From positions 1-54,321 of the forward strand of contig JBGAOB010000004.1 of assembly GCA_044222045.1 (NCBI GenBank): 54,321 nucleotides of DNA. Direction: 5' to 3'. How positions within the stretch are numbered: the first letter of the stretch is position 1; the number at the start of each line of letters is the position of its first letter. The notes below the pieces were generated by a model that was not told the origin of the DNA, made no database searches, and worked only from the letters and a program-made list of their open reading frames with translations. Below, one piece after another: positions 1-54,321 of the stretch. Source of the stretch: Candidatus Eiseniibacteriota bacterium (GTDB lineage Bacteria > Eisenbacteria > RBG-16-71-46). The translations under genes were made by a program, and so were the position numbers.

Positions 1-24
1 GCTGGTGTTCGGTCGTCGACCCCA

Positions 25-405
25 TCAGTACGCGCCGATGCGGAAGTCGTTGTAGATGCCGCCGAGATTGCGGACCACGACGCGGAAGTCGCCGCCGCGA
101 GTCACGAAGAACGTGGCGACGCACTCGTCGCTGCTGTCCGTGTCGGAGGCGATCAGGCGACCGAAGCCGTCGTACACGAGGAGATCCAGGTCCGACGTGC
201 CGTCGCCGCTCACCGTGATCTGCGTCCACTCGCCACCGCTGCAGCAGACGTCGAAGCTCCGGCTCGCGAACGCCTCCACGCGGTGATTCCCCCACTCGGC
301 GCCGTTGCACGGATCCGCCGCCGCCCCGCGCGGCATCGCGGCCGAGATCGTCATCGCCGTCACCACCGCCAGCATCGCCACACCGATCGCACGCATCGTC
401 TTCAT
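25..405 (-). CDS. Small secreted stand-alone PPC-like (pre-peptidase C-terminal-type beta-sandwich) protein
   Basis: ATG at 405 with AGGAGG RBS. Signal peptide MKTMRAIGVAMLAVV...AAA. PPC-like motif GDGTSDLDLLVYDGFGRLIASDTD...GDFRVVVRN. Paralog of 4759-5118. Confidence 0.75.
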   Translation of the reverse strand: MKTMRAIGVAMLAVVTAMTISAAMPRGAAADPCNGAEWGNHRVEAFASRSFDVCCSGGEWTQITVSGDGTSDLDLLVYDGFGRLIASDTDSSDECVATFFVTRGGDFRVVVRNLGGIYNDFRIGAY

Positions 406-479
406 CGTTGCCTCCTGGTCGCCGGCCCATCGGGCCGCGGGTCTGGTTCCGGCGCTTCCCACGAGCGCCTTCGCCCCCT

Positions 480-507
480 TCGTTGCGCAGGACGCGACGG
501 TGTGACA
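480..507 (-). promoter_or_regulatory. Putative ECF sigma promoter, copy 1 (TGTCACA-N14-GCAACGA)
   Basis: Minus strand TGTCACAccgtcgcgtcctgcGCAACGA upstream of 25-405. Four more copies have identical spacing. Confidence 0.75.
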
Positions 508-691
508 GCGATCGTGAAAACGGCGCCCGTGTGTGGGCGGAGGCGCTTTTTCATGGGGGAATCCCGCACCGGGCTTGCTAGGCTTCCCGGGCGGGAAAGG
601 CGTCAGCGGGCGTCCGTTCCCCGTTCACAGTCCGGACGTCCGGTGCGCCGGGCGTCACGACCGATGGACATCGACGCCTGGAGCCCTTCCC

Positions 692-3600
692 ATGCGCTTG
701 CGCCAATGGGTGCTCGCCGGCCATTTCGCCGCAGCACTCCTCGCCCTCGCCGCGATCGCCGCCCCCGCGCGTGCCGCACGCACGCTCATCAGCCCGAAGC
801 CGATCGACCGGCCGTACCCGACGTTCGCGGGCATCGTGATCGGCTCGTTCCGCCCGACCTGCAGCCAGGTGACGATTCACGCGGCAAGGCGCTCGGGCGA
901 CGAGCAAGACAGCTGCTGGTACTACCTCTGCGGGGGCACCTTCGACGTGCTGTGCGTGGCCGAATCGGCATCGGTCGCGGCGAACCTCACGGCCGGTGAC
1001 AGCTTCTTCAATGGCCGAAACGCCGATGGGAGCGGGCACAATTCCAATACGCAGAACTTGGACTGGCGGAATCGGACTCTTCCTGTCCGGTGGGAGAGTT
1101 CTCCACGCAACTGGAAACTCTATGGACAGGCTCGCTGGCAGGACGGCCTTCAGCTTCTGAACTACGGTGACTCGGCCACTGTTGTGGTCACGGGCCTCAC
1201 ACCCGGTCTGGCGTACACGCTGTATGGAACGACCAGCCCCATCTCCCCTCCTGGCTACTATGGGGTATGCACCAACCTCATCGCGTGGGTGACCGACGAC
1301 ACCAGTTCGACCGCGTCGCCGTGGCCGGTCGCGCCGGAGGTCTCGCTGCCCGTGCTCGACCTCGGCACTGCCTCGACGATCGATGCCGCGCCGGCACCGG
1401 CTGGTGGCGCGATCTCATGGGGATTCACCTCCGAACCAGGCTATATGTCTCGCATGGACTCGCGCGGCAGGCTGGCCACCTCGAACAGGTTGATTCACTC
1501 CAGCAGTCTCGGGCTCACGGCACCTGGACGTTGGTGCGCGATGACCGACGCACGGGGGAACTCTCTCATCCTTCTCGGTGAGCGTCGGCCCGGATTCGGT
1601 GGCAGCGTCATCGCGGCTCGCCGAGTGGATCCCGAGGGGTACCCACTGCCAGGCTGGCCCTCATCGCCACTTGCGTCAGCACGCGTCGTACTCGACGCAC
1701 AGGAAGACCAAGATGAGCCCACCGCAACTCCGACCTCCGACGGCGGCGCCATCCTCGCGTGGGCCGACACGCGGCATGCGCCGGGGACGCGTACCTGGCA
1801 GCTTCACAGCTCGGTCTTCGCCGAAGATGTCTACTCTCTCGATCGAGCCGACCTGGATGGCGACGGTGACGACGAAGTGATCTCCGTGCAGATCTCGCGT
1901 GACAGCCTCGAGATCTTCGACGTGCGGCAGGGAGCACTTGCGAAAGTGGTGACGTTGCCGACACGCCACAACCCCTATGCCTGTCGATCTGCGGATCTGA
2001 ACAACGACGGGCTCCCCGACCTCGTCGTCGCGTGTGGCAACAGCGACTCGCTCGATCTCTTCCTCAGCACGTCGACGCCGTTCGGCTTCACGCACTCGTG
2101 GCGAGGAAGCGCGGGGCGCGCTGTCGACCTCCGTCTCGTCGACGTGAACAACGACGGCCTCCTGGACATCGTGCACACTCGCCCGGCCGACAGCACCGTC
2201 GTGGTGCGGCGCGGCCTCGGCGGTGGCACGTTCACTCCGCCCAGTGCATACAAGACGCCCGGCGAGCCGCAGTTCCTCGCCACGGGAGACTTCGACGGCG
2301 ACGGGCTCGTCGATCTCGCCGTGCTCAGTTACCTGACACCAGGCATCGTCCGCGCGTTTCGGAATCTCGGCGGAGGCGTATTCGCCGCTGCCGGGGACCG
2401 CCAGGTCGGCTCGATTTCGCACGCGATCGTCGCGGGCCAGTTCGACGGGGATTCGCGGGACGACGTGGCCGTTGCGCCCGGACTGGGAGGAACGAGCACC
2501 GCGATGCAGATCCTGCACGGCGGCAGCTCCGGCAACCTGCTCGGTGGCGGGACTTCAACCCTCACACTCTCAGGAAAGCCTTACACGCTCGTGGCGGACG
2601 ACTTCGATCGGGACGGCTGGGTCGACATCGCCGCCGCGTACGCGTCGAGTCCGTCGGCCCCTCAGATCTGCTGGGGATCTCCCCTGGGGCCGGACGCGGC
2701 GGTAGGACTTCCCACATACGCTCGAGCGGCCTGCATCGTGGCGGCCGATCTCGACGGAGACGGAACAGGCGAGATCCTTCACCCGGACGCGAATGGCGAC
2801 AATGCCGAGCTCCTAGTCCTCCGGAACGTCAAGACGCGCCGAGACATCTACGCGCTTCGTGTCCAACCCGACGGCACACCCGCGACAGGCTGGCCGACGG
2901 CGGGGCTCGCGCTCGCCACCGACGGCAGCGACGTGACCCATCTGCACATCGCGCCCGATGGCGCGGATGGCGCATACGTGGCCTTCGACCGCGTCGAGCC
3001 GCTCTATGGTGGCGCATGGATCCAACACGTGCGCTCGAACGGTGTGCTTGCCGCCGGCTGGCCCGACTCGAGCGCGGGAGGTGCCCCCGTCGACCTCTCG
3101 CCCGCGACCCACCGGGTGGAGGACCTCGTGCGCGGAAACACGGATGTCGCCGGCAACGGTGGCGCCACGGTGGCGTTCCTGACCGACGTGGGTGACCCGT
3201 GGTTCCAGGAGGCGCGCGTCGCGCGCATCAGTGGCGCGGGAACGGTCTCGTGGATGCTCAGCCTCGGAGACGGTTCCTTCCCCCGGCTCGCACGCTGGCC
3301 CGACGGTTCGGTGCAGGTGGTGTGGCGCAGCGTGGGGGGCGCATTGAGAACAACCCGCCTGACCGCGACGGGAGCTGCACAACCGGGGTGGGCACTCTCG
3401 GGTGTTCTGCTTTCCGCGAGCGCCGACTCCGTTCCGGCCGCTGCCGCGCTCTCCGACTCGGCGCACGTGATGATTGCGTGGAGCGAGCCGACGGGCGTCC
3501 GCGTCCGGCGGTTCGGCGCCGACGCGGTCACGGGCACGTGGGCCGCGTCCATCGCGGTTATGGTCGAGCCTTCGACCCGCATGATCATCGTTCCGGGCAC

Positions 3601-4609
3601 GGAAGGCGCCGGCATCCTCGTCGCGAGCACGGCGACCGAGGTCGTCGCGCAGAGACTCGACCCGGCCGGCGCGCTGGGCGACCTGTCACCGGCCCTCGAT
3701 CGCGCCACCGACTGGCGCGCGGACCAGGGCGGCATCGTGCGCGTGAGTTGGCTGCCCTCACAGCTCGAGCGCTCCACCGCATTCGCAAGCCATGGCGGGC
3801 TCTACCGTCTCTACACGGTAGCCGCGAACGGCACTCGCACGCTCGTGAGCACGAAGGTGTCGGGCTCGGGGTGTTCGTACTGGGCCGACATTGCCGTGCC
3901 CGGGGTGGCCCGGGCTGCGGAAGGTGCCGTGGCGCCGTTCACCGTGTTCGAGCTCGAAACCTTCGATCCCGTCACGGGCGAATCCCGCCTCGCCCCGCGC
4001 GACAGCGCCTTCTCGGTCGATGATATCCCGCCGCCTGCCCCAACCGCATTCAGCTCCGCATTCACCGCGAGCGGACCGGGAACCGGCATCACCGAGTTCG
4101 ACTGGACCCCGACGCCGGTCGGCGATCTCGCGGAGTACCGGATCTTCGGCAGCCCGGATTCGCTGTTCTGGTCGCACATGACGACGACGCCCGCACCGGC
4201 CTCGCACGCCAACGCCCCGACGCCCGCGGGGAGGATGTTCTTCCGGCTCTACGCCGCGGACATCCACGGCAATACGAGCGCGCCGGCTTCGCCGGTGTTC
4301 CAGCTCGGCGCACCCGGAACCGGCGCCCCACTCACCCTGTCCTTCGCCCCGCCCTCGCCGAGCCCCGCCCGCACGAGCACGCGGATGCGGCTCTCGCTTC
4401 CCGCGCGCGCGCAGGTCGAGCTCACCGCATTCGACCTGCTCGGTCGGCGCGTGCGGCGCATCGCGGAGGGCGAGCGCTCCGCCGGCCTGTACGACCTGTC
4501 CTGGGACCTGCGCGATGACGAAGGGCGGGCGCTCGCGCCGGGGCTCTACCTGGTTCGCCTTCGCACCCAGGGTCACGAGTTCCGCCATCGCGTCCTCGTC
4601 GTTCGATAG
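692..4609 (+). CDS. Large secreted FG-GAP/VCBS repeat protein with propeller-like repeats and C-terminal FlgD-Ig (T9SS-like sorting) domain
   Basis: Signal peptide MRLRQWVLAG...ARA. Several ADLDGDG/DLNNDG/GDFDGDG repeats. C-terminal PSPARTST...FDLLGRRVR...WDLRDDEGRALAPGLYLVRL. Confidence 0.85.
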   Translation: MRLRQWVLAGHFAAALLALAAIAAPARAARTLISPKPIDRPYPTFAGIVIGSFRPTCSQVTIHAARRSGDEQDSCWYYLCGGTFDVLCVAESASVAANLTAGDSFFNGRNADGSGHNSNTQNLDWRNRTLPVRWESSPRNWKLYGQARWQDGLQLLNYGDSATVVVTGLTPGLAYTLYGTTSPISPPGYYGVCTNLIAWVTDDTSSTASPWPVAPEVSLPVLDLGTASTIDAAPAPAGGAISWGFTSEPGYMSRMDSRGRLATSNRLIHSSSLGLTAPGRWCAMTDARGNSLILLGERRPGFGGSVIAARRVDPEGYPLPGWPSSPLASARVVLDAQEDQDEPTATPTSDGGAILAWADTRHAPGTRTWQLHSSVFAEDVYSLDRADLDGDGDDEVISVQISRDSLEIFDVRQGALAKVVTLPTRHNPYACRSADLNNDGLPDLVVACGNSDSLDLFLSTSTPFGFTHSWRGSAGRAVDLRLVDVNNDGLLDIVHTRPADSTVVVRRGLGGGTFTPPSAYKTPGEPQFLATGDFDGDGLVDLAVLSYLTPGIVRAFRNLGGGVFAAAGDRQVGSISHAIVAGQFDGDSRDDVAVAPGLGGTSTAMQILHGGSSGNLLGGGTSTLTLSGKPYTLVADDFDRDGWVDIAAAYASSPSAPQICWGSPLGPDAAVGLPTYARAACIVAADLDGDGTGEILHPDANGDNAELLVLRNVKTRRDIYALRVQPDGTPATGWPTAGLALATDGSDVTHLHIAPDGADGAYVAFDRVEPLYGGAWIQHVRSNGVLAAGWPDSSAGGAPVDLSPATHRVEDLVRGNTDVAGNGGATVAFLTDVGDPWFQEARVARISGAGTVSWMLSLGDGSFPRLARWPDGSVQVVWRSVGGALRTTRLTATGAAQPGWALSGVLLSASADSVPAAAALSDSAHVMIAWSEPTGVRVRRFGADAVTGTWAASIAVMVEPSTRMIIVPGTEGAGILVASTATEVVAQRLDPAGALGDLSPALDRATDWRADQGGIVRVSWLPSQLERSTAFASHGGLYRLYTVAANGTRTLVSTKVSGSGCSYWADIAVPGVARAAEGAVAPFTVFELETFDPVTGESRLAPRDSAFSVDDIPPPAPTAFSSAFTASGPGTGITEFDWTPTPVGDLAEYRIFGSPDSLFWSHMTTTPAPASHANAPTPAGRMFFRLYAADIHGNTSAPASPVFQLGAPGTGAPLTLSFAPPSPSPARTSTRMRLSLPARAQVELTAFDLLGRRVRRIAEGERSAGLYDLSWDLRDDEGRALAPGLYLVRLRTQGHEFRHRVLVVR

Positions 4610-4626
4610 CCCCCGGACGAGCCGAA

Positions 4627-4653
4627 GCCCCGCCGGGGATCTCCCGGCGGGGC
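4627..4653. terminator. GC-rich hairpin between convergent genes (possible terminator)
   Basis: gccccgccggg-gatct-cccggcggggc, a perfect 11-bp stem. No strong U-tract. Confidence 0.45.
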
Positions 4654-4758
4654 GAGGGGCCCGACCTCCACGTCAGCGGGTCGCGGGGCCGCGCCGCTCT
4701 CGTCGCACTCGGCGTGGGGCGGCTCCTCCTTTCCGGTGCGCCCACGCACCGGCGGGAA

Positions 4759-5118
4759 TCACCGCGCCGTGATCCGGTACTCGTTCCAGACGGACCCGCG
4801 GTTGTCGACCTCGATGCGATAGCTGCCGCCGCGCGGCACGTAGAACCGCGTGATGCACACGTCGGTGTCGTCGTCGTCCGACGCGATCATGCGGCCGCTC
4901 TCGTCGTACACGTACAGATCGAGATCGGTGTCGTGGTCGCCGATCACGGTCACGCTCGCGTACTCGCCGCCGCGGAACGACACGTTGAACGCATCCTCCG
5001 ACCACGCGTTCACGCGGTGCACACCCGTCTGCGTCCCTCCCCAGGGACCCGCCACCGCCGCCTGCGCCACCGCCACCACCACCAGCACCGCCGGCACGAT
5101 TCCGTTGATCTTGCGCAT
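4759..5118 (-). CDS. Small secreted stand-alone PPC-like protein (paralog of 25-405)
   Basis: AGGAGG RBS and signal peptide. GDHDTDLDLYVYDESGRMIASDDDDTDVC...GGSYRIEVDNRG aligns by eye with 25-405. Confidence 0.8.
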   Translation of the reverse strand: MRKINGIVPAVLVVVAVAQAAVAGPWGGTQTGVHRVNAWSEDAFNVSFRGGEYASVTVIGDHDTDLDLYVYDESGRMIASDDDDTDVCITRFYVPRGGSYRIEVDNRGSVWNEYRITAR

Positions 5119-5194
5119 CGTCTACCTCCTGTCGGTGAGCCCGATGGGCTCGTGGTCTTCGTTCCGGCGCTCCGTCCGAGCGCCTTCACACCGT

Positions 5195-5222
5195 TCGTTG
5201 CTCGACCCGGCGGGCTGTGACA
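5195..5222 (-). promoter_or_regulatory. Putative ECF sigma promoter, copy 2
   Basis: Minus strand TGTCACAgcccgccgggtcgaGCAACGA. Confidence 0.75.
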
Positions 5223-5301
5223 TCGGAGTTCCCCGCGCGCCACGAACCGCGGTCGCGCCGCCGATGGAGTGGTGGACGGCGGCGCCGCAGGCACGAGACA
5301 C

Positions 5302-5335
5302 GAAGAAGCGGACCGGCCGCATGGGCCGATCCGCT
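5302..5335 (-). terminator. Putative intrinsic terminator after the Cys-rich precursor gene
   Basis: Minus strand hairpin agcggatcggcc-catgc-ggccggtccgct followed by TCTTC. Confidence 0.5.
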
Positions 5336-5365
5336 CCTCGTACCGAGCTCCGCTTGCCGCGCGGG

Positions 5366-5734
5366 TCAGTCGCCGTGGCGCAGGTGGCGCAGTCCCTCGC
5401 GCCAGGGATGCACGCGGGCCCCGCGACAGTCGCTGCCCTCGCAGTCGCCCGCGGCGCGCGCGGCGCGACAGTCGCCCGTATCGCAGACCCGCGGGCGGGC
5501 GACCCGGCCGCGACAGTCGCTGCCCTCGCAGTCGCCGCGGGCCGATGCGACCGCCGCCGCCGCAGGCGCGCTCCCGGCGAAGCACGGATCCGTATCGCAT
5601 TCGCCGCGAACGACAACCACCACCGTGGCCGGTGCAGGGGTCTCGATGCACGGATCCGTCTCGCAGCTCCGTCCCGGGCCGGCCATCGCCACGAGCCCCA
5701 GTCCCAGCGCCAATCCCATCACGATCGCTTTCAT
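5366..5734 (-). CDS. Secreted Cys-rich repeat peptide (122 aa) with five C-x4-C motifs; possible multi-core peptide precursor
   Basis: AAGGAGGT RBS and ATG at 5734. Signal peptide MKAIVMGLALGLGLVAMA. Cores CETDPC, CDTDPC, CEGSDC, CDTGDC, CEGSDC. A 29-bp exact DNA repeat lies at 5421-5449 and 5508-5536. Confidence 0.75.
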   Translation of the reverse strand: MKAIVMGLALGLGLVAMAGPGRSCETDPCIETPAPATVVVVVRGECDTDPCFAGSAPAAAAVASARGDCEGSDCRGRVARPRVCDTGDCRAARAAGDCEGSDCRGARVHPWREGLRHLRHGD

Positions 5735-5795
5735 CCGCCACCTCCTTCGTTCGAGTGTCCGCCGTGGATCCGGCGGCCCGTTGCCGCCGCCCGCT

Positions 5796-5823
5796 TCGTT
5801 GCCCGGAGCCCCCGCGTGTGAAA
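5796..5823 (-). promoter_or_regulatory. Putative ECF sigma promoter, copy 3
   Basis: Minus strand TTTCACAcgcgggggctccggGCAACGA (one mismatch in the -35 element). Confidence 0.7.
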
Positions 5824-5835
5824 CCCCGTCCGGCG

Positions 5836-6210
5836 CTAGTTCACGTTCAGCGACACGGCGGCAGGCACGTCGCTGTCGTTCTCGACCGTGATCTCCACGC
5901 GTCCGCCCCCCTGCGCGGCGCCCCCGACGACGTCCGCACCCGTGTACGCGCCCTCGGCGGCCAGCGAGCCCGAGGCGTCGAAGACCCGGACCTCCATGCC
6001 CACGGTGACGAGCCCCGGGCTGCACGCGACGGCCCACGTGCCGTCGTGCGCGAACGTCTGCCCGACCACGACCCGCTCGCCCGGATTCACCGAGCGCGTG
6101 TTGAGCGCGGTCGCGAGGATGTCCTCCGCCATGCACCCCGTGAGCGAAGCGCCGATCAGCCCCGCCAGCACCAGCGCCACCGCCGCCCGCATCGCCTTCC
6201 CCTTCGCCAT
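5836..6210 (-). CDS. Small lipoprotein, predicted all-beta, possibly a distant PPC-like domain
   Basis: GGAGGT RBS and ATG at 6210. Lipobox SLTG-C. MEVRVFDASGSLAAE...GRVEITVEN resembles the PPC-like paralogs. Confidence 0.7.
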   Translation of the reverse strand: MAKGKAMRAAVALVLAGLIGASLTGCMAEDILATALNTRSVNPGERVVVGQTFAHDGTWAVACSPGLVTVGMEVRVFDASGSLAAEGAYTGADVVGGAAQGGGRVEITVENDSDVPAAVSLNVN

Positions 6211-6281
6211 GCCGCACCTCCCGTTCGAGGGCGGGCACCGCGCGCCGTCCGGGGCGCGGCGTCTCCGCCAGTACACCCCGG

Positions 6282-6309
6282 TCGTTGCGCCCACCGGCCG
6301 CGTGTGACA
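6282..6309 (-). promoter_or_regulatory. Putative ECF sigma promoter, copy 4
   Basis: Minus strand TGTCACAcgcggccggtgggcGCAACGA. Confidence 0.75.
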
Positions 6310-6411
6310 CGTCGACTGCCGATGGTTTTCGTTGACCCTGTCGCACGCACTTCCCTAGGCTCCCGCCCCACGCGCCGCGCCAACCCGGCCGGCGGGAGGC
6401 CCGCTCAGACC

Positions 6412-6993
6412 GTGACGGAACCCATCGCCGCCCGAGACGAACAGCGCATCGCGTCCGAAGCCCGCGCCTGGTACATCGCCTTCTTCGAGCGGCGTGTCGG
6501 TGCGCGGGGTCGCGACCTCGCAGACGACCTCGCGCAGGAAGCGGCCATCGGCCTGCTGCGCGCCCTGCGCGCGACCGGTGCCGACTCGATCGAGGCCCTG
6601 CGCGCGACCATCGGAACGCGTACGTGGTTCGGCTTCCTGCGCCGCGAGTACCGGTGGAAGAAGGTCTGGGACGACACCGCCGTCGAGGAGACGGACGCGC
6701 CCGCGCCGCCCGCGACGCAGCCCGGAGCCCACCTGCGCGTGGGTGATCCGGGCGAGCGGCTCCGATTCCAGGTGCTCGAGTTCTATCGCGCCCACAACGC
6801 GAAGTGCCTGGGGCTCGCCGAGCTCTTCTTTGGCGGCGTGGACTGGATGGACGCCGCCTCGCGGCTGAACCTGGGGTACGCCGCCATCCGCCAACAGTGG
6901 TCCCGTTGCCTCAAGCTGTTGCGCGAAGTCGTGACCCGCGACGAGGACCTGCGCGACTCGCTCTGGTCCTTCTGGGGCGACAGCGATGCCTGA
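6412..6993 (+). CDS. Divergent ECF-type RNA polymerase sigma factor
   Basis: Region 2 motif DLADDLAQEA and region 4 HTH FFGGVDWMDAASRLNLGYAAIRQQWSRCLKLLR. Start uncertain: GTG 6412 after GGAGG, or ATG 6322. Confidence 0.75.
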   Translation: MTEPIAARDEQRIASEARAWYIAFFERRVGARGRDLADDLAQEAAIGLLRALRATGADSIEALRATIGTRTWFGFLRREYRWKKVWDDTAVEETDAPAPPATQPGAHLRVGDPGERLRFQVLEFYRAHNAKCLGLAELFFGGVDWMDAASRLNLGYAAIRQQWSRCLKLLREVVTRDEDLRDSLWSFWGDSDA

Positions 6994-6997
6994 CGCC

Positions 6998-7025
6998 CGT
7001 CACAGCGAAGCCCGCCGCGCAACGA
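6998..7025 (+). promoter_or_regulatory. Putative ECF sigma promoter, copy 5, upstream of anti-sigma/protease
   Basis: Plus strand CGTCACAgcgaagcccgccgcGCAACGA immediately after the sigma stop codon. Confidence 0.7.
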
Positions 7026-7146
7026 TGCTGGGGAGGGGCCGGGGAGTCGGGGGCGCTCGCGGCGGAAGCGTCACCCGGTGCACGGGGCGCACGTCCGTGG
7101 ATCCACCACGTCGGCGCGGCCCTGCAGAGGCCCTTGAGGTCAGCGA

Positions 7147-8106
7147 ATGAACGACACGCGAACGCCTTCGGACGGCCCGCCGCCGGCCGACCACGCCTGG
7201 GTGCTCAGCCGGCTGGCCCCCTACTGGGCGGGACTGCTGGAGGACTCGGCGAACGAGCGCGTCGAGTCCCACGTCGCCTCGTGCGAGCCGTGCCGGCGCG
7301 CATGGGAGGCGCAATCCGCGACGCCAGCGTTCGCGCCGGGCACCGAAGCGCACGTACCGGCCGCGCTCGTGGCGGACTGGGAGCGCCAGCAACGCACGCT
7401 GCGCGGGCTCGAACGAGCCACGATCCGCCATCATCTCGAACGCTGCGACGACTGCCGTCGCGACCTCGTGGCACTCGGTCACGAGCCCGTGCTGGAGTTC
7501 ATCGCGGCGCTGGAGCCCGAAGGCATGATGCCGCGGGCCACGCCTTCGCCCGCCGCGGCGCGGCGAACGGAGCGACCGACGGCGATGGACCACGCGCTCG
7601 ACCGCCTGCGTCGTTTCAACTGGGTCCTCGGAAGCTGGGCCGCACTCGCCACGAGCGCTGCCGCGGTGATGACGTTCGTCCTGTTGCGCGGTGGAGCGCC
7701 GATTCCGGAGGGCACGCTGCCGCAACCCGGATTCGGCGGGCCGGGCACGACGAGCATCACCTCCGGGGCGTTCCCCTCGGTGGAAGCCGCCGTCACGCTC
7801 GTGCTGCAGCCGGATGCGCCCGGCGAGGGACCGGTCGCGCTCACCCCGGCCATGTCGCCGCGACGGGTGATCGCGCTGCAGGTGCGAGGTCTGACCGCCG
7901 CGCCCCGCGACAGCCTCGCGTTCGTGATCGAGCAGGGCTCGCGCACCGTCGTCCGGCAGTCGCTGCGGGCGAAGCTCGCCGCGGATTCGGTGTTCACGGT
8001 GATCCTGCGCGGAGCGCCGACAGCGCTGCCGCCGGGGGCCTACCGGCTTCTCGTCGGGGATGCCGCCGGAGAGAGGGCGTATGTCTTCCGAATCGCGGAG
8101 CACTGA
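7147..8106 (+). CDS. Membrane anti-sigma factor with two tandem zf-HC2 (ZAS) zinc fingers
   Basis: HVASCEPC and HLERCDDC (Hx3Cx2C). One TM helix WVLGSWAALATSAAAVMTFVLL, then an extracytoplasmic beta-rich domain. Lies downstream of the sigma gene. Confidence 0.8.
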   Translation: MNDTRTPSDGPPPADHAWVLSRLAPYWAGLLEDSANERVESHVASCEPCRRAWEAQSATPAFAPGTEAHVPAALVADWERQQRTLRGLERATIRHHLERCDDCRRDLVALGHEPVLEFIAALEPEGMMPRATPSPAAARRTERPTAMDHALDRLRRFNWVLGSWAALATSAAAVMTFVLLRGGAPIPEGTLPQPGFGGPGTTSITSGAFPSVEAAVTLVLQPDAPGEGPVALTPAMSPRRVIALQVRGLTAAPRDSLAFVIEQGSRTVVRQSLRAKLAADSVFTVILRGAPTALPPGAYRLLVGDAAGERAYVFRIAEH

Positions 8107-10114
8107 GCGCACGCGAAGCTCCCGACGGGTCGCGGCGTGCCTCGGCCTGGGAATGAGCCTCACGCTCACGCTCACGCTGGCCGACGGTGTCGGTTCGGCG
8201 GGGCCCGTCCGGCTCGTGCGTCCCGGCGCGACGATCGAGCTTCGACATGCGCCCGCGGGGACGGGGTCGCTCGTCGGCCTGCCGTTCGTTCGCGCCCTGC
8301 GGGCGGGCAACGCGCCGAAACGCCCTGAGGCCGAGGGCGACGACCGCCTCGTCGCCTACCACGTCGAGTTCGCCGACGCGGCCAGCTGCAACCGGTACGC
8401 ACCGCCCGGAGCGACGGTATTCCATCGCTTCGAGCGATTTGCCGGCGTGTTCGTGTCGACGGACCGAATCGACGACCTCGTCCAGGCCACGCTGCATGCG
8501 CCCGGTTTCCGCGCGATCGAGGACGACGACATCGCCCAGCTCCCGCCACGCCCCCGACCGAGGACCGCACCGCCCTCGAAGGCGGTACCCGAGAACATCG
8601 TCCGCGGCGGGCTCGCCGGGCGCACGGGACGCGGCACGCTCGTCGGCGTCGTGGACACCGGCGTCGACTTCCGGCACGGCGACTTCGTTTCGGAATCGCC
8701 CGAGGGTCCCCGCTCGCGCATCGTGGCGTACTGGGACACCGGCCTGCCGTTCGATCCGGGGCGCGGCATCGGACGTCCCGGTCCCATCGCGTACCCGAAT
8801 GGCCAACCCGTGGGCACGGTGTTCACGGAGGCCGAGCTCACTCGCGCCCTGCGAAGCGGCGGACTCGACGATCTCGTCGATCACATCGGGCACGGCACGG
8901 CCTGCGCCGGGATCGCCGCGGGCAACGGGCGCAGCCTCAAGAGCACGCGCGAGGTGATGGGGGTGGCTCCCGGCGCCGCGCTGATCGTCGTGCGCGCCCA
9001 GACCTCGGACGAGCTCCCCGGGCTCTCGAACTTCGTGATCACTCCCGCGGTCCGATGGATGAGCGCCTTGGCCGACTCGCTGCGCCGCCCGCTCGTCGTG
9101 TCGTGCTCGTTCGGTCAGCAGATCGGCCTGCACGACGGCAGTCGGCTGATCGAACGCGAACTGGAAGCCCTGCTGCCGGACGGTGCGTCCGGGCGGGCAC
9201 TCGTCGTGTCCGCGGGCAACGACGGCACGCGGCCGGTGCACGCACGCATGGCGCTCGGCGCAAAGCCGCAGCTGCTCGAATGGCGTTGCAGCGACGGCGA
9301 CGCGCTGCTCGAGCTGCACGTGAGGACCCGCGACTCGAGCGTGGTGCGGGCCGCGGTCGCCGTTCGCTCCGACAACCGCCCGTCCGACATCGCGAACTAC
9401 CCGCTCGCGCCCGTCGTGAAAGGCTCGGCCTGGCAGATCGTGCGGTTCCGTGTCGCGGGCGACATCGGCGGCATCTATCTCTGGTCGAAAACTCCGGGCG
9501 TGCCGGTCGAGGCCTACATCTCGGGTGGGGAGTTCGCCACCCGGTTCACGGTGCAGACAGGCACCGTGGCGAGCCCGGGTACGTGCCGCGCGGCGATCAC
9601 GGTGGGGAGTTACGACTGGAACGACATGTTCGATCAGAAGGGGCTCGGCCCGACGACACTCTTCAACGCGTGTTCGGAGACACCCATCGAAATCGGAGCG
9701 CTCTCGTGTTACTCCAGTCGAGGCTTCGTGCACCGTCGGCTGGTGAAGCCCGACCTCGTCGCACCCGGGCAGTGGTTCACGGCGCCCGTGTCTCTCCTCG
9801 CACCCGAAAGGCCCGCCGGGCTCGGCATGGCTTCCGCGGGGGTGTACGAAGGCCTGCACGGATCGGGGCACTACCGCTGGTTCAACGGCACGAGCGCCGC
9901 CGCGCCGTACGTGGCCGGCGTCGTGGCGCTGGCGCTCGAGCGCGACCCGCGTCTCACACTCGGTTCACTTCGAGACCGGCTGCGCGCGAGTCTCACGCGG
10001 GACTCGACGACCGGCCCGGTGCCCAACCCGGCGTGGGGGTACGGCCGGCTCGACCTCGCCGCCGTGAAGCGCTTCCTCGGAGCCGGGGTGCGGGCCACGC
10101 CGCGCGATCATTGA
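8081..10114 (+). CDS. Secreted subtilisin-family S8 serine peptidase with inserted beta-domain (CspA-like architecture)
   Basis: Catalytic triad VVDTG, HGTACAGIAAG, GTSAAAPYVAG and oxyanion SAGND. N-terminal hydrophobic stretch. Overlaps the anti-sigma 3' end; start uncertain. Confidence 0.9.
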   Translation: MSSESRSTERTRSSRRVAACLGLGMSLTLTLTLADGVGSAGPVRLVRPGATIELRHAPAGTGSLVGLPFVRALRAGNAPKRPEAEGDDRLVAYHVEFADAASCNRYAPPGATVFHRFERFAGVFVSTDRIDDLVQATLHAPGFRAIEDDDIAQLPPRPRPRTAPPSKAVPENIVRGGLAGRTGRGTLVGVVDTGVDFRHGDFVSESPEGPRSRIVAYWDTGLPFDPGRGIGRPGPIAYPNGQPVGTVFTEAELTRALRSGGLDDLVDHIGHGTACAGIAAGNGRSLKSTREVMGVAPGAALIVVRAQTSDELPGLSNFVITPAVRWMSALADSLRRPLVVSCSFGQQIGLHDGSRLIERELEALLPDGASGRALVVSAGNDGTRPVHARMALGAKPQLLEWRCSDGDALLELHVRTRDSSVVRAAVAVRSDNRPSDIANYPLAPVVKGSAWQIVRFRVAGDIGGIYLWSKTPGVPVEAYISGGEFATRFTVQTGTVASPGTCRAAITVGSYDWNDMFDQKGLGPTTLFNACSETPIEIGALSCYSSRGFVHRRLVKPDLVAPGQWFTAPVSLLAPERPAGLGMASAGVYEGLHGSGHYRWFNGTSAAAPYVAGVVALALERDPRLTLGSLRDRLRASLTRDSTTGPVPNPAWGYGRLDLAAVKRFLGAGVRATPRDH

Positions 10115-10121
10115 CGACTGT

Positions 10122-11582
10122 TCATCGCAGCAGGACGACGGACGTCGATCGCCGCTGGCGCGCGGCTTCCAGCACCGCGAAATAGACACCGGGTCGTACC
10201 ACGCGACCGTCCGCCCCTCGCGTATCCCAGGTCGCTTGCCTCGGCCCCGGTGACAGATCCGCGTCGAGAACCGTCGCCACGGTCGCGCCGGCCACGTCCA
10301 GGACCCGCAATCGAACGGGACCCTGAACCGGCAGCGCGAACTGGAATCGAATCGGCGCACCGACCCGGGCCGGGTTCGCGGCGGGCTGGAGGAGCAAGGT
10401 CGCCGCCGATTCTCTGCGCTCGACGTCCACCTGCGCACCACACTGGAACGGCGTCGCCCAGCACACACCGGAAAGTGCCGGGGCATTCGTCGACCGAACG
10501 ATCGTGAGTTGCTCCGGCGGCCCATCGCGCTGAATGGTGTAGCCCGCCCCTGGACAGGCCTGCTGGAGACACGGCCAGCTGCACGCCCAGTCCGAACCGG
10601 TCCACACGCAGTTCCACACGCAGAGGGAGGTCGGAGAGGGGACCTGGAATCGCTGGGTTTGTCCGGCCGGGATCGTCGACGAGTTGGCGCCGACGGAAAC
10701 CAACACGCTCCCCGAGTAGGCATTCGTCACCGAGATGGTGCAGGCGCGACACGCCACGGGCAGGTCCGGCCACACGGCCGGGAACTCCGACGCAATCGGA
10801 GCCGATCGGCGTGTGGACGAAACGTCGGTTGGCATCGACGAACCACACGCCGAGGGCGCGGAAACTCCCCAGAAGAACGGCGGGTGTCCCGGGTAGGGGG
10901 ACTCCACGGACCACCACCCGGTGACGACGTACTGGGCGCCCGCCGTGAGTCCGGTCAGGATCAGGCGGGCTCGCGCGGTGTCGCAAGGGGCGGCCGAAAC
11001 CGCGGTCGATGCGGCGAATCGCAGGCAGCGCGAACCGTTCACGAACGCCACGGATGCCCCGGGCCCCGTGCGCCAGCCGTCCGCGAACCAGTCCCCGGCG
11101 AAGTCCTCGTCGAGCACCGGCGTTCCACCGCTGGAGTAGCACCAGTTGTGGTAGAGCGGGTTGCCATTGGCGTCCGTCACATTCGGACAACGCGTACAGA
11201 CGGGATTGCTTCGGAGATCCCCGTAGCGTTGAACGAGGATGTCGTCGATGCCGATCACGCCGTACGACGTGCCGGTGGAGGACGTGAGCTTCACGGCCAG
11301 ATCGACGAACACCGTGCAGCCGGGCGCGAAGAAGTAGAGCGGGTCCTGCATCTGGCACCAGTCGATGGCCGGATACGGGCGGTCGATCGGCCGCATGGGC
11401 ACGAGAGTCCGTTCCGCGCGTGCAGAAACGGCGCCCACGAAGAGGGCGATCGCGACGCCGACCGCCGCCGCGACGCGCACCGCGTGCTCGAGGAGATGGC
11501 CGCCGGGCTCACGATGCGCGCGGCGGACCCACGAGTGATTTCCGACGATGACCGCGGCGGAGTCGTGGAAGCGATGGTGCAC
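10122..11582 (-). CDS. Secreted Cys/Trp-rich protein with C-terminal FlgD-Ig domain
   Basis: GAGGAGG RBS before GTG. Hydrophobic signal-like region ending ARA. C-terminal ANPARVG...LDVAGATVA...WDTRGADGRVVRPGVYF. Confidence 0.75.
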   Translation of the reverse strand: MHHRFHDSAAVIVGNHSWVRRAHREPGGHLLEHAVRVAAAVGVAIALFVGAVSARAERTLVPMRPIDRPYPAIDWCQMQDPLYFFAPGCTVFVDLAVKLTSSTGTSYGVIGIDDILVQRYGDLRSNPVCTRCPNVTDANGNPLYHNWCYSSGGTPVLDEDFAGDWFADGWRTGPGASVAFVNGSRCLRFAASTAVSAAPCDTARARLILTGLTAGAQYVVTGWWSVESPYPGHPPFFWGVSAPSACGSSMPTDVSSTRRSAPIASEFPAVWPDLPVACRACTISVTNAYSGSVLVSVGANSSTIPAGQTQRFQVPSPTSLCVWNCVWTGSDWACSWPCLQQACPGAGYTIQRDGPPEQLTIVRSTNAPALSGVCWATPFQCGAQVDVERRESAATLLLQPAANPARVGAPIRFQFALPVQGPVRLRVLDVAGATVATVLDADLSPGPRQATWDTRGADGRVVRPGVYFAVLEAARQRRSTSVVLLR

Positions 11583-11942
11583 GCGCCCTCCTCGGTTCGG
11601 GTGAGGAACAGCCGCGCCGCCGCCGGGGGTGCGCAGGCGCCGATGGACACATCGGGAACCGGGGGATGCCCGATGGACTGTATGGAGCCCGCAGGCGTCC
11701 TGTCGAGATCAGAGTCGTCGTGCACGCGTGATCGCACCCTGGGTCACGCGCCACCGAGGGGGCTGCGGCGCGGCGCGATCGAAGCCGCGTGGCCGTGGCC
11801 CTCGCGCCGCCAGCATGTTCGTTGCAGCCGCGGCTTCGCCCCGGCCCTGACCGGGCGTATCGTCCGCGGCGCCCCCGGGCACCACCCGCGCGAGCGCCGT
11901 GCTCGCGCACCGGTCGTGACCGCCGCACGGGAGGGCGCGCCG

Positions 11943-12542
11943 ATGGCCGCCGAGTCCGAGAAGCCCGCCTGGCCACTGATGGTGATGGCCGTCGCGTCGT
12001 TCGTGCCGTGCCTGGGCTTCGCATTCGCCTCGGCCACGGTGTCGTGGGCGCTGGTCGCCCCGCGGCGCCATGCGCGCGTCGCCATGGTCGTCGCCGTGGT
12101 CGGAGCGTTGCTGAACCTCGGGTTCGCGATCGTGGTCGGCTCGGCGTGGCTGGCGAAGCACCCGCTCCCCACGCCGGAGCCCGGCTCGGACATGCTGGTG
12201 AAGACGCAGCAGCACCTGGACCTCACCGCCGAGCGAATCGAAGAGTACCGCGCGGCGCACGGGGTGTACCCCGACTCGCTCGGGCAGATGCTGGTGCCGA
12301 TGGGCGCGCCCGCGGACTCGGGCCACATTCCCGTCGACACGTCGAAGATCTTCCCGCCGGTGGACCCGCTCTCGTACGCGGCGGGACGCCCGCGACTGTT
12401 CACCTACGTCGTGTCGCCCGACCGCCAGCAGTACGACCTCCTTTCCCCCGGCCGGGACGGCAGGACGCCCAGCTCCGACGACATGCGCCCGATGCTCTCG
12501 CCCGAGGTGCGGAAGCGGTCCGGCTACCAGCCGGGGCTCTGA
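11943..12542 (+). CDS. Membrane protein with type II secretion pseudopilin GspG-like C-terminal domain
   Basis: N-terminal TM helices. IEEYRAAHGVYPDSL...DP...YDLLSPGRDGRTPSSDD matches T2SSG motifs. Confidence 0.65.
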   Translation: MAAESEKPAWPLMVMAVASFVPCLGFAFASATVSWALVAPRRHARVAMVVAVVGALLNLGFAIVVGSAWLAKHPLPTPEPGSDMLVKTQQHLDLTAERIEEYRAAHGVYPDSLGQMLVPMGAPADSGHIPVDTSKIFPPVDPLSYAAGRPRLFTYVVSPDRQQYDLLSPGRDGRTPSSDDMRPMLSPEVRKRSGYQPGL

Positions 12543-12672
12543 CCTGGAGCGAGCGGCGGCAGCGAAACCGCGCCCCGTCGGGAGACCGCTGCCGTCTTGC
12601 GGGGCCGCGGGGCCGACCCTACTCTCCGTCGCTGCTTCCGCTGGTCTCCCGACAACACTTCGCGAAAGGACG

Positions 12673-14346
12673 ATGACGGTGTCCTCGCCCCGCTGGTCCG
12701 CTCTGTTGCCCGCCGCGCTCGCGGCCTTCGCTCTCGCTGGTTGCTCCCGGGACGGCGCCGAACTCGCGCGCGTCGGCGACCGCGTCGTCACGCAGGCCGA
12801 GTTCGTGGACGTGGCGCGCGACAAGGAATCGCAGTACCCCGGCGACGACGCCACCGCCAAGAAGGGGCTGCTCGAGGACATCATCCGGCGCGAGCTGCTG
12901 CTGCAGGTGGCGCTCCGGCGCGGCGACGACACCACGGCGATCGCGCGCGGCTTCCGCGAGAAGCTCGAGCGCGAGGTGCTCACGATGGGCCTGGTGGACG
13001 AGCTGTCCCCGCAGGCCGTGGGCGTGAGCGACGCCGAGGTGAAGGCGCTGTACGAGGCGCGCCGCAACGTCGTGGACGTGTCGCTCATCTTCACCACCGA
13101 CACGGGGCTGCTGCGGCTGGCGATCGCCGACCTCGCGCGCGGCATGCCGTTCGCCGAAGTGGCCAACCGCACGAACAGCCCCGGCATGCTGCCGCCGGCC
13201 GGCGCGCTGGGCCCGATGATGCCGGGCCAGCTCGTGCCGCCGCTGGACGCCGAGATGGTGAAGCTGCCCGTGGGCGGCGTGGGCGGGCCGTACGAGACGC
13301 CACAGGGCTGGTTCCTGATGAAGGTGAACGGCCGCCAGGAGCACGAGCAGGCGCCGCTCGCGACGCAGCAGTCGATGCTGGCCGAGGCGATCCGCCAGCG
13401 GAAGCAGCGCCAGGCGCTCACCACGCGGCTCGCCGACCTGCGCTCCGCCTACCACGTGACGCCGGCGCCGGGTGGCGGGCAGGCGCTGTTCGAGCTGCTG
13501 CAGCCGAGCCGCGTCGACGAACCCGTCGACCTGGCGGGCGCCAACCGCAAGCAGGTGCTCGCGCGCTGGGACGGCGGCGTGTACACGCTGGGCGACGCGA
13601 TCAAGGACCTGTCGGCCGAGCGCGAGCGTCCGCCGGCGGCGATGCTGCCCGCGCTGGAGGGCTGGATCGAGAACCAGGTGATGGCGCGTGTGTCGCTGGC
13701 CGAGGCGAAGCGCCGCCACATCGGGGACAAGCCCGCCGTCGCGCGCCAGCTGCGCGGCCGCTGGGAGGAGTTCCTGCTCGAGGGCGTGTACTCCACGATC
13801 ATCGCGGAGATGCCGCCGGCGTCGCCCGAACAGGCACGCGCGTTCTACGACGGCGCGAAGAGCCAGTTCGCGCGCCTGCAGAGCGCGCACGTGTACCGGC
13901 TGCTCACGCCGGACTCGACGGTGGCGTTCCAGGTGGCACGTCACGGCGGCCACGCGGGCACGCTCAAGGAGTCCGCGGCGATGGTGGACCCGAAGCTGGT
14001 GGTCGAGGAGCTGAACGTCTCGTACCCGAACCCCGACCGCGAGTGGGCGATGCTCGAGGCCACGCTGCTGCGCATGCCGAACGGCGAGTGGGAAGGCCCG
14101 GTGCAGACCCCGACCGGCTGGCGGATCCTGCAGCTGATCGACCGCACGTCCGCCACGCCGTCGTTCGAGCAGCTCGACCCGGGCCTGCAGCAGCGCATCG
14201 TGGCGATGGCCTCCGAGATGGATCGCGACCGCAAGCTCGTGGCGTACAGCGACTCGTTGCGCACGACGTCGCGCGTGGCGGTGAACGACGCGAACCTCGC
14301 GCGCGCCCCGTGGCCGGCGCCGCGCATCATCGCGGTCGGCCCGTGA
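12673..14346 (+). CDS. PpiC/parvulin-type peptidyl-prolyl isomerase lipoprotein (PrsA/SurA-like)
   Basis: Lipobox LAG-C and a SurA-N-like region. Two parvulin-like segments (FAEVA...GALG...GPYETPQGWFLMK; GPVQTPTGWRILQ). Confidence 0.8.
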   Translation: MTVSSPRWSALLPAALAAFALAGCSRDGAELARVGDRVVTQAEFVDVARDKESQYPGDDATAKKGLLEDIIRRELLLQVALRRGDDTTAIARGFREKLEREVLTMGLVDELSPQAVGVSDAEVKALYEARRNVVDVSLIFTTDTGLLRLAIADLARGMPFAEVANRTNSPGMLPPAGALGPMMPGQLVPPLDAEMVKLPVGGVGGPYETPQGWFLMKVNGRQEHEQAPLATQQSMLAEAIRQRKQRQALTTRLADLRSAYHVTPAPGGGQALFELLQPSRVDEPVDLAGANRKQVLARWDGGVYTLGDAIKDLSAERERPPAAMLPALEGWIENQVMARVSLAEAKRRHIGDKPAVARQLRGRWEEFLLEGVYSTIIAEMPPASPEQARAFYDGAKSQFARLQSAHVYRLLTPDSTVAFQVARHGGHAGTLKESAAMVDPKLVVEELNVSYPNPDREWAMLEATLLRMPNGEWEGPVQTPTGWRILQLIDRTSATPSFEQLDPGLQQRIVAMASEMDRDRKLVAYSDSLRTTSRVAVNDANLARAPWPAPRIIAVGP

Positions 14347-16466
14347 GATCCCCCCGCACGATCGCGGCGGCCGTGCTCGCGCTGTCGCTCGTGCGGGCAT
14401 TCACGCCGGTGTCCGCACGCGCGCAGACGGTCGCCGAGTCGGTCGGCGATCGCATCGTCCGATTCCACGCCGACGACGCCGCACGCGGCGCGGCGCTGCC
14501 GTCGCTCGCGCTGGCGAAACCCCTGCCGGCGCAGGGCCCCGCGCCGGAGGGTTTCCCGGTGCGACCGCGCTTCGAGCGGCGCATGGGCGGGCAGGTCGTG
14601 CACATCGACATCGAGCGCGGCACGTCGCTGTACGGCGCGGGCGAGAGCATCGGCCCGCTGCAGCTGAACGGCCGGCAGGTGCTGTGCTGGAACACCGACG
14701 CGTACGCGTACCGAGACCCGGCGCTGTACCAGTCGCACCCGTGGGTGCTGGCCGTGCGCGCCGACGGCAGCGCGTTCGGCGTACTCGCGGACACGCCGAA
14801 CCGCATGATGGTCGACCTCGCGAGCGGCATCGAGTTCCGGTCGCAGGGCCCGCCGTTCCCGGTGATCGTGATCGACCGCGGTTCGCCGCAGGCCGTGCTG
14901 CAGGCGCTCGCCGGGCTCGTCGGCATGATGCCGCTGCCGCCGAAGTGGGCGCTCGGCTACCAGCAGTGCCGCTTCTCGTACTGGCCCGACTCCGAGGTCG
15001 TGCAGGTGGCGCGCACGTTCCGCGACAAGCGGATTCCGTGCGACGTGCTCTGGTACGACATCGACTACATGGACGGCTTCCGCAGCTTCACGTGGCACCC
15101 GCGCGGCTTCTCCGACCCGGTGGCGCTGCACCGCGTGCTCGCCGCGCAGGGCTTCCGCACGGTGGCGATCCTCGACCCGGGCCTCAAGCGCGACCCCGGC
15201 TACTTCGCCTGGGAGCAGGGCACGAAGGGCGACCACTGGGTGAAGACCGCGGCCGGCGAGCCGTACGTGGGCAAGGTGTGGCCGGGCGAGTGCATGTTCC
15301 CCGACTTCACGCGCGGCGCGACGCGCGCGTGGTGGGCCACGCTCGTCTCCGACTTCATGAAGGACCGGCTCGACGGGCTGTGGAACGACATGAACGAGCC
15401 CGCGATCTTCGAGACGCCGACCAAGACCATGCCCGAGACCAACCGCCACGACGCCGACCCCGAGCTGGGCGGGCCGGGCTTCCACGCGCGCTACCACAAC
15501 GTGTACGGCTCGCTCATGGCGCGCGCGTCGCGCGACGGCGCGCTGAAGGCGTACCCCGAGCGCCGGCCGTTCGTGCTGTCGCGTGCGGGCTACATCGGCG
15601 ACCAGCGCTGGGCCGCCACGTGGACCGGCGACAACCGCGCCACGTGGGAGCACCTGCGACTGTCCGTGCCGATGACGCTGTCGCTGGGCCTGTCGGGTCA
15701 GCCGTTCGCGGGCCCCGACCTGGGCGGCTTCGGCGGCAGCCCCGACGCGGCGCTCTACTCGCGCTGGATCGGCGTGGGCGCGCTGTTCCCGTTCGCGCGC
15801 GGCCACAGCGAGAAGGGCTCCGCGCGACGCGAGCCGTGGAGCTACGGCGCCGCGGTCGAAGCCACCGGCCGCCGCGCGCTCGAGACGCGCTACCGACTGA
15901 TGCCCTACCTGTACACGCTGTTCGAGGAGGCCTCGCGCACCGGGCTGCCCGTGATGCGGCCGGTGTTCTTCATCGACCCGCGCGACATCACGCTGCGCGC
16001 CGAACAGCAGAGCTTCCTGCTGGGCGCCGACCTGCTGGTGCAGGCCGCGCTCGACGAGCAGCCGTCGCCGGCCGCGAGCACGGTGAGCGAGCGGCTGGCG
16101 CGTCGCGGCGCGACGTGGCGGCTGGCGAACGTGCTCGGCACGAGCGACGCCGCGAACGACGAGAACCTGCCGAAGCTGTACGTGCGCCCGGGTGCGGTGA
16201 TCCCGCTGGGCCCGGTGACGCAGTACGTGGACGAGCGGCCGCTCGAGGACGTGACGCTGCTCGTGTCGCTGGACGCGAACGGCCGCGCGCGCGGCACGCT
16301 GTACGAGGACGCGGGCGACGGCTGGGGCTTCCAGAAGGGCGAGTACCGCCGGTCCACGATCGTGGTGGAACGCCGCGGCAAGGACGTGAACGTGCGCGTC
16401 ACGTCGGACGACGGCACGTGGAAGCCGCCGGGCAGGCGCACCTACACGGCGGTGGTGCTGGAGTAA
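14343..16466 (+). CDS. Secreted glycoside hydrolase family 31 (alpha-glucosidase)
   Basis: LYQSHPW, WYDIDYMDG, nucleophile motif WNDMNEP, WTGDN, GTLYEDAGDG. GTG start overlaps the previous stop; signal peptide present. Confidence 0.92.
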   Translation: MRSPRTIAAAVLALSLVRAFTPVSARAQTVAESVGDRIVRFHADDAARGAALPSLALAKPLPAQGPAPEGFPVRPRFERRMGGQVVHIDIERGTSLYGAGESIGPLQLNGRQVLCWNTDAYAYRDPALYQSHPWVLAVRADGSAFGVLADTPNRMMVDLASGIEFRSQGPPFPVIVIDRGSPQAVLQALAGLVGMMPLPPKWALGYQQCRFSYWPDSEVVQVARTFRDKRIPCDVLWYDIDYMDGFRSFTWHPRGFSDPVALHRVLAAQGFRTVAILDPGLKRDPGYFAWEQGTKGDHWVKTAAGEPYVGKVWPGECMFPDFTRGATRAWWATLVSDFMKDRLDGLWNDMNEPAIFETPTKTMPETNRHDADPELGGPGFHARYHNVYGSLMARASRDGALKAYPERRPFVLSRAGYIGDQRWAATWTGDNRATWEHLRLSVPMTLSLGLSGQPFAGPDLGGFGGSPDAALYSRWIGVGALFPFARGHSEKGSARREPWSYGAAVEATGRRALETRYRLMPYLYTLFEEASRTGLPVMRPVFFIDPRDITLRAEQQSFLLGADLLVQAALDEQPSPAASTVSERLARRGATWRLANVLGTSDAANDENLPKLYVRPGAVIPLGPVTQYVDERPLEDVTLLVSLDANGRARGTLYEDAGDGWGFQKGEYRRSTIVVERRGKDVNVRVTSDDGTWKPPGRRTYTAVVLE

Positions 16467-16578
16467 GGCGGGAATCGGCGAGCGCCCGTGCGACGGCGCC
16501 CGGCGGGCGCAATCCGTCGTTGACCCCGCACGGGGCGGGCTGCGACGCTCGCACTCGACCGGGCGCGAGGAGGCCGCC

Positions 16579-18519
16579 GTGCACCGCACCGCATCGATCC
16601 TGCTGAGCCTGTCGCTGGTGTACGCGCCGGCGCTCGCACGCACGCCCGTGCCGATGCCGGCGCCCCCTGCCGCCGAATCGCTGCTCGTGAGCGCGTCGCG
16701 CCGCATGACGAGCGACGATCCCGCGCAGCGCCGATTCGCCCTCGACGAGCTGGACCGCGCCGTCGCGATGGCGCCGCGCGATCCGCGCGTGATGCTGATG
16801 GCGGGCCGGGCGCACCTCGACGCGGGCGAGTACACGCGCGCACGTGAGTGCTTCCGGCGCGGCTCCGAGCTGACGCCCGACGATCCGCGCCCGCTCGTGG
16901 GCCTGGCCGAAGCGGCGCGCCGCGACTGGCTCGTGGTGATGGACTCCACGCGCTTCGTGGAAGCGCTCGAGGCTCTGCGCACGGCCGCCGAGCGCTCGCC
17001 GGGCGTGGCCGAGCCGTGGTTCCGGCTCGCGCCGCTCGAATACGAGCACGGCGACTTGCGGCGCGCGGGACTCGCCGCCGAACGCGCGTTCGCGCTGCAG
17101 CCCGACGACGCGCAGGCCGAGCTCGCGTGCGCGTACCTGCACTTTCGCGCCGGTCGCCTCGCGCTCGCGGACAGCCTGTTCGAGGACGCGCTGCCGCGCC
17201 TGTCGCCCGCGTTCCGGAAGCGCCTGGGCGATCTCTCGCCGCTCCTTTCCGAGGAGGACGTGGATCGCTGGTCGCTGATGACTCCCGCGGAGCGCGACAC
17301 GTTCGCGATGCGGTTCTGGCGCGCGAACGATCCCGACCCCACGACGGCCGTGAACGAAGCGCGGCTGGAGTTCCGCTCGCGCGTCGCGCACGTGCTGCTG
17401 CTCTTCTCGAAGGGCGCCTCGGTGTCGTGGGACATGCGTGCCGAGTTGTACGCACGCTACGGCGCGCCCGCGGAGGTCGCGAGCGTCGATTCCCGCGATC
17501 TCACGAGCAGCATGGGCGGCATGACGCACTCGCAGGACGGCATCGGCCCGCGCGGCATTCCGGCGGGCGTTCCCACGCGCAGCCTCCGGTGGAGCCGCCC
17601 CGATCTCGGCATCACGCAACTGCTCACCGAGCCCGGGATCGGCACGCGCTTCGCGACGCGGAACGACGATCCCGACGCCCGGCTCGGCGAGGTCGCCATG
17701 CGACGGAACGACCTGCTCCCGGCGGGCGGCGGCCGCGCCGTCTTCTCCACGTTGCCGCCGGGCGCCACGCCCCTCGACGTGGCGGGCAGCGTGCATCGCT
17801 TCCCGGGCGAGCGGCTGACGCGACTGTTCGCGTTCGTCACCGCGCCCGGCGCTCCCGCCGACACGCTCGATGCCGACTGCGTGGTGCTGGACTCCGACGA
17901 CCGGCCCGTCGCCCGCGCCTCGCGACGGCTGGGACCGTCGGCATGCGACCCAACGCACGTGCGCACGGGCGAGTTCGGCTTCGACCTGCCCGCGGGCGAG
18001 TACCGCGTGGCGCTCGCGGTGTCGGACGGGCGCGGCGGGCGCGGCACGCTGCGACGCGCCGAGCACCTCGAATCGCGCGATCCCGGCGCGCTCGAGGTGA
18101 GCGACGTGGTCGTGGTGTGCCGCCCGCCGGCCGCGGCGCCCACGTCGGGCACGGTGGTGCTCGACCCCGATCCGCGCGCGCTGCCGCCGCCGGGCGTCCC
18201 GCTGTCGGTGTACTTCGAGATCCGCGGGCTCGCGCGCGACGGCGACGCGCCGTCGCACTTCGAGATCCGCTACACGGCGACTCCGCTGTCGGAGCGCCGG
18301 CGGCCGTCGTGGATCCAGCGCACGCTGGGCGCGCGCGAACGCCACTTCCTGAACGCACGCAGCGAGGACACGTTCGCCGGCGACGTGCGGCGGCAGTTCA
18401 TCTCGCTGCCGCTGCGCGACCTGCCGGCGGGTGAGTACCGACTCGACGTGCACGTGCGCGACCTGGGCAACGGCGCGGAGCAGACACGCTCGGTGCGCTT
18501 CGAGAAGACGTGGTCGTGA
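16579..18519 (+). CDS. TPR + GWxTD-domain secreted protein
   Basis: TPR helices. FWRANDPDPTTAVNEARLEFRSRV...SWDMRAELYARYGAP, followed by C-terminal Ig-like domains. Confidence 0.8.
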   Translation: MHRTASILLSLSLVYAPALARTPVPMPAPPAAESLLVSASRRMTSDDPAQRRFALDELDRAVAMAPRDPRVMLMAGRAHLDAGEYTRARECFRRGSELTPDDPRPLVGLAEAARRDWLVVMDSTRFVEALEALRTAAERSPGVAEPWFRLAPLEYEHGDLRRAGLAAERAFALQPDDAQAELACAYLHFRAGRLALADSLFEDALPRLSPAFRKRLGDLSPLLSEEDVDRWSLMTPAERDTFAMRFWRANDPDPTTAVNEARLEFRSRVAHVLLLFSKGASVSWDMRAELYARYGAPAEVASVDSRDLTSSMGGMTHSQDGIGPRGIPAGVPTRSLRWSRPDLGITQLLTEPGIGTRFATRNDDPDARLGEVAMRRNDLLPAGGGRAVFSTLPPGATPLDVAGSVHRFPGERLTRLFAFVTAPGAPADTLDADCVVLDSDDRPVARASRRLGPSACDPTHVRTGEFGFDLPAGEYRVALAVSDGRGGRGTLRRAEHLESRDPGALEVSDVVVVCRPPAAAPTSGTVVLDPDPRALPPPGVPLSVYFEIRGLARDGDAPSHFEIRYTATPLSERRRPSWIQRTLGARERHFLNARSEDTFAGDVRRQFISLPLRDLPAGEYRLDVHVRDLGNGAEQTRSVRFEKTWS

Positions 18520-18538
18520 GCGGACTGTCCGCCTGCGC

Positions 18539-19492
18539 TCACCAGCACTTCGGCCCTACGAGCACGTCCGCGATCACGCGCGCGAGGTCGCCGGAGTCGT
18601 TCGTGCCGATGCGACCCATCGCGGCATCACCGGCGCCGCCGCTGCAGTTGCCCATCGCGATGCCGAGCGAGAACTCGCGCAGCATCTCGGCATCGTTGCC
18701 GCTGTCGCCGAACGCCACCAGGCGCGTCGGGCGCTCCGCGAGCGTCGCCAGCCCGGCGCGGATCGCGGCGGCCTTCGACACGCCGGGCGCGAGCGCCTCC
18801 ACCGTGCCCTTGCCGCTGCGCACCACCTTGGCGTGGCGGCCGAGCGCCGCGCGCACGGCACGCTCCAGCGTGTCGGCCGCCGCGGAGTCGCGCGCGAACG
18901 CGAGCAGCTTGAGCGGCGGCTCCTGCACGCCCGCGCTGCTGCGCGTCGACCACGGCTGCGACTCGAGCGGCAGGCGGTAGGAGCGCGCGAAGTCGGCTTC
19001 GGTCGCGGTGCCGAGCACGCCCCACGTGTGCGTGCGCGACTGCACGAGCACGCCGGTGGCGCCGCTCACGCCGCGGAACGCCTGCGCCGCTCGCGCGACC
19101 GCGGCGGTCTTCATCGGCCACGACGCGAGCAGCCGGCCGTCGGGCGTCTCCACGAGCGCGCCGTTGAACAGCACCACCGGGAGGTCGGCGTGCAGCGCGA
19201 CGATCGCCGCGTCCGCCTGTGCCCGCACGCGGCCCGTGGCGATGCCCACGCGCCCACCGCAGGCCTGGAAGCGTTGCACGGCCGCGGCCGTCGCGGCGGG
19301 CACGCTGCCCGTTCCATCCAGCGTGGTGCCGTCGAGGTCGAGCACGACGGCCTGCACGCGCAGTCGCAGGTCGGCGTGCGCCGGGATGGCCGCGGCGAGC
19401 ACCAGCGCGGTCGTCAGCAGCAGCCCGGCGAGCACGCCGCGCGGCGCGCGTCCCGGCGAAGTCCGGCTCGTGTCGTTCGTACACGTGTTCAT
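18539..19492 (-). CDS. Cof-type HAD-IIB hydrolase with N-terminal signal peptide
   Basis: DLDGTT, ATGR, NGA, GVSKA, FGDSGNDAEM, AMGN. Hydrophobic GVLAGLLLTTALVLAAAIPAHA precedes the domain; GGAGGT RBS. Confidence 0.85.
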   Translation of the reverse strand: MNTCTNDTSRTSPGRAPRGVLAGLLLTTALVLAAAIPAHADLRLRVQAVVLDLDGTTLDGTGSVPAATAAAVQRFQACGGRVGIATGRVRAQADAAIVALHADLPVVLFNGALVETPDGRLLASWPMKTAAVARAAQAFRGVSGATGVLVQSRTHTWGVLGTATEADFARSYRLPLESQPWSTRSSAGVQEPPLKLLAFARDSAAADTLERAVRAALGRHAKVVRSGKGTVEALAPGVSKAAAIRAGLATLAERPTRLVAFGDSGNDAEMLREFSLGIAMGNCSGGAGDAAMGRIGTNDSGDLARVIADVLVGPKCW

Positions 19493-19779
19493 CGCGACAC
19501 CTCCGCGGGCAGAGTGGACCGGCCGGGCGGATCGTTCAAACGAGCTCCACGCTCGCAACTCGAGTTGCGAGGCGTGCACGATCCGACCGCGCTCGTCCGC
19601 CGGAATGGCAGGTCGTGCGGCGGCATCGGCCGCGCCGGCCGAGCTCGACGGGAATTCCGAGTCTCGACACACGATCTTCGTTGTCGGCCCGCCGCCCTTC
19701 CACTAGGTTCGGCCCGCTCTCCTCCCTCTCCCTCGCCCGTCGTGAAGCGTCCCAGCCCCCCTTCACCGCGAGGAAGTCC

Positions 19780-21087
19780 ATGACGCCGCACCTCCGCGTG
19801 ATGACCGCGCTGCTCCTGCTCGCCGCCGTCACCACCACACGCGCCACCGCCGCCACCGTGACCGAGCTGCCGGGCCTGCCGATCCCGCCGGCGACGAATC
19901 CTCCGTACTCCGCCACGTGGCGACCCGTGCACATCAATGCATCGGGGAACGTGGTCGGCACGGTCGTGTTCTCCCGCAAACCATGCCCGCGCTGCGCGGC
20001 CGTCGTCGTCCGGCGCTCGTTCCAGGTCGTGAACGGCATCACCACGCAGGTGGGGCCCGACGACTACATCGCCGTCACGAGCAACGACGCGGACGACATC
20101 GCATTCAACTGGTACGACCCGTGGATCACGGGTGCGAACTGGGCCTTCCTGTACCACGACGGCGTGATGACGCCGCTCGACACGATCCCGCACGTCGTGG
20201 TGGACCTCACGAACCTGGGGCAGGTGTCGTACGGACCGTTCATCAACGACCACGGCGTGATCGCCTCGATGGCGAGCGACAACGAGCACGGCAACCACGC
20301 GTTCAAGTACGCGGCCGGTGTTCCGATGCTCGACCTCAACTGCAGCGCGCCGTCGCCGGAGTTCGAGTGCATGACCGGCTACGACACCGGCTTCGACCGC
20401 CTGCACGATCTGAACGACGGCGCCACCGTGGCCGACGCGATGGCGGTGGGCGAGGACCGCGGCAATCCGTGGTCCTCCAGCATCGGCCCGCAGGCCGCGT
20501 TCGTGGGCTGGCAGGGCCACACCACCTACCTGTCGTCCGGCTACACGGCGGCGGCACTGGCGGTGAACGACCACGGGCTCATCGTGGGCTACGACGACGG
20601 ACAGGCCGTGCTCTGGGCGCCCACCGGGTTCGGCGAGTGGACCGAGCACACAGTGGCTTCGCTCGCGAACGATCCGAGCTGGACGTTCTCGCAGGCGACC
20701 AGCGTGAACGACGCGGGCGAGGTGGTGGGCGTCGGCACGCACAACGGCGTGGCCGCGATGTTCCGGCTGTCCGGTGGCCTCGTCGCCGCCGAGGCACCGC
20801 GGGCCGGCGCCGGCCTGCGGCTGGGCGCGAGCCCCAACCCCGCGCGCGGCGCCGTGCACTTCCGCGGCGTCACCCCGGGCGGCGTCGACGGCACGGCGCG
20901 CATCGCGGTGCTGGATCTCGCCGGCCGCCGCGTGACGAGCCTCGAGGCGCCGATCGTGAACGGCACGTTCGACGCGGGCTGGGATGGCCGCGCCGCGAAC
21001 GGCGACGCGCTTCGGGCGGGCATGTACTTCGCGCGCATCGAAGTCGCCGGGCAGGTGGCCCGGACCACGGTGATGCTGGCGCGCTGA
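19780..21087 (+). CDS. Secreted HAF-like extracellular repeat (propeller) protein with C-terminal FlgD-Ig domain
   Basis: INASGNVVG / INDHGVI / VNDHGLIVG / VNDAGEVVG repeats. SPNPARG...LDLAGRRV...WDGRAANG...GMYF. Confidence 0.8.
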   Translation: MTPHLRVMTALLLLAAVTTTRATAATVTELPGLPIPPATNPPYSATWRPVHINASGNVVGTVVFSRKPCPRCAAVVVRRSFQVVNGITTQVGPDDYIAVTSNDADDIAFNWYDPWITGANWAFLYHDGVMTPLDTIPHVVVDLTNLGQVSYGPFINDHGVIASMASDNEHGNHAFKYAAGVPMLDLNCSAPSPEFECMTGYDTGFDRLHDLNDGATVADAMAVGEDRGNPWSSSIGPQAAFVGWQGHTTYLSSGYTAAALAVNDHGLIVGYDDGQAVLWAPTGFGEWTEHTVASLANDPSWTFSQATSVNDAGEVVGVGTHNGVAAMFRLSGGLVAAEAPRAGAGLRLGASPNPARGAVHFRGVTPGGVDGTARIAVLDLAGRRVTSLEAPIVNGTFDAGWDGRAANGDALRAGMYFARIEVAGQVARTTVMLAR

Positions 21088-21153
21088 CGGAACTTCCCCC
21101 CGTCGCCCCTGCCGGGGCGACGTGCTCGGGCGGGGCGGCCCCCGCCGCCCCGC

Positions 21154-21516
21154 TCAGATCCAGTCGAAGCGCTTCACCTCGCGCGGGTCCGCCACGCCAC
21201 CCGTGTGCCGGATGCCCGAGGGCTCCACGAGCACGAAGCGGCACTCGTCCGTGGCGCGCGGCCGATGCTCCACGCCCTTCGGCACCACGCACAGCTCGCC
21301 GGGGCCGAGCACCACCTCGCCGTCGCGCAGCTCGATCGTCATCGAGCCTTCGATCACCAGGAACAGCTCGTCCTCGTGCTCGTGCGCGTGCCACACGAAC
21401 TCGCCCTGCATGCGGCCCACCTTCACGTCGCAGCCGTCCACCTGCGCCACGATGCGCGGGCTCCACAGTTCGGGCACCATCGCCAGCTTCTCGGCCAGGT
21501 TCACCTTCGTCAGCAT
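21154..21516 (-). CDS. Cupin domain protein
   Basis: GEFVWHAHEHEDELFLV...GELCVVPKGVEHRP. Confidence 0.9.
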   Translation of the reverse strand: MLTKVNLAEKLAMVPELWSPRIVAQVDGCDVKVGRMQGEFVWHAHEHEDELFLVIEGSMTIELRDGEVVLGPGELCVVPKGVEHRPRATDECRFVLVEPSGIRHTGGVADPREVKRFDWI

Positions 21517-21605
21517 GCGTCCCCCCTGCGCGAAAGGCTCGAAACGGCTCGGGCCGCCCGCAGGCGGCCCGTCGGTCGTCGTGATCCGGGCGCGCGCCCG
21601 CGACC

Positions 21606-22976
<1,371 letters not shown>

Positions 22977-23138
22977 GAAACCTCCGAAAACAGGGTTGAG
23001 GCCGGCAGAGTGCGGGATCGGCGCGGCCGTGTCGAATCGCGGAGGCGGCGCCGGCGGGCGGTCCGAACACCCCGCCCGGGCGTCACGGGCCCCGCCGCGA
23101 CGCCGGAGCGCGCTGCCGTCGTTCGACTTGGCTCCCGG

Positions 23139-25907
23139 CTACGGCGCCACGGAGAAGCGCTGCGTGGCCACGCGGCCGCCCGCGCGCAGCTCGGCCACGT
23201 ACACGCCGGGCGGGACGGCCCGGCCGGCGCGCGTGCGCAGATCCCACGCGGCGGTCGCGGGGCCGGCGGCGCGCACGGCGCGAAGCGGCTCCGCCACGCG
23301 GCGGCCGCTCACGTCGTACACGCGCAGCGTGACCGGGCCGCGCGAGGGCAGATCGAACGCGAAGCTCACGCGCGAGCGTGCCGGGTTCGGCGCCGGCGCC
23401 GCGAAGCGAAGCGCGTTCGCCGCGGGCGGCTCGACGCCCGCGCTCGCGTCGCGGCGCAGCACGATCGCGTCGTGCGCGGCGAGCGTCACCGCGTTCGCGG
23501 CGGACCCGTCGTTCCAGCGCGCGGCCGACTCCACGTACACGGCATCGGCGCCGCAGCGCCCACTCGGGCACGTGAGCCGCACCTGCACGTCCTGCCCCGG
23601 TGCGAGCGTCGCGGTGGCCACGCCGTGCCACGCGTCACCGCCGCTGCGCTGGCTCCACGTGCTGCCGCCCACCACCGCGCCGTTCACGAGCAGGTCCCAC
23701 CGCGTGTCGGGCGCCCACGTGGCGGAGTCGGTGGCGTTCGGCCACCACGCGCTCACCGTGTACGTGCCCGCCACCGGCACGCTCACCGGCCAACGCGCCT
23801 CGCCGGGCCCCGAGGCGAGCCAGTGCAGCGAGTCGCCGAAGCTGTGGAAGAACGGGCCCGCCGCCTTCCACTCGCCGCTGTCCACCGCGCGCCGCGTCCA
23901 CGCACCCGCCGGCGTGGTGAACGCGGCCACGCTGTCGTCCACGATGGCCTGCACGAGCGGCGTGCGCGCGCCCGCGAGCCGGCGGAAGCCCGGGCCCAGC
24001 GCGATCGTCTGCGGCGCGTCGGTGGCGTTCAGCAGCACGATGCCGCGCTCGAAGTCGCGCCGCATCAGGTCGGGAGCGCGGCGCGTCAGCGACACGTCGT
24101 CGATCCACACGCTGCCGGTGGCCGCGCCCAGCAGGAACTGCACGCGCGCGTCGGAACCGCCGCGCGTGGCCACGAACGGCAGCGTGTGCGGCGCCCAGTC
24201 GGCGCCCACGGGCACGTTCGCCTGCAGGCCGAACGGCTCCCAGTCCGGGGCGTTCCGCAGCGAGGTCACCTGCATCGTGCGCGGGCTCGACGCCTTCGCC
24301 CAGAACGTCAGTTCGTAGGCCACGCCGGCCTCCAGCGTGCGCGCGTCCTGGCGGAACTCCACCTGCCACGCCTCGCCCGGCGCCGCGGTCACGTCCACGC
24401 GCGCCGACGCCGCGCCCGCGTGCGCCACGGCGGCGTCGCGCGTGTCCGAGGCGGCGTAGCCGGCGCCGGTCCACAGGCCCCACGGCTCCACGATCGCGCT
24501 CTCGAAACCGGGGTTCACGATCGCGTTCGGCCCCGGCTCCACCACGCCGCCCACGTGCTGCGCCGCCCCCTGCGGCACACCGAGGTCGAAGTCGTACTCG
24601 TCGTACCACCACGTCTGGCCGTGATCGGTGTCACCCCACTCGTAGGCGGTGTAGCCGTCACGCATCAACGTGAGGCCGAACGCGAAGCGCATCCACGGCC
24701 CGAAGTCGCGCGCGAACGCCGCGCTCGCGGGCTTTGCCTTCGTGAGCGGGTCGTAGTCGTAGCCGTACGCGAACAGGTCGATCGGCGAACCTTCCTGCAT
24801 GTTCAGCCGCGGCGCACGCGCGGCGGTGGACCACGTGGCGTACGTGCCCTCCACCGCCGGGTACGACTCCTCGTGCTCGATCACGTTCGCGGGGCTGAAG
24901 CCCACGCTGATGCCGTTGAACACCGCCAGCAGCCGCGGCTCGGTCACGTCCATGGCGTGGCCGCTCATCAGGATGTCGGGGCTCCGCGCGCGGATCGCCT
25001 CCACCTCGCGCAGCACGCCGGCGCGCCACGCCGCGTCGAACACCGCCGGGTCGTCGGGCAGGCCGTTGCCGTCGGCGTCGATCTGCACCGGGTTCCCGTA
25101 GATGTCGGTGTCCTGCCACGACTGCGACAGGAAGACGTTGTCCACGAACACGCCGTCGTGGATGAAGCCCGCTTCGGCCAGCTTCGCGTACGCCCAGTCG
25201 GCCTGGAAGTCGGCGACCTCGTTCCGCGTCAGGTTCAGCCGGTAGGAGCCCGGCCACACCTCGATGCGGTGGCCGTTCACGTCATGCAGGAAGTAGCTCT
25301 CGGGGATCGCGTTCGTGTAGGGCTCGACCGCGTTCATGGAGAGCAGGAACAGCGCGTTCGGGTTCAGCGTGCGCAGCTGGAAGAAGTCGTTCGCGACGTC
25401 GGGCAGCTGCGCGAGGTCCCACAGGTCGGCGCCCAGCCACAGGTCCACGCGCGCGCGGTCGGCGAGCGAGCGGCCCTCCTCGTACTTCCACTTGCCCCAG
25501 CCCCACAGGTTGCCGATGCGCGGATACCCGGGGTTCGCGTTCGCGCGCGCGCGCCAGCGCATCACCAGCACGGACTCCGGCTGCGCGGCGCAGCGCACGT
25601 ACACGGTGGTCACCACGCGCGGGTCGGGGTCGATCGCGAGCGGCGTGTGGTGCACGGCGGTGCCCGCGCCCTGAGCGAACGGCGTCATCTGCGCGAAGGG
25701 CCGGTCGAGGCCGATCGCGTACGCCACGCTCGTGGGCACGGCCGACGACACCGTGAACGCCACGCTCGACGTGCCGGGCGCCAGGACGTTGCTGATCGGG
25801 CTCGGGCTCACGAGCGGGTGCGCGCCGGCGGCGGGCGCGAGGGCGAGCGCGGCGAGCAGCAGCGGCGCGGCGAGGCGGGCGACGGACCGTCGGCGTGGAG
25901 CGTGCAT
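23139..25907 (-). CDS. Secreted putative glycoside hydrolase (GHL15-like) with CBM4/9-like and second CBM-like domains and C-terminal FlgD-Ig
   Basis: Signal peptide. HDGVFVDN, MRFAFGLTL, WWYDEYDFDLG...RRDFERGIVLLN. CBM-like NAIVNPGFE...YELTFWAKA...VWIDDVSL. C-terminal PNPARS...YDVSGRRV...GVY. Confidence 0.7.
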   Translation of the reverse strand: MHAPRRRSVARLAAPLLLAALALAPAAGAHPLVSPSPISNVLAPGTSSVAFTVSSAVPTSVAYAIGLDRPFAQMTPFAQGAGTAVHHTPLAIDPDPRVVTTVYVRCAAQPESVLVMRWRARANANPGYPRIGNLWGWGKWKYEEGRSLADRARVDLWLGADLWDLAQLPDVANDFFQLRTLNPNALFLLSMNAVEPYTNAIPESYFLHDVNGHRIEVWPGSYRLNLTRNEVADFQADWAYAKLAEAGFIHDGVFVDNVFLSQSWQDTDIYGNPVQIDADGNGLPDDPAVFDAAWRAGVLREVEAIRARSPDILMSGHAMDVTEPRLLAVFNGISVGFSPANVIEHEESYPAVEGTYATWSTAARAPRLNMQEGSPIDLFAYGYDYDPLTKAKPASAAFARDFGPWMRFAFGLTLMRDGYTAYEWGDTDHGQTWWYDEYDFDLGVPQGAAQHVGGVVEPGPNAIVNPGFESAIVEPWGLWTGAGYAASDTRDAAVAHAGAASARVDVTAAPGEAWQVEFRQDARTLEAGVAYELTFWAKASSPRTMQVTSLRNAPDWEPFGLQANVPVGADWAPHTLPFVATRGGSDARVQFLLGAATGSVWIDDVSLTRRAPDLMRRDFERGIVLLNATDAPQTIALGPGFRRLAGARTPLVQAIVDDSVAAFTTPAGAWTRRAVDSGEWKAAGPFFHSFGDSLHWLASGPGEARWPVSVPVAGTYTVSAWWPNATDSATWAPDTRWDLLVNGAVVGGSTWSQRSGGDAWHGVATATLAPGQDVQVRLTCPSGRCGADAVYVESAARWNDGSAANAVTLAAHDAIVLRRDASAGVEPPAANALRFAAPAPNPARSRVSFAFDLPSRGPVTLRVYDVSGRRVAEPLRAVRAAGPATAAWDLRTRAGRAVPPGVYVAELRAGGRVATQRFSVAP

Positions 25908-26075
25908 GGCGTCCTCTCGTGCCGCGCGCCGCTTCGCGCCGGTGGGAGCGGACCGCGGCGGTGGCGGGCACGGCCGCACCGTAGCCGAGAGCGCGACCCC
26001 GGGTGAAGCCCGAACGTCGCGGGCGCCGCGACGCGGTGTTCCGCGCGGCGGCGCCCGGTGACCGTCTCGCGTCCG

Positions 26076-26852
26076 TCACCGCAGGCGGCGACGCACCTCC
26101 GCCGCGCGGCGCTCGCTGGCTTCCACGCGCGTGCCGTCCTTCAGTCGCAGCACCAGCACGCCGTCCTCGGCGCCGTAGCTCTCGATGGCGTTCACGTTCA
26201 CGAGTGCACCGCGGTGCACGCGCACGAACTGGCCCTCGGGCAGCCGGCCCTCCAGTTCCTGCAGCGTGTAGTCCACGAGGAACTCCTTGCCCTCGCTGCG
26301 CGCCAGCACCAGCCGGTCGCGGCTGAACACCAGCGGCACGTCCGCCAGGTCGAGCAGCTTCACCTCGCGCCGGTGCCGCACGGGCAGCCGCAGCAGCGGC
26401 GGCGAGTTGTCGCGCACGGATTCGTTCGACAGCGCCTCGCGCACGGCGGCGGCGTTGCCGCTGCGGCGCGCGCCCTGCTGCGCCTCGCGCGTCACGCGCT
26501 GCACGGTCTCGGCCAGCCGCTCGCGGCGGATCGGCTTGAGGACGTAGTCCAGCGCCGCCAGCTCGAACGCCTCGATCGCGTGCTGGTCGTACGCGGTCAC
26601 GAACACGATCACGGGCGCGTCCTCGCCCTTCAGGTGGCGCGCCACCTCGAGCCCCGACAGGTCGGGCATGTGGATGTCGAGGAACGCGACGTCGGGACGC
26701 TGCTTGGCGATCAGCTGCAGCGCCTCGGCCCCGCCGCGCGCCGCGCCCACCACCTCCACGTTCTCGTGCTCGCCCAGCAGCTTCTCCAGGAACTGCCGAG
26801 CGCGCGGCTCGTCGTCGGCGATCACCACACGCAGTCGCGTCACCGTGGTCAC
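26076..26852 (-). CDS. LytTR-family response regulator
   Basis: IADDEPRAR, FLDIHMP, FVTAY, DYVLKP and LytTR FVRVHRGALVN. GTG start with GGAGG RBS. Confidence 0.93.
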   Translation of the reverse strand: MTTVTRLRVVIADDEPRARQFLEKLLGEHENVEVVGAARGGAEALQLIAKQRPDVAFLDIHMPDLSGLEVARHLKGEDAPVIVFVTAYDQHAIEAFELAALDYVLKPIRRERLAETVQRVTREAQQGARRSGNAAAVREALSNESVRDNSPPLLRLPVRHRREVKLLDLADVPLVFSRDRLVLARSEGKEFLVDYTLQELEGRLPEGQFVRVHRGALVNVNAIESYGAEDGVLVLRLKDGTRVEASERRAAEVRRRLR

Positions 26853-28996
26853 GAAATTCCTCCAGCGGGCACCAGCCACGAAAGCTGCACGACGAAGCCT
26901 CCACCCGCACGCGGGCCCGCCGTCACGCGTGCATCCGGGCCGGCGAAGCGCCGCACGCGCTGTTCCAGGTTCTCCAGTCCCACACCCAGCCCGGGAGCGC
27001 CGCGGCCGTTCAGCGTGCCGTCGTCGGCGAACTCCATCTCGAACCGGCCCTCCACCAACCGTGCCTCCAGCGTCATGTGCAGGCTGTCGGCGCCGGGCGC
27101 GAGCCCGTGCTTGAGGCTGTTCTCCACCAGCGGCTGCAACACGAGCGGCGGCACGCTGGAGGACAGCAGATCGTCCCCGCCGCGGAACTCGAACACCAGC
27201 GGGTTCTCGTAGCGCTCGCGGGCCACGCCCAGGTAGTCCTCGACGAACGCGATCTCGTCGGAGAGCAACGCGGCCGGCCGCTGCCCGGCCTGCACGGCGT
27301 AGCGCAGCATGTCGGCGAGTCGCTCGGTGAAGCGCTGCGCCGCGGACGGATCGGTCTCGATCAGGTACGCGAGCGCGTTCAGCGCGTTGAACAGGAAGTG
27401 CGGCTGCACCTGCGCCTGCAGCGCGCGCAGCTCGGCGCGCGTCGCGGCCTCGCGCATCTCGACGGCCTGGCGCGCGGCGTTCGCGCGCTCGGCGGCCAGC
27501 GCCAGGTTCTCGAGCCGGATGCCGGCCTGCGCGAGCAGCGTCTCGAGCGCCCCGCGCGCGTGCTCGGGCGCTTCCTCGGGATCGGCCAGCCGCGGCGCGG
27601 CGTCCTCGGGCCACTCGATCGCGCGCGGCCGGCGCAGCCCGCGCGCGACGCCCTGCTCCACGGCGCGGCGCACCTCGCCACGGTCGAGCGCCGACAGCAG
27701 GTCGCGCCCGGCCTGGTCGAGCGCGGCGCGCAGTGCCTCCGGATCGCGGCCGTACACGCGGTTGATCGTGCGCTGCACGCGCTCGCGCAGCGGCGCGAAA
27801 GCGAACGCCACCACGAGCGCCGCCACCACGTTGAACGCCAGCGCCTGTTCGCCGGTGAGCGAGGCGAACACGCGCTGGCCGGCCAGCACGACGCCCAGGT
27901 AGATCGCGGCGAGCAGGCCCGACAGCAGCGCGTACGGCAGGCCGCCCACCACGAGCCGCCGCGGATCGAACAGCGGGTCGTCGGCGATCAGGTAGGCGAT
28001 CACGAGCGGCGTCGACAGCCACGCGATCAGGATGGCCGGGAACAGCACGCGCATGACCTCGTCGGGCACCAGGTCGAGCAGCCGCGGATCCAGCACCAGC
28101 ACGTTGAACGCCGCGCTCGCGAGCAGCACCACGGCCACGAGCAGCGCGAGCAGGCGCTGCTGGTTCGTCGGACGCCAGTCGGGTCCCTCGCGGCTGTAGC
28201 GCTCCAGCAGCGAGCCGGTGCCCACCACCAGCGCCACGGCCTCGAAGGCGTCGGCCCACTCGGACGGCGGGCTGTCCTGCAGCAGTGCGCGGCTCACGGC
28301 GTGCATCACGAACGGCGTCGCGTACGCGGCCACGGTCAGCCAGAACCACGGATTGCGCAGGTGCTGGCCGAGTTTCCAGCGCGGCCGCGGGAACATGCAC
28401 ATGAAGTGCACGAAGCTGGCCGGGTAGAACCACGTCAGCCATTCGTAGCCGCGCAGGTACAGCTCGAACGTCGGCGACAGGTCGCCCTGCGCGAAGTGGA
28501 AGCGCCGGAAGATCACGCCCGCGCCCTGCAGCGCGGCGAACCACAGGAACACCCACGCCGAGGTCAGGTCGGGCCGCCGCCACACCAGCAGGAACGCCAC
28601 GAGCGGCGCCGCGATGACGGCGGCGATCGGGTACGTCCACAGGCGCAGGCGCTGCCACGGCGACAGCCGCACCGGCGGCACCTGCAGCGTCAGGTTCTGC
28701 CCGTCGCGGCGCACGGTGAGCGCGAGCGTCTCGCGCGGCCAGCTCTTCGCGGGCATGCGGCTGCGCGCCACCGAGTCCCCGAGCGCGATGCCGTTGATCG
28801 CCACCAGCGTGTCGCCCTTCGCGAGCAGCCCGCGCGCCGGCGGGCCGACCACGGCCTGCACGTCCCCCGCGCGCCCCACGTCCGCGCCGAGGCGCGGATA
28901 GGGCGTGTGGGTGAGGAACCGCGGCAGCATGATCGCGGCGGCCAACATCACGGCGGCCAGCGCCAGGGCGCGGCGTGTGCGGACATCCGGCTTCAC
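26849..28996 (-). CDS. LytS-type sensor histidine kinase with PDZ domain and multiple TM helices
   Basis: PDZ-like GLLAKGDTLVAING, many TMs, LQAQVQPHFLFNALN, LQPLVENSLKHG, GVGLENL. Start uncertain (GTG 28996 or ATG 29059). Confidence 0.88.
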   Translation of the reverse strand: MKPDVRTRRALALAAVMLAAAIMLPRFLTHTPYPRLGADVGRAGDVQAVVGPPARGLLAKGDTLVAINGIALGDSVARSRMPAKSWPRETLALTVRRDGQNLTLQVPPVRLSPWQRLRLWTYPIAAVIAAPLVAFLLVWRRPDLTSAWVFLWFAALQGAGVIFRRFHFAQGDLSPTFELYLRGYEWLTWFYPASFVHFMCMFPRPRWKLGQHLRNPWFWLTVAAYATPFVMHAVSRALLQDSPPSEWADAFEAVALVVGTGSLLERYSREGPDWRPTNQQRLLALLVAVVLLASAAFNVLVLDPRLLDLVPDEVMRVLFPAILIAWLSTPLVIAYLIADDPLFDPRRLVVGGLPYALLSGLLAAIYLGVVLAGQRVFASLTGEQALAFNVVAALVVAFAFAPLRERVQRTINRVYGRDPEALRAALDQAGRDLLSALDRGEVRRAVEQGVARGLRRPRAIEWPEDAAPRLADPEEAPEHARGALETLLAQAGIRLENLALAAERANAARQAVEMREAATRAELRALQAQVQPHFLFNALNALAYLIETDPSAAQRFTERLADMLRYAVQAGQRPAALLSDEIAFVEDYLGVARERYENPLVFEFRGGDDLLSSSVPPLVLQPLVENSLKHGLAPGADSLHMTLEARLVEGRFEMEFADDGTLNGRGAPGLGVGLENLEQRVRRFAGPDARVTAGPRAGGGFVVQLSWLVPAGGIS

Positions 28997-29390
28997 GCGT
29001 GGCACCTTCGCACGGATGGGATTCGTCGGGTGGACATCGTGTGGCTTTCCTGTGGACATGCAGCGTGCGGCCTCGCGCGGCCCCGCGGCCAGCGGCCCTT
29101 CACGAGCGCGGCGCTCGCCACGCCGAGCGAGTGTCCGGACGGCGCAAAGCCGCGCCCGGACTCGGTCTGGGCCCGACAATTGCGTGCACCTGTGGAAAGC
29201 CGCTGATAGACTGCGGCCCCGATTCCGGGCAGGAACAGCCGGTCCCGCTCGTGTGACCGGCGGATCGCCTTCGCTCGCCGATCCGTCCGGACCGCCCACG
29301 CCCCGCGCGGGCTTCACCCGAGCCGCCGGCCGCTCCGGCCTCGACCCCCGCGCAGCCTCCCCGGCGAGGCGGGATTCCAGGAGGTTCACG

Positions 29391-30857
29391 TTGAAGTTCG
29401 GATCGCGCGCCGCACTGGCCGCCTTGCTGGTGCTCGCCCTCGCTTCTGTCTTCGCCGCCCACGCCGCCACGCCGTCGCGCGCCGCGCGCCCGACGGCGCC
29501 CGCGACCCCTCCGCCCACGCCGGCGGCCGCGGCCCGTCCGGCCGCGGGCACGCCGCCCGCCCCGGCCGCGAGCGCGGGTGAAGACGAGTCCGTGGACGCC
29601 GTGGCCGCCACGGTGAACGACGAAGTCGTGCTGATGAGCGACGTCGAGGAGCAGCTCTACCTGTTCCTGCAGCGCTCCAACGCGCGCCCGACCGACGTGG
29701 AGCTGGACACGCTCCGCAAGGCCGTGCTGAACCAGCTCATCGACGAGCGCCTGATCCTGGCCGAGGCCAAGCGCCAGAGCATCACCGTGCCCGACGCCGA
29801 GATCGCGAAGCAGGTGGACGCCGCGATCGAGGACGCGAAGCAGCGCCTGGGCAGTGAGGCGGCCTACCAGGAGCAGCTCAAGCGCGAGAACACCACCGAG
29901 GCCCGCCTGCGCGAGAAGTACCGCGGCGAGGTCACGCGCCAGATGCAGGAGCAGCGCCTCGTGCAGAAGATGTTCCCGAAGCGCGTGGTGCCGATGGCCG
30001 AGGCCGAGGCCTACTTCAAGGCGCACCCGGACCAGTTCCCGAAGGTGCCCGGCCAGCTGCGCCTGCAGGTGATCCAGATCCCGCCGACGCCGGATTCGAT
30101 GGCGCTGGTGCGCGGCCGGCAGAAGATCGAGGCCATCCGCAAGCGCCTCACCACCGGCGGCGAGAAGTTCGCCAAGGTGGCGCCCGAGGTGTCCGACGAT
30201 CCGGGCTCGGCCCGTTCGGGCGGCGACCTGGGCTTCTTCACGCGCGGCCAGATGGACCCCACGGTCGAGAAGGCCGCGTTCGAAGGCAGGCTGAACACGG
30301 TGAGCGCACCGGTGCTGTCGTCGTACGGCTGGCACCTGGTGGAGCCGCTCGAGCGCGACACGGTGAAGACCGTCTCGGGCCGCGACTCGCTCGACGCCGA
30401 CGGCAAGCCGCTGCTCGAAGTGCACGCGCGCCACATCCTGGTGCGCGTCACGCCCGAGGACGCGGACGTCGAGCGCGCCCGCGCGCTGGCGGACCGCGTG
30501 CGCGACGAGGCCGTGCGCGGCACCAACTTCGGCGTGCTGGCTCGCCGCTACAGCAAGTACAACGGTCCCGCCGACGAGCAGGGCGACGTGGGCTTCGTGT
30601 CGGTGGGCAACCTGCAGCCGCAGATCCGCACCGGCCTCGACTCGCTCGAGGTGGGCCAGGTCAGCGAAGTGCTGGTGAACCAGTCGGGTTTCAACATCTT
30701 CAAGGTCGTGGACAAGAAGCCGGAGCGCGATTACTCGGTGGAGGAGATCCGCGAGGAACTCCCCGACGCCGTGGCGCAGATCCAGTTCCGCGAGAAGTAC
30801 GACGCATGGGTCAAGACCCTGCGGGCCAAGGCGACGATCGACATCAAGAGCCTCTGA
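29391..30857 (+). CDS. surA: SurA-like periplasmic chaperone / PPIase
   Basis: TTG start after AGGAGG; signal peptide. DAVAATVNDEVV (SurA N) and two parvulin domains (SDDPGSARSGGDLG; HARHILV). Confidence 0.85.
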   Translation: MKFGSRAALAALLVLALASVFAAHAATPSRAARPTAPATPPPTPAAAARPAAGTPPAPAASAGEDESVDAVAATVNDEVVLMSDVEEQLYLFLQRSNARPTDVELDTLRKAVLNQLIDERLILAEAKRQSITVPDAEIAKQVDAAIEDAKQRLGSEAAYQEQLKRENTTEARLREKYRGEVTRQMQEQRLVQKMFPKRVVPMAEAEAYFKAHPDQFPKVPGQLRLQVIQIPPTPDSMALVRGRQKIEAIRKRLTTGGEKFAKVAPEVSDDPGSARSGGDLGFFTRGQMDPTVEKAAFEGRLNTVSAPVLSSYGWHLVEPLERDTVKTVSGRDSLDADGKPLLEVHARHILVRVTPEDADVERARALADRVRDEAVRGTNFGVLARRYSKYNGPADEQGDVGFVSVGNLQPQIRTGLDSLEVGQVSEVLVNQSGFNIFKVVDKKPERDYSVEEIREELPDAVAQIQFREKYDAWVKTLRAKATIDIKSL

Positions 30858-30905
30858 CCCGCTGTCCGTGACCCTTGCGGCCGCCCAGGGAGGGGCGTGA
30901 ACGCG

Positions 30906-31661
30906 ATGATCACCTTCGAACACGTGACGAAGCGCTACGGAGAGCGCCTCGCCCTGGACGACGTGAACTGGCGTCTGTCCGAGGGCGAATGCGTCAGCGT
31001 GGTCGGCCACAGCGCCGCCGGTAAGACCACGCTTCTGCGCCTGATCACCCACGAGACGCTGCCCACGTCCGGCAGCGTCACCGTGGGCACGTTCCGCAGC
31101 GGCAAGCTGTCGCGCGCACAGCGCGCACTGCTGCGCCGCACGATCGGCGTGATCTACGAGGACTTCCGCCTGCTGGCCGACCGCAGCGCGTTCGAGAACG
31201 TGGCGCTGGCCGTGCGCATCGCCGGCCACTTCGCGGACGCCGAGGTGATCCCGCGCGTGATGTACGCGCTCGAGGAGGTCGGGCTCAAGGACAAGCAGAC
31301 GGCGCTCCCCTCGGAGCTGTCGTTCGGCGAGAAGCAGCGCTGCGCCATCGCGCGCGCGATCGTGAACCGCCCGGCGCTGCTGCTGGCCGACGAGCCGACC
31401 GGCGCGCTCGAGCCCAGGAGCGCGGGCGAGGTGCTGGCGCTGCTCAAGCGCATCCACGCCGACGGCGCCGCGCTGCTGGTGGGCACGACGCGCCCCGAGG
31501 TGGCCGAGGCCGTGGGCGGCACGCGCTACACGCTGCTCGAGGGCCGGCTCACGCGCGAGGGCCAGGCGGCCTCGGCCTATGCGCCGCCGGCATCGTCCGC
31601 GCCACCCGCCTCGTCCGCGCCGCCCGCGCACCCGTTCGCGCCGCCGGGAGGGACGATCTGA
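30906..31661 (+). CDS. ftsE: Cell-division ABC ATP-binding protein FtsE (degenerate motifs)
   Basis: LRRTIGVIYEDFRLL, AIARAIVNRP..LLADEPTG. Directly upstream of ftsX and envC. Confidence 0.8.
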   Translation: MITFEHVTKRYGERLALDDVNWRLSEGECVSVVGHSAAGKTTLLRLITHETLPTSGSVTVGTFRSGKLSRAQRALLRRTIGVIYEDFRLLADRSAFENVALAVRIAGHFADAEVIPRVMYALEEVGLKDKQTALPSELSFGEKQRCAIARAIVNRPALLLADEPTGALEPRSAGEVLALLKRIHADGAALLVGTTRPEVAEAVGGTRYTLLEGRLTREGQAASAYAPPASSAPPASSAPPAHPFAPPGGTI

Positions 31662-32518
31662 TGCACCTGTTCTTCTGGAGGGAAGCCTGGCGCTCGCTGA
31701 ACGCGCACCGCGGTCTCGCATGGACGGCCGTGTTCTCGCTGACGGCGGCGCTCACGCTGGTGGGCCTGCTGCTGACGCTGTCGTGGAACGCGCGTCAGGC
31801 GCTGCACGCGATCGGCGACCGCCGCGAGATGATCGTGTACCTGCGCGACGACGTGAGCGAGGCGCAGATGGAGCCGCTCGTGGAGCGCGTGCGTCAGTAC
31901 TACGGCGCGCCCACGTACGTGAGCCGCGCGCAGGCGTGGGAGGAGTTCTCGCAGCAGGTGGGCGACCCCGAGCTGCTGAAGGCCGTCGACCAGAACCCGC
32001 TGCCGGCGTCGCTGCGCATCAAGCTCAAGCCGGAGCTGCTCAGCTATCCCGCGATGGAGCAGGCCGCGCAGCAGCTGTCGCAGCTGCCGGAGGTGGAGGA
32101 CGTGCGCTACGGCGCGGAGTGGGTGCGCCGGCTCGACGACGTGAGCGGCGCGCTGCACCGCAGCACGGTGGCCGTGGGGCTGGTCGTGGCGCTCGCGATC
32201 GTGTTCATCCTCACGAACACGCTGCGGCTGACCGTGCTCGCGCGGCGTCAGCAGGTGGAGATCATGACCAAGCTGGGCGCCACGGACCGCTTCGTGGCGA
32301 TCCCGTTCGTGATCGAAGCGGTGCTCCAGGTGTTCGTGGCCGCCGCGTTCGCGCTGCTGATCACGTTCGCCCTGCAGCAGGCCGTGGCCACGCGGGTGAC
32401 GGGGCTCGAGTTCCTGCCGCCGTTGTGGATGGCCGCGTTCGTCGGCGGCGCCGTGCTGCTGGGCTGGGCGGCCGGCAGCTGGGTGCTGATGCGCGCGCTG
32501 CGGCACACCGGCGCATGA
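31661..32518 (+). CDS. ftsX: Cell-division permease FtsX
   Basis: NPLPASL, EVEDVRY, NTLRLTVLARRQQVEIMTKLGAT..FVAIPF; four TMs. Confidence 0.92.
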   Translation: MHLFFWREAWRSLNAHRGLAWTAVFSLTAALTLVGLLLTLSWNARQALHAIGDRREMIVYLRDDVSEAQMEPLVERVRQYYGAPTYVSRAQAWEEFSQQVGDPELLKAVDQNPLPASLRIKLKPELLSYPAMEQAAQQLSQLPEVEDVRYGAEWVRRLDDVSGALHRSTVAVGLVVALAIVFILTNTLRLTVLARRQQVEIMTKLGATDRFVAIPFVIEAVLQVFVAAAFALLITFALQQAVATRVTGLEFLPPLWMAAFVGGAVLLGWAAGSWVLMRALRHTGA

Positions 32519-33699
32519 TGCGGCGCCTCGGGCTCGTGCTGTTCGCCGCGTTGCTGATGGCGGCGCCGGTGCTCGCGCAGCAGGACAGCGTGGAGCAGGC
32601 CGAGCGCCGTCGGCTGGAGCAGCTGACGCGGCAGGCGCGCGAGAAGCGCGAGGCCGCCACGCGGCTGCGCGGCCAGGAGAACCGCGCGCTCGGCGAGCTC
32701 AAGCGCACCGAGCGCGAGCTGGGCCTGACGCGCCGACGGCTGCAGCAGCTCGCGAGCAAGCAGCGCACGCTCGACACGCAGCTCGACGTGACGCGCGCGA
32801 ACCTGGAACGCAGCATCGTGTCGCTGAACGCGCAGCGCGACCGGCTGCGCAAGCGGCTGCGCAACCTCTACAAGTACGGCCCGGCGCGCGAGCTGGAGTA
32901 CCTGCTGTCCACGCGCTCGTTCGGTCAACTCATGGCGCGCTGGGACTTCCTCACCATGGTGGCGCAGCAGGACCGCTATCTGCTCGAGGGCGTGCGCGCC
33001 GAGAAGGAACAGGTCGAAGCCGACAAGCAGCGGCTCGAGTCCAACCTCACGCAGGTGCAGCAGAACGCCAAGGAGACCTCGAAGACGTCGGCGAAGCTCG
33101 CCGACCTGCGCTCGCAGCGGGCGCGCAACGTGAAGGCGATCCAGACGCAGCGCGAGGCGTACGAGGCGGCCGCGGCCGACCTCGAGCGCGCCGCCCGCCG
33201 CACGCAGGCGCTGCTCGCGCGGCTGGAGCGCCAGCGCCGCGAGGAGGCCGACCGCGCGCGCGCGCAGGGCCGCAACCCACAGCCGTACTCGGGCGACTTC
33301 GCGAAGGGCCAGGGCCAGCTCGACTGGCCGGTGCGCGGCCCGGTCGTGGGACGCTTCGGCCTGGAGACGCATCCGCGCTTCGGCACCAAGGTCAACAACG
33401 ACGGCATCGACATCCAGGTGGCGGTGGGCACCGCGGTGCGCGCGGTGGCGAAGGGCCGCGTGGACTTCGCGAGCGACGACTACGAGGGCATGGGCGGCCT
33501 GGTGGTGCTGAACCACGGCGACGGCTACTTCACGGTGTACGGGCACCTGTCGGGCGTGTCGGTGAAGAACGCGCAGGAGGTGCTGCCGGGCGCGGTGATC
33601 GGCCGTTCCGGCGAAGTCGGCTCGCTCAAGGGCCCGGTGCTGCACTTCGAGGTGCGCAAGGGCTCCGCCGCGATGAACCCCGAGAGCTGGCTGCAGTAG
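32515..33699 (+). CDS. envC: Murein hydrolase activator EnvC (coiled coil + M23 domain)
   Basis: Signal peptide, long coiled coil, LDWPVRG, NDGIDI, YGHL, LHFEVR. Follows ftsEX. Confidence 0.88.
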   Translation: MMRRLGLVLFAALLMAAPVLAQQDSVEQAERRRLEQLTRQAREKREAATRLRGQENRALGELKRTERELGLTRRRLQQLASKQRTLDTQLDVTRANLERSIVSLNAQRDRLRKRLRNLYKYGPARELEYLLSTRSFGQLMARWDFLTMVAQQDRYLLEGVRAEKEQVEADKQRLESNLTQVQQNAKETSKTSAKLADLRSQRARNVKAIQTQREAYEAAAADLERAARRTQALLARLERQRREEADRARAQGRNPQPYSGDFAKGQGQLDWPVRGPVVGRFGLETHPRFGTKVNNDGIDIQVAVGTAVRAVAKGRVDFASDDYEGMGGLVVLNHGDGYFTVYGHLSGVSVKNAQEVLPGAVIGRSGEVGSLKGPVLHFEVRKGSAAMNPESWLQ

Positions 33700-33774
33700 C
33701 GCGCCGGCGGGTCGCGCCGGGCGTGTGAGGCCGGCGCCGCGTGCTCCGAAAGGAGCCGCCGCGGCAGACCGCCG

Positions 33775-35301
33775 CTACGCGCCGAAGATCTCCTCCAGCG
33801 TCTTCGTGAGTTCCGCGCGCGTGTGCGGCTTGCGCAGCGTCCGCGTCACGCCGTGCGCGCGCAGCATCTCGGGATCCGCCGTCTGCGCCAGCCCCGAGAT
33901 CAGCAGCACCGGCACGTCCGCCCGCGCCGCACGCACGCGCATCGACAGCTCCAGCCCGGTCAGCAGCGGCATCGTGTTGTCCGTGATCACCAGGTCGTAC
34001 GAATCCGGGCTCGCCTGGAAGTCCTCCCACGCCTCCACCGCCGACAATCGCGCCGTCACGCGCAGCCCCAGCGACTCCAGCTGGCGGCGCAGCATCGACA
34101 GCAGCTCCGCCTCGTCGTCCACCAGCAGCACGTGGTGCGCGGCCGGCCTCGACTCCTCGACCGTGTGCGGCGCCGGCTCGGCCGGGCCCTCCGCGTGGGC
34201 CGGCAGGTAGACGTCGATGCGCGTGCCGCGCCCCGGCTCGCTCTGCACGTCCACGAAGCCGCCGTGCCCGTGCACGATGCCGTGGATCACCGACAGCCCG
34301 AGCCCCGTGCCGAGCCCCACCGGCTTCGTGGTGAAGAACGGCTCGAACGCTCGCCGCAGCACCTCCGGCGTCATTCCGTGCCCGCTGTCCTTCACCGTGA
34401 GCCGCGCGTAGCGCCCGGGGCGCAGCGCCGGTCGCGACGCCGCGAGTGCTTCGTCCACCACCGCCAGCGACAGCCGCACCTCCAGCGCGCCGCCGTCCGG
34501 CATCGCGTGGGCGGCGTTCGTCGCCAGGTTCATCAGCACCTGGTGGATCGACGTCTCGTCCGACAGCACCTCGGGCGTGGCCGGGTCCAGCGCATCGCTC
34601 ATCTGGATCGTGGTCGGCAGCGTCGCGCGCAGCAGGTGCAGCACTTCGCGCACCGAGCGATCCAGGCGCACCGGCACGCGCGGCGCCTCGTGCGGGCGGC
34701 TGAACGACAGGATGCGCTGCACCAGCAGCCGTCCGCGGTCGGCCGCCTTCAGCACCTGCGCGAGGTCTTCGTGCAGCGAATCGGGAAGGTTCGGCGAATC
34801 CGCCACCAGCTCGGTGTAGCCGATGATGCCCAGCAGCACGTTGTTGAAGTCGTGCGCGATGCCGCCCGCGAGGGTGCCGATGGCCTCCATCTTCTGCGAG
34901 TGCCGCACGCGTTCCTCGATGCGCCGGCGCCCGCTGATGTCCACCACCGACGCGAGCACGATCAGACCGTCGGGACGGTTCACCGGGTTCAGGCCGATCT
35001 CCACCGGAAACTCGGTGCCGTCGCGATGCAACCCGTACAGGTCGCGGCCGGCGCCCATGGGGCGCGTCTGCGCGTGCGCGGCGTAGCCCGCACGATGCCC
35101 GGGGTGATGCGTGCGGAAGCGGCCCGGCACCAGCTTCTCGATGGGCTCGCCGATCAGCTCGTCGAGCGTGTAGCCGAACAGGCGCTGCACCTCGGCGTTC
35201 GCGAGTCGGATGCGGCCGTCGCCGTCGACGGCGAGCATGCCCGACGGCGAAAGATCGAACGCGAGCCGGAACAGGTCGGCGTGGGGCAGCTGGGGAACCA
35301 T
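33775..35301 (-). CDS. PAS-domain hybrid histidine kinase/receiver
   Basis: PAS (RPMGAGRDLYGLHRDGTEFPVEIGL), HDFNN, NLATNA, FFTTK, GTGLGL and receiver LVDDE/TDNTMP. Confidence 0.92.
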   Translation of the reverse strand: MVPQLPHADLFRLAFDLSPSGMLAVDGDGRIRLANAEVQRLFGYTLDELIGEPIEKLVPGRFRTHHPGHRAGYAAHAQTRPMGAGRDLYGLHRDGTEFPVEIGLNPVNRPDGLIVLASVVDISGRRRIEERVRHSQKMEAIGTLAGGIAHDFNNVLLGIIGYTELVADSPNLPDSLHEDLAQVLKAADRGRLLVQRILSFSRPHEAPRVPVRLDRSVREVLHLLRATLPTTIQMSDALDPATPEVLSDETSIHQVLMNLATNAAHAMPDGGALEVRLSLAVVDEALAASRPALRPGRYARLTVKDSGHGMTPEVLRRAFEPFFTTKPVGLGTGLGLSVIHGIVHGHGGFVDVQSEPGRGTRIDVYLPAHAEGPAEPAPHTVEESRPAAHHVLLVDDEAELLSMLRRQLESLGLRVTARLSAVEAWEDFQASPDSYDLVITDNTMPLLTGLELSMRVRAARADVPVLLISGLAQTADPEMLRAHGVTRTLRKPHTRAELTKTLEEIFGA

Positions 35302-35526
35302 GTCGGGGACGCTCCTCACGGGGGAGGCCAGCCCGAGCAGGGCCGGCGCGCGCACTATGCCCCATCCGGAGAACGGCTCCAACGGATTACTCACTCGCCT
35401 GCACGACTTGAGGTTGACGACTTCCTACCATGTCCGCCGAGGGGCGCGTGCTAGGCTCCCGACCGTTCTCCAGTCGACCCCGCCATCCGCCGATACCGCG
35501 GGCGTCCCGTCGCACCCGGAGGTTCC

Positions 35527-35928
35527 GTGATCCGTCGCTCGAGCTGGTACCCCGTCGTCGCCCTGGTCGGCACGCTCGTGCTGCTGGTGGCCGCCGACGT
35601 GTGCCTGCTCGTGACGTGCGCACCGCGCGATCGCGCCGCGGCGCGTTGCGCGCACTGCGCGATGCCGGCGCCTTCCACGAAGGCGCCACCCGCCGGCCAC
35701 GGCGCCGACACCGACGCGCCCTGCTGCGTGCAGCTGACGCTGGCCAGCGCGCCGTCCGTGGTCGCTCCCGACGCCGCCCCCGCGCACTTCGCCCCGGCGA
35801 TGCTCGCGTTCGCCGTGTCCGCACCGGCCCCCGTGACGGCGCGCTTCGAGCCGCCCCGCGACGAAGCCCCGCCGCCCACACGCGACGATTTCGATCCGCG
35901 CGCCGAGCGCGGGCCTCCCTCCTGCTGA
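35527..35928 (+). CDS. DUF2946-like Cys/His-rich exported leader protein ending in an RGPP motif
   Basis: GGAGG RBS and N-terminal hydrophobic segment. CAHC, PCC and C-terminal ERGPPSC. First gene of the cus operon. Confidence 0.65.
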   Translation: MIRRSSWYPVVALVGTLVLLVAADVCLLVTCAPRDRAAARCAHCAMPAPSTKAPPAGHGADTDAPCCVQLTLASAPSVVAPDAAPAHFAPAMLAFAVSAPAPVTARFEPPRDEAPPPTRDDFDPRAERGPPSC

Positions 35929-36037
35929 CCTCCGCCGGGCACTGACCCGGCCCGCGCCGCACGTGCGTCCGCACGCGCGGCAGTCGTCGCTTTCGCCCTT
36001 CCGCAGCGCGGAAGGCACGACGCCCGGAGGCAGCACG

Positions 36038-37330
36038 ATGTCCGTTCGCCCGTTCGCGTGCGCGACCCTGGTCGCGCTCGCGTCGTTCGCTCCACCCGCC
36101 CGCGCGCTGGACCTGCCCACCGCGCTCGCGCAGGTGGCGGCCGCCAATCCCACGCTCGCCGCGCGCCGCCAGATGGCCGACGCCGCGCACGCGCGCATCG
36201 CGCCCGCCGGCGCGTGGAGCCCGCCCATGCTCGAAGGCGGGCTCGTGAACGCCCCGGTGGGCGGCGCGCTCGACATGGACGACATGACCATGCGCATGGT
36301 GGGCGTGGCGCAGAAGCTGCCGCTGTCGGGCGCGAACGGGCTCGCCCGCCGCGCCGCGCGGCAGGCCTGGGTGGCCGAGAGCGCCGGCGCCGAGGACGCG
36401 CACTGGGCGATGCTCGGCGAAGCGTGGCAGGCGTACGCCGACGCGTGGTGGGCGGAGGAGCTCGCGAACTGCGCGGCGGGGCACGGCGGCACGATGGACG
36501 CGCTCGTGGGCGCGGCGCGCGCGCGCGTCGCGTCGGGCCGCGCGCGCTGGGACGAGATCCCCGCCGCCGAGGCCGAGCGCGCCCGCACGCGCGCCGACCG
36601 GGCGGACTGGCGCGCCGAGGCGGCGTCCGCGCGCGCGCGGCTCGACGCGATGCGCGGCGTGGACCCCGGCGCGGCCGCCGGCGACCCGCTGGCGCCGGTG
36701 CCCGAACCCGAAGCGCCCGACTCGGCGTGGATGGCCGGCGCGAGCGCCGCACACCCGCGGCTGCGCGCGGCGGACGCGCAGGCGCAGCGCTGGTCGCTCG
36801 GGGCGCGCGCCGCGCGACGCATGGCGTGGCCCGATCTCGAGGTGCGCGCGTCGTACGGCTGGCGCGCGCCCATGCCCGACGGCATGACGCGCGACGCCAT
36901 GTACAGCGTGACCGGCGCGATCATGCTGCCGCTGTTCGCGGGCTCGCGAGAAGGCGCCGAGGGCGCCGAGATGGACGCCATGGCGCGCGCGGCCGGCGAC
37001 GAACGCCGCGCCGACGAACTGGCGTTGCGTTCCGGCATCGCGCAGCTGCTCGCGCAGCGCGCCGCCGCCCGCGAACGCGTGGCGCTGCTCGCCGACACGG
37101 TGGTGGTGGCGCGGCGCGCGGCCTACGACGCCGTGCAGCGCGCCTGGGCCGCCGGGCTCGCCGACTTCTCGCGCGTGCTCGACGCCGAGCACGCGCTGTA
37201 CGCCGAGGAGATCTCGCTGATCCGCGCCCGCCAACAGCTCTCGCGCCTGACCGGCGCACTCGTTTCCCTCGCCGCGCGCGGCGACCTCGCGGGCTTCCCG
37301 CTGCCCGCCGCGCCCCGGAGCCAGCCATGA
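36038..37330 (+). CDS. TolC/CusC-like outer membrane efflux protein
   Basis: AANPTLAA, QKLPLSG, HPRLRA, LPLFAG, ADFSRVLDAE; Met-rich patch MDDMTMRM. Confidence 0.85.
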   Translation: MSVRPFACATLVALASFAPPARALDLPTALAQVAAANPTLAARRQMADAAHARIAPAGAWSPPMLEGGLVNAPVGGALDMDDMTMRMVGVAQKLPLSGANGLARRAARQAWVAESAGAEDAHWAMLGEAWQAYADAWWAEELANCAAGHGGTMDALVGAARARVASGRARWDEIPAAEAERARTRADRADWRAEAASARARLDAMRGVDPGAAAGDPLAPVPEPEAPDSAWMAGASAAHPRLRAADAQAQRWSLGARAARRMAWPDLEVRASYGWRAPMPDGMTRDAMYSVTGAIMLPLFAGSREGAEGAEMDAMARAAGDERRADELALRSGIAQLLAQRAAARERVALLADTVVVARRAAYDAVQRAWAAGLADFSRVLDAEHALYAEEISLIRARQQLSRLTGALVSLAARGDLAGFPLPAAPRSQP

Positions 37331-38637
37331 CCACGCCCCCCGTGAACACCGGATCCTCGCTGCACCAGCCTCCGCCGGGCGCCGGCTTCATGAACGCGCT
37401 GCGCTGGGCGCTGTTCGTGGCGCTGCTGCTGCTGGCCGTCGCGTCGATCGCCAGCTACGTCGCGTGGCGGCGGGACGAGGGCCGCTCGGCCACCGCGGGC
37501 GTCGGCCAGCGCTGGCACTGCCCGATGCATCCCGCCTACACGTCGGACCGCCCCGGCGATTGCCCCATCTGCGGCATGGCGCTGGTGCCGATCCCGGCGA
37601 ACGCCGGCGGCGGGCATCCCGGCGACGTGAACGGACTCACGTCCGTGGAGCTGGACGCGGGTCGCGTGCAGGCGATCGGCGTGCGGCTGGCCGTCGCGAC
37701 GCGCTCGCCGATGGCGGACGACCTCGAGCTGGCGGCGTTCCTCGCGCCGGACGAGTCGCGCGTGCACACCGTGCAGTTGCGCGTGGCCGGCTGGATCGAA
37801 ACGCTGCACGCCGACGTCACCGGGCAGCACGTGGCGGCCGGTCAGCCGCTCGTGACGCTGTACAGCCCCGAGCTGTTCCAGAGCGAAAACGAGTACGTGC
37901 TGGCGCTGCAGTCGGGCATGGGCGCCGACGCGGTGCGCGAGCGGCTGCGCCTGCTCGGCGTGCCCGAGGCCGAGATCGCGCGGCTCGAGCACGACCGCAA
38001 GCCGAGCACGCGGCTCACGCTGCGCGCGCCCACGGGCGGCACGGTGCTGGAGCGTCTCGTCACCGCCGGCCAGTCGGTGGGCCCGGACACGCCGCTGCTG
38101 GTGCTCGGCGACCTGGCGCGACCGTGGGTGCTCGCCGACGTGTACGAGCTGGACCTGGCGCGCGTGACCACGGGCGCGCCGGTCACGTTCACGAGCCAGT
38201 CGCTGCCCGGGCGCTCGTGGCGCGGGCGCGTGGAATTCCTGTACCCGACCGTGTCGGGCGACACGCGCACGATGCGTGCGCGCATCGCGCTCGACGGCGA
38301 CACGCGCGACCTGCGGCCGGGGCTGTTCGGCTCGGTGCGCGTGGCCGGCCGCGGCGCGAGCGCGCTGCAGGTGCCGACCGAGGCCGTGGTGCACACGGGC
38401 GAGCAGGACTACGTGTTCCTGGCGCGTGCCGGCGGCCGCTTCGAGCCGCGGCTCGTGCGCACGGGGCGCGAGACCGGCGAGCGCGTGGAAGTGCTCCAGG
38501 GCCTCGCCGCGGGCGACACCGTGGTGGCGAGCGCGTCGTTCCTGATCGACTCCGAGAGCCGCATGCAGGCGGCGATCGCGGGACTGGGCGCGCACCGCGC
38601 CGACACCACGACCGGCGCCGCCGGTCACCAGCACTGA
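37327..38637 (+). CDS. cusB: CusB-like RND periplasmic adaptor with heavy-metal-binding domain
   Basis: WHCPMHP...PGDCPICGMALVP, LYSPEL, WVLADVYE, FLIDSES. Confidence 0.9.
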   Translation: MTTPPVNTGSSLHQPPPGAGFMNALRWALFVALLLLAVASIASYVAWRRDEGRSATAGVGQRWHCPMHPAYTSDRPGDCPICGMALVPIPANAGGGHPGDVNGLTSVELDAGRVQAIGVRLAVATRSPMADDLELAAFLAPDESRVHTVQLRVAGWIETLHADVTGQHVAAGQPLVTLYSPELFQSENEYVLALQSGMGADAVRERLRLLGVPEAEIARLEHDRKPSTRLTLRAPTGGTVLERLVTAGQSVGPDTPLLVLGDLARPWVLADVYELDLARVTTGAPVTFTSQSLPGRSWRGRVEFLYPTVSGDTRTMRARIALDGDTRDLRPGLFGSVRVAGRGASALQVPTEAVVHTGEQDYVFLARAGGRFEPRLVRTGRETGERVEVLQGLAAGDTVVASASFLIDSESRMQAAIAGLGAHRADTTTGAAGHQH

Positions 38638-38644
38638 GGCCGCC

Positions 38645-41600
38645 ATGGTCGCCCGCATCATCGAATGGTGTGCGACGCACCGCGCGGCGGTGTTCCTGGC
38701 CACCGCGTTCGCGCTGTTCGGCGCCGTGCTCGCGATCCGGCGCGTGCCGCTGGACGCGATCCCGGATCTCGGCGATCCGCAGGTGATCGTGTTCACCGAG
38801 TGGATGGGCCGCAGCCCCGACCTGGTCGAGGACCAGGTGACGTATCCCATCGTGTCGTCGCTGCTCGGCGCGCCCAGGGTGGTGGCGGTGCGCGGCCAGA
38901 GCATGTTCGGCATGAGCTTCGTGTACGTGATCTTCGAGGAGGGCACCGACCTCTACTGGGCGCGCAGCCGCGTGGTCGAGACCATGGGCACGATGCGTTC
39001 GCGACTGCCCGAGGGCGTCACGCCCACGCTCGGCCCCGACGCGACCAGCGTGGGCTGGGTGTTCCAGTACGCGCTCGTGGACCGCTCGGGCAAGCACGAC
39101 CTCGCCGAGCTGCGCGCGTTCCAGGACTTCCAGCTCCGCTATGCGCTCGCCAGCGTGCCCGGCGTGGCCGAGGTGGCCACGGTGGGCGGCTACGAGCGGC
39201 AGTACCAGGTGGAAGTGGACCCGATCCGCCTGCACGCGTACGACCTGTCGGTCGGCGACGTGGTGGGCGCGATCCGGCGCAGCAACCGCGACGTCGGCGG
39301 GCGCGTGCTGGAGATGTCGGGCCGCGAGTACTACGTGCGCGGTCGCGGCTACGTGAAGTCGCTGGACGACCTGAGCCGCGTGGCGCTCGGTGTGGACGCG
39401 CGCACGGGCACCCCCGTGCGCGTGGCCGACGTGGGCCGCGTGTCGTTCGGCCCCGACATCCGCCGCGGCGTGTCCGAGATGGACGGCGAGGGCGAGGCCG
39501 TGGGCGGCGTGGTGGTGATGCGCACCGGCGAGAACGCGCTGCACGTGATCGAGCGCGTGAAGCAGCGGCTGCGCGAGCTGCAGTCCACGCTGCCGCCGGG
39601 CGTGCACGTGAAGGTGGTGTACGACCGCTCCGCGCTCATCCACCACGCCATCGGCACGCTCCGGCACACGCTGGTCGAGGAGATGATCGTGGTGAGCCTC
39701 GTCATCTTCCTGTTCCTGCTGCACCTGCGCAGCACGCTCGTGCCGGTGCTGTCGCTCCCCGTGGCGGTCGCGCTCGCGTTCATCCCCATGATGTTCCTGC
39801 GCATCAACTCGAACATCATGAGCCTCGGCGGGATCGCGATCGCGATCGGCGCCATGGTCGACGCGGCGATCGTGCTCGTGGAGAACGCGCACAAGCACCT
39901 GGAGACCGCGCCGCCGGGCGCCGACCGCCAGCGCGTGATCATCGACGCGGCGAAGGAAGTGGGGCCGCCCATCTTCTTCGCGCTGCTCGTGATCACCGTG
40001 GCGTTCGTGCCCATCTTCGCGCTCGACGGCCAGGCCGGCCGGCTGTTCAAGCCGCTCGCGTGGACGAAGACGTTCGCCATGGCGTTCGCCGCCCTCGTGT
40101 CGGTCACGCTCGCGCCCGCGCTCATGATCGTGTTCGTCCGCGGACGCGTGCGCCACGAGCACGAACATCCGGTGTCGCGCGCGCTGATCGCCGTGTACCG
40201 GCCGTTCGCGTGGGTCGCGCTCAAGAACCCGCGGACGACGCTGCTGATCGGGCTCGCCGCCGTGCTGTCGGCGGTGCCGCTCGGCCTGAAGCTCGGACAC
40301 GAGTTCATGCCGCCGCTGAACGAGGGCGACCTGCTGTACATGCCGACCACGTTCCCGAACATCTCGATCGAGGAGGCGAAGCGCTACCTGCAGCTCCAGG
40401 ACCGGCGCATCAAGGAGATTCCCGAGGTGGAGCGCGTGTTCGGCAAGGCCGGTCGCGCGAACACGCCCACGGACCCGGCGCCGCTGTCGATGGTGGAGAC
40501 CGTGGTCAAGCTGCGGCCGCGCTCGCAGTGGCGCGAGCACTCGGTGACGCGCTGGTGGTCGCACGGCGCGCCGGGCTGGACGCGTCCGGCGCTGCGCGTG
40601 GTGTGGCCCGACCGGCGGCGGCTCACGTGGGACGAGCTCGTCGCCGAGCTGAACGGCAGGGTGCACCTGCCCGGCTGGACGAACGCGTGGACGATGCCCA
40701 TCAAGACGCGCGTCGACATGCTGAGCACCGGCATCCGCACGCCGATCGGCGTGAAGGTGTTCGGCGCCGACCTCGACACGATCGAGCGGATCGGCATCGA
40801 CCTCGAGCACACGCTCGCGCGCGTCACCGACACGCGCAGCGTGTACTCGGACCGCAACACGGGCGGCCTGTACCTGGACATCGTGCCCGACCGCGCGGCG
40901 CTCGCGCGCTACGGGCTCACGGTGGGCGAGGTGCAGGACGTGATCGAGGCCGCGGTCGGCGGCGAGCCCATCGAGACGACGGTCGCCGGCCGGCAGCGGT
41001 TCACGATCAGCGTGCGCTACCCCGCGGACCATCGCGAGAACATCGACCGGCTGAAGCACGTGCTGATCCCGCTGCCCGCGGGCGGGGCGCGCGGGCGACG
41101 GCGGCATGGGCGGCATGGGCGAAGGCTCGAGCGGCGGCGCCCGGTTCGCGCGCGACGCGGCGGGCGCGCTGCGGCGCGGCGCCGCCGGGGTGACCGGGCG
41201 TGCTGCTCGCGAGCGCGGCCTGTCCGACGGCGGCGACGACGGCATGGGACGCCCGCCCGCCGGGCCCGCGATGCTCGCGCGCGGCGGCATGCCCGGCGCG
41301 CGCGGGCGGCATGCGCCGCAGCGGCATGGGCGACGACGGCGGCGCCGGCGCCCAGGCCTCGGGCGACGACGCGTTCGCGTTCGAGCGCTGGTCCGGGGAG
41401 CCGGGCGGCACGTGCCGCTGGGGCTGGTGGCGGACATCCGCGTGAGCACGGGCCCGCCGATGATCCGCGACGAGTCCGGCATGCTCGCGGGCTACGTGTA
41501 CGTGGACATGGATGCGAGCCGGCGAGACATCGGCAGCTGGGTCGCCGAGGCCAAGCGCGACGTCGCGAAGCAGGTGCGCCTGCCGGCGGGCTACGAACTG

Positions 41601-42170
41601 CGCTGGACCGGGCAGTACGAGTTGCTCGAGGCGATGCAGAAGCGCATGAAGGTGCTCGTGCCGGTGACGCTGCTGATCGTGGTGCTGCTGCTGTACCTGA
41701 ACTTCGGCAGCCTCGCGCAGACGTTCCTGGTGCTGGCATCGGTGCCGTTCGCGCTGGTGGGCAGCGTGTGGCTGATGGCGCTGCTGCACTACAACCTGTC
41801 CACGGCGACGTGGGTGGGGCTGATCGCGCTGGTGGGGCTCGCCACGCAGACGGGCGTGGTGATGGTGGTGTACTGCGACGGCGCGTACCTGCGCTGGAAG
41901 CGCGAGGGCCGCATCCGCACGTTCGACGACGTGGTGGAGGCGACGCTCGAGGGCTCGGTGCAGCGCGTGCGCCCCAAGCTGATGACGGTGGCGACCACGA
42001 TGATCGGCCTCGTGCCGCTGCTGTGGTCGCAGGGGGCGGGCGCCGACGTGATGAAGCGCCTGGCGGCGCCGATGGTGGGCGGGCTGTTCACGTCGGTGTT
42101 CCTGACGCTCGAGATCATCCCCGTGCTGTACGCCCACTGGCGGTGGTGGCAGGTGAAACGCGGGAAGTGA
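38645..42170 (+). CDS. cusA: CusA/CzcA heavy-metal RND permease, interrupted by frameshift(s) at about 41090-41410
   Basis: LDAIPDLGDPQV, NIMSLGGIAIAIGAMVDA, EFMPPLNEGD in the 38645 frame. The C-terminus (GPPMIRDE...RVRPKLMT...MVGG) is in the 41106 frame. Confidence 0.88.
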
Positions 42171-42270
42171 GGGGCGGCCGCGCCGCCCCTTCCCTCCCGT
42201 GAAACTCCGCGGCACTCTCCGGGCTCCAACCCGAGGACCCATACGCCGGCACACGACGGAGGAGACTCTC

Positions 42271-42669
42271 ATGAAAGCCATCGGCCACTACGCCATCGAA
42301 GTCACCACGCAGCGCTCGTTCGACGACGCCATCGCCCGCGCGACCGAGCTGCTCGCCGAGGAAGGCTTCGGCGTCCTCACCGAGATCGACGTCAAGGCCA
42401 CGCTCCAGAAGAAGCTCGGCATCGACCGGCCCGCGTACAAGATCCTCGGCGCCTGCAACCCCGGCTTCGCGCACCGCGCCCTCGGCGCCGAGCCGCACGT
42501 GGGCGTGCTGCTGCCGTGCAACGTCGTCGTGTGGGACGAGGGCACGCATCGCGTCGTCACCGCCATGGAGCCGCGCGTCATGTCACAGGTGGTCGACAAC
42601 GCCGAGCTGGCGGGGGTCGCCGAAGAAGTGAGCGTTCGGCTGCATCGCGTGCTCGATCGCATCGGCTGA
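42271..42669 (+). CDS. DUF302 domain protein
   Basis: GFGVLTEIDVKATLQKKLG..YKILGACNP..GVLLPCNVVV. Confidence 0.92.
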   Translation: MKAIGHYAIEVTTQRSFDDAIARATELLAEEGFGVLTEIDVKATLQKKLGIDRPAYKILGACNPGFAHRALGAEPHVGVLLPCNVVVWDEGTHRVVTAMEPRVMSQVVDNAELAGVAEEVSVRLHRVLDRIG

Positions 42670-42843
42670 ACCCCGCGATCCCGCACAATCTCCAGCGCGG
42701 AGAAACGCGCCCCGCGATCGCCCGCAGGGCCGAATTCCGCCCTTTCGACGTGCGTTCCGACGCGCGTCGCGTGCTACTGTTCCCGCGCGGTTCACCCCCT
42801 CCGAACCGCTGTCGAGGCGACTCACGACCCCCTGCGTGCGGCC

Positions 42844-44058
42844 ATGCCCGAACTCCCTCTGAAGTCGTTGCTCGGACAACCCGAAGTCTCCGCGTTCCTC
42901 CGCCACGTCGTGGGCGTGGGGCGGTACGGCAACGCGTACCTGTTCCACGGTCCCGCCGGGGTCGGCAAGGGCACCGCGGCGCTCGCGTTCGCGCGGGCCG
43001 CGCTCTGCGACCGCGTCGCGGGCGGGCGCCCGCCGGCACCGCGAGAGGACGACCTTTTCGGCTCCGCCGCGCCCGCGGCCGAGGCGTTGCCCGCCGACGA
43101 CGCGTGCGGTGCATGTGCGAGCTGCCGCAAGTCCGCGCAGCTGCTGCACCCCGACCTGCACTTCCTGTTCCCCGTGTCGGGCGAGGAGCGCGAACTCGAC
43201 AAGACGATCGGCGACACGCTGCAGGCCATGCGCGACGACCCGCTGTTCGTCTTCCAGTACGAGAAGGCCGCGTCGATCCGGCTCTACCAGACGCGCGAGC
43301 TGCTGCAGGAGATGGCGTACAAGCCCTACGAGGCCGCGCGGCGCGTGGTGGTGATCCGTGACTGCGACCGGATGCGCGAGGACCAGTACTCCGCGCTGCT
43401 CAAGTCCATCGAGGAGCCCGGCGCCGCCACGGTGTGGGTGCTGACCACGGCGCGGCTGTCGCGCGTGCCGGCCACGATCCGCTCGCGCTGCCAGCGCGTG
43501 CGCTTCGCGCCGCTGCCCGAGAGCACGATCCAGGACTTCCTGCGCGAACGCGCGGGTTCGTCCGAGAGCGAGGCGCGCATGCTGGCCGCGCTGTCGGGTG
43601 GCTCGCTCGCCCGCGCGCTGGTGCTGCGTGGCGCGGACGCGCTCGCGCAGCGCAACGAGGCGCTCGCCATGCTCGCGCCCGCGCTGCGTGACGACCCGGC
43701 GGGCCTGTGGAAGGCGGCGCAGGGAGCCACCAAGTTCGGCAAGGCCGGCCGCGAGTCGCTGCGGCGCGCGATCGAGTTCCACCAGTTGTGGCTGCGCGAC
43801 CTGCTGCGCGCCCGTTACGGCGCACCTCGCGAGTCGCTCGTGAACCGCGACCGCGAGGCCGAGATCCGCCAGCTCGCCGAGCGCATCGACGCCACCGAGG
43901 TGCGCCGCCGGCTCATGGTGCTCGAGGAGGCGCTGCGCTCGCTCGACGGCAACATCACCGCCGACCTCACGCTGTTCTCCGCGCTCGCGCGTGTCGCCGG
44001 CCAACGGCTCGGCGAGGGAGCCTGGCCCGCGCACGCTTCGCCGCGCTGGGACTACTGA
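42844..44058 (+). CDS. holB: DNA polymerase III subunit delta'
   Basis: AYLFHGPAGVGK, CGACASC, HPDLH, LLKSIEEP, TIRSRCQ. Confidence 0.9.
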   Translation: MPELPLKSLLGQPEVSAFLRHVVGVGRYGNAYLFHGPAGVGKGTAALAFARAALCDRVAGGRPPAPREDDLFGSAAPAAEALPADDACGACASCRKSAQLLHPDLHFLFPVSGEERELDKTIGDTLQAMRDDPLFVFQYEKAASIRLYQTRELLQEMAYKPYEAARRVVVIRDCDRMREDQYSALLKSIEEPGAATVWVLTTARLSRVPATIRSRCQRVRFAPLPESTIQDFLRERAGSSESEARMLAALSGGSLARALVLRGADALAQRNEALAMLAPALRDDPAGLWKAAQGATKFGKAGRESLRRAIEFHQLWLRDLLRARYGAPRESLVNRDREAEIRQLAERIDATEVRRRLMVLEEALRSLDGNITADLTLFSALARVAGQRLGEGAWPAHASPRWDY

Positions 44059-44060
44059 TC

Positions 44061-47000
44061 GTGCTCGCGCGAATCCGGAGCCTGCGCTTCTGGGTTCCCG
44101 CGGCGATCGCGCTCGCCGGTGTCCTGCTGTACCTCACGAGCCACGTGCTGGACGAGCGCGCGATCGAGAACCTCACGCGGCAGCGCTCGATCACGAACAT
44201 GCGCGAGCTGCTGCACGCGTCGAGCCTGCTCGTGGAATCGCTCGCTGCCGCGGGCGACGAAGTCGCGGCGCTGCGCGTGGTGGAGTTCATCCGCAGCTCG
44301 CCGCTGATCCACGACGCCTACATCGCGGACGCGCAGGGTCGCCCGATCGCTTTCGGAACCGCGGACTCGGGCCGCGTCTCGGCCGGCCACCCGCTGCAAC
44401 CGGCGAGCGCGGAAGCGGCGCGGCTCCTGGCGCTGCCTCAGCCGGACAGCCTCCGCACGCTGGTGCTCGCCGACCGGCGCGTGCTCATGGCGGCGCCGCT
44501 GCGCTGGCCGGCGAGGCCCGACAGGCCGGCGTTCCTGGTGTGCGAGGCGTCCTACGCGCTGGGGCTGCTGACCGCCGAACGGATGCTGCGGTTCAAGGCG
44601 GCGGTCACGATGGTGCTGGGGCTCGTGCTGATGGTGCTGCTCGCGTGGGTTCTGCACCGCCGCGTGACGGGCCCCGCGCGGTCGATCGCCGTCGCGGCCT
44701 CGCGGCTCGCGGCCGGCGAACGGTCCGCGCGCACCGGGCTGCGCGGCTCCGACGAACTCGGCCAGGCCGGGCAGGCGTTCGACGCGATGGCCGACGCGAT
44801 CACGCGCACCGAGGCGGAGCTGAAGGAGGTGCGGAACCAGCTCCAGACGCTGCTGCACAACATGCCGGTGGGCGTGATGGCGGTGGATCGCACGCAACGT
44901 CGCGTGCTGTACTCGAACCACGCATTCGAGGAGTTGTACGGCGTGCCGCTGCACCTGGGGCGCAGCATGGACGACGTGCTGCACGACGTGCGGCTCGAGA
45001 AGTCCGACGGCACGCCGTACCCGCTCGACGACCTGTCCATTCGCCGCGTCGTGCGCACGGGCGAGCCCGCCGAGGCCGGCGACCTCGTCTACGTGCACGG
45101 GGACGGCACGCGCGTGCCGGTGCTGGTGCGGTCCGTGCCCGTGCGCCGCGAGGGCGAGGAGGACTTCGACACGGTGCTGGTGATCGCGCAGGACCGTCGC
45201 GAGCTCGAGAGTGCGCTCGAGGGGCGCCGCGAGACGCAGCGCCTGTTCGACGCCGTGCTGCGCGCGCTGCCGGTGGGCGTGGTGGTGTTGTCGCGCGACC
45301 TGCGCCTGCTGTACGCGAACCCCAAGTGGTGCGAGATCCACGGCGAGCGGCTGGAGCCCGGCGCGGACATGGTCCTGGCCGCCGGGCACACGCAGACCTA
45401 CGCCGACGGCACGCCGTATCCGCCCGACCTGCTCGCGGCCCCGCAGGTGCTGCGCACCGGCCAGCCCGCCGAGGTGCGCGACATCGTGGAGGTGCGCCCC
45501 GACGGCACGAGCGTGCCGATCCTGATCAACGCGGCCCCGGTGAGCCTGTCGGGCAGCGGCGAGATGGACGCCGTCGTGTCGGTGGTGCAGGACCGGCGCG
45601 AGCTGCAGCGCCTGACGCACGAGCTGCGCGAGTGGGAACGGCGCTACGAGAAGGTCGTGGCCGCCATGTCGCAGGTGGTCTACGAGTGGGACCTGGGCGC
45701 CGACACCGAGGTGGTGAGCGCGAACCGCTCCAACGTGATCGGCGAGCCCACGCCCGGGCTCGCGATCCCGATCCTCGAGCGCTGGACGCGGCGGCTGCAC
45801 CCGGACGACCGCGAGCGAGCGCGCACGGCGCTCGAGAAGTCGCTTCGCGACGGCAGCCCATACGACTGCGAGTACCGCTACCAGCACTCCGAGGGGCGGT
45901 ACGTGGTCGTGCACGATCGCGGGTTCTTCGACCTCGACGAACAGGGCGTGCCGGTGCGCATGTACGGCACGATGACGGACGTGACCGAGCGGCACACGCT
46001 CGAACAGCAGCTGCGCCAGGCGCAGAAGATGGAAACCGTCGGCACGCTCGCCGGCGGCGTGGCGCACGACTTCAACAACCAGCTCACGGCCGTGCTCGGC
46101 CATCTCGACCTGCTCGCGGCCGACCTGCCGGCCGACGACCCGGGCCTGGAGCACGTGCGCGTGGCGCGCCTCGCGGCCGAGCGCTGCACGCAGCTCACGC
46201 GCGGACTGCTGGCGTTCAGCCGCCAGATCGAGAGCCGGCTGCGGCCGCTCGAGCTGGACCCGCTGGTGGAGGAGACGCTGCAGATCCTGCGGCGCGTGCT
46301 GCCCGCGAGCGTGGCCGTGCGCACCGAGCTCGGCACGGACGGCACGGCCGCCATGCTCGACGCCGTGCAGCTGCAGCAGGTGCTGTTCAACCTGTGCGTG
46401 AACGCGCGCGACGCCATGCCCGAAGGCGGCACGCTGGCGATCACCACGCGTCGGCGAGCCGTGAACGACCTGGCCGGCCGCCCGCCCGAGGCGCGTTCCG
46501 GCGAGTTCGTGGAAATGACCGTGAGCGACACGGGCGTCGGAATCCCGGGCCACCTGCAAGCGCGCGTGTTCGAGCCGTTCTTCACCACGAAGCCCGTGGG
46601 CGAAGGCACCGGGCTCGGCCTGGCGATGGCGTACGGCATCGTGCGCAAGCACCTCGGCTGGATCGAGCTCGAGAGCGCGCCCGGCCACGGCGCCACGTTC
46701 CGCGTGTACCTGCCGGTGGCGACGGAGGCCGCGCAGCAGGCGATCGTGCCGCCGGCGCCGGACGTGCGCGCGCGCCGTGGCGAGGCGCACGTGGTGCTGG
46801 TGGTGGACGACGAGCCCGGCATCCGCGAGCTCGCGTCGCTGGCGCTGCTGCAGTACGGCTACCAGGTGCGCACCGCCGCCGACGGCTCCGAGGCGCTGCG
46901 CTGCTTCCGCGCCGAACCGGACACGATCCGCCTCGTGCTGCTGGACCTGGTGATGCCGGGGCTTTCGGCCACGGCCGTGCTGCGCGAGATCCGCGCCCTG

Positions 47001-47165
47001 CGCCCCGACGTGCGCGTGGTGCTCTCCACCGGCTACGCGCCCGCCGACGGCGTGCCGGAGCTCCCCGTGGACGCCGTGCTGCCCAAGCCCTACTCGGCGT
47101 CGGACCTCGCGCACACGGTGGACAGCCTGCTCGAGTCGCCGCCCACCGAGCCCGCCGTGGCCTGA
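44061..47165 (+). CDS. Membrane HAMP + three-PAS hybrid histidine kinase/receiver
   Basis: Two TMs, HAMP (DELGQAGQAFDAM), three PAS/PAC domains, HDFNN, NARDAM, GTGLGL, receiver VDDE/LDLVMP. Confidence 0.92.
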   Translation: MLARIRSLRFWVPAAIALAGVLLYLTSHVLDERAIENLTRQRSITNMRELLHASSLLVESLAAAGDEVAALRVVEFIRSSPLIHDAYIADAQGRPIAFGTADSGRVSAGHPLQPASAEAARLLALPQPDSLRTLVLADRRVLMAAPLRWPARPDRPAFLVCEASYALGLLTAERMLRFKAAVTMVLGLVLMVLLAWVLHRRVTGPARSIAVAASRLAAGERSARTGLRGSDELGQAGQAFDAMADAITRTEAELKEVRNQLQTLLHNMPVGVMAVDRTQRRVLYSNHAFEELYGVPLHLGRSMDDVLHDVRLEKSDGTPYPLDDLSIRRVVRTGEPAEAGDLVYVHGDGTRVPVLVRSVPVRREGEEDFDTVLVIAQDRRELESALEGRRETQRLFDAVLRALPVGVVVLSRDLRLLYANPKWCEIHGERLEPGADMVLAAGHTQTYADGTPYPPDLLAAPQVLRTGQPAEVRDIVEVRPDGTSVPILINAAPVSLSGSGEMDAVVSVVQDRRELQRLTHELREWERRYEKVVAAMSQVVYEWDLGADTEVVSANRSNVIGEPTPGLAIPILERWTRRLHPDDRERARTALEKSLRDGSPYDCEYRYQHSEGRYVVVHDRGFFDLDEQGVPVRMYGTMTDVTERHTLEQQLRQAQKMETVGTLAGGVAHDFNNQLTAVLGHLDLLAADLPADDPGLEHVRVARLAAERCTQLTRGLLAFSRQIESRLRPLELDPLVEETLQILRRVLPASVAVRTELGTDGTAAMLDAVQLQQVLFNLCVNARDAMPEGGTLAITTRRRAVNDLAGRPPEARSGEFVEMTVSDTGVGIPGHLQARVFEPFFTTKPVGEGTGLGLAMAYGIVRKHLGWIELESAPGHGATFRVYLPVATEAAQQAIVPPAPDVRARRGEAHVVLVVDDEPGIRELASLALLQYGYQVRTAADGSEALRCFRAEPDTIRLVLLDLVMPGLSATAVLREIRALRPDVRVVLSTGYAPADGVPELPVDAVLPKPYSASDLAHTVDSLLESPPTEPAVA

Positions 47166-47417
47166 CCACCGGGCCCCCCCGGGCCGCCGCCCCGTCCGTC
47201 GCGCCGGCCACGGCGTCCGGCCGACCGGCTGGCCCTCGGAGAACCGTAAGGGCTAGTGTTCCCGCCACGAGCCCCCCGGGGCCTGTCACACATATCGCCG
47301 GCCGACCACTCGCGCCGTCCGGCACCGAAGCGATTCGCATCGTCGTCGCGCATCTCCGTTCGCCTCCCCGGCGGACGTGTTCCGGCGGATCCCCCGTCCG
47401 CCCATAGAGGTCCGGTC

Positions 47418-48287
47418 ATGTCGGAGATCGTCCAGGTCGCCCTGCGCGGTGCGCGCCGGGAGTTCTTCATCAACTCCCGCCATCTGTGGTTGCGCCTGCA
47501 GGACCCCGTGATCGTCCAGGGCGAGCACGGCGAGACGATGGGGCGCGTGCTGCTCAAGGACCCGACGCTGATCGGTCTCAAGAAGCCCGGCAACGTCACG
47601 CGCGAGATCATCCGCAAGGCCGAGGAGGAAGACCTCGACCAGGACGATCACAACCGCCAGCTCGAGGGCGAGGCGTTCGAGTACTGCGCCCGCCGGATCG
47701 ACGTCCGCGAGCTGAAGATGGAGCTGTCCGAGGTGGAGGTGGCGTTCCGGCGCAACCGGGTGACGTTCTACTTCACCGCCGAGCAGCGCGTGGACTTCCG
47801 CGAACTGGTGAAGGACCTCGCGTCCAAGTTCCAGACGCGCATCGAGCTGCGGCAGATCGGCGTGCGCGACCAGGCGAAGCGGCTCGACGGCTGCGGTCCG
47901 TGCGGACGGGCGTTCTGCTGCTCGACGTGGCTGAAGAGCTTCCACCCGGTGACGCTGAAGATGGCGCGCGAACAGCAGCTGTCGCTGAACCCGAGCAAGA
48001 TCTCCGGCGCGTGCGGCCGGCTCATGTGCTGCCTCGCCTACGAACTGGTGCAGTACCGCGACAGCGTCGACCACCTGCCGCCGATCGGTGCGAAGCTCAA
48101 GACCGGCAAGGGCGTGTGCACGGTGATCCGCGTGGAGACGTACCAGGAAGCGGTGTGGGTGCGCGACGACGAGGGCGGCGAGCACCGCATCGCCTACTCC
48201 GACCTGCCGCCCGGCCCGTACCACAAGTGCGGCGACTGCAACTGCGGCTCGAAGCAGAAGGGCGACCACGGACCGAAGGGCGACTGA
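47418..48287 (+). CDS. ricT: PSP1 domain / RicT (YaaT)-family protein
   Basis: FYFTAEQRVDFRELVKDLA, RIELRQIGVRD, GPCGR..CC, LNPSKISGACGRLMCCL. Confidence 0.9.
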   Translation: MSEIVQVALRGARREFFINSRHLWLRLQDPVIVQGEHGETMGRVLLKDPTLIGLKKPGNVTREIIRKAEEEDLDQDDHNRQLEGEAFEYCARRIDVRELKMELSEVEVAFRRNRVTFYFTAEQRVDFRELVKDLASKFQTRIELRQIGVRDQAKRLDGCGPCGRAFCCSTWLKSFHPVTLKMAREQQLSLNPSKISGACGRLMCCLAYELVQYRDSVDHLPPIGAKLKTGKGVCTVIRVETYQEAVWVRDDEGGEHRIAYSDLPPGPYHKCGDCNCGSKQKGDHGPKGD

Positions 48288-48291
48288 ACGC

Positions 48292-49311
48292 GTGATCGCC
48301 CCGACCCGCCGCCTCGCGCGCCCGGCGCTGGCCGCGTTCGCGGCGGCGACGATGCTCACGTGCGCGGCGAACGCCCCCGCCGCGACGCGACGCCCCGCGA
48401 CGACGCCCGAGGACGCCACGCTGCAGGGTTCGCTCGCCCGCATCGCGGCGCGCGCTCACGGCCGCTGCGCGATCGCGGCGTGGCACTTCCAGCCGGACGG
48501 CTCGGGGTTGCAGGTGGCCGAGGTGAACGCGGACCGGCCGCAGGTCATGGCGAGCGTCTACAAGCTGCCGATCGCGGCGAAGGTGCTGGCCGACGCGGAC
48601 GCGGGCCGGCTCGCGATGGATCGCACGCTCACGCTGCGGCCGGCCGACGACGCGCCGGGCTGGAGCCCGATCGCCGCGGCGAACCCGCAGGGCGTCACGA
48701 TCTCCATCGCCGCGCTGGTCGATTCGGTGGTGACGACCAGCGACAACACGGCGTGCGACGTGCTGCTCGACCAGGTCGGCGGGCCGCGCGCGGTGACCGC
48801 GTGGCTGCGCGCGCAGGGCATCGCCGGCATCCGCGTGGATCGTTCGGAGCGGCAGATCGGCATCGACTACGCGGGGCCGGCGCCCCGCTCGGTCCGGCGC
48901 GCCACCGCGCAACGCGCCGCCGCCGCGAGCGCGTTCGCGCGCGACCCGCGCGACCACGCGAGCGCGCACGCGCTGGCGACGCTGCTGCACCGGCTGTGGC
49001 TCGGCGGGCTGCTCTCCGATTCGAGCCGCGCTCGGCTGCTGTCGGCGATGGAGCGCGCGGCCACCGGCCCGCGCCGCCTGCGCGCCGGGCTGCCCCGGGA
49101 GGCGCGCCTCTTCCACAAGACCGGCACCGGCTTCACCACGGGCGGCGTCACCGCGGCGATCAACGACGTGGGCCTCGTGAAGCTGCCCGGCGGCGGCGGG
49201 ATCGTGGTGATCGCCGTGCTGGTGGAGGACGCCCGCGGCGGAGAAGCGGCCGAGGACACGATCGCCGAAGTCGCGCGCGTGGTGTACGACCACTGGAACG
49301 CGCCCGACTGA
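48292..49311 (+). CDS. bla: Class A beta-lactamase
   Basis: Signal peptide. SVYK, SDN, DRSE (Glu166 equivalent), DPRD, HKTG. Confidence 0.85.
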   Translation: MIAPTRRLARPALAAFAAATMLTCAANAPAATRRPATTPEDATLQGSLARIAARAHGRCAIAAWHFQPDGSGLQVAEVNADRPQVMASVYKLPIAAKVLADADAGRLAMDRTLTLRPADDAPGWSPIAAANPQGVTISIAALVDSVVTTSDNTACDVLLDQVGGPRAVTAWLRAQGIAGIRVDRSERQIGIDYAGPAPRSVRRATAQRAAAASAFARDPRDHASAHALATLLHRLWLGGLLSDSSRARLLSAMERAATGPRRLRAGLPREARLFHKTGTGFTTGGVTAAINDVGLVKLPGGGGIVVIAVLVEDARGGEAAEDTIAEVARVVYDHWNAPD

Positions 49312-49351
49312 TCGGGGCGGTATCGCGCCGGACGCCCGCGCCCGGCCGCGC

Positions 49352-50200
49352 CTACAGCGCGCGCTTCTGGAAGCTGCGCAGCGCGAAGGCCAGCGCGAAC
49401 ACGATGTAGAGCGCCGCCCACGCGATCATGGCCGGGCTCGGCACCGAGATCGGCGAGAACGGCGTGAGCTGGAGTTCCTTCATGATCGGCGGCTGCATCA
49501 GGTGCGCGGCGCGCATCCACAGGGCTTCGCTCGGCATGAGCAGACTGGCGATCGTGCCCACGTTGCGCGCCGCGTCGTTGCGGTTGAACGAGCCGATCTG
49601 CTCCACCCAGTTGCCGATGAACGCCAGGCCGAACAGCCCGAACGAGACGATCCCCGTGGTCACCGTGGACAGCCGCGTGCCGCCCGCGATGCTGACGGAC
49701 AGCAGCACGAGCGCCTCGAGCCCCATCAGCGGCAGCCCCTGCAGCGGATTCGGCACCATGAAGTCGGCGCGCAGCTTCACGATCGCCAGAACGCCGCCCG
49801 CGAGGAACACGAGATAGCCGAGCACCACGATCGCGTACGCGAGCCACTTGCCGAGCACGATGGTGGAGCGGCGCACGGGCTTCGACGCCACGGTCTGCAC
49901 CACGCCCGAGCCGATCTCGCCCGCGAGCGTGTCCACCGGCAGCAGCACGGCGCTCATCACGGTGAGGAAGTTGACCGCGTAGAGCCCGGCGAGCGTGAGG
50001 AAGTTCAGCATCACCGCGCGCTGCACCACGCTCACCGCGCCGGACTGCCTGGCGATGTCGAGCATGATGAAGTGCAGGCCCGTCGCGAACACGGCGAGGA
50101 ACCCGGCGCCGCACACGAGCGACGCCGCCAGGATGCGACGGCGGACGGCTTCGTGGATCGTCATCCACACGATGGTGAGCAGGGTTCGCATGGGGGTCAT
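49352..50200 (-). CDS. ABC-2 type transporter permease
   Basis: Six TMs, EIGSG..QT..SKPVRRSTIVLGKW. Overlaps the ATPase stop. Confidence 0.88.
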   Translation of the reverse strand: MTPMRTLLTIVWMTIHEAVRRRILAASLVCGAGFLAVFATGLHFIMLDIARQSGAVSVVQRAVMLNFLTLAGLYAVNFLTVMSAVLLPVDTLAGEIGSGVVQTVASKPVRRSTIVLGKWLAYAIVVLGYLVFLAGGVLAIVKLRADFMVPNPLQGLPLMGLEALVLLSVSIAGGTRLSTVTTGIVSFGLFGLAFIGNWVEQIGSFNRNDAARNVGTIASLLMPSEALWMRAAHLMQPPIMKELQLTPFSPISVPSPAMIAWAALYIVFALAFALRSFQKRAL

Positions 50201-51114
50201 CCCGGGCGCTGGTCTTCGCCCATCACCTCGAGGAACCACGCCTCGAGCGACTTGTGGTCGGTGGCCATCTCGTACAGCCGAGCGCCGTGCTGCACCGCCG
50301 TGCGCGCCAGTTCGGGCAGCACGGGCTCGCCGCTCACGCGCATCCGCACGACGCCGTCGGCGTGTTCGAAGCCCGTGCCGAGCGCCGCGAGCGCGGCGAG
50401 CGCACCTTCGTCGGCGCCCGCGAGACGCAGGCGAACGTCCACGCCCGCCGCTTCCTCGCCCAGCCGCAGCTCGTGCACCGTGCGGCCCGCCTTCACGAAG
50501 ACCACGCGGTCGCACGTGGCCTCCACCTCGCCGAGCAGGTGCGAGTTCAGGAACACCGCGGCGCCCTTCGAGCGCAGCTCGCGGATCACGTCGCGCACGA
50601 GCAGGCGTCCGATCGGGTCGAGCCCCGACGTGGGCTCGTCCAGGAACACGAGCTGCGGCTCGTTCAGCAGCGCCTGGGCGAGTCCGGCGCGCTGCATCAT
50701 GCCCTTGCTGTACGTGCGCAGCGGGCGGTGCGCGGCCTCGCCCAGTGCGACGCGCTCGAGCAGCTCGTTCACCCGTCGCTCGAGCGCCGCGCCGCGCATG
50801 CCGTAGAGGCGGCCGTGGAACTGCAGCAGCTCGCGGCCCGACAGCCAGTCCTGGAAGCGGAAGTGTTCCGGCAGGAAGCCGACGTGCGCCCGCGCGCCGC
50901 GGTCTCCGAGCGGGCGGCCGAGCACGCGCCCCTCGCCCGACGTGGGCTCCACGAGCCCGAGCAGCATCTTCAGCGACGTGGTCTTGCCCGCGCCGTTCGG
51001 GCCCAGGAAGCCGAACACCTCGCCGCGCGGCACGTTCAGCGTGAGCCCGGCCACGGCGAGTTTCTCGCCGAAGCGCTTGCGCAGTTCGCGGGTCTCGAGC
51101 GCGAGGTCGGTCAT
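50197..51114 (-). CDS. ABC transporter ATP-binding protein
   Basis: GPNGAGKTT, YSKGMMQR, LDEPTSGLDP, NSH. Confidence 0.95.
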   Translation of the reverse strand: MTDLALETRELRKRFGEKLAVAGLTLNVPRGEVFGFLGPNGAGKTTSLKMLLGLVEPTSGEGRVLGRPLGDRGARAHVGFLPEHFRFQDWLSGRELLQFHGRLYGMRGAALERRVNELLERVALGEAAHRPLRTYSKGMMQRAGLAQALLNEPQLVFLDEPTSGLDPIGRLLVRDVIRELRSKGAAVFLNSHLLGEVEATCDRVVFVKAGRTVHELRLGEEAAGVDVRLRLAGADEGALAALAALGTGFEHADGVVRMRVSGEPVLPELARTAVQHGARLYEMATDHKSLEAWFLEVMGEDQRPG

Positions 51115-51163
51115 GGGCGGCAGGCTACCGCACGCGCGGGCCGCGGTCCCGCCGGGCGACGCG

Positions 51164-52426
51164 TCACTGATCCACCGCGATCGCCACGACGGGCGACAGT
51201 TCGGCGGCGCGCCGGGCCGGGTAGGTGCCGAACGCCAGTCCCACCGCGGACGACGACAGCGTGGCGATCAGCACCGACTCGACGGACAGCACGGGGTGCA
51301 CGGGCACGTGCAGCGCGAACCGGAACATCGCCGTCACGAGCAGCGCGATGGTCATGCCCAGCACCACGCCGGCTCCGGCGCCCGCCAGCGCGATGGCGAC
51401 GGCCTCGCTCAGGAACTGCGTGCTGATGTCGCGGCGGCGCGCGCCGACGCTCTTGCGGATACCGATCTCGCGCGTGCGCTCGGCCACGGAGGCGAGCAGC
51501 ACGTTCATGATGCCGATCCCGCCCACCAGCAGCGAGATGCCCACGAGCGCGCCCACGAACGCCTTCATCAGGCCGAACGCCTGGTCGACCTGCTCCAGCT
51601 GCTCGAGTCCCACCGTCACCGTCACGCGGTCCTGCCAGCGGCCCCAGCGCCGCGACACCCATTCGGTGGCCGCGTCGCGCACGTCCCACACCGACTCCAC
51701 GCTGGGCGCGAGAAGCTGCAGCGAGGGCGCGTGCCGGCCGTAGGCCGGCGCTTCGAGCAGCGCGCGCTCGGCGCCGATCGGGGCGATCAGGGCGAACGAC
51801 GGGTCCTCGCGGTCCTCGAACCGTTCCGCGGCGAGCACGCCGATGACGCGGCGCCGGTGCCCGTTCACGTGGATCTCGCGCCCCACGAACGCGAGCGGGT
51901 CGCGACCGGGCGACAGCTCGCGGGCCAACGCGTGGTTCACCACCACCACGGGCGCGTGGGCCGCCACTTCCATGTCGCCGAAGAACCGCCCGGCCGCCAG
52001 CTCCACGCCACCGAAGTCCGGCAGCGCCGCGGTGCCCAGCGTGACCTGCGCGCCGTGCTCGATGCCGCGACACCGCACGCGCGTGCGTCCGCCGAGCACC
52101 ATCGTCACCGCCGTGCCGGGCCCGAGGAACGCCCGCAGCGCCTGCTCGTCGGCCGGGCCGAACACGGGGTAGTCGCGGATCGGCTCCCACTGGCCGTCGC
52201 GATACACGCTGTGCCGGGGACTGATGCGGATCACCTGCACGGAGGTCTGCTTGCGCACGGTGTCGCGAGCGAAACCCATGAGCCCGTCGCTCACCGCCAT
52301 GGTGGCGATCAGGGCGCCGCTGCCGATCGTGATGCCGAGCACCGACAGCAGCGTGCGCAGGGGATGGATGCGCAGGGCCTCGAACCCCACGCGCAGGTTC
52401 GCCACGAAGGCGACGCGGTTCGTCAT
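51164..52426 (-). CDS. MacB-like ABC transporter permease
   Basis: RTLLSVLGITIG, GISLLVGGIGIMNV..SVAERTREIGIRKSVGA, YPARRAA. Confidence 0.92.
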   Translation of the reverse strand: MTNRVAFVANLRVGFEALRIHPLRTLLSVLGITIGSGALIATMAVSDGLMGFARDTVRKQTSVQVIRISPRHSVYRDGQWEPIRDYPVFGPADEQALRAFLGPGTAVTMVLGGRTRVRCRGIEHGAQVTLGTAALPDFGGVELAAGRFFGDMEVAAHAPVVVVNHALARELSPGRDPLAFVGREIHVNGHRRRVIGVLAAERFEDREDPSFALIAPIGAERALLEAPAYGRHAPSLQLLAPSVESVWDVRDAATEWVSRRWGRWQDRVTVTVGLEQLEQVDQAFGLMKAFVGALVGISLLVGGIGIMNVLLASVAERTREIGIRKSVGARRRDISTQFLSEAVAIALAGAGAGVVLGMTIALLVTAMFRFALHVPVHPVLSVESVLIATLSSSAVGLAFGTYPARRAAELSPVVAIAVDQ

Positions 52427-52490
52427 GCCCTGTCGCCCGCGTCGAAACGCCGGGGGCCCGGAGGCCGCCGGCGCGTCGATCGCGAGTCGT

Positions 52491-53465
52491 CTACCGGAGC
52501 GACTCGGCCATCTGCACGAGGTCGGTGGACTGGATGTTGCCCTGCACCGCGAGCACGCGGTCGTCCTGCGTCCACAGCACGAGCACGCCCTCGTGCGTGC
52601 GGTGGCCTTCGGCGTTCGTCTCCTTCGTGGTGATCATCAGGCCGCGGCGGCCGTTCACCGTGATCTCGCGGAACGAGGCGGCGTTCATCGGCACCGGCAC
52701 GAGCATGGTGCTGGACCAGTCGATCCGCCGAGCCATGCGGTGCGCGTCGGCCGCGGGCATGCCGAGCACGCGCAGGCCGATCTCGCCGAGCTGCGCCAGG
52801 TCGACGCCGGAAGGCACGCGCACCTCGGGGCTCTTCGCCTGCAGCACGGTGGCGCGACGGTTCTCGTTGACGTACGTGGCCACGATCATCGGCGACACGC
52901 GCACGTGCACCGTGCGGCCGTCGAGCCCGTCGGGCACGCGGGCGTCGCCCATGCCGAGCGTCTGGAGTGCGGCCCGCAGCTGGTCGGTGTGCACCACGAA
53001 GTCGCTCTCGCCCCCGCCGGTCACGCGCACGGTGTCGGGCACGAGCCCGGCCGGCATCATCGTGGGCGCCAGGGCGTGCAGCCCGGCGAGATCGCCCGCC
53101 TCCTGCAGCGACGCCACGACGCGCGGCGGTCCGGGCGTCTGCGTGGTGTTCTGCTTCTCGAGGAACATGGGCCCGTCGCCGTGGTCGAAGCCCTTCAACT
53201 TCTCGAGGCGCGCGGGGTCGAACTGCACGGCGGCGAACGTGCGCACGCGGAACAGGTCGAGCATGGCCTGCGCGGACACGCGCACGGCCGGGAACGCGAA
53301 GGCCACCGCGACCACCGCCATCACCGTGGCCCAGCCCAGGACGGGGCGCCAGCGGGCGGCGCGCGCGGCCCGCGCTTCGTCCTGCTCGCGGAGGCGTTCA
53401 CGCAGCGCGCGGGCGTAACCGGGGCGGGGCTCGCCCTTCAGTCCACCGAGGAAGTCGTCGCTCAT
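52491..53465 (-). CDS. Putative membrane anti-sigma factor (DUF4367-like C-terminus)
   Basis: Overlaps the sigma stop; one TM. C-terminal ITVNGRRG...LWTQDDRVLAVQGN...LVQMAESLR. Confidence 0.7.
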   Translation of the reverse strand: MSDDFLGGLKGEPRPGYARALRERLREQDEARAARAARWRPVLGWATVMAVVAVAFAFPAVRVSAQAMLDLFRVRTFAAVQFDPARLEKLKGFDHGDGPMFLEKQNTTQTPGPPRVVASLQEAGDLAGLHALAPTMMPAGLVPDTVRVTGGGESDFVVHTDQLRAALQTLGMGDARVPDGLDGRTVHVRVSPMIVATYVNENRRATVLQAKSPEVRVPSGVDLAQLGEIGLRVLGMPAADAHRMARRIDWSSTMLVPVPMNAASFREITVNGRRGLMITTKETNAEGHRTHEGVLVLWTQDDRVLAVQGNIQSTDLVQMAESLR

Positions 53466-54013
53466 CGAGAGTCTCCTTCGTGCCATTCGGCCCGCAGTCC
53501 CGCGATGGTGCGATGCAGGATGGTGCCGACGTTGGATTCACCGAGTCGTGTGCTGCGCGCGATCTCGCGGTTCGTGAGGCCGGCGCCGAACTTGAGCGCG
53601 ATCAGCTCGCGCTCGCGCTCCGGAAGCGCGGCGAGCAGGCGAGAGAGGCGTTCGGCGTCGGAGCGCTTCTCGGCGAGCTCTTCGGGTGTGCGTCCACCCG
53701 GGAGCGCTTCCGCTTCCTCGATCGGCGCGTGGATCCGCCGCGCGCGGAAGTGGTCGATGGCGGTGTTGCGCGCGATGGCGAACACCCACGTCTGGAAGGA
53801 GGCGATGTCGCGCCGGTAGCGGTGACGCGACTGCCAGGCCTTCTCGAACGTGGTGGACGTGAGGTCTTCCGCATCGGGCCCGGGGCCCACGCGGTAGCGG
53901 AAGAAGTCGTGGACGCGCGGCAGGAGCTCCGCATAGACCGCGTCCCACTCGGCTTCCGTCACCGGCGAAGCCCAACCCCACGTTCGTGCCGACATCGTCT
54001 GTTCCATGGCCAT
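53462..54013 (-). CDS. ECF RNA polymerase sigma factor
   Basis: DAEDLTSTTFEKAW, WVFAIARN..IDHFR, LPERERELIALKF, GLTNREIA. Confidence 0.93.
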   Translation of the reverse strand: MAMEQTMSARTWGWASPVTEAEWDAVYAELLPRVHDFFRYRVGPGPDAEDLTSTTFEKAWQSRHRYRRDIASFQTWVFAIARNTAIDHFRARRIHAPIEEAEALPGGRTPEELAEKRSDAERLSRLLAALPERERELIALKFGAGLTNREIARSTRLGESNVGTILHRTIAGLRAEWHEGDSR

Positions 54014-54023
54014 GACGAAGGAG

Positions 54024-54050
54024 AATACGGACGACCCGGGAAAGCATCAC
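54024..54050 (-). promoter_or_regulatory. Possible autoregulatory ECF promoter (GTGATG-N15-CGTATT)
   Basis: Minus strand gtgatgctttcccgggtcgtccgtatt, 10 nt before the sigma ATG. CGT(A) is a typical ECF -10 element. Single copy only. Confidence 0.4.
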
Positions 54051-54073
54051 GGAGGATATCGCCCGAGCCCCCA

Positions 54074-54321
54074 CCGCGCAGGCCCGGGTGCGTGGGGTGC
54101 GTCACGAGGGCACGTGAGCTTCCGCGCCCGCAGCCCGCGAGGGCGAGGACGCGGAAGCGCAGCGAAGGCCCGGCTCGCCGGGCCGCAGCGGGTGCCCCGG
54201 ACGCATCCCACGTGCACGGGCCGTGGAGAGAGCACCCCGCGCGCTCGCCGCGCAGGCCCGGGTGCGTGGGGTGCGTCACGAGGGCACGTGAGCTTCCGCG
54301 CCCGCAGCCCGCGAGGGCGAG
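54074..54321 (+). repeat. Tandem structured repeat (174-bp period), REP/MITE- or ncRNA-like, truncated by window end
   Basis: 54074-54147 is identical to 54248-54321. The unit has an internal long imperfect inverted repeat and two hairpins. Confidence 0.8.

What the first reader, a model, noticed from the sequence alone, without database searches (positions are those of the whole stretch)
25..10114. Candidate undescribed ECF regulon: sigma + double-ZAS anti-sigma + subtilisin controlling free PPC-like proteins and a multi-core Cys peptide
Seen: an ECF sigma (6412-6993), a two-zinc-finger TM anti-sigma and an overlapping secreted S8 protease run one way. Four small exported genes run the other way: two PPC-like paralogs, a lipoprotein and a C-x4-C repeat precursor. 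The four small genes and the anti-sigma/protease pair each have their own copy of one promoter-like motif. Established: PPC domains are normally fused to secreted proteases (S8, M4, M9), and ZAS anti-sigmas release sigma after proteolysis or Zn/redox change. Inference: this is an extracellular proteolysis or peptide-signalling module. The protease may process the Cys precursor and/or the anti-sigma, with PPC-like domains supplied in trans as adaptors or receptors. I do not recognise this combination as a described system. The array may continue left of the window.
Basis: partly seen in the sequence, partly recalled or inferred. Interest (0 to 1): 0.9.

Follow-up and report, generated by a model that had tools for sequence, protein, structure and literature searches.

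The report
Sigma-factor regulon with secreted subtilase
In an uncultured sludge bacterium, a divergent stress-type sigma factor and its membrane anti-sigma appear to switch on a subtilisin-like protease and four tiny exported proteins of unknown role through one shared promoter; the unit is real, but it is a new variant of a familiar kind of circuit.

Summary
All genes are present. The "promoter-like motif" is a bipartite element, tGTCACA-N14-GCAACGA. It occurs 5 times in the window against 0.15 expected. All 4 exact copies in the 4.9-Mb assembly lie in this locus. All 5 copies are exact in the sister species.

The same element, as GTCACAC-N13-GCGACGA, sits upstream of sigma orthologues in other genera of the phylum: 11 of 28 loci score at least 12 of 13. 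Near these orthologues there are 26 such sites, against 1 in a reversed control. It is therefore very probably this sigma's own promoter.

The sigma/anti-sigma pair belongs to a phylum-wide family, found in 50 of 206 genomes. Both tandem zinc modules of the anti-sigma are conserved. Only this genus and a third close species link the pair to the PPC-like, lipoprotein and Cys-repeat genes. The subtilase is also linked to a sigma orthologue in one further genus.

Standalone PPC-like proteins are not rare: 2,083 clusters match.

The proposed roles remain untested: protease processing of the Cys peptide or the anti-sigma, and PPC proteins as adaptors. Verdict: a real local ECF-type regulon and a new variant of a known kind, of moderate interest.

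The parts
25..405 (-). PPC-like small exported protein 1 (126 aa, N-terminal signal-like segment)
   Evidence: ORF. 44% identical to PPC-like 2. 96.8% aa identity in G001. GGAGG lies before the ATG.
480..506 (-). Promoter-like element GTCACA-N14-GCAACGA before PPC-like 1
   Evidence: Exact match. Identical in G001.
692..4609 (+). FG-GAP/VCBS-repeat secreted protein with FlgD_ig/T9SS-type C-terminal domain. It is a neighbour and has no motif copy.
   Evidence: Pfam FG-GAP_3 7e-37 and FlgD_ig 1.4e-7. Only 57% aa identity to the G001 copy. A related gene lies in the G154 locus.
4759..5118 (-). PPC-like small exported protein 2 (119 aa)
   Evidence: Pfam PPC 21.1 bits, below the cut-off of 25.9. 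AF2 model pLDDT 88.7. Best fold match is the Tk-SP subtilisin C-terminal jelly roll, TM 0.70. The family has 2,083 cluster representatives.
5195..5221 (-). Promoter-like element before PPC-like 2
   Evidence: Exact match. Identical in G001.
5366..5734 (-). Exported Cys-repeat protein (122 aa; five C-x4-C units; conserved His-rich C-terminal tail)
   Evidence: Translation. Homologues at 98% (G001 type) and 49% (third species, four units). No Pfam or NCBIfam family.
5796..5822 (-). Promoter-like element before the Cys-repeat gene (TTCACA, one mismatch; exact in G001)
5836..6213 (-). Small lipoprotein (125 aa, lipobox LTGC), possibly a distant PPC-like beta-sandwich
   Evidence: ORF. Homologues at 92% and 62% only. 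hhalign to the PPC-like profile gives probability 31.6%, E 5e-4, which is suggestive only.
6282..6308 (-). Promoter-like element before the lipoprotein gene
   Evidence: Exact match to the 13 specified bases. In G001 the core is kept amid diverged flanks.
6412..6993 (+). Divergent ECF-type sigma factor (193 aa); no motif copy upstream
   Evidence: The family profile matches ECF SigE at E 1.4e-5. Pfam and NCBIfam hits are sub-threshold. Family members occur in 50 of 206 genomes of the phylum. No motif upstream.
6999..7025 (+). Promoter-like element between the sigma stop codon and the anti-sigma gene
   Evidence: Exact match. Kept in G001.
7147..8106 (+). Single-pass anti-sigma with two tandem H-x3-C-x2-C zinc modules, one TM helix and a C-terminal beta-sandwich ectodomain
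   Evidence: zf-HC2 matches twice. Module 1 matches ChrR at 2.3e-5 and RslA at 1.5e-4. H16 H42 C46 C49 H69 H96 C100 C103 are invariant in 18 chosen rows. The AF2 model shows two three-helix units, TM 146-181 and strands 242-316.
8060..10114 (+). Secreted S8 subtilase with a long insert between His and Ser; Csp-like
   Evidence: Pfam 4.2e-33. D199, H278, N387 and S612 are invariant in 3 orthologues. The closest solved relatives are clostridial Csp proteases, E 1e-16. A 43% orthologue lies beside a sigma orthologue in G154.
10122..11582 (-). Secreted protein with FlgD_ig-like C-terminal domain. Its N-terminal domain is shared with the FG-GAP protein. It is a neighbour and has no conserved motif copy.
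   Evidence: A homologue follows the anti-sigma in G154. The GCAACGAA at 11818 is not conserved in G001.

Best explanation
This is a local regulon of an ECF-type sigma/anti-sigma pair.

The pair belongs to a family spread through this phylum; one related record is titled Candidatus Eisenbacteria. The family has three parts:
- a sigma of about 190 aa;
- a single-pass anti-sigma whose cytoplasmic part carries two tandem zinc (H-x3-C-x2-C) modules and whose outer part is a small beta-sandwich;
- a cognate promoter, tGTCACA-N14-GC(A/G)ACGA.

In this genus the promoter has been placed in front of five transcription units within 6.6 kb: anti-sigma plus a Csp-like S8 subtilase, and four single genes for small exported proteins. 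Those four are two PPC-type jelly rolls, a lipoprotein and a Cys-repeat protein.

Inferred working:
1. At rest the anti-sigma holds the sigma at the membrane.
2. An envelope or extracellular cue releases the sigma, presumably by regulated proteolysis or by a change at the zinc and thiol sites.
3. The sigma then drives export of the protease and the four small proteins.
4. It also drives resynthesis of the anti-sigma, which is negative feedback.
5. The sigma gene itself is not under the motif here, unlike in orthologous loci, where the motif precedes the sigma operon.

Shown: the genes, the motif, its uniqueness, and its co-occurrence with sigma orthologues. Inferred: that the motif is a promoter read by this sigma, the nature of the signal, and what the exported proteins do. 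My leading guess for their role is binding and cutting of an extracellular or envelope protein substrate.
For: Motif in the window and its genome:
- 5 copies in the window against 0.15 expected, with 0 of 100 shuffles reaching 5.
- All 4 exact copies in the 4.9-Mb assembly lie in this locus. The two other 1-mismatch hits are not in front of genes.
- G001 has 5 exact copies, all in its locus.
- In the variable lipoprotein and anti-sigma intergenic regions the motif core is kept while the flanks diverge.
- All copies point at a gene, 69-128 nt before a start codon that has a GGAGG-like site.

Motif with sigma orthologues:
- G012 and G010 carry the GCGACGA form about 80-120 nt before their sigma genes.
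- 11 of 28 loci outside this genus score at least 12 of 13 within 330 nt upstream of sigma.
- 22 such loci (309,819 bases) hold 26 sites. The reversed control gives 1, and 10 Markov simulations give a mean of 2.7.
- Other targets are envelope or secreted proteins.

Sigma and anti-sigma:
- The -35-like half equals the ECF41 -35 consensus TGTCACA (PMC3426412, passages seen).
- The sigma profile matches ECF SigE.
- The anti-sigma is adjacent in 23 of 23 loci.
- Its first module matches ChrR, RslA and RsiW.

Subtilase: the catalytic residues are conserved.
Against: - There are no expression data: no RNA holder was listed and no transcription start site is known.
- The sigma misses the curated Pfam and NCBIfam thresholds.
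- The sigma gene lacks the motif, so positive autoregulation, a usual ECF trait, is not seen here.
- 17 of 28 orthologous loci score below 12 of 13 upstream of sigma, including G154, the only other genus with the S8 (best 8 of 13).
- In G154 no motif was found before the S8, so S8 need not be a sigma target everywhere.
- The -10-like half (GCAACGA) is unlike the usual ECF CGTC, and the exact register is unclear.
- The assembly is a MAG: 83.67% complete, 4.81% contamination. 'Nowhere else in the genome' therefore means the assembled part only.
Confidence: 0.72

Rival explanations
1. The subtilase is a processing protease. It cuts the exported multi-core Cys-repeat protein into C-x4-C loop peptides and/or clips the anti-sigma ectodomain. 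The PPC-like proteins act as trans-supplied partners of the protease. The locus would then be an extracellular peptide-signalling loop that feeds back on its own sigma.
For: - The short cores C-[DES]-[TG]-[SDN]-[DP]-C and a C-terminal tail are conserved across three species. Spacers and copy number (5 against 4) vary, and one core has lost a Cys in G001.
- The closest solved relatives of the S8 are Csp germination subtilases. These are processing rather than bulk proteases (recalled).
- The best fold match of PPC-like 2 is the C-terminal jelly roll of a subtilisin, Tk-SP. This S8 ends soon after its catalytic Ser.
- The anti-sigma and S8 genes overlap.
- S8 lies beside a sigma orthologue in a second genus.
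Against: - The G154 locus has the S8 but no PPC, Cys or lipoprotein gene by tblastn or by a C-x4-C scan within 19.5 kb.
- No maturation enzymes lie in the locus.
- None of the 20 PPC-family members scanned carried an S8, M4 or M9 peptidase domain.
- No test here addresses cleavage or binding.
Confidence: 0.1
2. An envelope-defence regulon. The small exported beta-sandwich proteins and the lipoprotein are periplasmic or surface binders or inhibitors of foreign enzymes. They are induced together with a protease when the envelope is attacked.
For: - Fold hits of PPC-like 2 include PliG periplasmic lysozyme inhibitors (4dzg E 1.8e-4, TM 0.59).
- Targets of the same motif in other genomes are envelope proteins: outer-membrane-like barrels, CsgG-like proteins and small lipoproteins.
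- ECF sigmas commonly answer envelope damage (established knowledge, recalled).
Against: - The PliG hits rank below subtilisin jelly-roll, GOLD and collagen-binding domains.
- The nearly invariant Asp-rich GDxDTDLDLYVYD stretch recalls the calcium sites of PPC and collagen-binding domains rather than an inhibitor loop (recalled).
- There is no direct evidence for this reading.
Confidence: 0.12
3. A metal or thiol-redox module. The Cys-repeat protein with its His-rich tail binds metal or buffers oxidants outside the cytoplasm. The double zinc-thiolate anti-sigma is itself the sensor, in the manner of RsrA.
For: - The protein has ten Cys in five C-x4-C units plus a conserved HPW..H..H tail.
- All eight zinc-ligand positions are invariant in the 18 chosen anti-sigma rows.
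- NCBIfam's best hit for module 1 is RsrA, at 28.9 bits and below its cut-off.
Against: - The anti-sigma is membrane-anchored with a conserved ectodomain, which points to an outside signal.
- Many ZAS proteins are not redox sensors (recalled).
- No metal transporter or oxidoreductase lies in the locus.
- G001 tolerates the loss of one Cys.
Confidence: 0.08
4. The motif is not this sigma's promoter. It is the operator of some other DNA-binding regulator, or a repeat spread by duplication, and its nearness to the sigma is coincidental.
For: - The PPC-like 1 and 2 upstream regions are alike over about 100 nt. Part of the similarity is therefore duplication.
- The upstream regions show 96-98% identity between the two species, which could reflect recent transfer rather than constraint.
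Against: - The element is asymmetric, has a fixed 14-nt spacer and a fixed orientation towards genes.
- The Cys, lipoprotein and anti-sigma copies share nothing but the motif.
- It travels with sigma orthologues across genera.
- It resembles a known ECF promoter class.
Confidence: 0.06

Closest known systems
ECF41 sigma factors (SigJ type) and their promoter TGTCACA-n16-CGTC
   Same: The -35-like word TGTCACA is identical, the layout is bipartite, and the targets are few and local (PMC3426412, passages seen).
   Different: As described in that paper, ECF41 sigmas carry a fused C-terminal regulatory domain, have no anti-sigma and target COE genes. This sigma is 193 aa and has an adjacent anti-sigma in 23 of 23 loci. 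Its downstream half is GC(A/G)ACGA, and its targets are exported proteins. No SigJ chain appeared among the profile's PDB hits at E up to 1.
Class I zinc-binding anti-sigma factors (ChrR, RslA, RsiW, RsrA)
   Same: It has the H-x3-C-x2-C motif with an upstream His. There is sequence similarity to ChrR (2.3e-5), RslA (1.5e-4) and RsiW (3.6e-3). It is membrane-anchored like RslA and RsiW.
   Different: There are two tandem three-helix zinc modules instead of one, and both are conserved across the family. I found no description of such a tandem form, but the searches were few (one search was uninformative; one search returned 0 papers).
Regulated-proteolysis ECF pathways (sigmaE-RseA-DegS/RseP; sigmaW-RsiW-PrsW) - recalled
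   Same: A single-pass anti-sigma with an outer domain, and a protease gene tied to the pathway.
   Different: The known site-1 proteases are not S8 subtilases (recalled). Here the protease gene lies downstream of the sigma-type promoter, so it is at least an output. Its action on the anti-sigma is untested.
Clostridial Csp germination subtilases (CspB/CspC/CspA)
   Same: They are the closest solved sequence relatives, E about 1e-16 over residues 188-447. NCBIfam's best hit is CspBA. The spacing between the catalytic His and Ser is long.
   Different: The hits are far below family cut-offs (75 bits against 1,250). This protein has a signal-like N-terminus, comes from a non-sporulating lineage, and has no SleC-type substrate gene nearby.
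PPC / collagen-binding jelly-roll domains of secreted proteases (Tk-SP, ColH/ColG, KP-43)
   Same: The fold matches: TM 0.67-0.70 and rmsd 1.6-2.7 Å to Tk-SP and ColH CBD. The Asp-rich motif is shared, and multi-repeat family members match Pfam PPC strongly.
   Different: Here the domain stands alone behind a signal peptide. That form is common in metagenomes: 76 of the best 150 representatives are at most 160 aa. I found no study of the standalone form in one search.
Multi-core RiPP precursors cut by subtilisin-like proteases (cyanobactin PatE with PatA/PatG) - recalled
   Same: Repeated short conserved cores between variable spacers, with an S8 gene nearby.
   Different: The precursor has a Sec-type signal peptide. 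The locus has no heterocyclase or macrocyclase genes. The S8 resembles Csp proteases.

Membership tests
ECF (group 4) sigma-70 factors | Two-domain sigma (regions 2 and 4 only) recognised by family models | tested here: inconclusive
   Pfam Sigma70_r2 scores 17.1 bits against a cut-off of 24, and there is no r4 hit. TIGR02937 scores 16 bits against 42.9. A 10-sequence profile matches ECF SigE region 2 at E 1.4e-5 and FliA region 4 at 0.0044.
ECF (group 4) sigma-70 factors | Adjacent cognate anti-sigma gene | tested here: met
   Sigma and anti-sigma hits are adjacent in 23 of 23 fetched loci.
ECF (group 4) sigma-70 factors | Bipartite cognate promoter that also precedes the sigma operon (autoregulation) | tested here: inconclusive
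   Met in orthologues: 11 of 28 loci score at least 12 of 13 upstream of sigma, and sites are enriched 26 against 1. Not met for the window's own sigma gene, where the element lies after the sigma stop codon.
ECF41 subgroup | Fused C-terminal regulatory extension, no anti-sigma, COE target genes | tested here: not met
   The sigma is 193 aa and ends soon after region 4. An anti-sigma is present. The targets are exported proteins. Only the TGTCACA word is shared.
ZAS anti-sigma factors (Pfam zf-HC2) | H-x3-C-x2-C with an upstream His/Cys ligand in an N-terminal helical anti-sigma domain | tested here: met
   zf-HC2 at E 1e-9 in two stretches. Both ligand sets are invariant in 18 chosen rows. 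ChrR and RslA match module 1. Zinc binding itself was not tested.
Peptidase S8 (subtilases) | Asp-His-Ser triad plus oxyanion Asn in a Peptidase_S8 domain | tested here: met
   Pfam 115.3 bits against a cut-off of 21.8. D199, H278, N387 and S612 are invariant in 3 orthologues.
PPC, bacterial pre-peptidase C-terminal domain (PF04151) | Match to the family model | tested here: inconclusive
   PPC-like 2 scores 21.1 bits against a cut-off of 25.9, and PPC-like 1 has no hit. Multi-repeat relatives found with PPC-like 2 match at 1e-21 to 2e-72.
PPC, bacterial pre-peptidase C-terminal domain (PF04151) | Beta jelly-roll fold of protease C-terminal and collagen-binding domains | tested here: met
   The AF2 model has pLDDT 88.7. 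Foldseek gives 3afg TM 0.70, 3jqw 0.67 and 5sv5 0.67.
PPC, bacterial pre-peptidase C-terminal domain (PF04151) | Location at the C-terminus of a secreted peptidase precursor | tested here: not met
   The protein is a standalone 119-126 aa chain. None of 20 relatives scanned had an S8, M4 or M9 domain.
Multi-core RiPP precursor systems (cyanobactin-like) | Repeated cores with flanking recognition sequences plus dedicated maturation enzymes in the cluster | tested here: not met
   Repeated cores are present. No maturation enzyme genes other than the S8 lie in 1-11,600. The precursor carries a signal peptide.

The most novel reading that the evidence does not exclude
The Csp-like subtilase is the signal-making or gate-opening protease of this sigma pathway. 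Once exported, it would mature the multi-core Cys-repeat protein into C-x4-C loop peptides and/or clip the anti-sigma's outer beta-sandwich. The standalone PPC jelly rolls would serve as its detachable substrate-binding partners. The locus would then be a self-contained extracellular peptide-signalling circuit wired to an ECF-type sigma through a tandem-zinc anti-sigma. The near-zero synonymous divergence of the small genes between species would mark their recent spread as a social or competitive trait.
Probability: 0.1. Interest if true: 0.8.

Novelty: new variant of a known kind. Interest (0 to 1): 0.5.

Why it matters
The locus gives a candidate phylum with no cultured model a concrete, testable sigma-promoter pair: the sigma, a tandem-zinc anti-sigma and a 27-nt element.

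It also shows how such a module is rewired. A family-wide autoregulatory promoter has been copied in front of newly acquired genes for exported proteins and moved behind the sigma gene.

It links a very large, unstudied family of standalone PPC-type proteins to a defined regulatory context and to a subtilase. That gives a first handle on their function.

If the subtilase acts on the anti-sigma or on the Cys-repeat protein, this would be a new kind of proteolytic input or output for ECF signalling.

Tried and rejected
- Complex prediction of the S8 (residues 186-684, 3-row alignment) with PPC-like 2 (25-119, 50 rows) gave 'no answer', score 0.00. This is no evidence either way.
- RNA evidence: no RNA holder was listed. 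The one run labelled RNA-Seq (X20) is marked 'probably DNA'. It gave only short contigs at 409-589, 4800-5140 and 5769-6122, which I do not use.
- Rfam gathering scan of the whole window: 0 matches.
- Sigma-70 promoter and terminator consensus scans over 1-12,000 showed no enrichment: 1 against 0.5 and 4 against 3.1.
- GCAACGAW alone is only weakly enriched: 7 against 2.55, with 2 of 100 shuffles reaching 7. CAACGA is not enriched: 25 against 22.1.
- The GCAACGAA at 11818(-) before the 486-aa gene is not kept in G001 and is rejected as chance.
- The genome hits at C147 and C332 (one mismatch each) are rejected. One points at no gene and the other lies inside an ORF.
- Fold search with the whole anti-sigma model found nothing at E up to 0.001. 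The weak top hits (E 0.017-0.05) are T9SS-type C-terminal domains.
- Protein Atlas search for the Cys-repeat protein gave a best score of 0.81, which is uninformative.
- Word-based homologue searches found only 6 sigma, 2 lipoprotein and 2 Cys-protein relatives.
- The genome contigs and metagenome-contig scans returned 2 loci each. I did not analyse L100 or L101 further.
- ECF-group HMMs (ECF Hub) were not available, so the sigma was not assigned to a numbered group. The 2021 ECF reclassification was not consulted.
- Literature:
  - One search returned 2 papers, unrelated by title and abstract start.
  - One search returned 3 unrelated papers.
  - One search returned 2 cellulosome papers.
  - One search was uninformative.
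  - One search returned 0 papers.
  - My statement that the combination is not in print rests on these five searches only.
  - Supplements were closed and were not seen.
- Rows dropped:
  - The anti-sigma alignment used 16 of 21 loci, plus the window and G001.
  - L015 was left out because of an in-frame stop or frameshift.
  - L091 and L096 were left out because the first zinc motif is degenerate.
  - L093 and L095 were left out because the frame call was fused or wrong.
  - The invariance of the first module is therefore partly by selection. In one search, 17 of 21 loci showed two motifs.

Full report
**What is there**

The window is the first 54,321 bases of contig C175 of a metagenome-assembled genome: 4.9 Mb, 439 contigs, 83.67% complete, 4.81% contamination. 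GC content is about 64-73%. A related record is titled Candidatus Eisenbacteria.

The first 11.6 kb hold the following genes:
- PPC-like 1: 25-405 (-).
- A 1,358-aa FG-GAP/FlgD_ig protein: 692-4609 (+).
- PPC-like 2: 4759-5118 (-).
- A 122-aa Cys-repeat protein: 5366-5734 (-).
- A 125-aa lipoprotein: 5836-6213 (-).
- A 193-aa sigma: 6412-6993 (+).
- A 319-aa anti-sigma: 7147-8106 (+).
- A 684-aa S8 subtilase: 8060-10114 (+).
- A 486-aa protein with a FlgD_ig-like tail: 10122-11582 (-).

Pfam and NCBIfam support the S8 (E 4.2e-33) and two zf-HC2 stretches in the anti-sigma (E 1e-9). They give only sub-threshold support for the sigma and for PPC. The Cys-repeat protein, the lipoprotein and PPC-like 1 match no family.

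**The motif**

I saw the upstream half when aligning the intergenic regions with the sister species.
- The window holds 5 copies at up to 1 mismatch against 0.15 expected, and 0 of 100 shuffles reach 5.
- In the whole assembly there are 4 exact copies, all in this locus. There are three 1-mismatch copies. One is the Cys-gene copy, and the other two are not placed before genes.
- The sister species G001 has 5 exact copies, all in the syntenic locus.
- Each copy points at a gene. The GCAACGA half starts 69-128 nt before a start codon with a GGAGG-like site.
- The sigma gene has none. One copy begins six bases after the sigma stop codon and precedes the anti-sigma and S8 genes.

**Whose motif it is**

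Sigma relatives occur in 8 of 41 close genomes. With a 10-sequence profile they occur in 50 of 206 genomes of the phylum, often in several copies.
- In G012 and G010 the only locus-linked 1-mismatch copies of the motif (GCGACGA form) lie about 80-120 nt upstream of the sigma orthologue.
- Over 28 loci outside this genus, 11 have a site scoring at least 12 of 13 within 330 nt upstream of sigma, and 17 do not.
- In 22 wider loci (309,819 bases) there are 26 such sites. The reversed sequence gives 1, and 10 first-order Markov simulations give a mean of 2.7 (range 0-5).
- Several loci hold 2-6 copies in front of genes for lipoproteins, outer-membrane-like proteins, CsgG-like proteins and large secreted proteins.

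The element therefore travels with this sigma family and marks envelope or secreted-protein genes. Its upstream half equals the -35 consensus of ECF41 promoters, TGTCACA-n16-CGTC (PMC3426412; listing, passages). The sigma is nonetheless not an ECF41 member: it has no C-terminal extension, and an anti-sigma is present.

**The sigma/anti-sigma pair**

The sigma profile matches region 2 of ECF SigE chains (E 1.4e-5) and, weakly, region 4 of FliA.

The anti-sigma gene is adjacent to sigma in 23 of 23 fetched loci.
- Two H/C-x3-C-x2-C motifs 51-58 residues apart occur in 17 of 21 loci.
- In an alignment of 18 chosen rows, all eight ligand positions (H16 H42 C46 C49; H69 H96 C100 C103) are invariant.
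- The AF2 model (mean pLDDT 68, both helical modules 83-95) shows two three-helix units, one TM helix (146-181) and a C-terminal beta-sandwich.
- Module 1 matches ChrR, RslA and RsiW by sequence.
- The whole model finds no significant fold match.

**How far the linkage goes**

S8 orthologues at E up to 1e-30 occur in 3 of 206 genomes: the window's own, G001, and G154, which belongs to another genus (43% identity).

In G154 the S8 lies divergently beside sigma and anti-sigma. These are followed by a homologue of the 486-aa protein and an FG-GAP-like gene. No PPC, Cys or lipoprotein gene was detected there, and no motif was found before the S8.

Across 23 sigma loci, S8 was found in 2 by tblastn and by a signature scan. 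The small genes were found in 1.

PPC-like 2 matches in 3 of 206 genomes, one of them weakly.

Protein searches show a third species with sigma at 83%, lipoprotein at 62% and Cys protein at 49% identity, all on one 6,776-nt contig. They also found a 78% PPC-like 2 homologue of unknown contig.

The full set is thus confined to a narrow group, while the sigma/anti-sigma family is wide.

**The small proteins**

PPC-like 2 has 2,083 cluster representatives at E up to 0.001, and 733 at 1e-10.
- Of the best 150, 76 are at most 160 aa, 62 are 161-300 aa and 12 are longer.
- Named members are 'hypothetical protein', one of them from a Planctomycetaceae MAG.
- Of 20 relatives scanned, 6 match Pfam PPC strongly and none has an S8, M4 or M9 domain.
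- The AF2 model (pLDDT 88.7) best matches the C-terminal jelly roll of Tk-SP subtilisin (TM 0.70). Next come GOLD domains, ColH collagen-binding domain, PliG and a collagenase PPC domain.
- The lipoprotein, and an extra G001 protein, align weakly to the PPC-like profile (hhalign probability 32% and 67%).

The Cys-repeat protein keeps its C-x4-C cores and a His-rich tail across three species. Spacers and copy number vary.

**An unexpected pattern**

Between the window and G001, synonymous divergence differs sharply by gene.

| Gene | dS |
|---|---|
| PPC-like 1 | 0 |
| PPC-like 2 | 0.017 |
| Cys gene | 0.032 |
| Lipoprotein | 0.105 |
| Sigma | 0.19 |
| S8 | 0.28 |
| FG-GAP C-terminal part | 0.32 |
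| Anti-sigma | 0.35 |
| 486-aa gene | 0.47 |

The upstream DNA of the three least-diverged genes is 96-98% identical.

A contig of another sludge run matches window 1-767 at 98% and then diverges. This points to recent exchange of the small-gene segments, or to nucleotide-level constraint. It also means that dN/dS between these two genomes cannot prove that the small genes are coding. The third-species homologues and the large PPC family do that.

**Reading**

The best-supported account is a local ECF-type regulon: the sigma's promoter drives anti-sigma plus S8 and four exported small proteins, with negative feedback through the anti-sigma and no visible positive autoregulation.

The function of the output is open. 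The proposed roles are compatible with some features: Csp-like S8, subtilisin-type jelly roll, conserved cores. They remain untested, and the one complex prediction gave no answer. These roles are S8 as processing enzyme for the Cys protein or the anti-sigma, and PPC proteins as partners.

**Limits**

- Supplements were closed.
- ECF group models were not on hand.

Noticed in passing
window 1-690 and 4759-5835, against L013 (G001): Synonymous divergence of PPC-like 1, PPC-like 2 and the Cys gene is 0-0.03, and their upstream DNA is 96-98% identical. Neighbouring genes show dS 0.19-0.47. This suggests recent gene flow between the two species or constraint at the nucleotide level.
   Followed up: partly
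window 692-4609 (+): The FG-GAP/FlgD_ig protein is only 57% identical to its G001 counterpart, while the flanking small genes are about 97% identical. A contig of run X8 matches 1-767 at 98% and then runs on unlike. It looks like a hypervariable surface protein next to ultra-conserved neighbours. A sub-threshold Pfam hit to TcdB_toxin_midN (20.8 bits against 24.8) lies in its repeat region.
   Followed up: no
window 692-1600 (+), 10842-11582 (-); L080 14258-16504 (+): The FG-GAP protein and the 486-aa protein share an N-terminal domain of about 250 aa (motif RPIDRPYP) with no Pfam match. In G154 a homologue (52% over 211 aa) directly follows the anti-sigma. This domain, the S8 and the sigma pair are therefore linked in two genera.
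   Followed up: partly
window 403-480 (-) and 5116-5195 (-): The leaders of PPC-like 1 and 2 share two hairpins. The first is identical in sequence (GGCGCTC...AGCGCC). Two outer pairs show compensatory changes, although the proteins are only 44% identical.
   Followed up: partly
L013 204-3516 (G001), left of the PPC-like 1 orthologue: Where the window's contig ends, G001 continues with one more small exported beta-sandwich gene on the same strand (hhalign to the PPC-like profile gives probability 67%) and a 914-aa TPR-like ORF. A contig of run X2 extends 669 nt beyond window position 1.
   Followed up: partly
L013 about 8940-9305 (-) (G001 Cys gene): The fourth C-x4-C unit of the G001 copy reads CDTGDR, leaving nine Cys. 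The third species has four units instead of five.
   Followed up: no
L097 (G112:C269:2800-19300): Six copies of the motif in 16.5 kb, on both strands. They precede a second anti-sigma-like gene, a CsgG-like gene, an outer-membrane-like gene, a lipoprotein and others. This is a larger regulon of the same sigma family.
   Followed up: partly
window 50197-54013 (-): A second, more ordinary-looking ECF sigma (183 aa) with a putative anti-sigma and an ABC transporter pair (ATPase plus FtsX-like permease). This was judged from translations only.
   Followed up: no
G000:C374:6717-7220 (+): A paralogue of the sigma in the same genome (profile E 4.1e-28). No motif copy at up to 2 mismatches was listed on that contig.
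   Followed up: no
window 1-8200: The stretch is held nearly whole by a bioreactor metagenome run, which may be the source. An activated-sludge run of another study holds 0.89 of its words, and the listed long pieces have 0 differences.
   Followed up: partly

Follow-up and report, generated by a model that had tools for sequence, protein, structure and literature searches.

The window, meaning the whole stretch of 54,321 nucleotides that was analyzed, contains five copies of a bipartite motif, TGTCACA-N14-GCAACGA, all of them within 6.5 kb around the gene of an ECF sigma factor (6412-6993, plus strand). Judging from the sequence comparisons reported here, we consider these five sites to be the likely cognate promoters of this sigma factor, with a probability of roughly 0.85. 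The -35 element would then be GTCACA and the -10 element (G)CAACGA, which corresponds to the usual ECF geometry, GTCAC-N16-CAAC. The analysis shows the sites themselves, that they are unique in the genome, that they are conserved next to sigma homologs with strict spacing, and that profile and fold place the sigma factor in the ECF family; the transcription starts at the sites, the sigma factor that reads them, the signal, and the behavior of the circuit are inferred.

A motif scan of the window returned exactly five matches with at most one mismatch, as compared to 0.01 expected (the mean of 100 dinucleotide-preserving shuffles, none of which reached five). The original prediction had listed the same five copies; its reservation that the motif might be equally frequent at random positions did not materialize. 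It had also proposed a whole-genome scan for further members. With zero or one mismatch, the entire assembly (4,899,655 bases in 439 contigs, 72.3% GC) yielded only the same five, and a second mismatch added twelve matches assembly-wide; the completeness of the 4.9 Mb assembly is about 84%. Across the genome, GTCACA-Nx-[GA]C[AG]AC[GT]A was found five times in exact form at x = 14 and 0-1 times at every other x from 8 to 23. An exact site of the family type at C332:2911-2938 lies within an open reading frame, close to where the frame ends, and was set aside as a probable chance match.

According to our own gene calls, all five sites are intergenic. Site 1 (480-507, minus strand, score 23.5) has the sequence TGTCACA-N14-GCAACGA and lies 74 nt upstream of the ATG of secreted protein A (25-405, minus strand, 126 aa), counted, as for the other sites, from the last base of GCAACGA. 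Site 2 (5195-5222, minus strand) is also an exact consensus match with a score of 23.5, located 76 nt upstream of the ATG of secreted protein B (4759-5118, minus strand, 119 aa). Site 3 (5796-5823, minus strand) is a TTTCACA variant with a score of 16.3, 61 nt upstream of the gene for a Cys-rich secreted protein (5366-5734, minus strand, 122 aa). Site 4 (6282-6309, minus strand), again an exact match (score 23.5), is divergent from the sigma gene and precedes the gene of a predicted lipoprotein (5836-6210, minus strand, 124 aa) by 71 nt. Site 5 (6998-7025, plus strand), a CGTCACA variant scoring 22.5, starts 5 nt past the sigma stop codon and 121 nt upstream of the ATG of a membrane anti-sigma factor (7147-8106, plus strand). 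The -10 box is GCAACGA after N14 at 5/5 sites, and the 14-nt spacers are unrelated in sequence. Intergenic placement, a gene about 60-120 nt downstream (61-121 nt by our count), and unrelated spacers of invariant length had all been predicted and were borne out.

Because secreted proteins A and B are paralogs (44-48% identity) with similar leaders, one might suspect that local duplication left these copies behind and that they have no regulatory role. We regard this as extremely improbable: apart from the two paralog leaders, flanks and spacers are unrelated and only the boxes and their distance have been kept, three of the five downstream genes are mutually unrelated, and the same boxes precede unrelated genes in other genera. 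Comparison of the source genome (G000) with its congener G001 points in the same direction as the promoter reading, as the boxes are unchanged and the spacers vary, with differences at up to 7 of the 14 spacer positions of site 4; the -35 box of site 3 is TGTCACA in the congener. In a related strain represented by a public run, we found spacer substitutions and a length-preserving pair of indels at 6295/6298, and the sole listed box change (position 5822) restores the consensus.

The leaders downstream of the sites did not contain distinctive hairpins at 72% GC (z = 0.38, -2.22, -0.38, -2.07, and -0.41), and no Rfam family was detected at E <= 1 in positions 1-10200. Four terminator-like sites in 1-8300, as compared to 2.2 expected, correspond to chance level. 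Among the listed sequencing runs, none is recorded as RNA with raw reads; the one labeled as RNA-Seq (X20) looks like DNA contigs over short pieces and is uninformative on transcription starts or expression.

The motif was also found next to homologs of the sigma factor in other genera. A first matrix, trained on the five sites of the window alone, was tested on 28 sigma-homolog loci of other genomes (95,084 bases). It produced 26 matches, as compared to 3 in the same loci reversed, and a same-strand match upstream of the sigma gene in 13 of the 28 loci. With a refined matrix, 53 matches in 23/28 loci were obtained, versus 6 in the reversed loci. Same-strand sites within 450 nt upstream of the sigma gene were then present in 19/28 loci outside the genus, a somewhat optimistic count, since these 28 loci had themselves served for fitting the refined matrix (the unfitted count being 13/28). 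The spacing was again sharply defined: at scores of at least 17, N14 was found in 34 matches, each other spacing from 10 to 19 in 0-3, and the reversed control had none at N14. Six of the 28 related loci had no site at the threshold used, and none of the 28 loci outside the genus had a site directly behind the sigma stop codon. The unpublished genome G038 entered some of the initial tallies, and its locus L008 was among the start-codon candidates, but all alignments, matrices, and counts were made without it and none of the claims depends on it.

Altogether, the motif accompanies homologs of this sigma factor in 9 of 12 other genera, and because of this co-occurrence it is most likely the cognate promoter of the neighboring sigma factor. 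The family -10 element is (G/A)CGAC(G/T)A, and this genus has CAAC where the family has CGAC. That the motif is read by another factor, either a different ECF sigma factor or a DNA-binding regulator, and that the neighboring sigma gene is coincidental, appears very improbable to us. In its favor, the incomplete source assembly (about 84%) holds other ECF-like genes (generic ECF matches of 40-60 bits) as well as a paralog of the sigma factor on contig C374, and the -35 box is shared with ECF41 sigma factors as described by Wecke et al. (2012; PMC3426412). However, the motif travels with homologs of this particular sigma factor, and its halves are dissimilar, directional, and located 61-121 nt before start codons, all of which one would expect of a promoter rather than of a dimeric regulator site. 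With the sigma protein as query, moreover, there were only two sigma-family matches in G000, and no motif copy was found near the C374 paralog, which lies directly after a coding gene and is uninformative on specificity.

The sigma factor, an unusual one of the stress type, is very divergent. It has 193 residues, arranged as sigma2, linker, and sigma4 without a C-terminal extension. Curated family cut-offs were missed (Sigma70_r2, 17.1 bits versus 24; TIGR02937, 16 versus 42.9; no region-4 match), as the protein is too divergent to be recognized from a single sequence. Its assignment to the ECF sigma factors is therefore based on the family profile and the predicted fold. The family profile matched full-length ECF sigma factors, among them M. 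tuberculosis SigE in the PDB (E = 6.5e-11, profile positions 11-177). The AlphaFold2 model (mean pLDDT 75.7) consists of a sigma2 helix bundle (7-89), a disordered linker (92-110), and sigma4 helices (113-191). Its top Foldseek matches were ECF sigma factors with probabilities of 0.99-1.00, but E-values of only 4e-3 to 3e-2. Profile and predicted fold thus agree on the ECF architecture of sigma2 and sigma4 only, joined by a short linker, and the co-encoded anti-sigma factor is likewise as expected for an ECF system.

ECF41 is the closest published parallel on the promoter side. According to Wecke et al. (2012; PMC3426412), its promoters read TGTCACA-n16(±1)-CGTC and its sigma factors carry a fused C-terminal domain. 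The -35 heptamer is identical, and in both cases a bipartite motif with a fixed spacer controls, or would control, a very small regulon next to the sigma gene. In contrast to the CGTC described for ECF41 after 16±1 nt, however, CAAC (CGAC in the family) follows here 15 nt after the heptamer. At 193 aa, with sigma4 helices up to residue 191 and no extra Pfam domain, the sigma factor leaves no place for a SnoaL-like extension, and a COE-type gene is missing from the neighborhood. Its sequence similarity to the ECF41 member SigJ (20.5 bits) does not exceed that to SigE (45 bits) either. Finally, a membrane anti-sigma factor is encoded here, and we know of none for ECF41 sigma factors. The earlier view that this is not an ECF41 system therefore stands, with regard to the ECF41 promoters described in PMC3426412, on account of the -10 element and spacing, the absent extension, and the anti-sigma factor. 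The further claim of a distinct promoter specificity was upheld as far as ECF41 is concerned, but the distinction is only moderate, because GTCAC-N16-CGAC, or CAAC in this genus, is ordinary ECF geometry. Our literature searches did not return a paper on Eisenbacteria sigma factors, nor one with this motif outside ECF41.

A same-strand cognate site upstream of the sigma gene is the classical signature of ECF autoregulation. It was not found here. With the family matrix, which tolerates A or G in the -10 element, no plus-strand position in 6150-6440 scored even 2, as compared to 16.3-23.5 for the real sites; in random 291-nt pieces of the source genome, the best score had a 90th percentile of 4.9 and a 99th percentile of 10.6. 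Of the two promoters in a sigmaE-type dual circuit, the one before the sigma gene is thus lacking (scores below 2 upstream of 6412), and the one before the anti-sigma gene is present (site 5). Both halves of this pattern had been predicted from the start. The wiring is identical in the congener G001, and G124 independently shows a similar layout. As there is no site before the sigma gene and one before the anti-sigma/subtilase operon, we somewhat favor negative feedback without positive autoregulation. The site pattern behind this reading indeed differs from that of most relatives outside the genus, and the functional consequence would follow from it. Upstream sites are lacking, with the regulon kept, in G000/G001 and at one G124 locus, and positive autoregulation seems to have been lost, with anti-sigma induction retained, at least twice in the family.

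The sigma gene probably uses a housekeeping-type promoter. A candidate, TTGACC-N18-TAGGCT, is found at 6332-6361 (plus strand). Both of its hexamers are kept in G001, where the spacer bases differ, a comparison that involves two closely related genomes; by the E. coli consensus the candidate is weak and falls below the scan threshold, and a scan of 1-8300 for the sigma70-type consensus gave no promoter-like site. Overlapping this candidate is a -35-like TGTCGCA (6339-6345, plus strand) without a -10 partner. Since it lies 66 nt upstream of the sigma start and reads TGTCACA in G001, the five sites could be ECF promoters of this sigma factor and the sigma gene could still be autoregulated, via a degenerate, undetected site or by some other route. 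Short and degenerate -10 elements do occur, as in the ECF41 sites with TGTT or CGTC reported in PMC3426412, and the six related loci without a detectable site show that the matrix misses some. We nevertheless consider such hidden autoregulation unlikely. The sequence 14 nt past TGTCGCA is CTCCCGC, unlike any -10 variant among the 53 family sites, the best score over 290 nt upstream of the sigma gene is under the 90th percentile of the genome, and the same pattern is seen in the congener and, independently, in a similar layout in G124.

Under the preferred assignment of the five sites to this sigma factor, the membrane-bound zinc-finger anti-sigma factor would keep the sigma factor inactive until a signal, probably related to the envelope, frees it. 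RNA polymerase with the sigma factor would then transcribe four single-gene units, for the two PPC-like paralogs, the Cys-rich protein, and the lipoprotein, as well as the operon of the anti-sigma factor and a subtilase (Peptidase_S8, 8081-10114, plus strand). The start of the subtilase gene overlaps the 3' end of the anti-sigma gene, and it is therefore probably co-transcribed from site 5. Because the sigma gene is without such a site and the anti-sigma gene has one, induction would raise the inhibitor and not the sigma factor, resulting in a self-limiting response. No terminator-like site was found between the sigma and anti-sigma genes in the scan of 1-8300, and transcription of the sigma gene may continue into the anti-sigma gene, the expression of which would then not be exclusively sigma-dependent.

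Such wiring modifies an established design and is not categorically new, given that rseA of E. coli is already preceded by a sigmaE promoter. Rhodius et al. (2006; PMC1312014) describe sigmaE promoters before both rpoE and rseA. Shared with rpoE-rseABC, as presented there, are the sigma-dependent promoter directly before the anti-sigma gene, the negative feedback, and the membrane-spanning anti-sigma factor; the arm of positive autoregulation, i.e., the promoter before rpoE, is missing here. RseA is also without a zinc motif (PMC7406223), whereas the anti-sigma factor of the window has two. ECF32 and ECF203 are described in the main text of Casas-Pastor et al. (2021; PMC7826278) as non-autoregulated, with no conserved promoter motif reported there. 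Like them, the sigma gene studied here has no cognate promoter in front; unlike them, it belongs to a mostly autoregulated family, in which only some lineages have lost the upstream site and kept the regulon.

The anti-sigma factor matched the Pfam family zf-HC2 with 38.7 bits (cut-off 22.2), and its pairing with the sigma factor is kept in related loci wherever the anti-sigma ORF was recovered. As an unplanned additional observation, it contains two complete H...HxxxCxxC zinc motifs (H16/H42/C46/C49 and H69/H96/C100/C103, with H16 and H69 as the invariant upstream His). The copies are arranged in tandem about 53 residues apart and are invariant in 16 aligned sequences. The N-terminal cytoplasmic Hx3Cx2C of class I ZAS proteins is hence found twice (H42/C46/C49 and H96/C100/C103). 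Class I ZAS such as RsrA, ChrR, RslA, and RsiW (PMC7406223) share the Hx3Cx2C, the upstream His that serves as the fourth ligand, and the transmembrane segment and outer domain that come after the motif, but here the whole four-ligand motif is duplicated. Tandem or duplicated zinc motifs are not mentioned in PMC7406223, and we found no description for anti-sigma factors among literature titles and the beginnings of abstracts, a thin basis for calling the arrangement unpublished.

Complex prediction for sigma and anti-sigma gave a score of 0.63, as compared to 0.00 for the best of three controls. The mark used was reached by 58/80 solved complexes and 2/110 mismatched pairs, a calibration that is only rough (own alignments, riding zinc ions). 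The runs agreed in at least 64% of contacts, with a partner pLDDT of at least 75. The complex model thus supports binding of the anti-sigma factor to the sigma factor, with the proviso that the result may reflect solved ECF/anti-sigma complexes that the model has learned. According to the prediction, the anti-sigma factor sits between sigma2 and sigma4, and the confident contacts are made by the second zinc copy.

Pairs of ECF sigma and anti-sigma factors make up the third major mode of signaling in bacteria and are favored as a source of orthogonal switches in synthetic biology. The source of the window is an uncultured sludge bacterium with a Candidatus Eisenbacteria genome, and to our knowledge this phylum is without a cultured member or described regulators. 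The locus offers a compact, complete set of sigma factor, anti-sigma factor, and promoters that is computationally well supported. Beyond an ordinary ECF system, it combines the -10 shift, the apparent loss of positive autoregulation with anti-sigma induction kept, and the duplicated zinc motif; the lineage-specific -10 change could be used for mapping specificity residues. Current understanding is not overturned, and the functional readings are in silico. All parts might be joined into a tentative picture, for which we would put the odds well below even, of an unclassified ECF group with a double-zinc anti-sigma factor, in which one genus has acquired a new -10 specificity and pure negative feedback. 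As for "unclassified", the ECF 2.0 supplements or the ECF Hub may already contain the family or motif. In this picture, the second zinc repeat would clamp sigma2 and sigma4, leaving the first free to work as a sensor of its own or as a second binding module, and the change from CGAC to CAAC at all five promoters would have co-evolved with changes in sigma2, for example R54A and D74G. If true, this would be a natural example in which a single step combines promoter/sigma re-tuning with an altered circuit topology.

The putative target proteins are mostly without recognizable families. Secreted protein A had no match in Pfam or NCBIfam, and the predicted lipoprotein, which has an LTGC lipobox, could not be assigned to a Pfam or NCBIfam family either. 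The Cys-rich protein contains repeated motifs of the C-x-[TS]-D-x-C type; it has no Pfam/NCBIfam family, and its best Atlas match (0.81) is a lead only, without an informative relative. Secreted protein B shows a weak likeness to the PPC (pre-peptidase C-terminal) domain, matching PF04151 with E = 5.7e-4 and 21.1 bits, under the cut-off of 25.9. Its Atlas feature matches (0.96-0.98) are to clusters of proteins of about 120 aa, one of which has PPC on 18% of its members.

Searching both strands of the window for TGTCACA-N14-GCAACGA with at most one mismatch recovered exactly the five copies of the original prediction, at 480-507(-), 5195-5222(-), 5796-5823(-; TTTCACA), 6282-6309(-) and 6998-7025(+; CGTCACA), here sites 1 to 5. 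Dinucleotide-preserving shuffles contained 0.01 matches on average, and five were reached in none of 100. In the whole assembly (4,899,655 bases in 439 contigs, 72.3% G+C, with the window as contig C175), the same five sites were the only matches at zero or one mismatch; twelve more were scattered over the assembly, each only at two mismatches. On both strands, the assembly contains GCAACGA 743 times and TGTCACA 42 times, and the five paired sites are not accounted for by the rarity of the heptamers alone. Spacer length is invariant, as had been proposed: GTCACA-Nx-[GA]C[AG]AC[GT]A matched exactly five times at x = 14, and at most once at each other x from 8 to 23. The five-site observation is real and highly non-random. 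No Rfam family overlapped the site region.

A second repeat in the assembly, ACACCC followed after about 11 nt by GGCAACGAACGAAG, has 9 sites at one mismatch or less (C27:10769-11016, C29:302, C332:2525-2654 and C59:3431), two of them tandem 60-nt units. It has the GCAACGA core in common with the window motif and a different upstream half, and could represent a further class of promoter or a small repeat.

Genes were mapped by direct sequence reading and translation. All five sites are intergenic and aimed at the next gene, with 74, 76, 61, 71 and 121 nt (sites 1 to 5) between the last base of GCAACGA and the start codon, in line with the 60-120 nt or so originally described. The genes are those of a 126-aa secreted protein (25-405, -), its 119-aa, weakly PPC-like paralogue (4759-5118, -), a 122-aa Cys-rich secreted protein (5366-5734, -), a 124-aa lipoprotein (5836-6210, -) and, behind the gene of the 193-aa sigma factor (6412-6993, +), a zinc-finger anti-sigma factor (7147-8106, +). 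The anti-sigma 3' end is overlapped by the start of a Peptidase_S8 subtilase gene (about 8081-10114, +), and two of the small regulon proteins resemble stand-alone pre-peptidase C-terminal (PPC) domains, so that a protease-centred theme is possible. The gene of a 1305-aa FG-GAP/FlgD_ig protein (692-4609, +) has no site of its own. Between the window genome and the congeneric genome G001, this protein is only 55% identical, versus 93-97% for neighbouring genes, through either fast evolution of a surface protein or replacement.

The sigma factor is barely recognisable from its own sequence alone. As a single sequence it matched Sigma70_r2 with E = 0.0047 (17.1 bits, under the cut-off of 24) and TIGR02937 with 16 bits (cut-off 42.9), and the family model search gave no region-4 match. 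Homologues in related genomes are 95% identical within the genus and 40-45% in other genera, and the expected sigma segments are visible in a 12-sequence alignment. Searched with a profile from this alignment, the PDB yielded full-length ECF sigma factors, among them M. tuberculosis SigE (E = 6.5e-11, profile positions 11-177). An AlphaFold2 model from the same alignment (mean pLDDT 75.7, pTM 0.43) has a helical sigma2 (7-89), a disordered linker (92-110), a helical sigma4 (113-191) and no further domain. Its top Foldseek matches were the ECF sigma factors SigL, SigH, sigmaE/RseA and AlgU/MucA (probability 0.99-1.00), with weak E-values (4e-3 and up), as expected when two domains are flexibly joined. 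A match at E<=1e-10 is present in 75 of 206 genomes of the phylum, and a clear score gap separates about 57 family matches (at least 80 bits) from generic ECF sigma factors at 40-60 bits. The sigma4 cysteines C132 and C166, one of them within RKQWSRC, are present throughout the 12-sequence alignment and absent from one of 30 sequences in a larger one; they could conceivably serve in redox chemistry or metal binding.

The strongest evidence that the motif is the sigma factor's predicted promoter is comparative. Using a matrix from the window's five sites only, we found 26 matches (score >=12) in 28 sigma-homologue loci of about 3.5 kb each (95,084 bases, window genome and G001 left out) versus 3 in reversed sequences; 13 loci had a same-strand match upstream of sigma. 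After iterative refinement the matrix recovered 53 sites, spread over 23 of the 28 loci (reversed control 6), and the logo read nGTCACAc-N13-(G/A)CGAC(G/T)A. With the two boxes at variable distance (score >=17), 34 matches had the 14-nt spacer, each other length between 10 and 19 accounted for 0-3, and reversed sequences had none at N14. At scores of at least 15, a same-strand site lay within 450 nt upstream of sigma in 19 loci and at any distance in 20 (9 of 12 genera); 9 loci had a divergent site, 3 had one roughly 1 kb downstream, and 6 had none. These counts are somewhat generous, as the matrix was fitted on the same loci. A sigma gene with its own bipartite motif in front is the classical ECF signature.

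Within the genus, boxes are fixed and spacers drift: the site 4 spacer differs at 7 of 14 positions between the window genome and G001, with identical boxes. The changes listed for a roughly 92%-identical contig from a public sludge run, whose strain resembles G001 and is not independent of it, include spacer substitutions at 5810, 5815 and 7009, a length-preserving deletion/insertion pair at 6295/6298, and one box change, at 5822, from TTTCACA to the consensus TGTCACA. These sequence patterns are best explained by a predicted compact regulon, in which five promoters would be read by a divergent ECF sigma factor (probability about 0.85).

In four loci of genus g22 (L057, L058, L062 and L063), two serial sites precede sigma by about 300 and 780 nt. 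The proximal one is predicted to drive sigma and the distal one an 83-89-aa lipoprotein gene, so that small lipoproteins recur as putative family targets. Two loci from different genera, L005 (G012) and L006 (G010), have a conserved leader word, CTGTGATTGCGTGC, directly before the sigma ATG.

Many ECF promoters read GGAAC-N16/17-CGTC, and our motif, rewritten as GTCAC-N16-CGAC (CAAC in the window), has the ordinary ECF layout. As stated in the original prediction, TGTCACA is the -35 element of ECF41 promoters, TGTCACA-n16(+/-1)-CGTC, and is called 'specific for group ECF41' in the promoter description of PMC3426412. The window family has this heptamer in common with ECF41 and departs from that group in every other defining feature: its -10 is CAAC in the window and CGAC in the wider family, versus CGTC, an anti-sigma factor is encoded, and the fused C-terminal domain of ECF41 was seen neither in the family-model search nor in the AlphaFold2 model of the window sigma. 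The ECF41 member SigJ has no special sequence kinship with it (E = 2e-3 only, with the family profile). The assignment outside ECF41 therefore holds, and TGTCACA is not exclusive to that group.

At the third base of the -10 core, 51 of 53 family sites have G, in contrast to A at all five sites of the window genome and all five of G001. Their sigma factors, on a long branch in a rough FastTree, carry W14A, R24F, R54A, D74G and F125Y relative to residues that at least 80% of the 28 remaining sequences share. We infer that the sigma2 changes R54A and D74G may cause the A/G preference.

The site layout behind the proposed wiring was also recovered. Upstream of sigma (6150-6440, +), no position reached a score of 2 with an A/G-tolerant family matrix that gave sites 1 to 5 scores of 23.5, 23.5, 16.3, 23.5 and 22.5; for random 291-nt genome pieces, the best score had its median at -0.4 and its 99th percentile at 10.6. 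Site 5 starts 5 nt past the sigma stop codon, ahead of the anti-sigma/subtilase pair, a position occupied in none of the 28 other loci. An analogous layout, with no site before sigma and one before an anti-sigma-like gene, was found in locus L071 of genome G124 (C269:4000-20000), where eight sites lie in 13 kb (897-13070) around the sigma homologue, on the minus strand to its left and the plus strand to its right, six with a CCGACGA -10 and none upstream of sigma on its strand. Of two anti-sigma-like genes in a row, the first adjoins sigma without a site and the second follows a strong one (score 20.0). As the G124 sigma is not sister to those of the window genome and G001 in the rough FastTree, this layout has apparently evolved on two occasions.

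TTGACC (6332-6337) and TAGGCT (6356-6361), missed by the consensus scan, are identical in these two close genomes, with differing bases between them, and are read as a candidate housekeeping-type promoter of the sigma gene. A -35-like TGTCGCA (6339-6345; TGTCACA in G001) has no -10 partner and is possibly a remnant of a lost autoregulatory site.

In the proposed mechanism, a basal amount of sigma would be produced and kept at the membrane through binding to the anti-sigma factor. A signal would free it, and the five promoters would fire, four for small exported proteins and the fifth for more anti-sigma and the secreted subtilase; as the sigma gene itself would not be induced, a self-limiting response is expected. 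A terminator scan found no terminator-like site between the sigma and anti-sigma genes, making basal read-through into the latter likely. Groups without autoregulation are known (ECF32 and ECF203, as described in PMC7826278), and the circuit would be a variant of known designs. The site pattern behind the original idea of negative feedback in place of positive autoregulation stands; that the circuit behaves this way we consider slightly better than an even bet.

Complex prediction supports a modelled sigma/anti-sigma contact, with a score of 0.63 versus 0.00 for the best of three controls, at least 64% of contacts agreeing between runs and a partner pLDDT of at least 75. In calibration, 58 of 80 solved complexes reached this mark, as did 2 of 110 mismatched pairs. 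These counts are only a rough guide, given our own alignments and the two riding zinc ions in the complex runs, and the model may remember solved ECF/anti-sigma complexes.

The anti-sigma N-terminus (window 7147-7500) carries two complete four-ligand zinc signatures (H...HxxxCxxC) in tandem: H16, H42, C46, C49 and H69, H96, C100, C103, all invariant in 16 aligned anti-sigma factors from several genera. Predicted confident contacts run via anti-sigma 68-110, the second repeat and not the first, to sigma 39-53 and 110-124/173-180. Two HxxxCxxC motifs 51-58 residues apart occur in 26 of 29 distinct anti-sigma ORFs beside family sigmas, one of the other three being a mis-called 10-aa ORF; the duplication is also present in L041-L070 and on contig C374 of the window genome (7250 onward). 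No mention of tandem zinc motifs was found in an anti-sigma survey (PMC7406223) or by literature search, which is thin evidence for novelty.

The leaders of the paralogous small-protein genes, 406-479(-) and 5119-5194(-), have in common a hairpin, GGCGCUCG-loop-(G)AGCGCC, followed by GGAAC; with folding z-scores of 0.38 and -2.22, the case for it is not strong. In an activated-sludge run from a study other than that of the possible source sample, eight contig pieces match window 1-8300 with 0 differences; the organism thus occurs in more than one data set.

Follow-up and report, generated by a model that had tools for sequence, protein, structure and literature searches.

A small exported Cys-pair repeat protein that probably shares an alternative-sigma promoter with a subtilase gene in Candidatus Eisenbacteria

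In a contig from Candidatus Eisenbacteria, a small gene with five cysteine-bracketed motifs lies close to genes for a sigma factor, an anti-sigma factor and an S8 protease of the subtilase family. Is the small gene real, is it expressed together with the protease, and could the protease act on its product? An earlier interpretation (the sequence-only reading) had proposed that a co-regulated subtilisin could cut the protein into disulfide-closed rings. We analysed the whole contig of 54,321 nucleotides (the window) and compared it with related genomes. The host is an uncultured sludge bacterium.

The repeat protein and its gene

The gene (P0001; 5366..5734 including the stop codon) encodes 122 amino acids, with a Sec-type signal and 10 cysteines, each inside one of five acidic C-x4-C motifs. 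The sequence-only reading had listed five cores after the signal (CETDPC, CDTDPC, CEGSDC, CDTGDC and CEGSDC), and all are present in the translation. This gene and all of its features described here are on the minus strand. Motif 1 (CETDPC, residues 24-29, 5648..5665) has the counterpart CDTDPC in the ortholog P0003, and the segment [IV]E[TS]PxPATV that follows motif 1 is also kept there in the alignment. Motif 2 (CDTDPC, residues 46-51, 5582..5599) lies within a 23-residue stretch that is absent from P0003, and at the DNA level it repeats motif 1 at 91%. Motifs 3 and 5 are both CEGSDC (residues 69-74, 5513..5530, and residues 98-103, 5426..5443); they lie inside the two copies of a 29-nt exact repeat (5508-5536 and 5421-5449), which is the internal duplication with a period of 87 nt that had been described, and a 69% third copy sits between the two. 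Motif 4 (CDTGDC, residues 84-89, 5468..5485) is CDTGDR in the ortholog P0002 from the congener G144. The protein ends in a basic, His-containing tail, RGARVHPWREGLRHLRHGD (residues 104-122, 5369..5425). In the ortholog alignment, motif 5 plus this tail is the best-conserved segment, and both tail histidines are conserved. The sequence-only reading does not mention the tail.

We judged the Sec signal by eye, looking for a basic N-terminal residue, a core of 10-16 hydrophobic residues, and a small-x-small cleavage site. By inspection, residues 1-17 (5684..5734) have the features of a Sec signal with an SPase I site: MK, the hydrophobic core AIVMGLALGLGLVAMA, and A-M-A followed by GPGRSC. In P0003, A-R-A is followed by SGC. 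No outer-membrane secretion signal is visible in the P0001 sequence, so any products may remain periplasmic. An arginine had been claimed before every core, and we found one 2-6 residues ahead of each motif. The flanks read RG[DE]C...CRG at most motifs, but motif 1 continues with IE and motif 2 with FA instead of RG; as aligned here, the flanks are not uniform cleavage sites.

The gene is nested in a 326-aa ORF (5366-6346, minus strand), as had been recognised. The strong ribosome-binding site that had been attributed to it is AAGGAGGT (5740..5747), 5 nt ahead of the ATG, and the ortholog at locus L017 has GGAGGAGGTG ahead of its ATG. Past the stop codon, a GC-rich hairpin followed by CUUCUUCGUGUCU (5302..5339, minus strand) is terminator-like in its folding energy (-48.4 kcal/mol, z of -3.3, equalled by 1 of 200 shuffles). 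A terminator had been claimed here; the hairpin is strong, its U-tract is weak, and a consensus promoter/terminator scan did not list it. The same scan found no sigma-70 promoter. Two runs labelled as RNA-Seq were judged to be probably DNA.

P0001 could be non-functional, an ORF that arose by chance in GC-rich DNA or is decaying, as its family is extremely narrow and its GC content at codon position 2 (0.65) is high for a gene. This explanation was already disfavoured, and we think that it is almost certainly wrong. P0002 is about 98% (97.5%) identical to P0001. P0003, at 49% identity, carries only four motifs but ends in the same tail; the 23-codon indel between its gene and that of P0001 preserves the frame. 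Comparing P0001 to its L017 ortholog gives dN of 0.28 and dS of 1.07 (dN/dS of about 0.26). Orthologs differ in their number of motifs (5 or 4) through loss or gain of whole units. Within the L017 gene, the CEGSDC and CEGNDC units diverge at synonymous sites, which implies that it is the peptide rather than the DNA that is kept. The start, the ribosome-binding site, the signal, and a promoter motif (see below) are conserved across three loci. Finally, just 6 of the 37,114 six-frame ORFs in the genome (of at least 60 aa) have at least five CxxxxC within 110 aa. The five besides P0001 are spurious off-frame ORFs rich in Ser, Arg, and Cys, and their GC content at codon position 2 is 0.82-0.96, but P0001 is not off-frame, and its cysteines are confined to the motifs. 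The substitution pattern indicates that P0001 is a real gene under purifying selection, and the data support a real exported small protein, with the export signal identified by inspection.

The family is very rare: three sequences from two independent lineages. We obtained two relatives from 902 word-index candidates, and a profile search of 1.84 billion representatives returned the same two and no others. A lack of homologs had been named as grounds for rejecting the earlier proposal, and P0002 and P0003 are both orthologs. P0001 had no matches to families in Pfam or NCBIfam, none in PADLOC, and none among PDB sequences at E up to 10; in the ESM Atlas, which we searched by feature and not by structure, its top score was 0.81, under the 0.9 lead level. 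Scans of genome contigs and metagenome contigs matched 44 and 425 stretches, respectively, and one was confirmed in each. Across the phylum, 11 of 206 genomes had matches at E up to 0.01, and only this genome (G000) and G144 had strong ones (E of about 1e-75). We took the other nine to be noise (E of 1e-3 to 9e-3, 17-21 bits, four with internal stops). A search for paralogs in its own genome gave marginal matches only (E of 0.04-0.09). We found no description of a similar bacterial system in the literature that we searched on Eisenbacteria, the ECF/subtilisin context, CX4C proteins, and multi-core precursors.

A two-block promoter motif and the genes that carry it

The P0001 gene had been credited with its own copy of a promoter, and this is borne out by a two-block motif, GTCACA-N14-GCAACGA: the copy TTCACA-N14-GCAACGA lies 61 nt ahead of its ATG (5796..5822, minus strand) and is one of five occurrences in 7 kb. 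The others are ahead of a lipoprotein gene (6282-6308, minus strand), ahead of two genes for free-standing PPC-type proteins (5195-5221 for the gene at 4759..5118 and 480-506 for the gene at 25..405, both on the minus strand), and between the sigma gene and the anti-sigma/S8 operon (6999..7025, plus strand). At up to 2 mismatches, the window has seven matches, which was reached in none of 100 shuffles. The exact GTCACA-N14-GCAACGA occurs four times in the 4.9-Mb assembly, each time at this locus. At up to 1 mismatch, five of the seven copies in the genome are at this locus (a reversed-pattern control gave 3).

The motif is also found at syntenic places in two other loci: ahead of 5 of 5 units in L022 and ahead of all 3 of the units that are present on the L017 contig. 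This makes 13 syntenic instances across the three loci. The copy ahead of the anti-sigma/S8 operon is conserved in both, and the P0001 ortholog is preceded by the exact GTCACA form in L022 and by a one-mismatch form in L017. Both boxes are conserved across the loci, and the N14 spacer is variable. Because all four exact copies are local and two other loci have kept the motif, the co-regulation with the subtilisin that the sequence-only reading had claimed is well supported by the sequence. The P0001 gene probably shares one alternative-sigma promoter with the S8 protease gene, and we infer that the ECF sigma factor encoded alongside is the one most likely to recognise the motif.

That sigma factor (6412..6993, plus strand; 193 aa) is a divergent ECF-type protein with weak matches to Sigma70_r2 and sigma70-ECF, and it has an 83% identical ortholog in L017. 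It is followed by a membrane anti-sigma factor with an N-terminal zf-HC2 domain (7147..8106, plus strand; Pfam PF13490, E of 1e-9) and by an exported S8 subtilase of 684 aa (8060..10114, plus strand; Pfam Peptidase_S8, E of 4e-33), whose gene overlaps the anti-sigma gene by 47 nt. The S8 residues Asp199, His278, Asn387, and Ser612 are invariant in an alignment of 49 homologs, and the nearest solved structures are Csp germination proteases. Homologs of the S8 protease with roughly 40% identity occur in other phyla. On the other strand, the lipoprotein (5836..6210, minus strand; 124 aa, LTGC lipobox) belongs to no Pfam family, and its L017 ortholog (62%) occupies the corresponding position.

PPC-type beta-sandwich domains are usually fused to secreted subtilases, and here two of them are free-standing. 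The exported protein of 119 aa encoded at 4759..5118 (minus strand) matches Pfam PPC below threshold (E of 5.7e-4, 21.1 bits versus a cut-off of 25.9). Its AlphaFold2 (AF2) model has a pLDDT of 75.9, and the best Foldseek match to the model is the jelly-roll C-domain of the subtilase Tk-SP (E of 6.5e-6, query-normalised TM-score of 0.69), with PPC/CBD domains of collagenases also among the top results. The exported protein encoded at 25..405 (minus strand) is a paralog with 45% identity. The PPC-type neighbours are thus predicted to have a beta-jelly-roll fold like that of the C-terminal domains of secreted peptidases. This resemblance ties the small units to the protease, and the set of units (the anti-sigma/S8 operon, the lipoprotein, and the two PPC-type domains) points to a gene set that is centred on the protease.

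All three loci with a P0001 gene also have the sigma factor, the anti-sigma factor, the S8 protease, and the lipoprotein, in identical order. Another genome (G152) has the S8/sigma/anti-sigma trio with neither a P0001-type gene nor the two-block motif, so the S8 protease does not depend on the repeat protein. Looking near the G152 S8 module for a comparable ORF that is small, exported, and rich in Cys, we found a single candidate, which is off-frame. Between the congeners, P0001 is more conserved (97.5%) than the S8 protease (87.9%) or the anti-sigma factor (88.7%), and this high conservation reaches into the intergenic DNA across the block from 4700 to 6100. The sequence-only reading had seen no tailoring enzymes, and we likewise found none among the 29 window ORFs that we scanned against Pfam; the genome has 15 radical-SAM matches, all of them outside this 54-kb contig. 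A Cus/Czc-type pump is encoded 30 kb away, and the nearest TPR protein (16579-18519) is 11 kb away.

Possible roles of the repeat protein

AF2 predicted no fold for P0001 (mean pLDDT of 32.7 from a 3-row alignment), so there is no usable model. A short helix at residues 111-114 has very low confidence. The low-confidence prediction is consistent with a flexible chain. Predicting a complex of S8 (residues 85-684, 49-row alignment) with P0001 (residues 19-122) gave "no answer" (a score of 0.00), which is evidence neither for nor against binding.

We tentatively favour the view that P0001 is disordered and serves the co-induced S8 protease as a substrate or pro-peptide. P0001 would be a Sec-exported, non-globular chain like beads on a string, with five acidic Cys-bracketed loops joined by Ala/Val/Arg linkers and with the conserved basic, His-containing tail, which may be amphipathic, at its end. 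The adjacent ECF sigma factor would read the five transcription units of the 10-kb locus from one type of promoter, so that its release would bring the repeat protein and the active protease into the same compartment. S8 might then trim the flexible linkers, and what survives would be the tight loops between the cysteines, most notably the conserved last loop with its basic tail. The shared promoter motif, the constant gene order, the arginines beside most motifs, the variable number of motifs, and the invariant catalytic residues of the S8 protease fit with this. However, the linker after motif 1 appears to be as conserved as the motifs, which is unusual for a spacer in a multi-core precursor. 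The G152 trio that lacks P0001, a natural allele with 9 cysteines, the non-uniform motif flanks, and the occurrence in just two lineages also seem to argue against it.

The state of the cysteines bears on several of the alternatives. Of 89 genomes from the family, none yielded DsbB and 13 yielded VKOR, and neither was found in this genome (84% complete) or in its congener G144 (82% complete). This genome does have one ORF for a DsbA-like thioredoxin-fold protein with CPSC. One report (PMC12453122) links an even-Cys bias to the presence of DsbA together with DsbB or VKOR. Among 473 exported proteins by heuristic calls and with no positive-control genome, we counted 162 with even and 216 with odd numbers of cysteines; in a strict set of 161, called in the same way and also with no positive control, there were 51 even and 67 odd. 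As the gene and signal calls are crude, this is weak evidence. In the natural allele of P0001 with CDTGDR as motif 4 (P0002 in G144), 9 cysteines remain, and the same A>G change at 5470 is in contigs of two runs (X3 and X20). Together, the failure to find DsbB or VKOR in these two incomplete genomes, the absence of an even-Cys bias in the heuristic set, and the 9-Cys allele lean against disulfide rings as the default state of P0001.

The main rival, which we consider rather doubtful, is that P0001 acts intact in the periplasm as a binder or buffer rich in thiols and carboxylates, in the manner of metallothioneins or phytochelatins. Reduced Cys pairs beside Asp/Glu, along with the His tail, would hold soft metals, or possibly Ca2+ in the acidic loops, or would quench oxidants or electrophiles. 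P0001 would then belong, together with the protease, to a regulon for envelope stress, by analogy with DegP and small periplasmic stress proteins. This would explain why all 10 cysteines are paired and next to Asp/Glu, why two tail histidines are conserved, and why the 9-Cys allele is tolerated in nature; the rarity of DsbB and VKOR and the lack of an even-Cys bias are also in its favour, and the absence of a fold and the variable number of repeats suit a repeat-type binder. But the motif-bearing units include no metal transporter, sensor, or redox enzyme, and the distant Cus/Czc-type pump has no copy of the motif at up to 2 mismatches. C-x4-C with Gly/Ser/Thr would be a non-canonical metal site, and P0001 is not similar to any metal-binding family in Pfam or NCBIfam or to any relative in the PDB (E up to 10). 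The DsbA-like ORF and the lack of a positive control for Cys parity also weaken the case for reduced cysteines.

We think it unlikely that P0001 regulates the proteolytic module instead, whether as an inhibitor or chaperone-like partner of S8, as a binder of the PPC-type proteins or the lipoprotein, or as an anti-sigma ligand that closes a feedback loop. The promoter motif and the fixed synteny that it has in common with the anti-sigma/S8 operon would fit such a role, the strongly conserved last motif and tail could be a docking peptide, and P0001 is more conserved between the congeners than its would-be partners are. That conservation extends to intergenic DNA, however, and may reflect recent exchange rather than constraint. 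Known canonical inhibitors of serine proteases have reactive loops that are larger than six-residue acidic rings, P0001 has no similarity to any inhibitor family (in Pfam, NCBIfam, or PDB sequences), and the G152 trio is present without any P0001-type protein. A classical RiPP precursor, with Cys-Asp thioether or Ser/Thr-Asp/Glu ester cross-links and with its enzymes encoded elsewhere, is very improbable. The repeated C-x3-D spacing and the Ser/Thr plus Asp/Glu in each loop do recall peptides that are cross-linked by radical-SAM and ATP-grasp enzymes. But with a Sec signal and no cytoplasmic leader, the chain leaves the cytoplasm, where tailoring enzymes act, and neither the radical-SAM search nor the Pfam scan turned up such an enzyme near the gene.

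The most far-reaching form of the proposal is a bacterial prohormone-type system that is free of tailoring enzymes. An ECF sigma factor would induce both a Sec-exported multi-core precursor and a Csp-like subtilase, whose cuts would yield C-x4-C rings and a C-peptide consisting of a ring plus a basic helix. Within activated-sludge communities, these products would serve for signalling, as antimicrobials, or as chelators. We regard this as a distinctly long shot.

Relation to known systems and significance

Subtilisin, Epr, and Vpr have roles in the processing of Phr pro-peptides. Phr-type (RRNPPA) systems, some of them tandemly duplicated, have small Sec-exported pro-peptides that extracellular proteases cut to short active peptides, some with several candidate cores per chain (PMC11343458). 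P0001 is likewise a small Sec-exported chain with several candidate cores. However, Phr cores are linear, Cys-free, and re-imported, and their genes lie beside a gene for a Rap/TPR receptor, while the candidate cores of P0001 are Cys-bracketed and acidic. We found no gene for a Rap/NprR/PlcR-type TPR receptor adjoining P0001, whose neighbours are the lipoprotein, a PPC-type protein, and the sigma factor, and the nearest TPR gene has no copy of the motif. Also, Phr hosts are Bacillota and the host of P0001 is a Gram-negative-type member of the FCB group, and there is no sequence similarity between Phr and P0001.

Multi-copy precursors in eukaryotes (prohormones, fungal Kex2 substrates, and plant peptides) have a signal, repeated cores with basic borders, and processing by kexins or plant subtilases. 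These are cut at dibasic sites in the Golgi, whereas P0001 has single and non-uniform Arg flanks, and the S8 protease that may process it is nearest to Csp-type enzymes. In class IIa (pediocin-like) bacteriocins and in hormones of the calcitonin/amylin type, a C-x4-C-like disulfide ring is followed by a cationic amphipathic segment, and the last motif and tail of P0001 may be analogous to this arrangement. Unlike class IIa bacteriocins, P0001 lacks a YGNGV-type box, is accompanied by neither an immunity gene nor an ABC-transporter gene, and matches nothing in Pfam; its tail is 19 residues long and its ring is strongly acidic.

Metallothioneins and phytochelatins are Cys-rich, repeat-like, and unfolded when free of ligand, with thiols next to carboxylates, and small periplasmic proteins can be co-induced with a protease by an envelope-stress regulator. 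Unlike metallothioneins and phytochelatins, P0001 lacks clusters of the types C-x-C, CC, and C-x2-C; it matches no family, and its candidate regulon includes no metal genes. Ranthipeptides and SCIFF peptides have the same repeated C-x3-D spacing. Such radical-SAM cross-linked Cys-rich peptides depend on a radical-SAM/SPASM maturase encoded next to them and on a leader that stays in the cytoplasm, but P0001 has a Sec signal, and its contig has no radical-SAM gene.

If S8 matures P0001, this would be a multi-core ring-peptide pathway without tailoring enzymes, under one dedicated sigma factor, in an uncultured phylum of the Gram-negative type, and it would parallel both eukaryotic prohormone processing and Phr maturation in Bacillus. 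If instead P0001 works intact as a binder with thiols and carboxylates, it would be a new type of periplasmic Cys-pair repeat, in a host that seemingly lacks the usual pathway for forming disulfides. Its reach is limited by a tiny distribution (three sequences in two lineages). By either reading, the locus is a compact, sequence-defined candidate ECF regulon, with five promoters that share one motif that is essentially absent from the rest of the genome. It could be reconstructed in a laboratory host, and it offers a tractable way into the gene regulation and envelope biology of Candidatus Eisenbacteria, a phylum without cultures.

The gene and its relatives

The repeat protein (122 residues; gene at 5366-5734, minus strand) is built much as the sequence-only reading had described it. 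Its N-terminus has MK, a hydrophobic core, and an A-M-A site, which agrees with a Sec-type signal, and the five proposed cores (CETDPC, CDTDPC, CEGSDC, CDTGDC, and CEGSDC) are all present, each with an arginine ahead of it. All 10 cysteines lie inside these C-x4-C motifs, and the C-terminus is RGARVHPWREGLRHLRHGD. The internal duplication is also there: 5421-5449 is identical to 5508-5536 over 29 nt, at an offset of 87 nt. A third copy (69% identity) lies between these two, and the DNA of motifs 1 and 2 has a 22-nt repeat in common (91% identity). Such a density of CxxxxC motifs is rare: of the genome's 37,114 six-frame ORFs, at least five motifs within 110 residues occur in only 6, and the five besides this one are obvious off-frame products. 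AlphaFold 2 gave no fold for the protein (pLDDT 32.7).

This is a real gene, as comparison with its relatives shows. The gene is indeed embedded within a longer ORF (326 aa), and it has the proposed ribosome binding site (AAGGAGGT, 5 nt upstream of the ATG); this site and the start codon are conserved in the relatives. Compared to contig L017, the repeat gene has dN = 0.28 and dS = 1.07, and the ratio matches that of the neighbouring genes. The GC content by codon position is 0.76/0.65/0.83, and the high value at position 2 is expected for a product that is rich in Ala, Gly, Arg, and Cys. At the proposed terminator, there is a GC-rich hairpin 3' of the stop codon (-48.4 kcal/mol, z = -3.3), which a simple terminator scan did not pick up.

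The repeat protein is, by sequence search, an orphan with two relatives. P0002 (98% identical, 122 aa) is found in a Candidatus Eisenbacteria MAG record (L006) and in the congeneric genome G144. P0003 (49% identical, 99 aa) is encoded on metagenome contig L017. A profile search against 1.84 billion cluster representatives found only these two, and we found no relative in Pfam, NCBIfam, PADLOC, PDB sequences, or the ESM Atlas. Within the phylum (206 genomes), a convincing copy of the gene is confined to this genome and G144.

P0003 retains the signal, motif 1 with the ensuing [IV]E[TS]PxPATV, and three more motifs, and it lacks a 23-residue block that holds motif 2. The order of motif types is kept (the TDP type, then EG[SN]D, xT[GS]D, and EG[SN]D), as is the linker behind motif 1. 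The last motif and the tail, which are almost identical in P0003, are the most conserved stretch. This pattern fits distinct roles for different parts of the chain better than it fits a series of cores that are all equivalent.

Conservation relative to G144 is a mosaic around the repeat gene, with 4700-6100 differing from 533-4609 and 7000-11600. The 4700-6100 block (a PPC-type gene, the repeat gene, and part of a lipoprotein gene) is 96-100% identical, including intergenic sequence, with dS of 0.02-0.03. For the S8, anti-sigma, and 10122-11582 genes, dS is 0.27-0.47, and the FG-GAP gene that separates the two PPC genes has only 57% protein identity and dS of 0.86. About 0.33-0.39 of sampled words from 4700-7200 are present in many sludge runs. 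The conserved block could be widely shared, or there could have been a recent exchange or sweep.

A promoter-like motif shared with the protease operon

The "promoter copy" is the best-supported part of the sequence-only reading. GTCACA-N14-GCAACGA precedes the repeat gene and four more units: two PPC-type small proteins (25-405 and its paralog at 4759-5118), a lipoprotein (5836-6210), and, on the opposite strand to the other four units, the anti-sigma/S8 operon (7147-10114). With at most two mismatches, the motif has seven matches in the window, and none of 100 shuffles attained seven. All four exact copies in the 4.9-Mb assembly are in this locus, as are five of the seven copies with at most one mismatch (a reversed-pattern control gave three). 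All five copies are at matching places in G144, and on the short contig L017 the motif precedes all three units present. Across 13 aligned sites, both boxes are fixed and the spacer drifts.

In all three loci, one copy (6999-7025, plus strand, in the window) lies between the sigma gene (6412-6993, plus strand) and the anti-sigma gene, rather than upstream of the sigma gene. The motif would thus govern the anti-sigma factor and the protease, but not the sigma factor, and this layout would give negative feedback. We infer that the adjacent ECF-type sigma factor reads the motif. This protein has weak Sigma70_r2 and ECF superfamily matches (E = 0.005-0.008, far under the cut-offs), yet it is 83% conserved in L017, so it belongs to a divergent ECF-like lineage. 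The anti-sigma factor (7147-8106, plus strand) seems to have two tandem H-x3-C-x2-C motifs (HVASCEPC and HHLERCDDC) ahead of a membrane segment; Pfam's zf-HC2 covers one stretch (residues 18-50), which by count spans the first.

When aligned with 49 homologs, the S8 subtilase (8060-10114, plus strand) keeps Asp199, His278, Asn387, and Ser612, and its nearest solved structures are Csp germination proteases. As called, its ORF starts 47 nt before the anti-sigma gene ends (8060-8106), a sign of either coupled translation or a true start further downstream. The 4759-5118 protein was modelled confidently (pLDDT 75.9), and the model is closest to the C-domain of the subtilase Tk-SP, a jelly roll, and to collagenase PPC domains; the paralog at 25-405 is 45% identical. 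As these free proteins resemble peptidase C-domains, the regulon is built around a protease that itself has no such domain.

Cysteine state and candidate roles

As in the sequence-only reading, no tailoring enzyme is visible: none of the 29 window ORFs that were scanned in Pfam (including glycosidases, kinases, an M23 peptidase, and a Cus/Czc-type pump) is a tailoring enzyme. Several findings lean against disulfide rings as the default. DsbB was found in none of the 89 genomes searched in the family, and VKOR was found in 13 of them but not in this genome or G144. The usual routes to periplasmic disulfides may be missing from most of the family. The genome does have one DsbA-like ORF (CPSC). 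The available text of PMC12453122 ties an excess of even cysteine counts to DsbA with DsbB or VKOR. As a weak line of evidence, from a pipeline with no control genome, we saw no such excess in a crude exported set (162 even vs. 216 odd, 473 proteins) or in a strict set of 161 (51 even vs. 67 odd). Also, P0002 has CDTGDR instead of CDTGDC, which leaves nine cysteines. Its five codon changes recur in contigs from two more runs, in two studies (depth 17 and 2), so this allele is natural variation rather than an error.

Our leading explanation, which we hold tentatively, is that the repeat protein is a substrate or pro-peptide of the co-induced S8. The two share the promoter motif, and wherever the repeat gene occurs (three loci), their synteny is fixed. 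Most motif borders bear an arginine, a whole unit was gained or lost between orthologs, and a flexible chain would meet an active subtilase in one compartment. The likeliest lasting product would be the last loop with the basic tail. However, genome G152 argues against a necessary link: the S8, sigma, and anti-sigma genes are present there (42%, 41%, and 41% identity) without the repeat protein, and we found neither the promoter motif nor an analogous small Cys-rich ORF. Three large exported proteins (533-4609, plus strand; 10122-11582, minus strand; and 13758-16004, plus strand, of compared locus L021) have P-x-PIDRPYP or PIDRKFP just past the signal and a FlgD-Ig-like C-terminal domain. A 52% relative of the 486-aa member adjoins the S8/sigma module of G152. 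The S8 could have these proteins as its substrates instead, or as partners.

Somewhat behind the pro-peptide explanation, we consider it possible that the intact protein serves in the envelope as a binder or buffer through its thiols and carboxylates. At 36058-42202 (plus strand), about 30 kb from the repeat gene, lie two genes for Cus/Czc-type RND efflux of heavy metals: the first encodes a membrane-fusion protein that includes a heavy-metal-binding domain, and the second an AcrB-family pump. A DUF302 gene comes next, and there is no copy of the motif. It is more doubtful that the repeat protein regulates the protease module or the anti-sigma factor, or acts as a partner to either. A RiPP with remote enzymes is very unlikely; there is no radical-SAM gene on the contig. 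Least probable of all is that 5366-5734 is not a gene. What remains goes to other explanations. Separately, the ORF at 48292-49311 (plus strand) matches Beta-lactamase2 in Pfam (E = 3e-43).

Relation to known systems

The closest working analogies are eukaryotic multi-copy precursors that are processed by kexin or subtilases, class IIa bacteriocins (a ring plus a cationic segment), and metallothionein- or phytochelatin-like binders. Another is the Bacillus Phr pro-pheromones, some tandemly duplicated, which are matured by extracellular proteases (as described in the available text of PMC11343458). We could place the repeat protein in none of these families. What is new is that acidic repeats bracketed by cysteines are combined with a Sec signal and with a dedicated sigma regulon that includes a subtilase and free PPC domains. 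The gene and its regulon are real and unusual, with a minute distribution, and the repeat protein would be a new form of a kind already known: small exported peptides or proteins that are tied to a protease.
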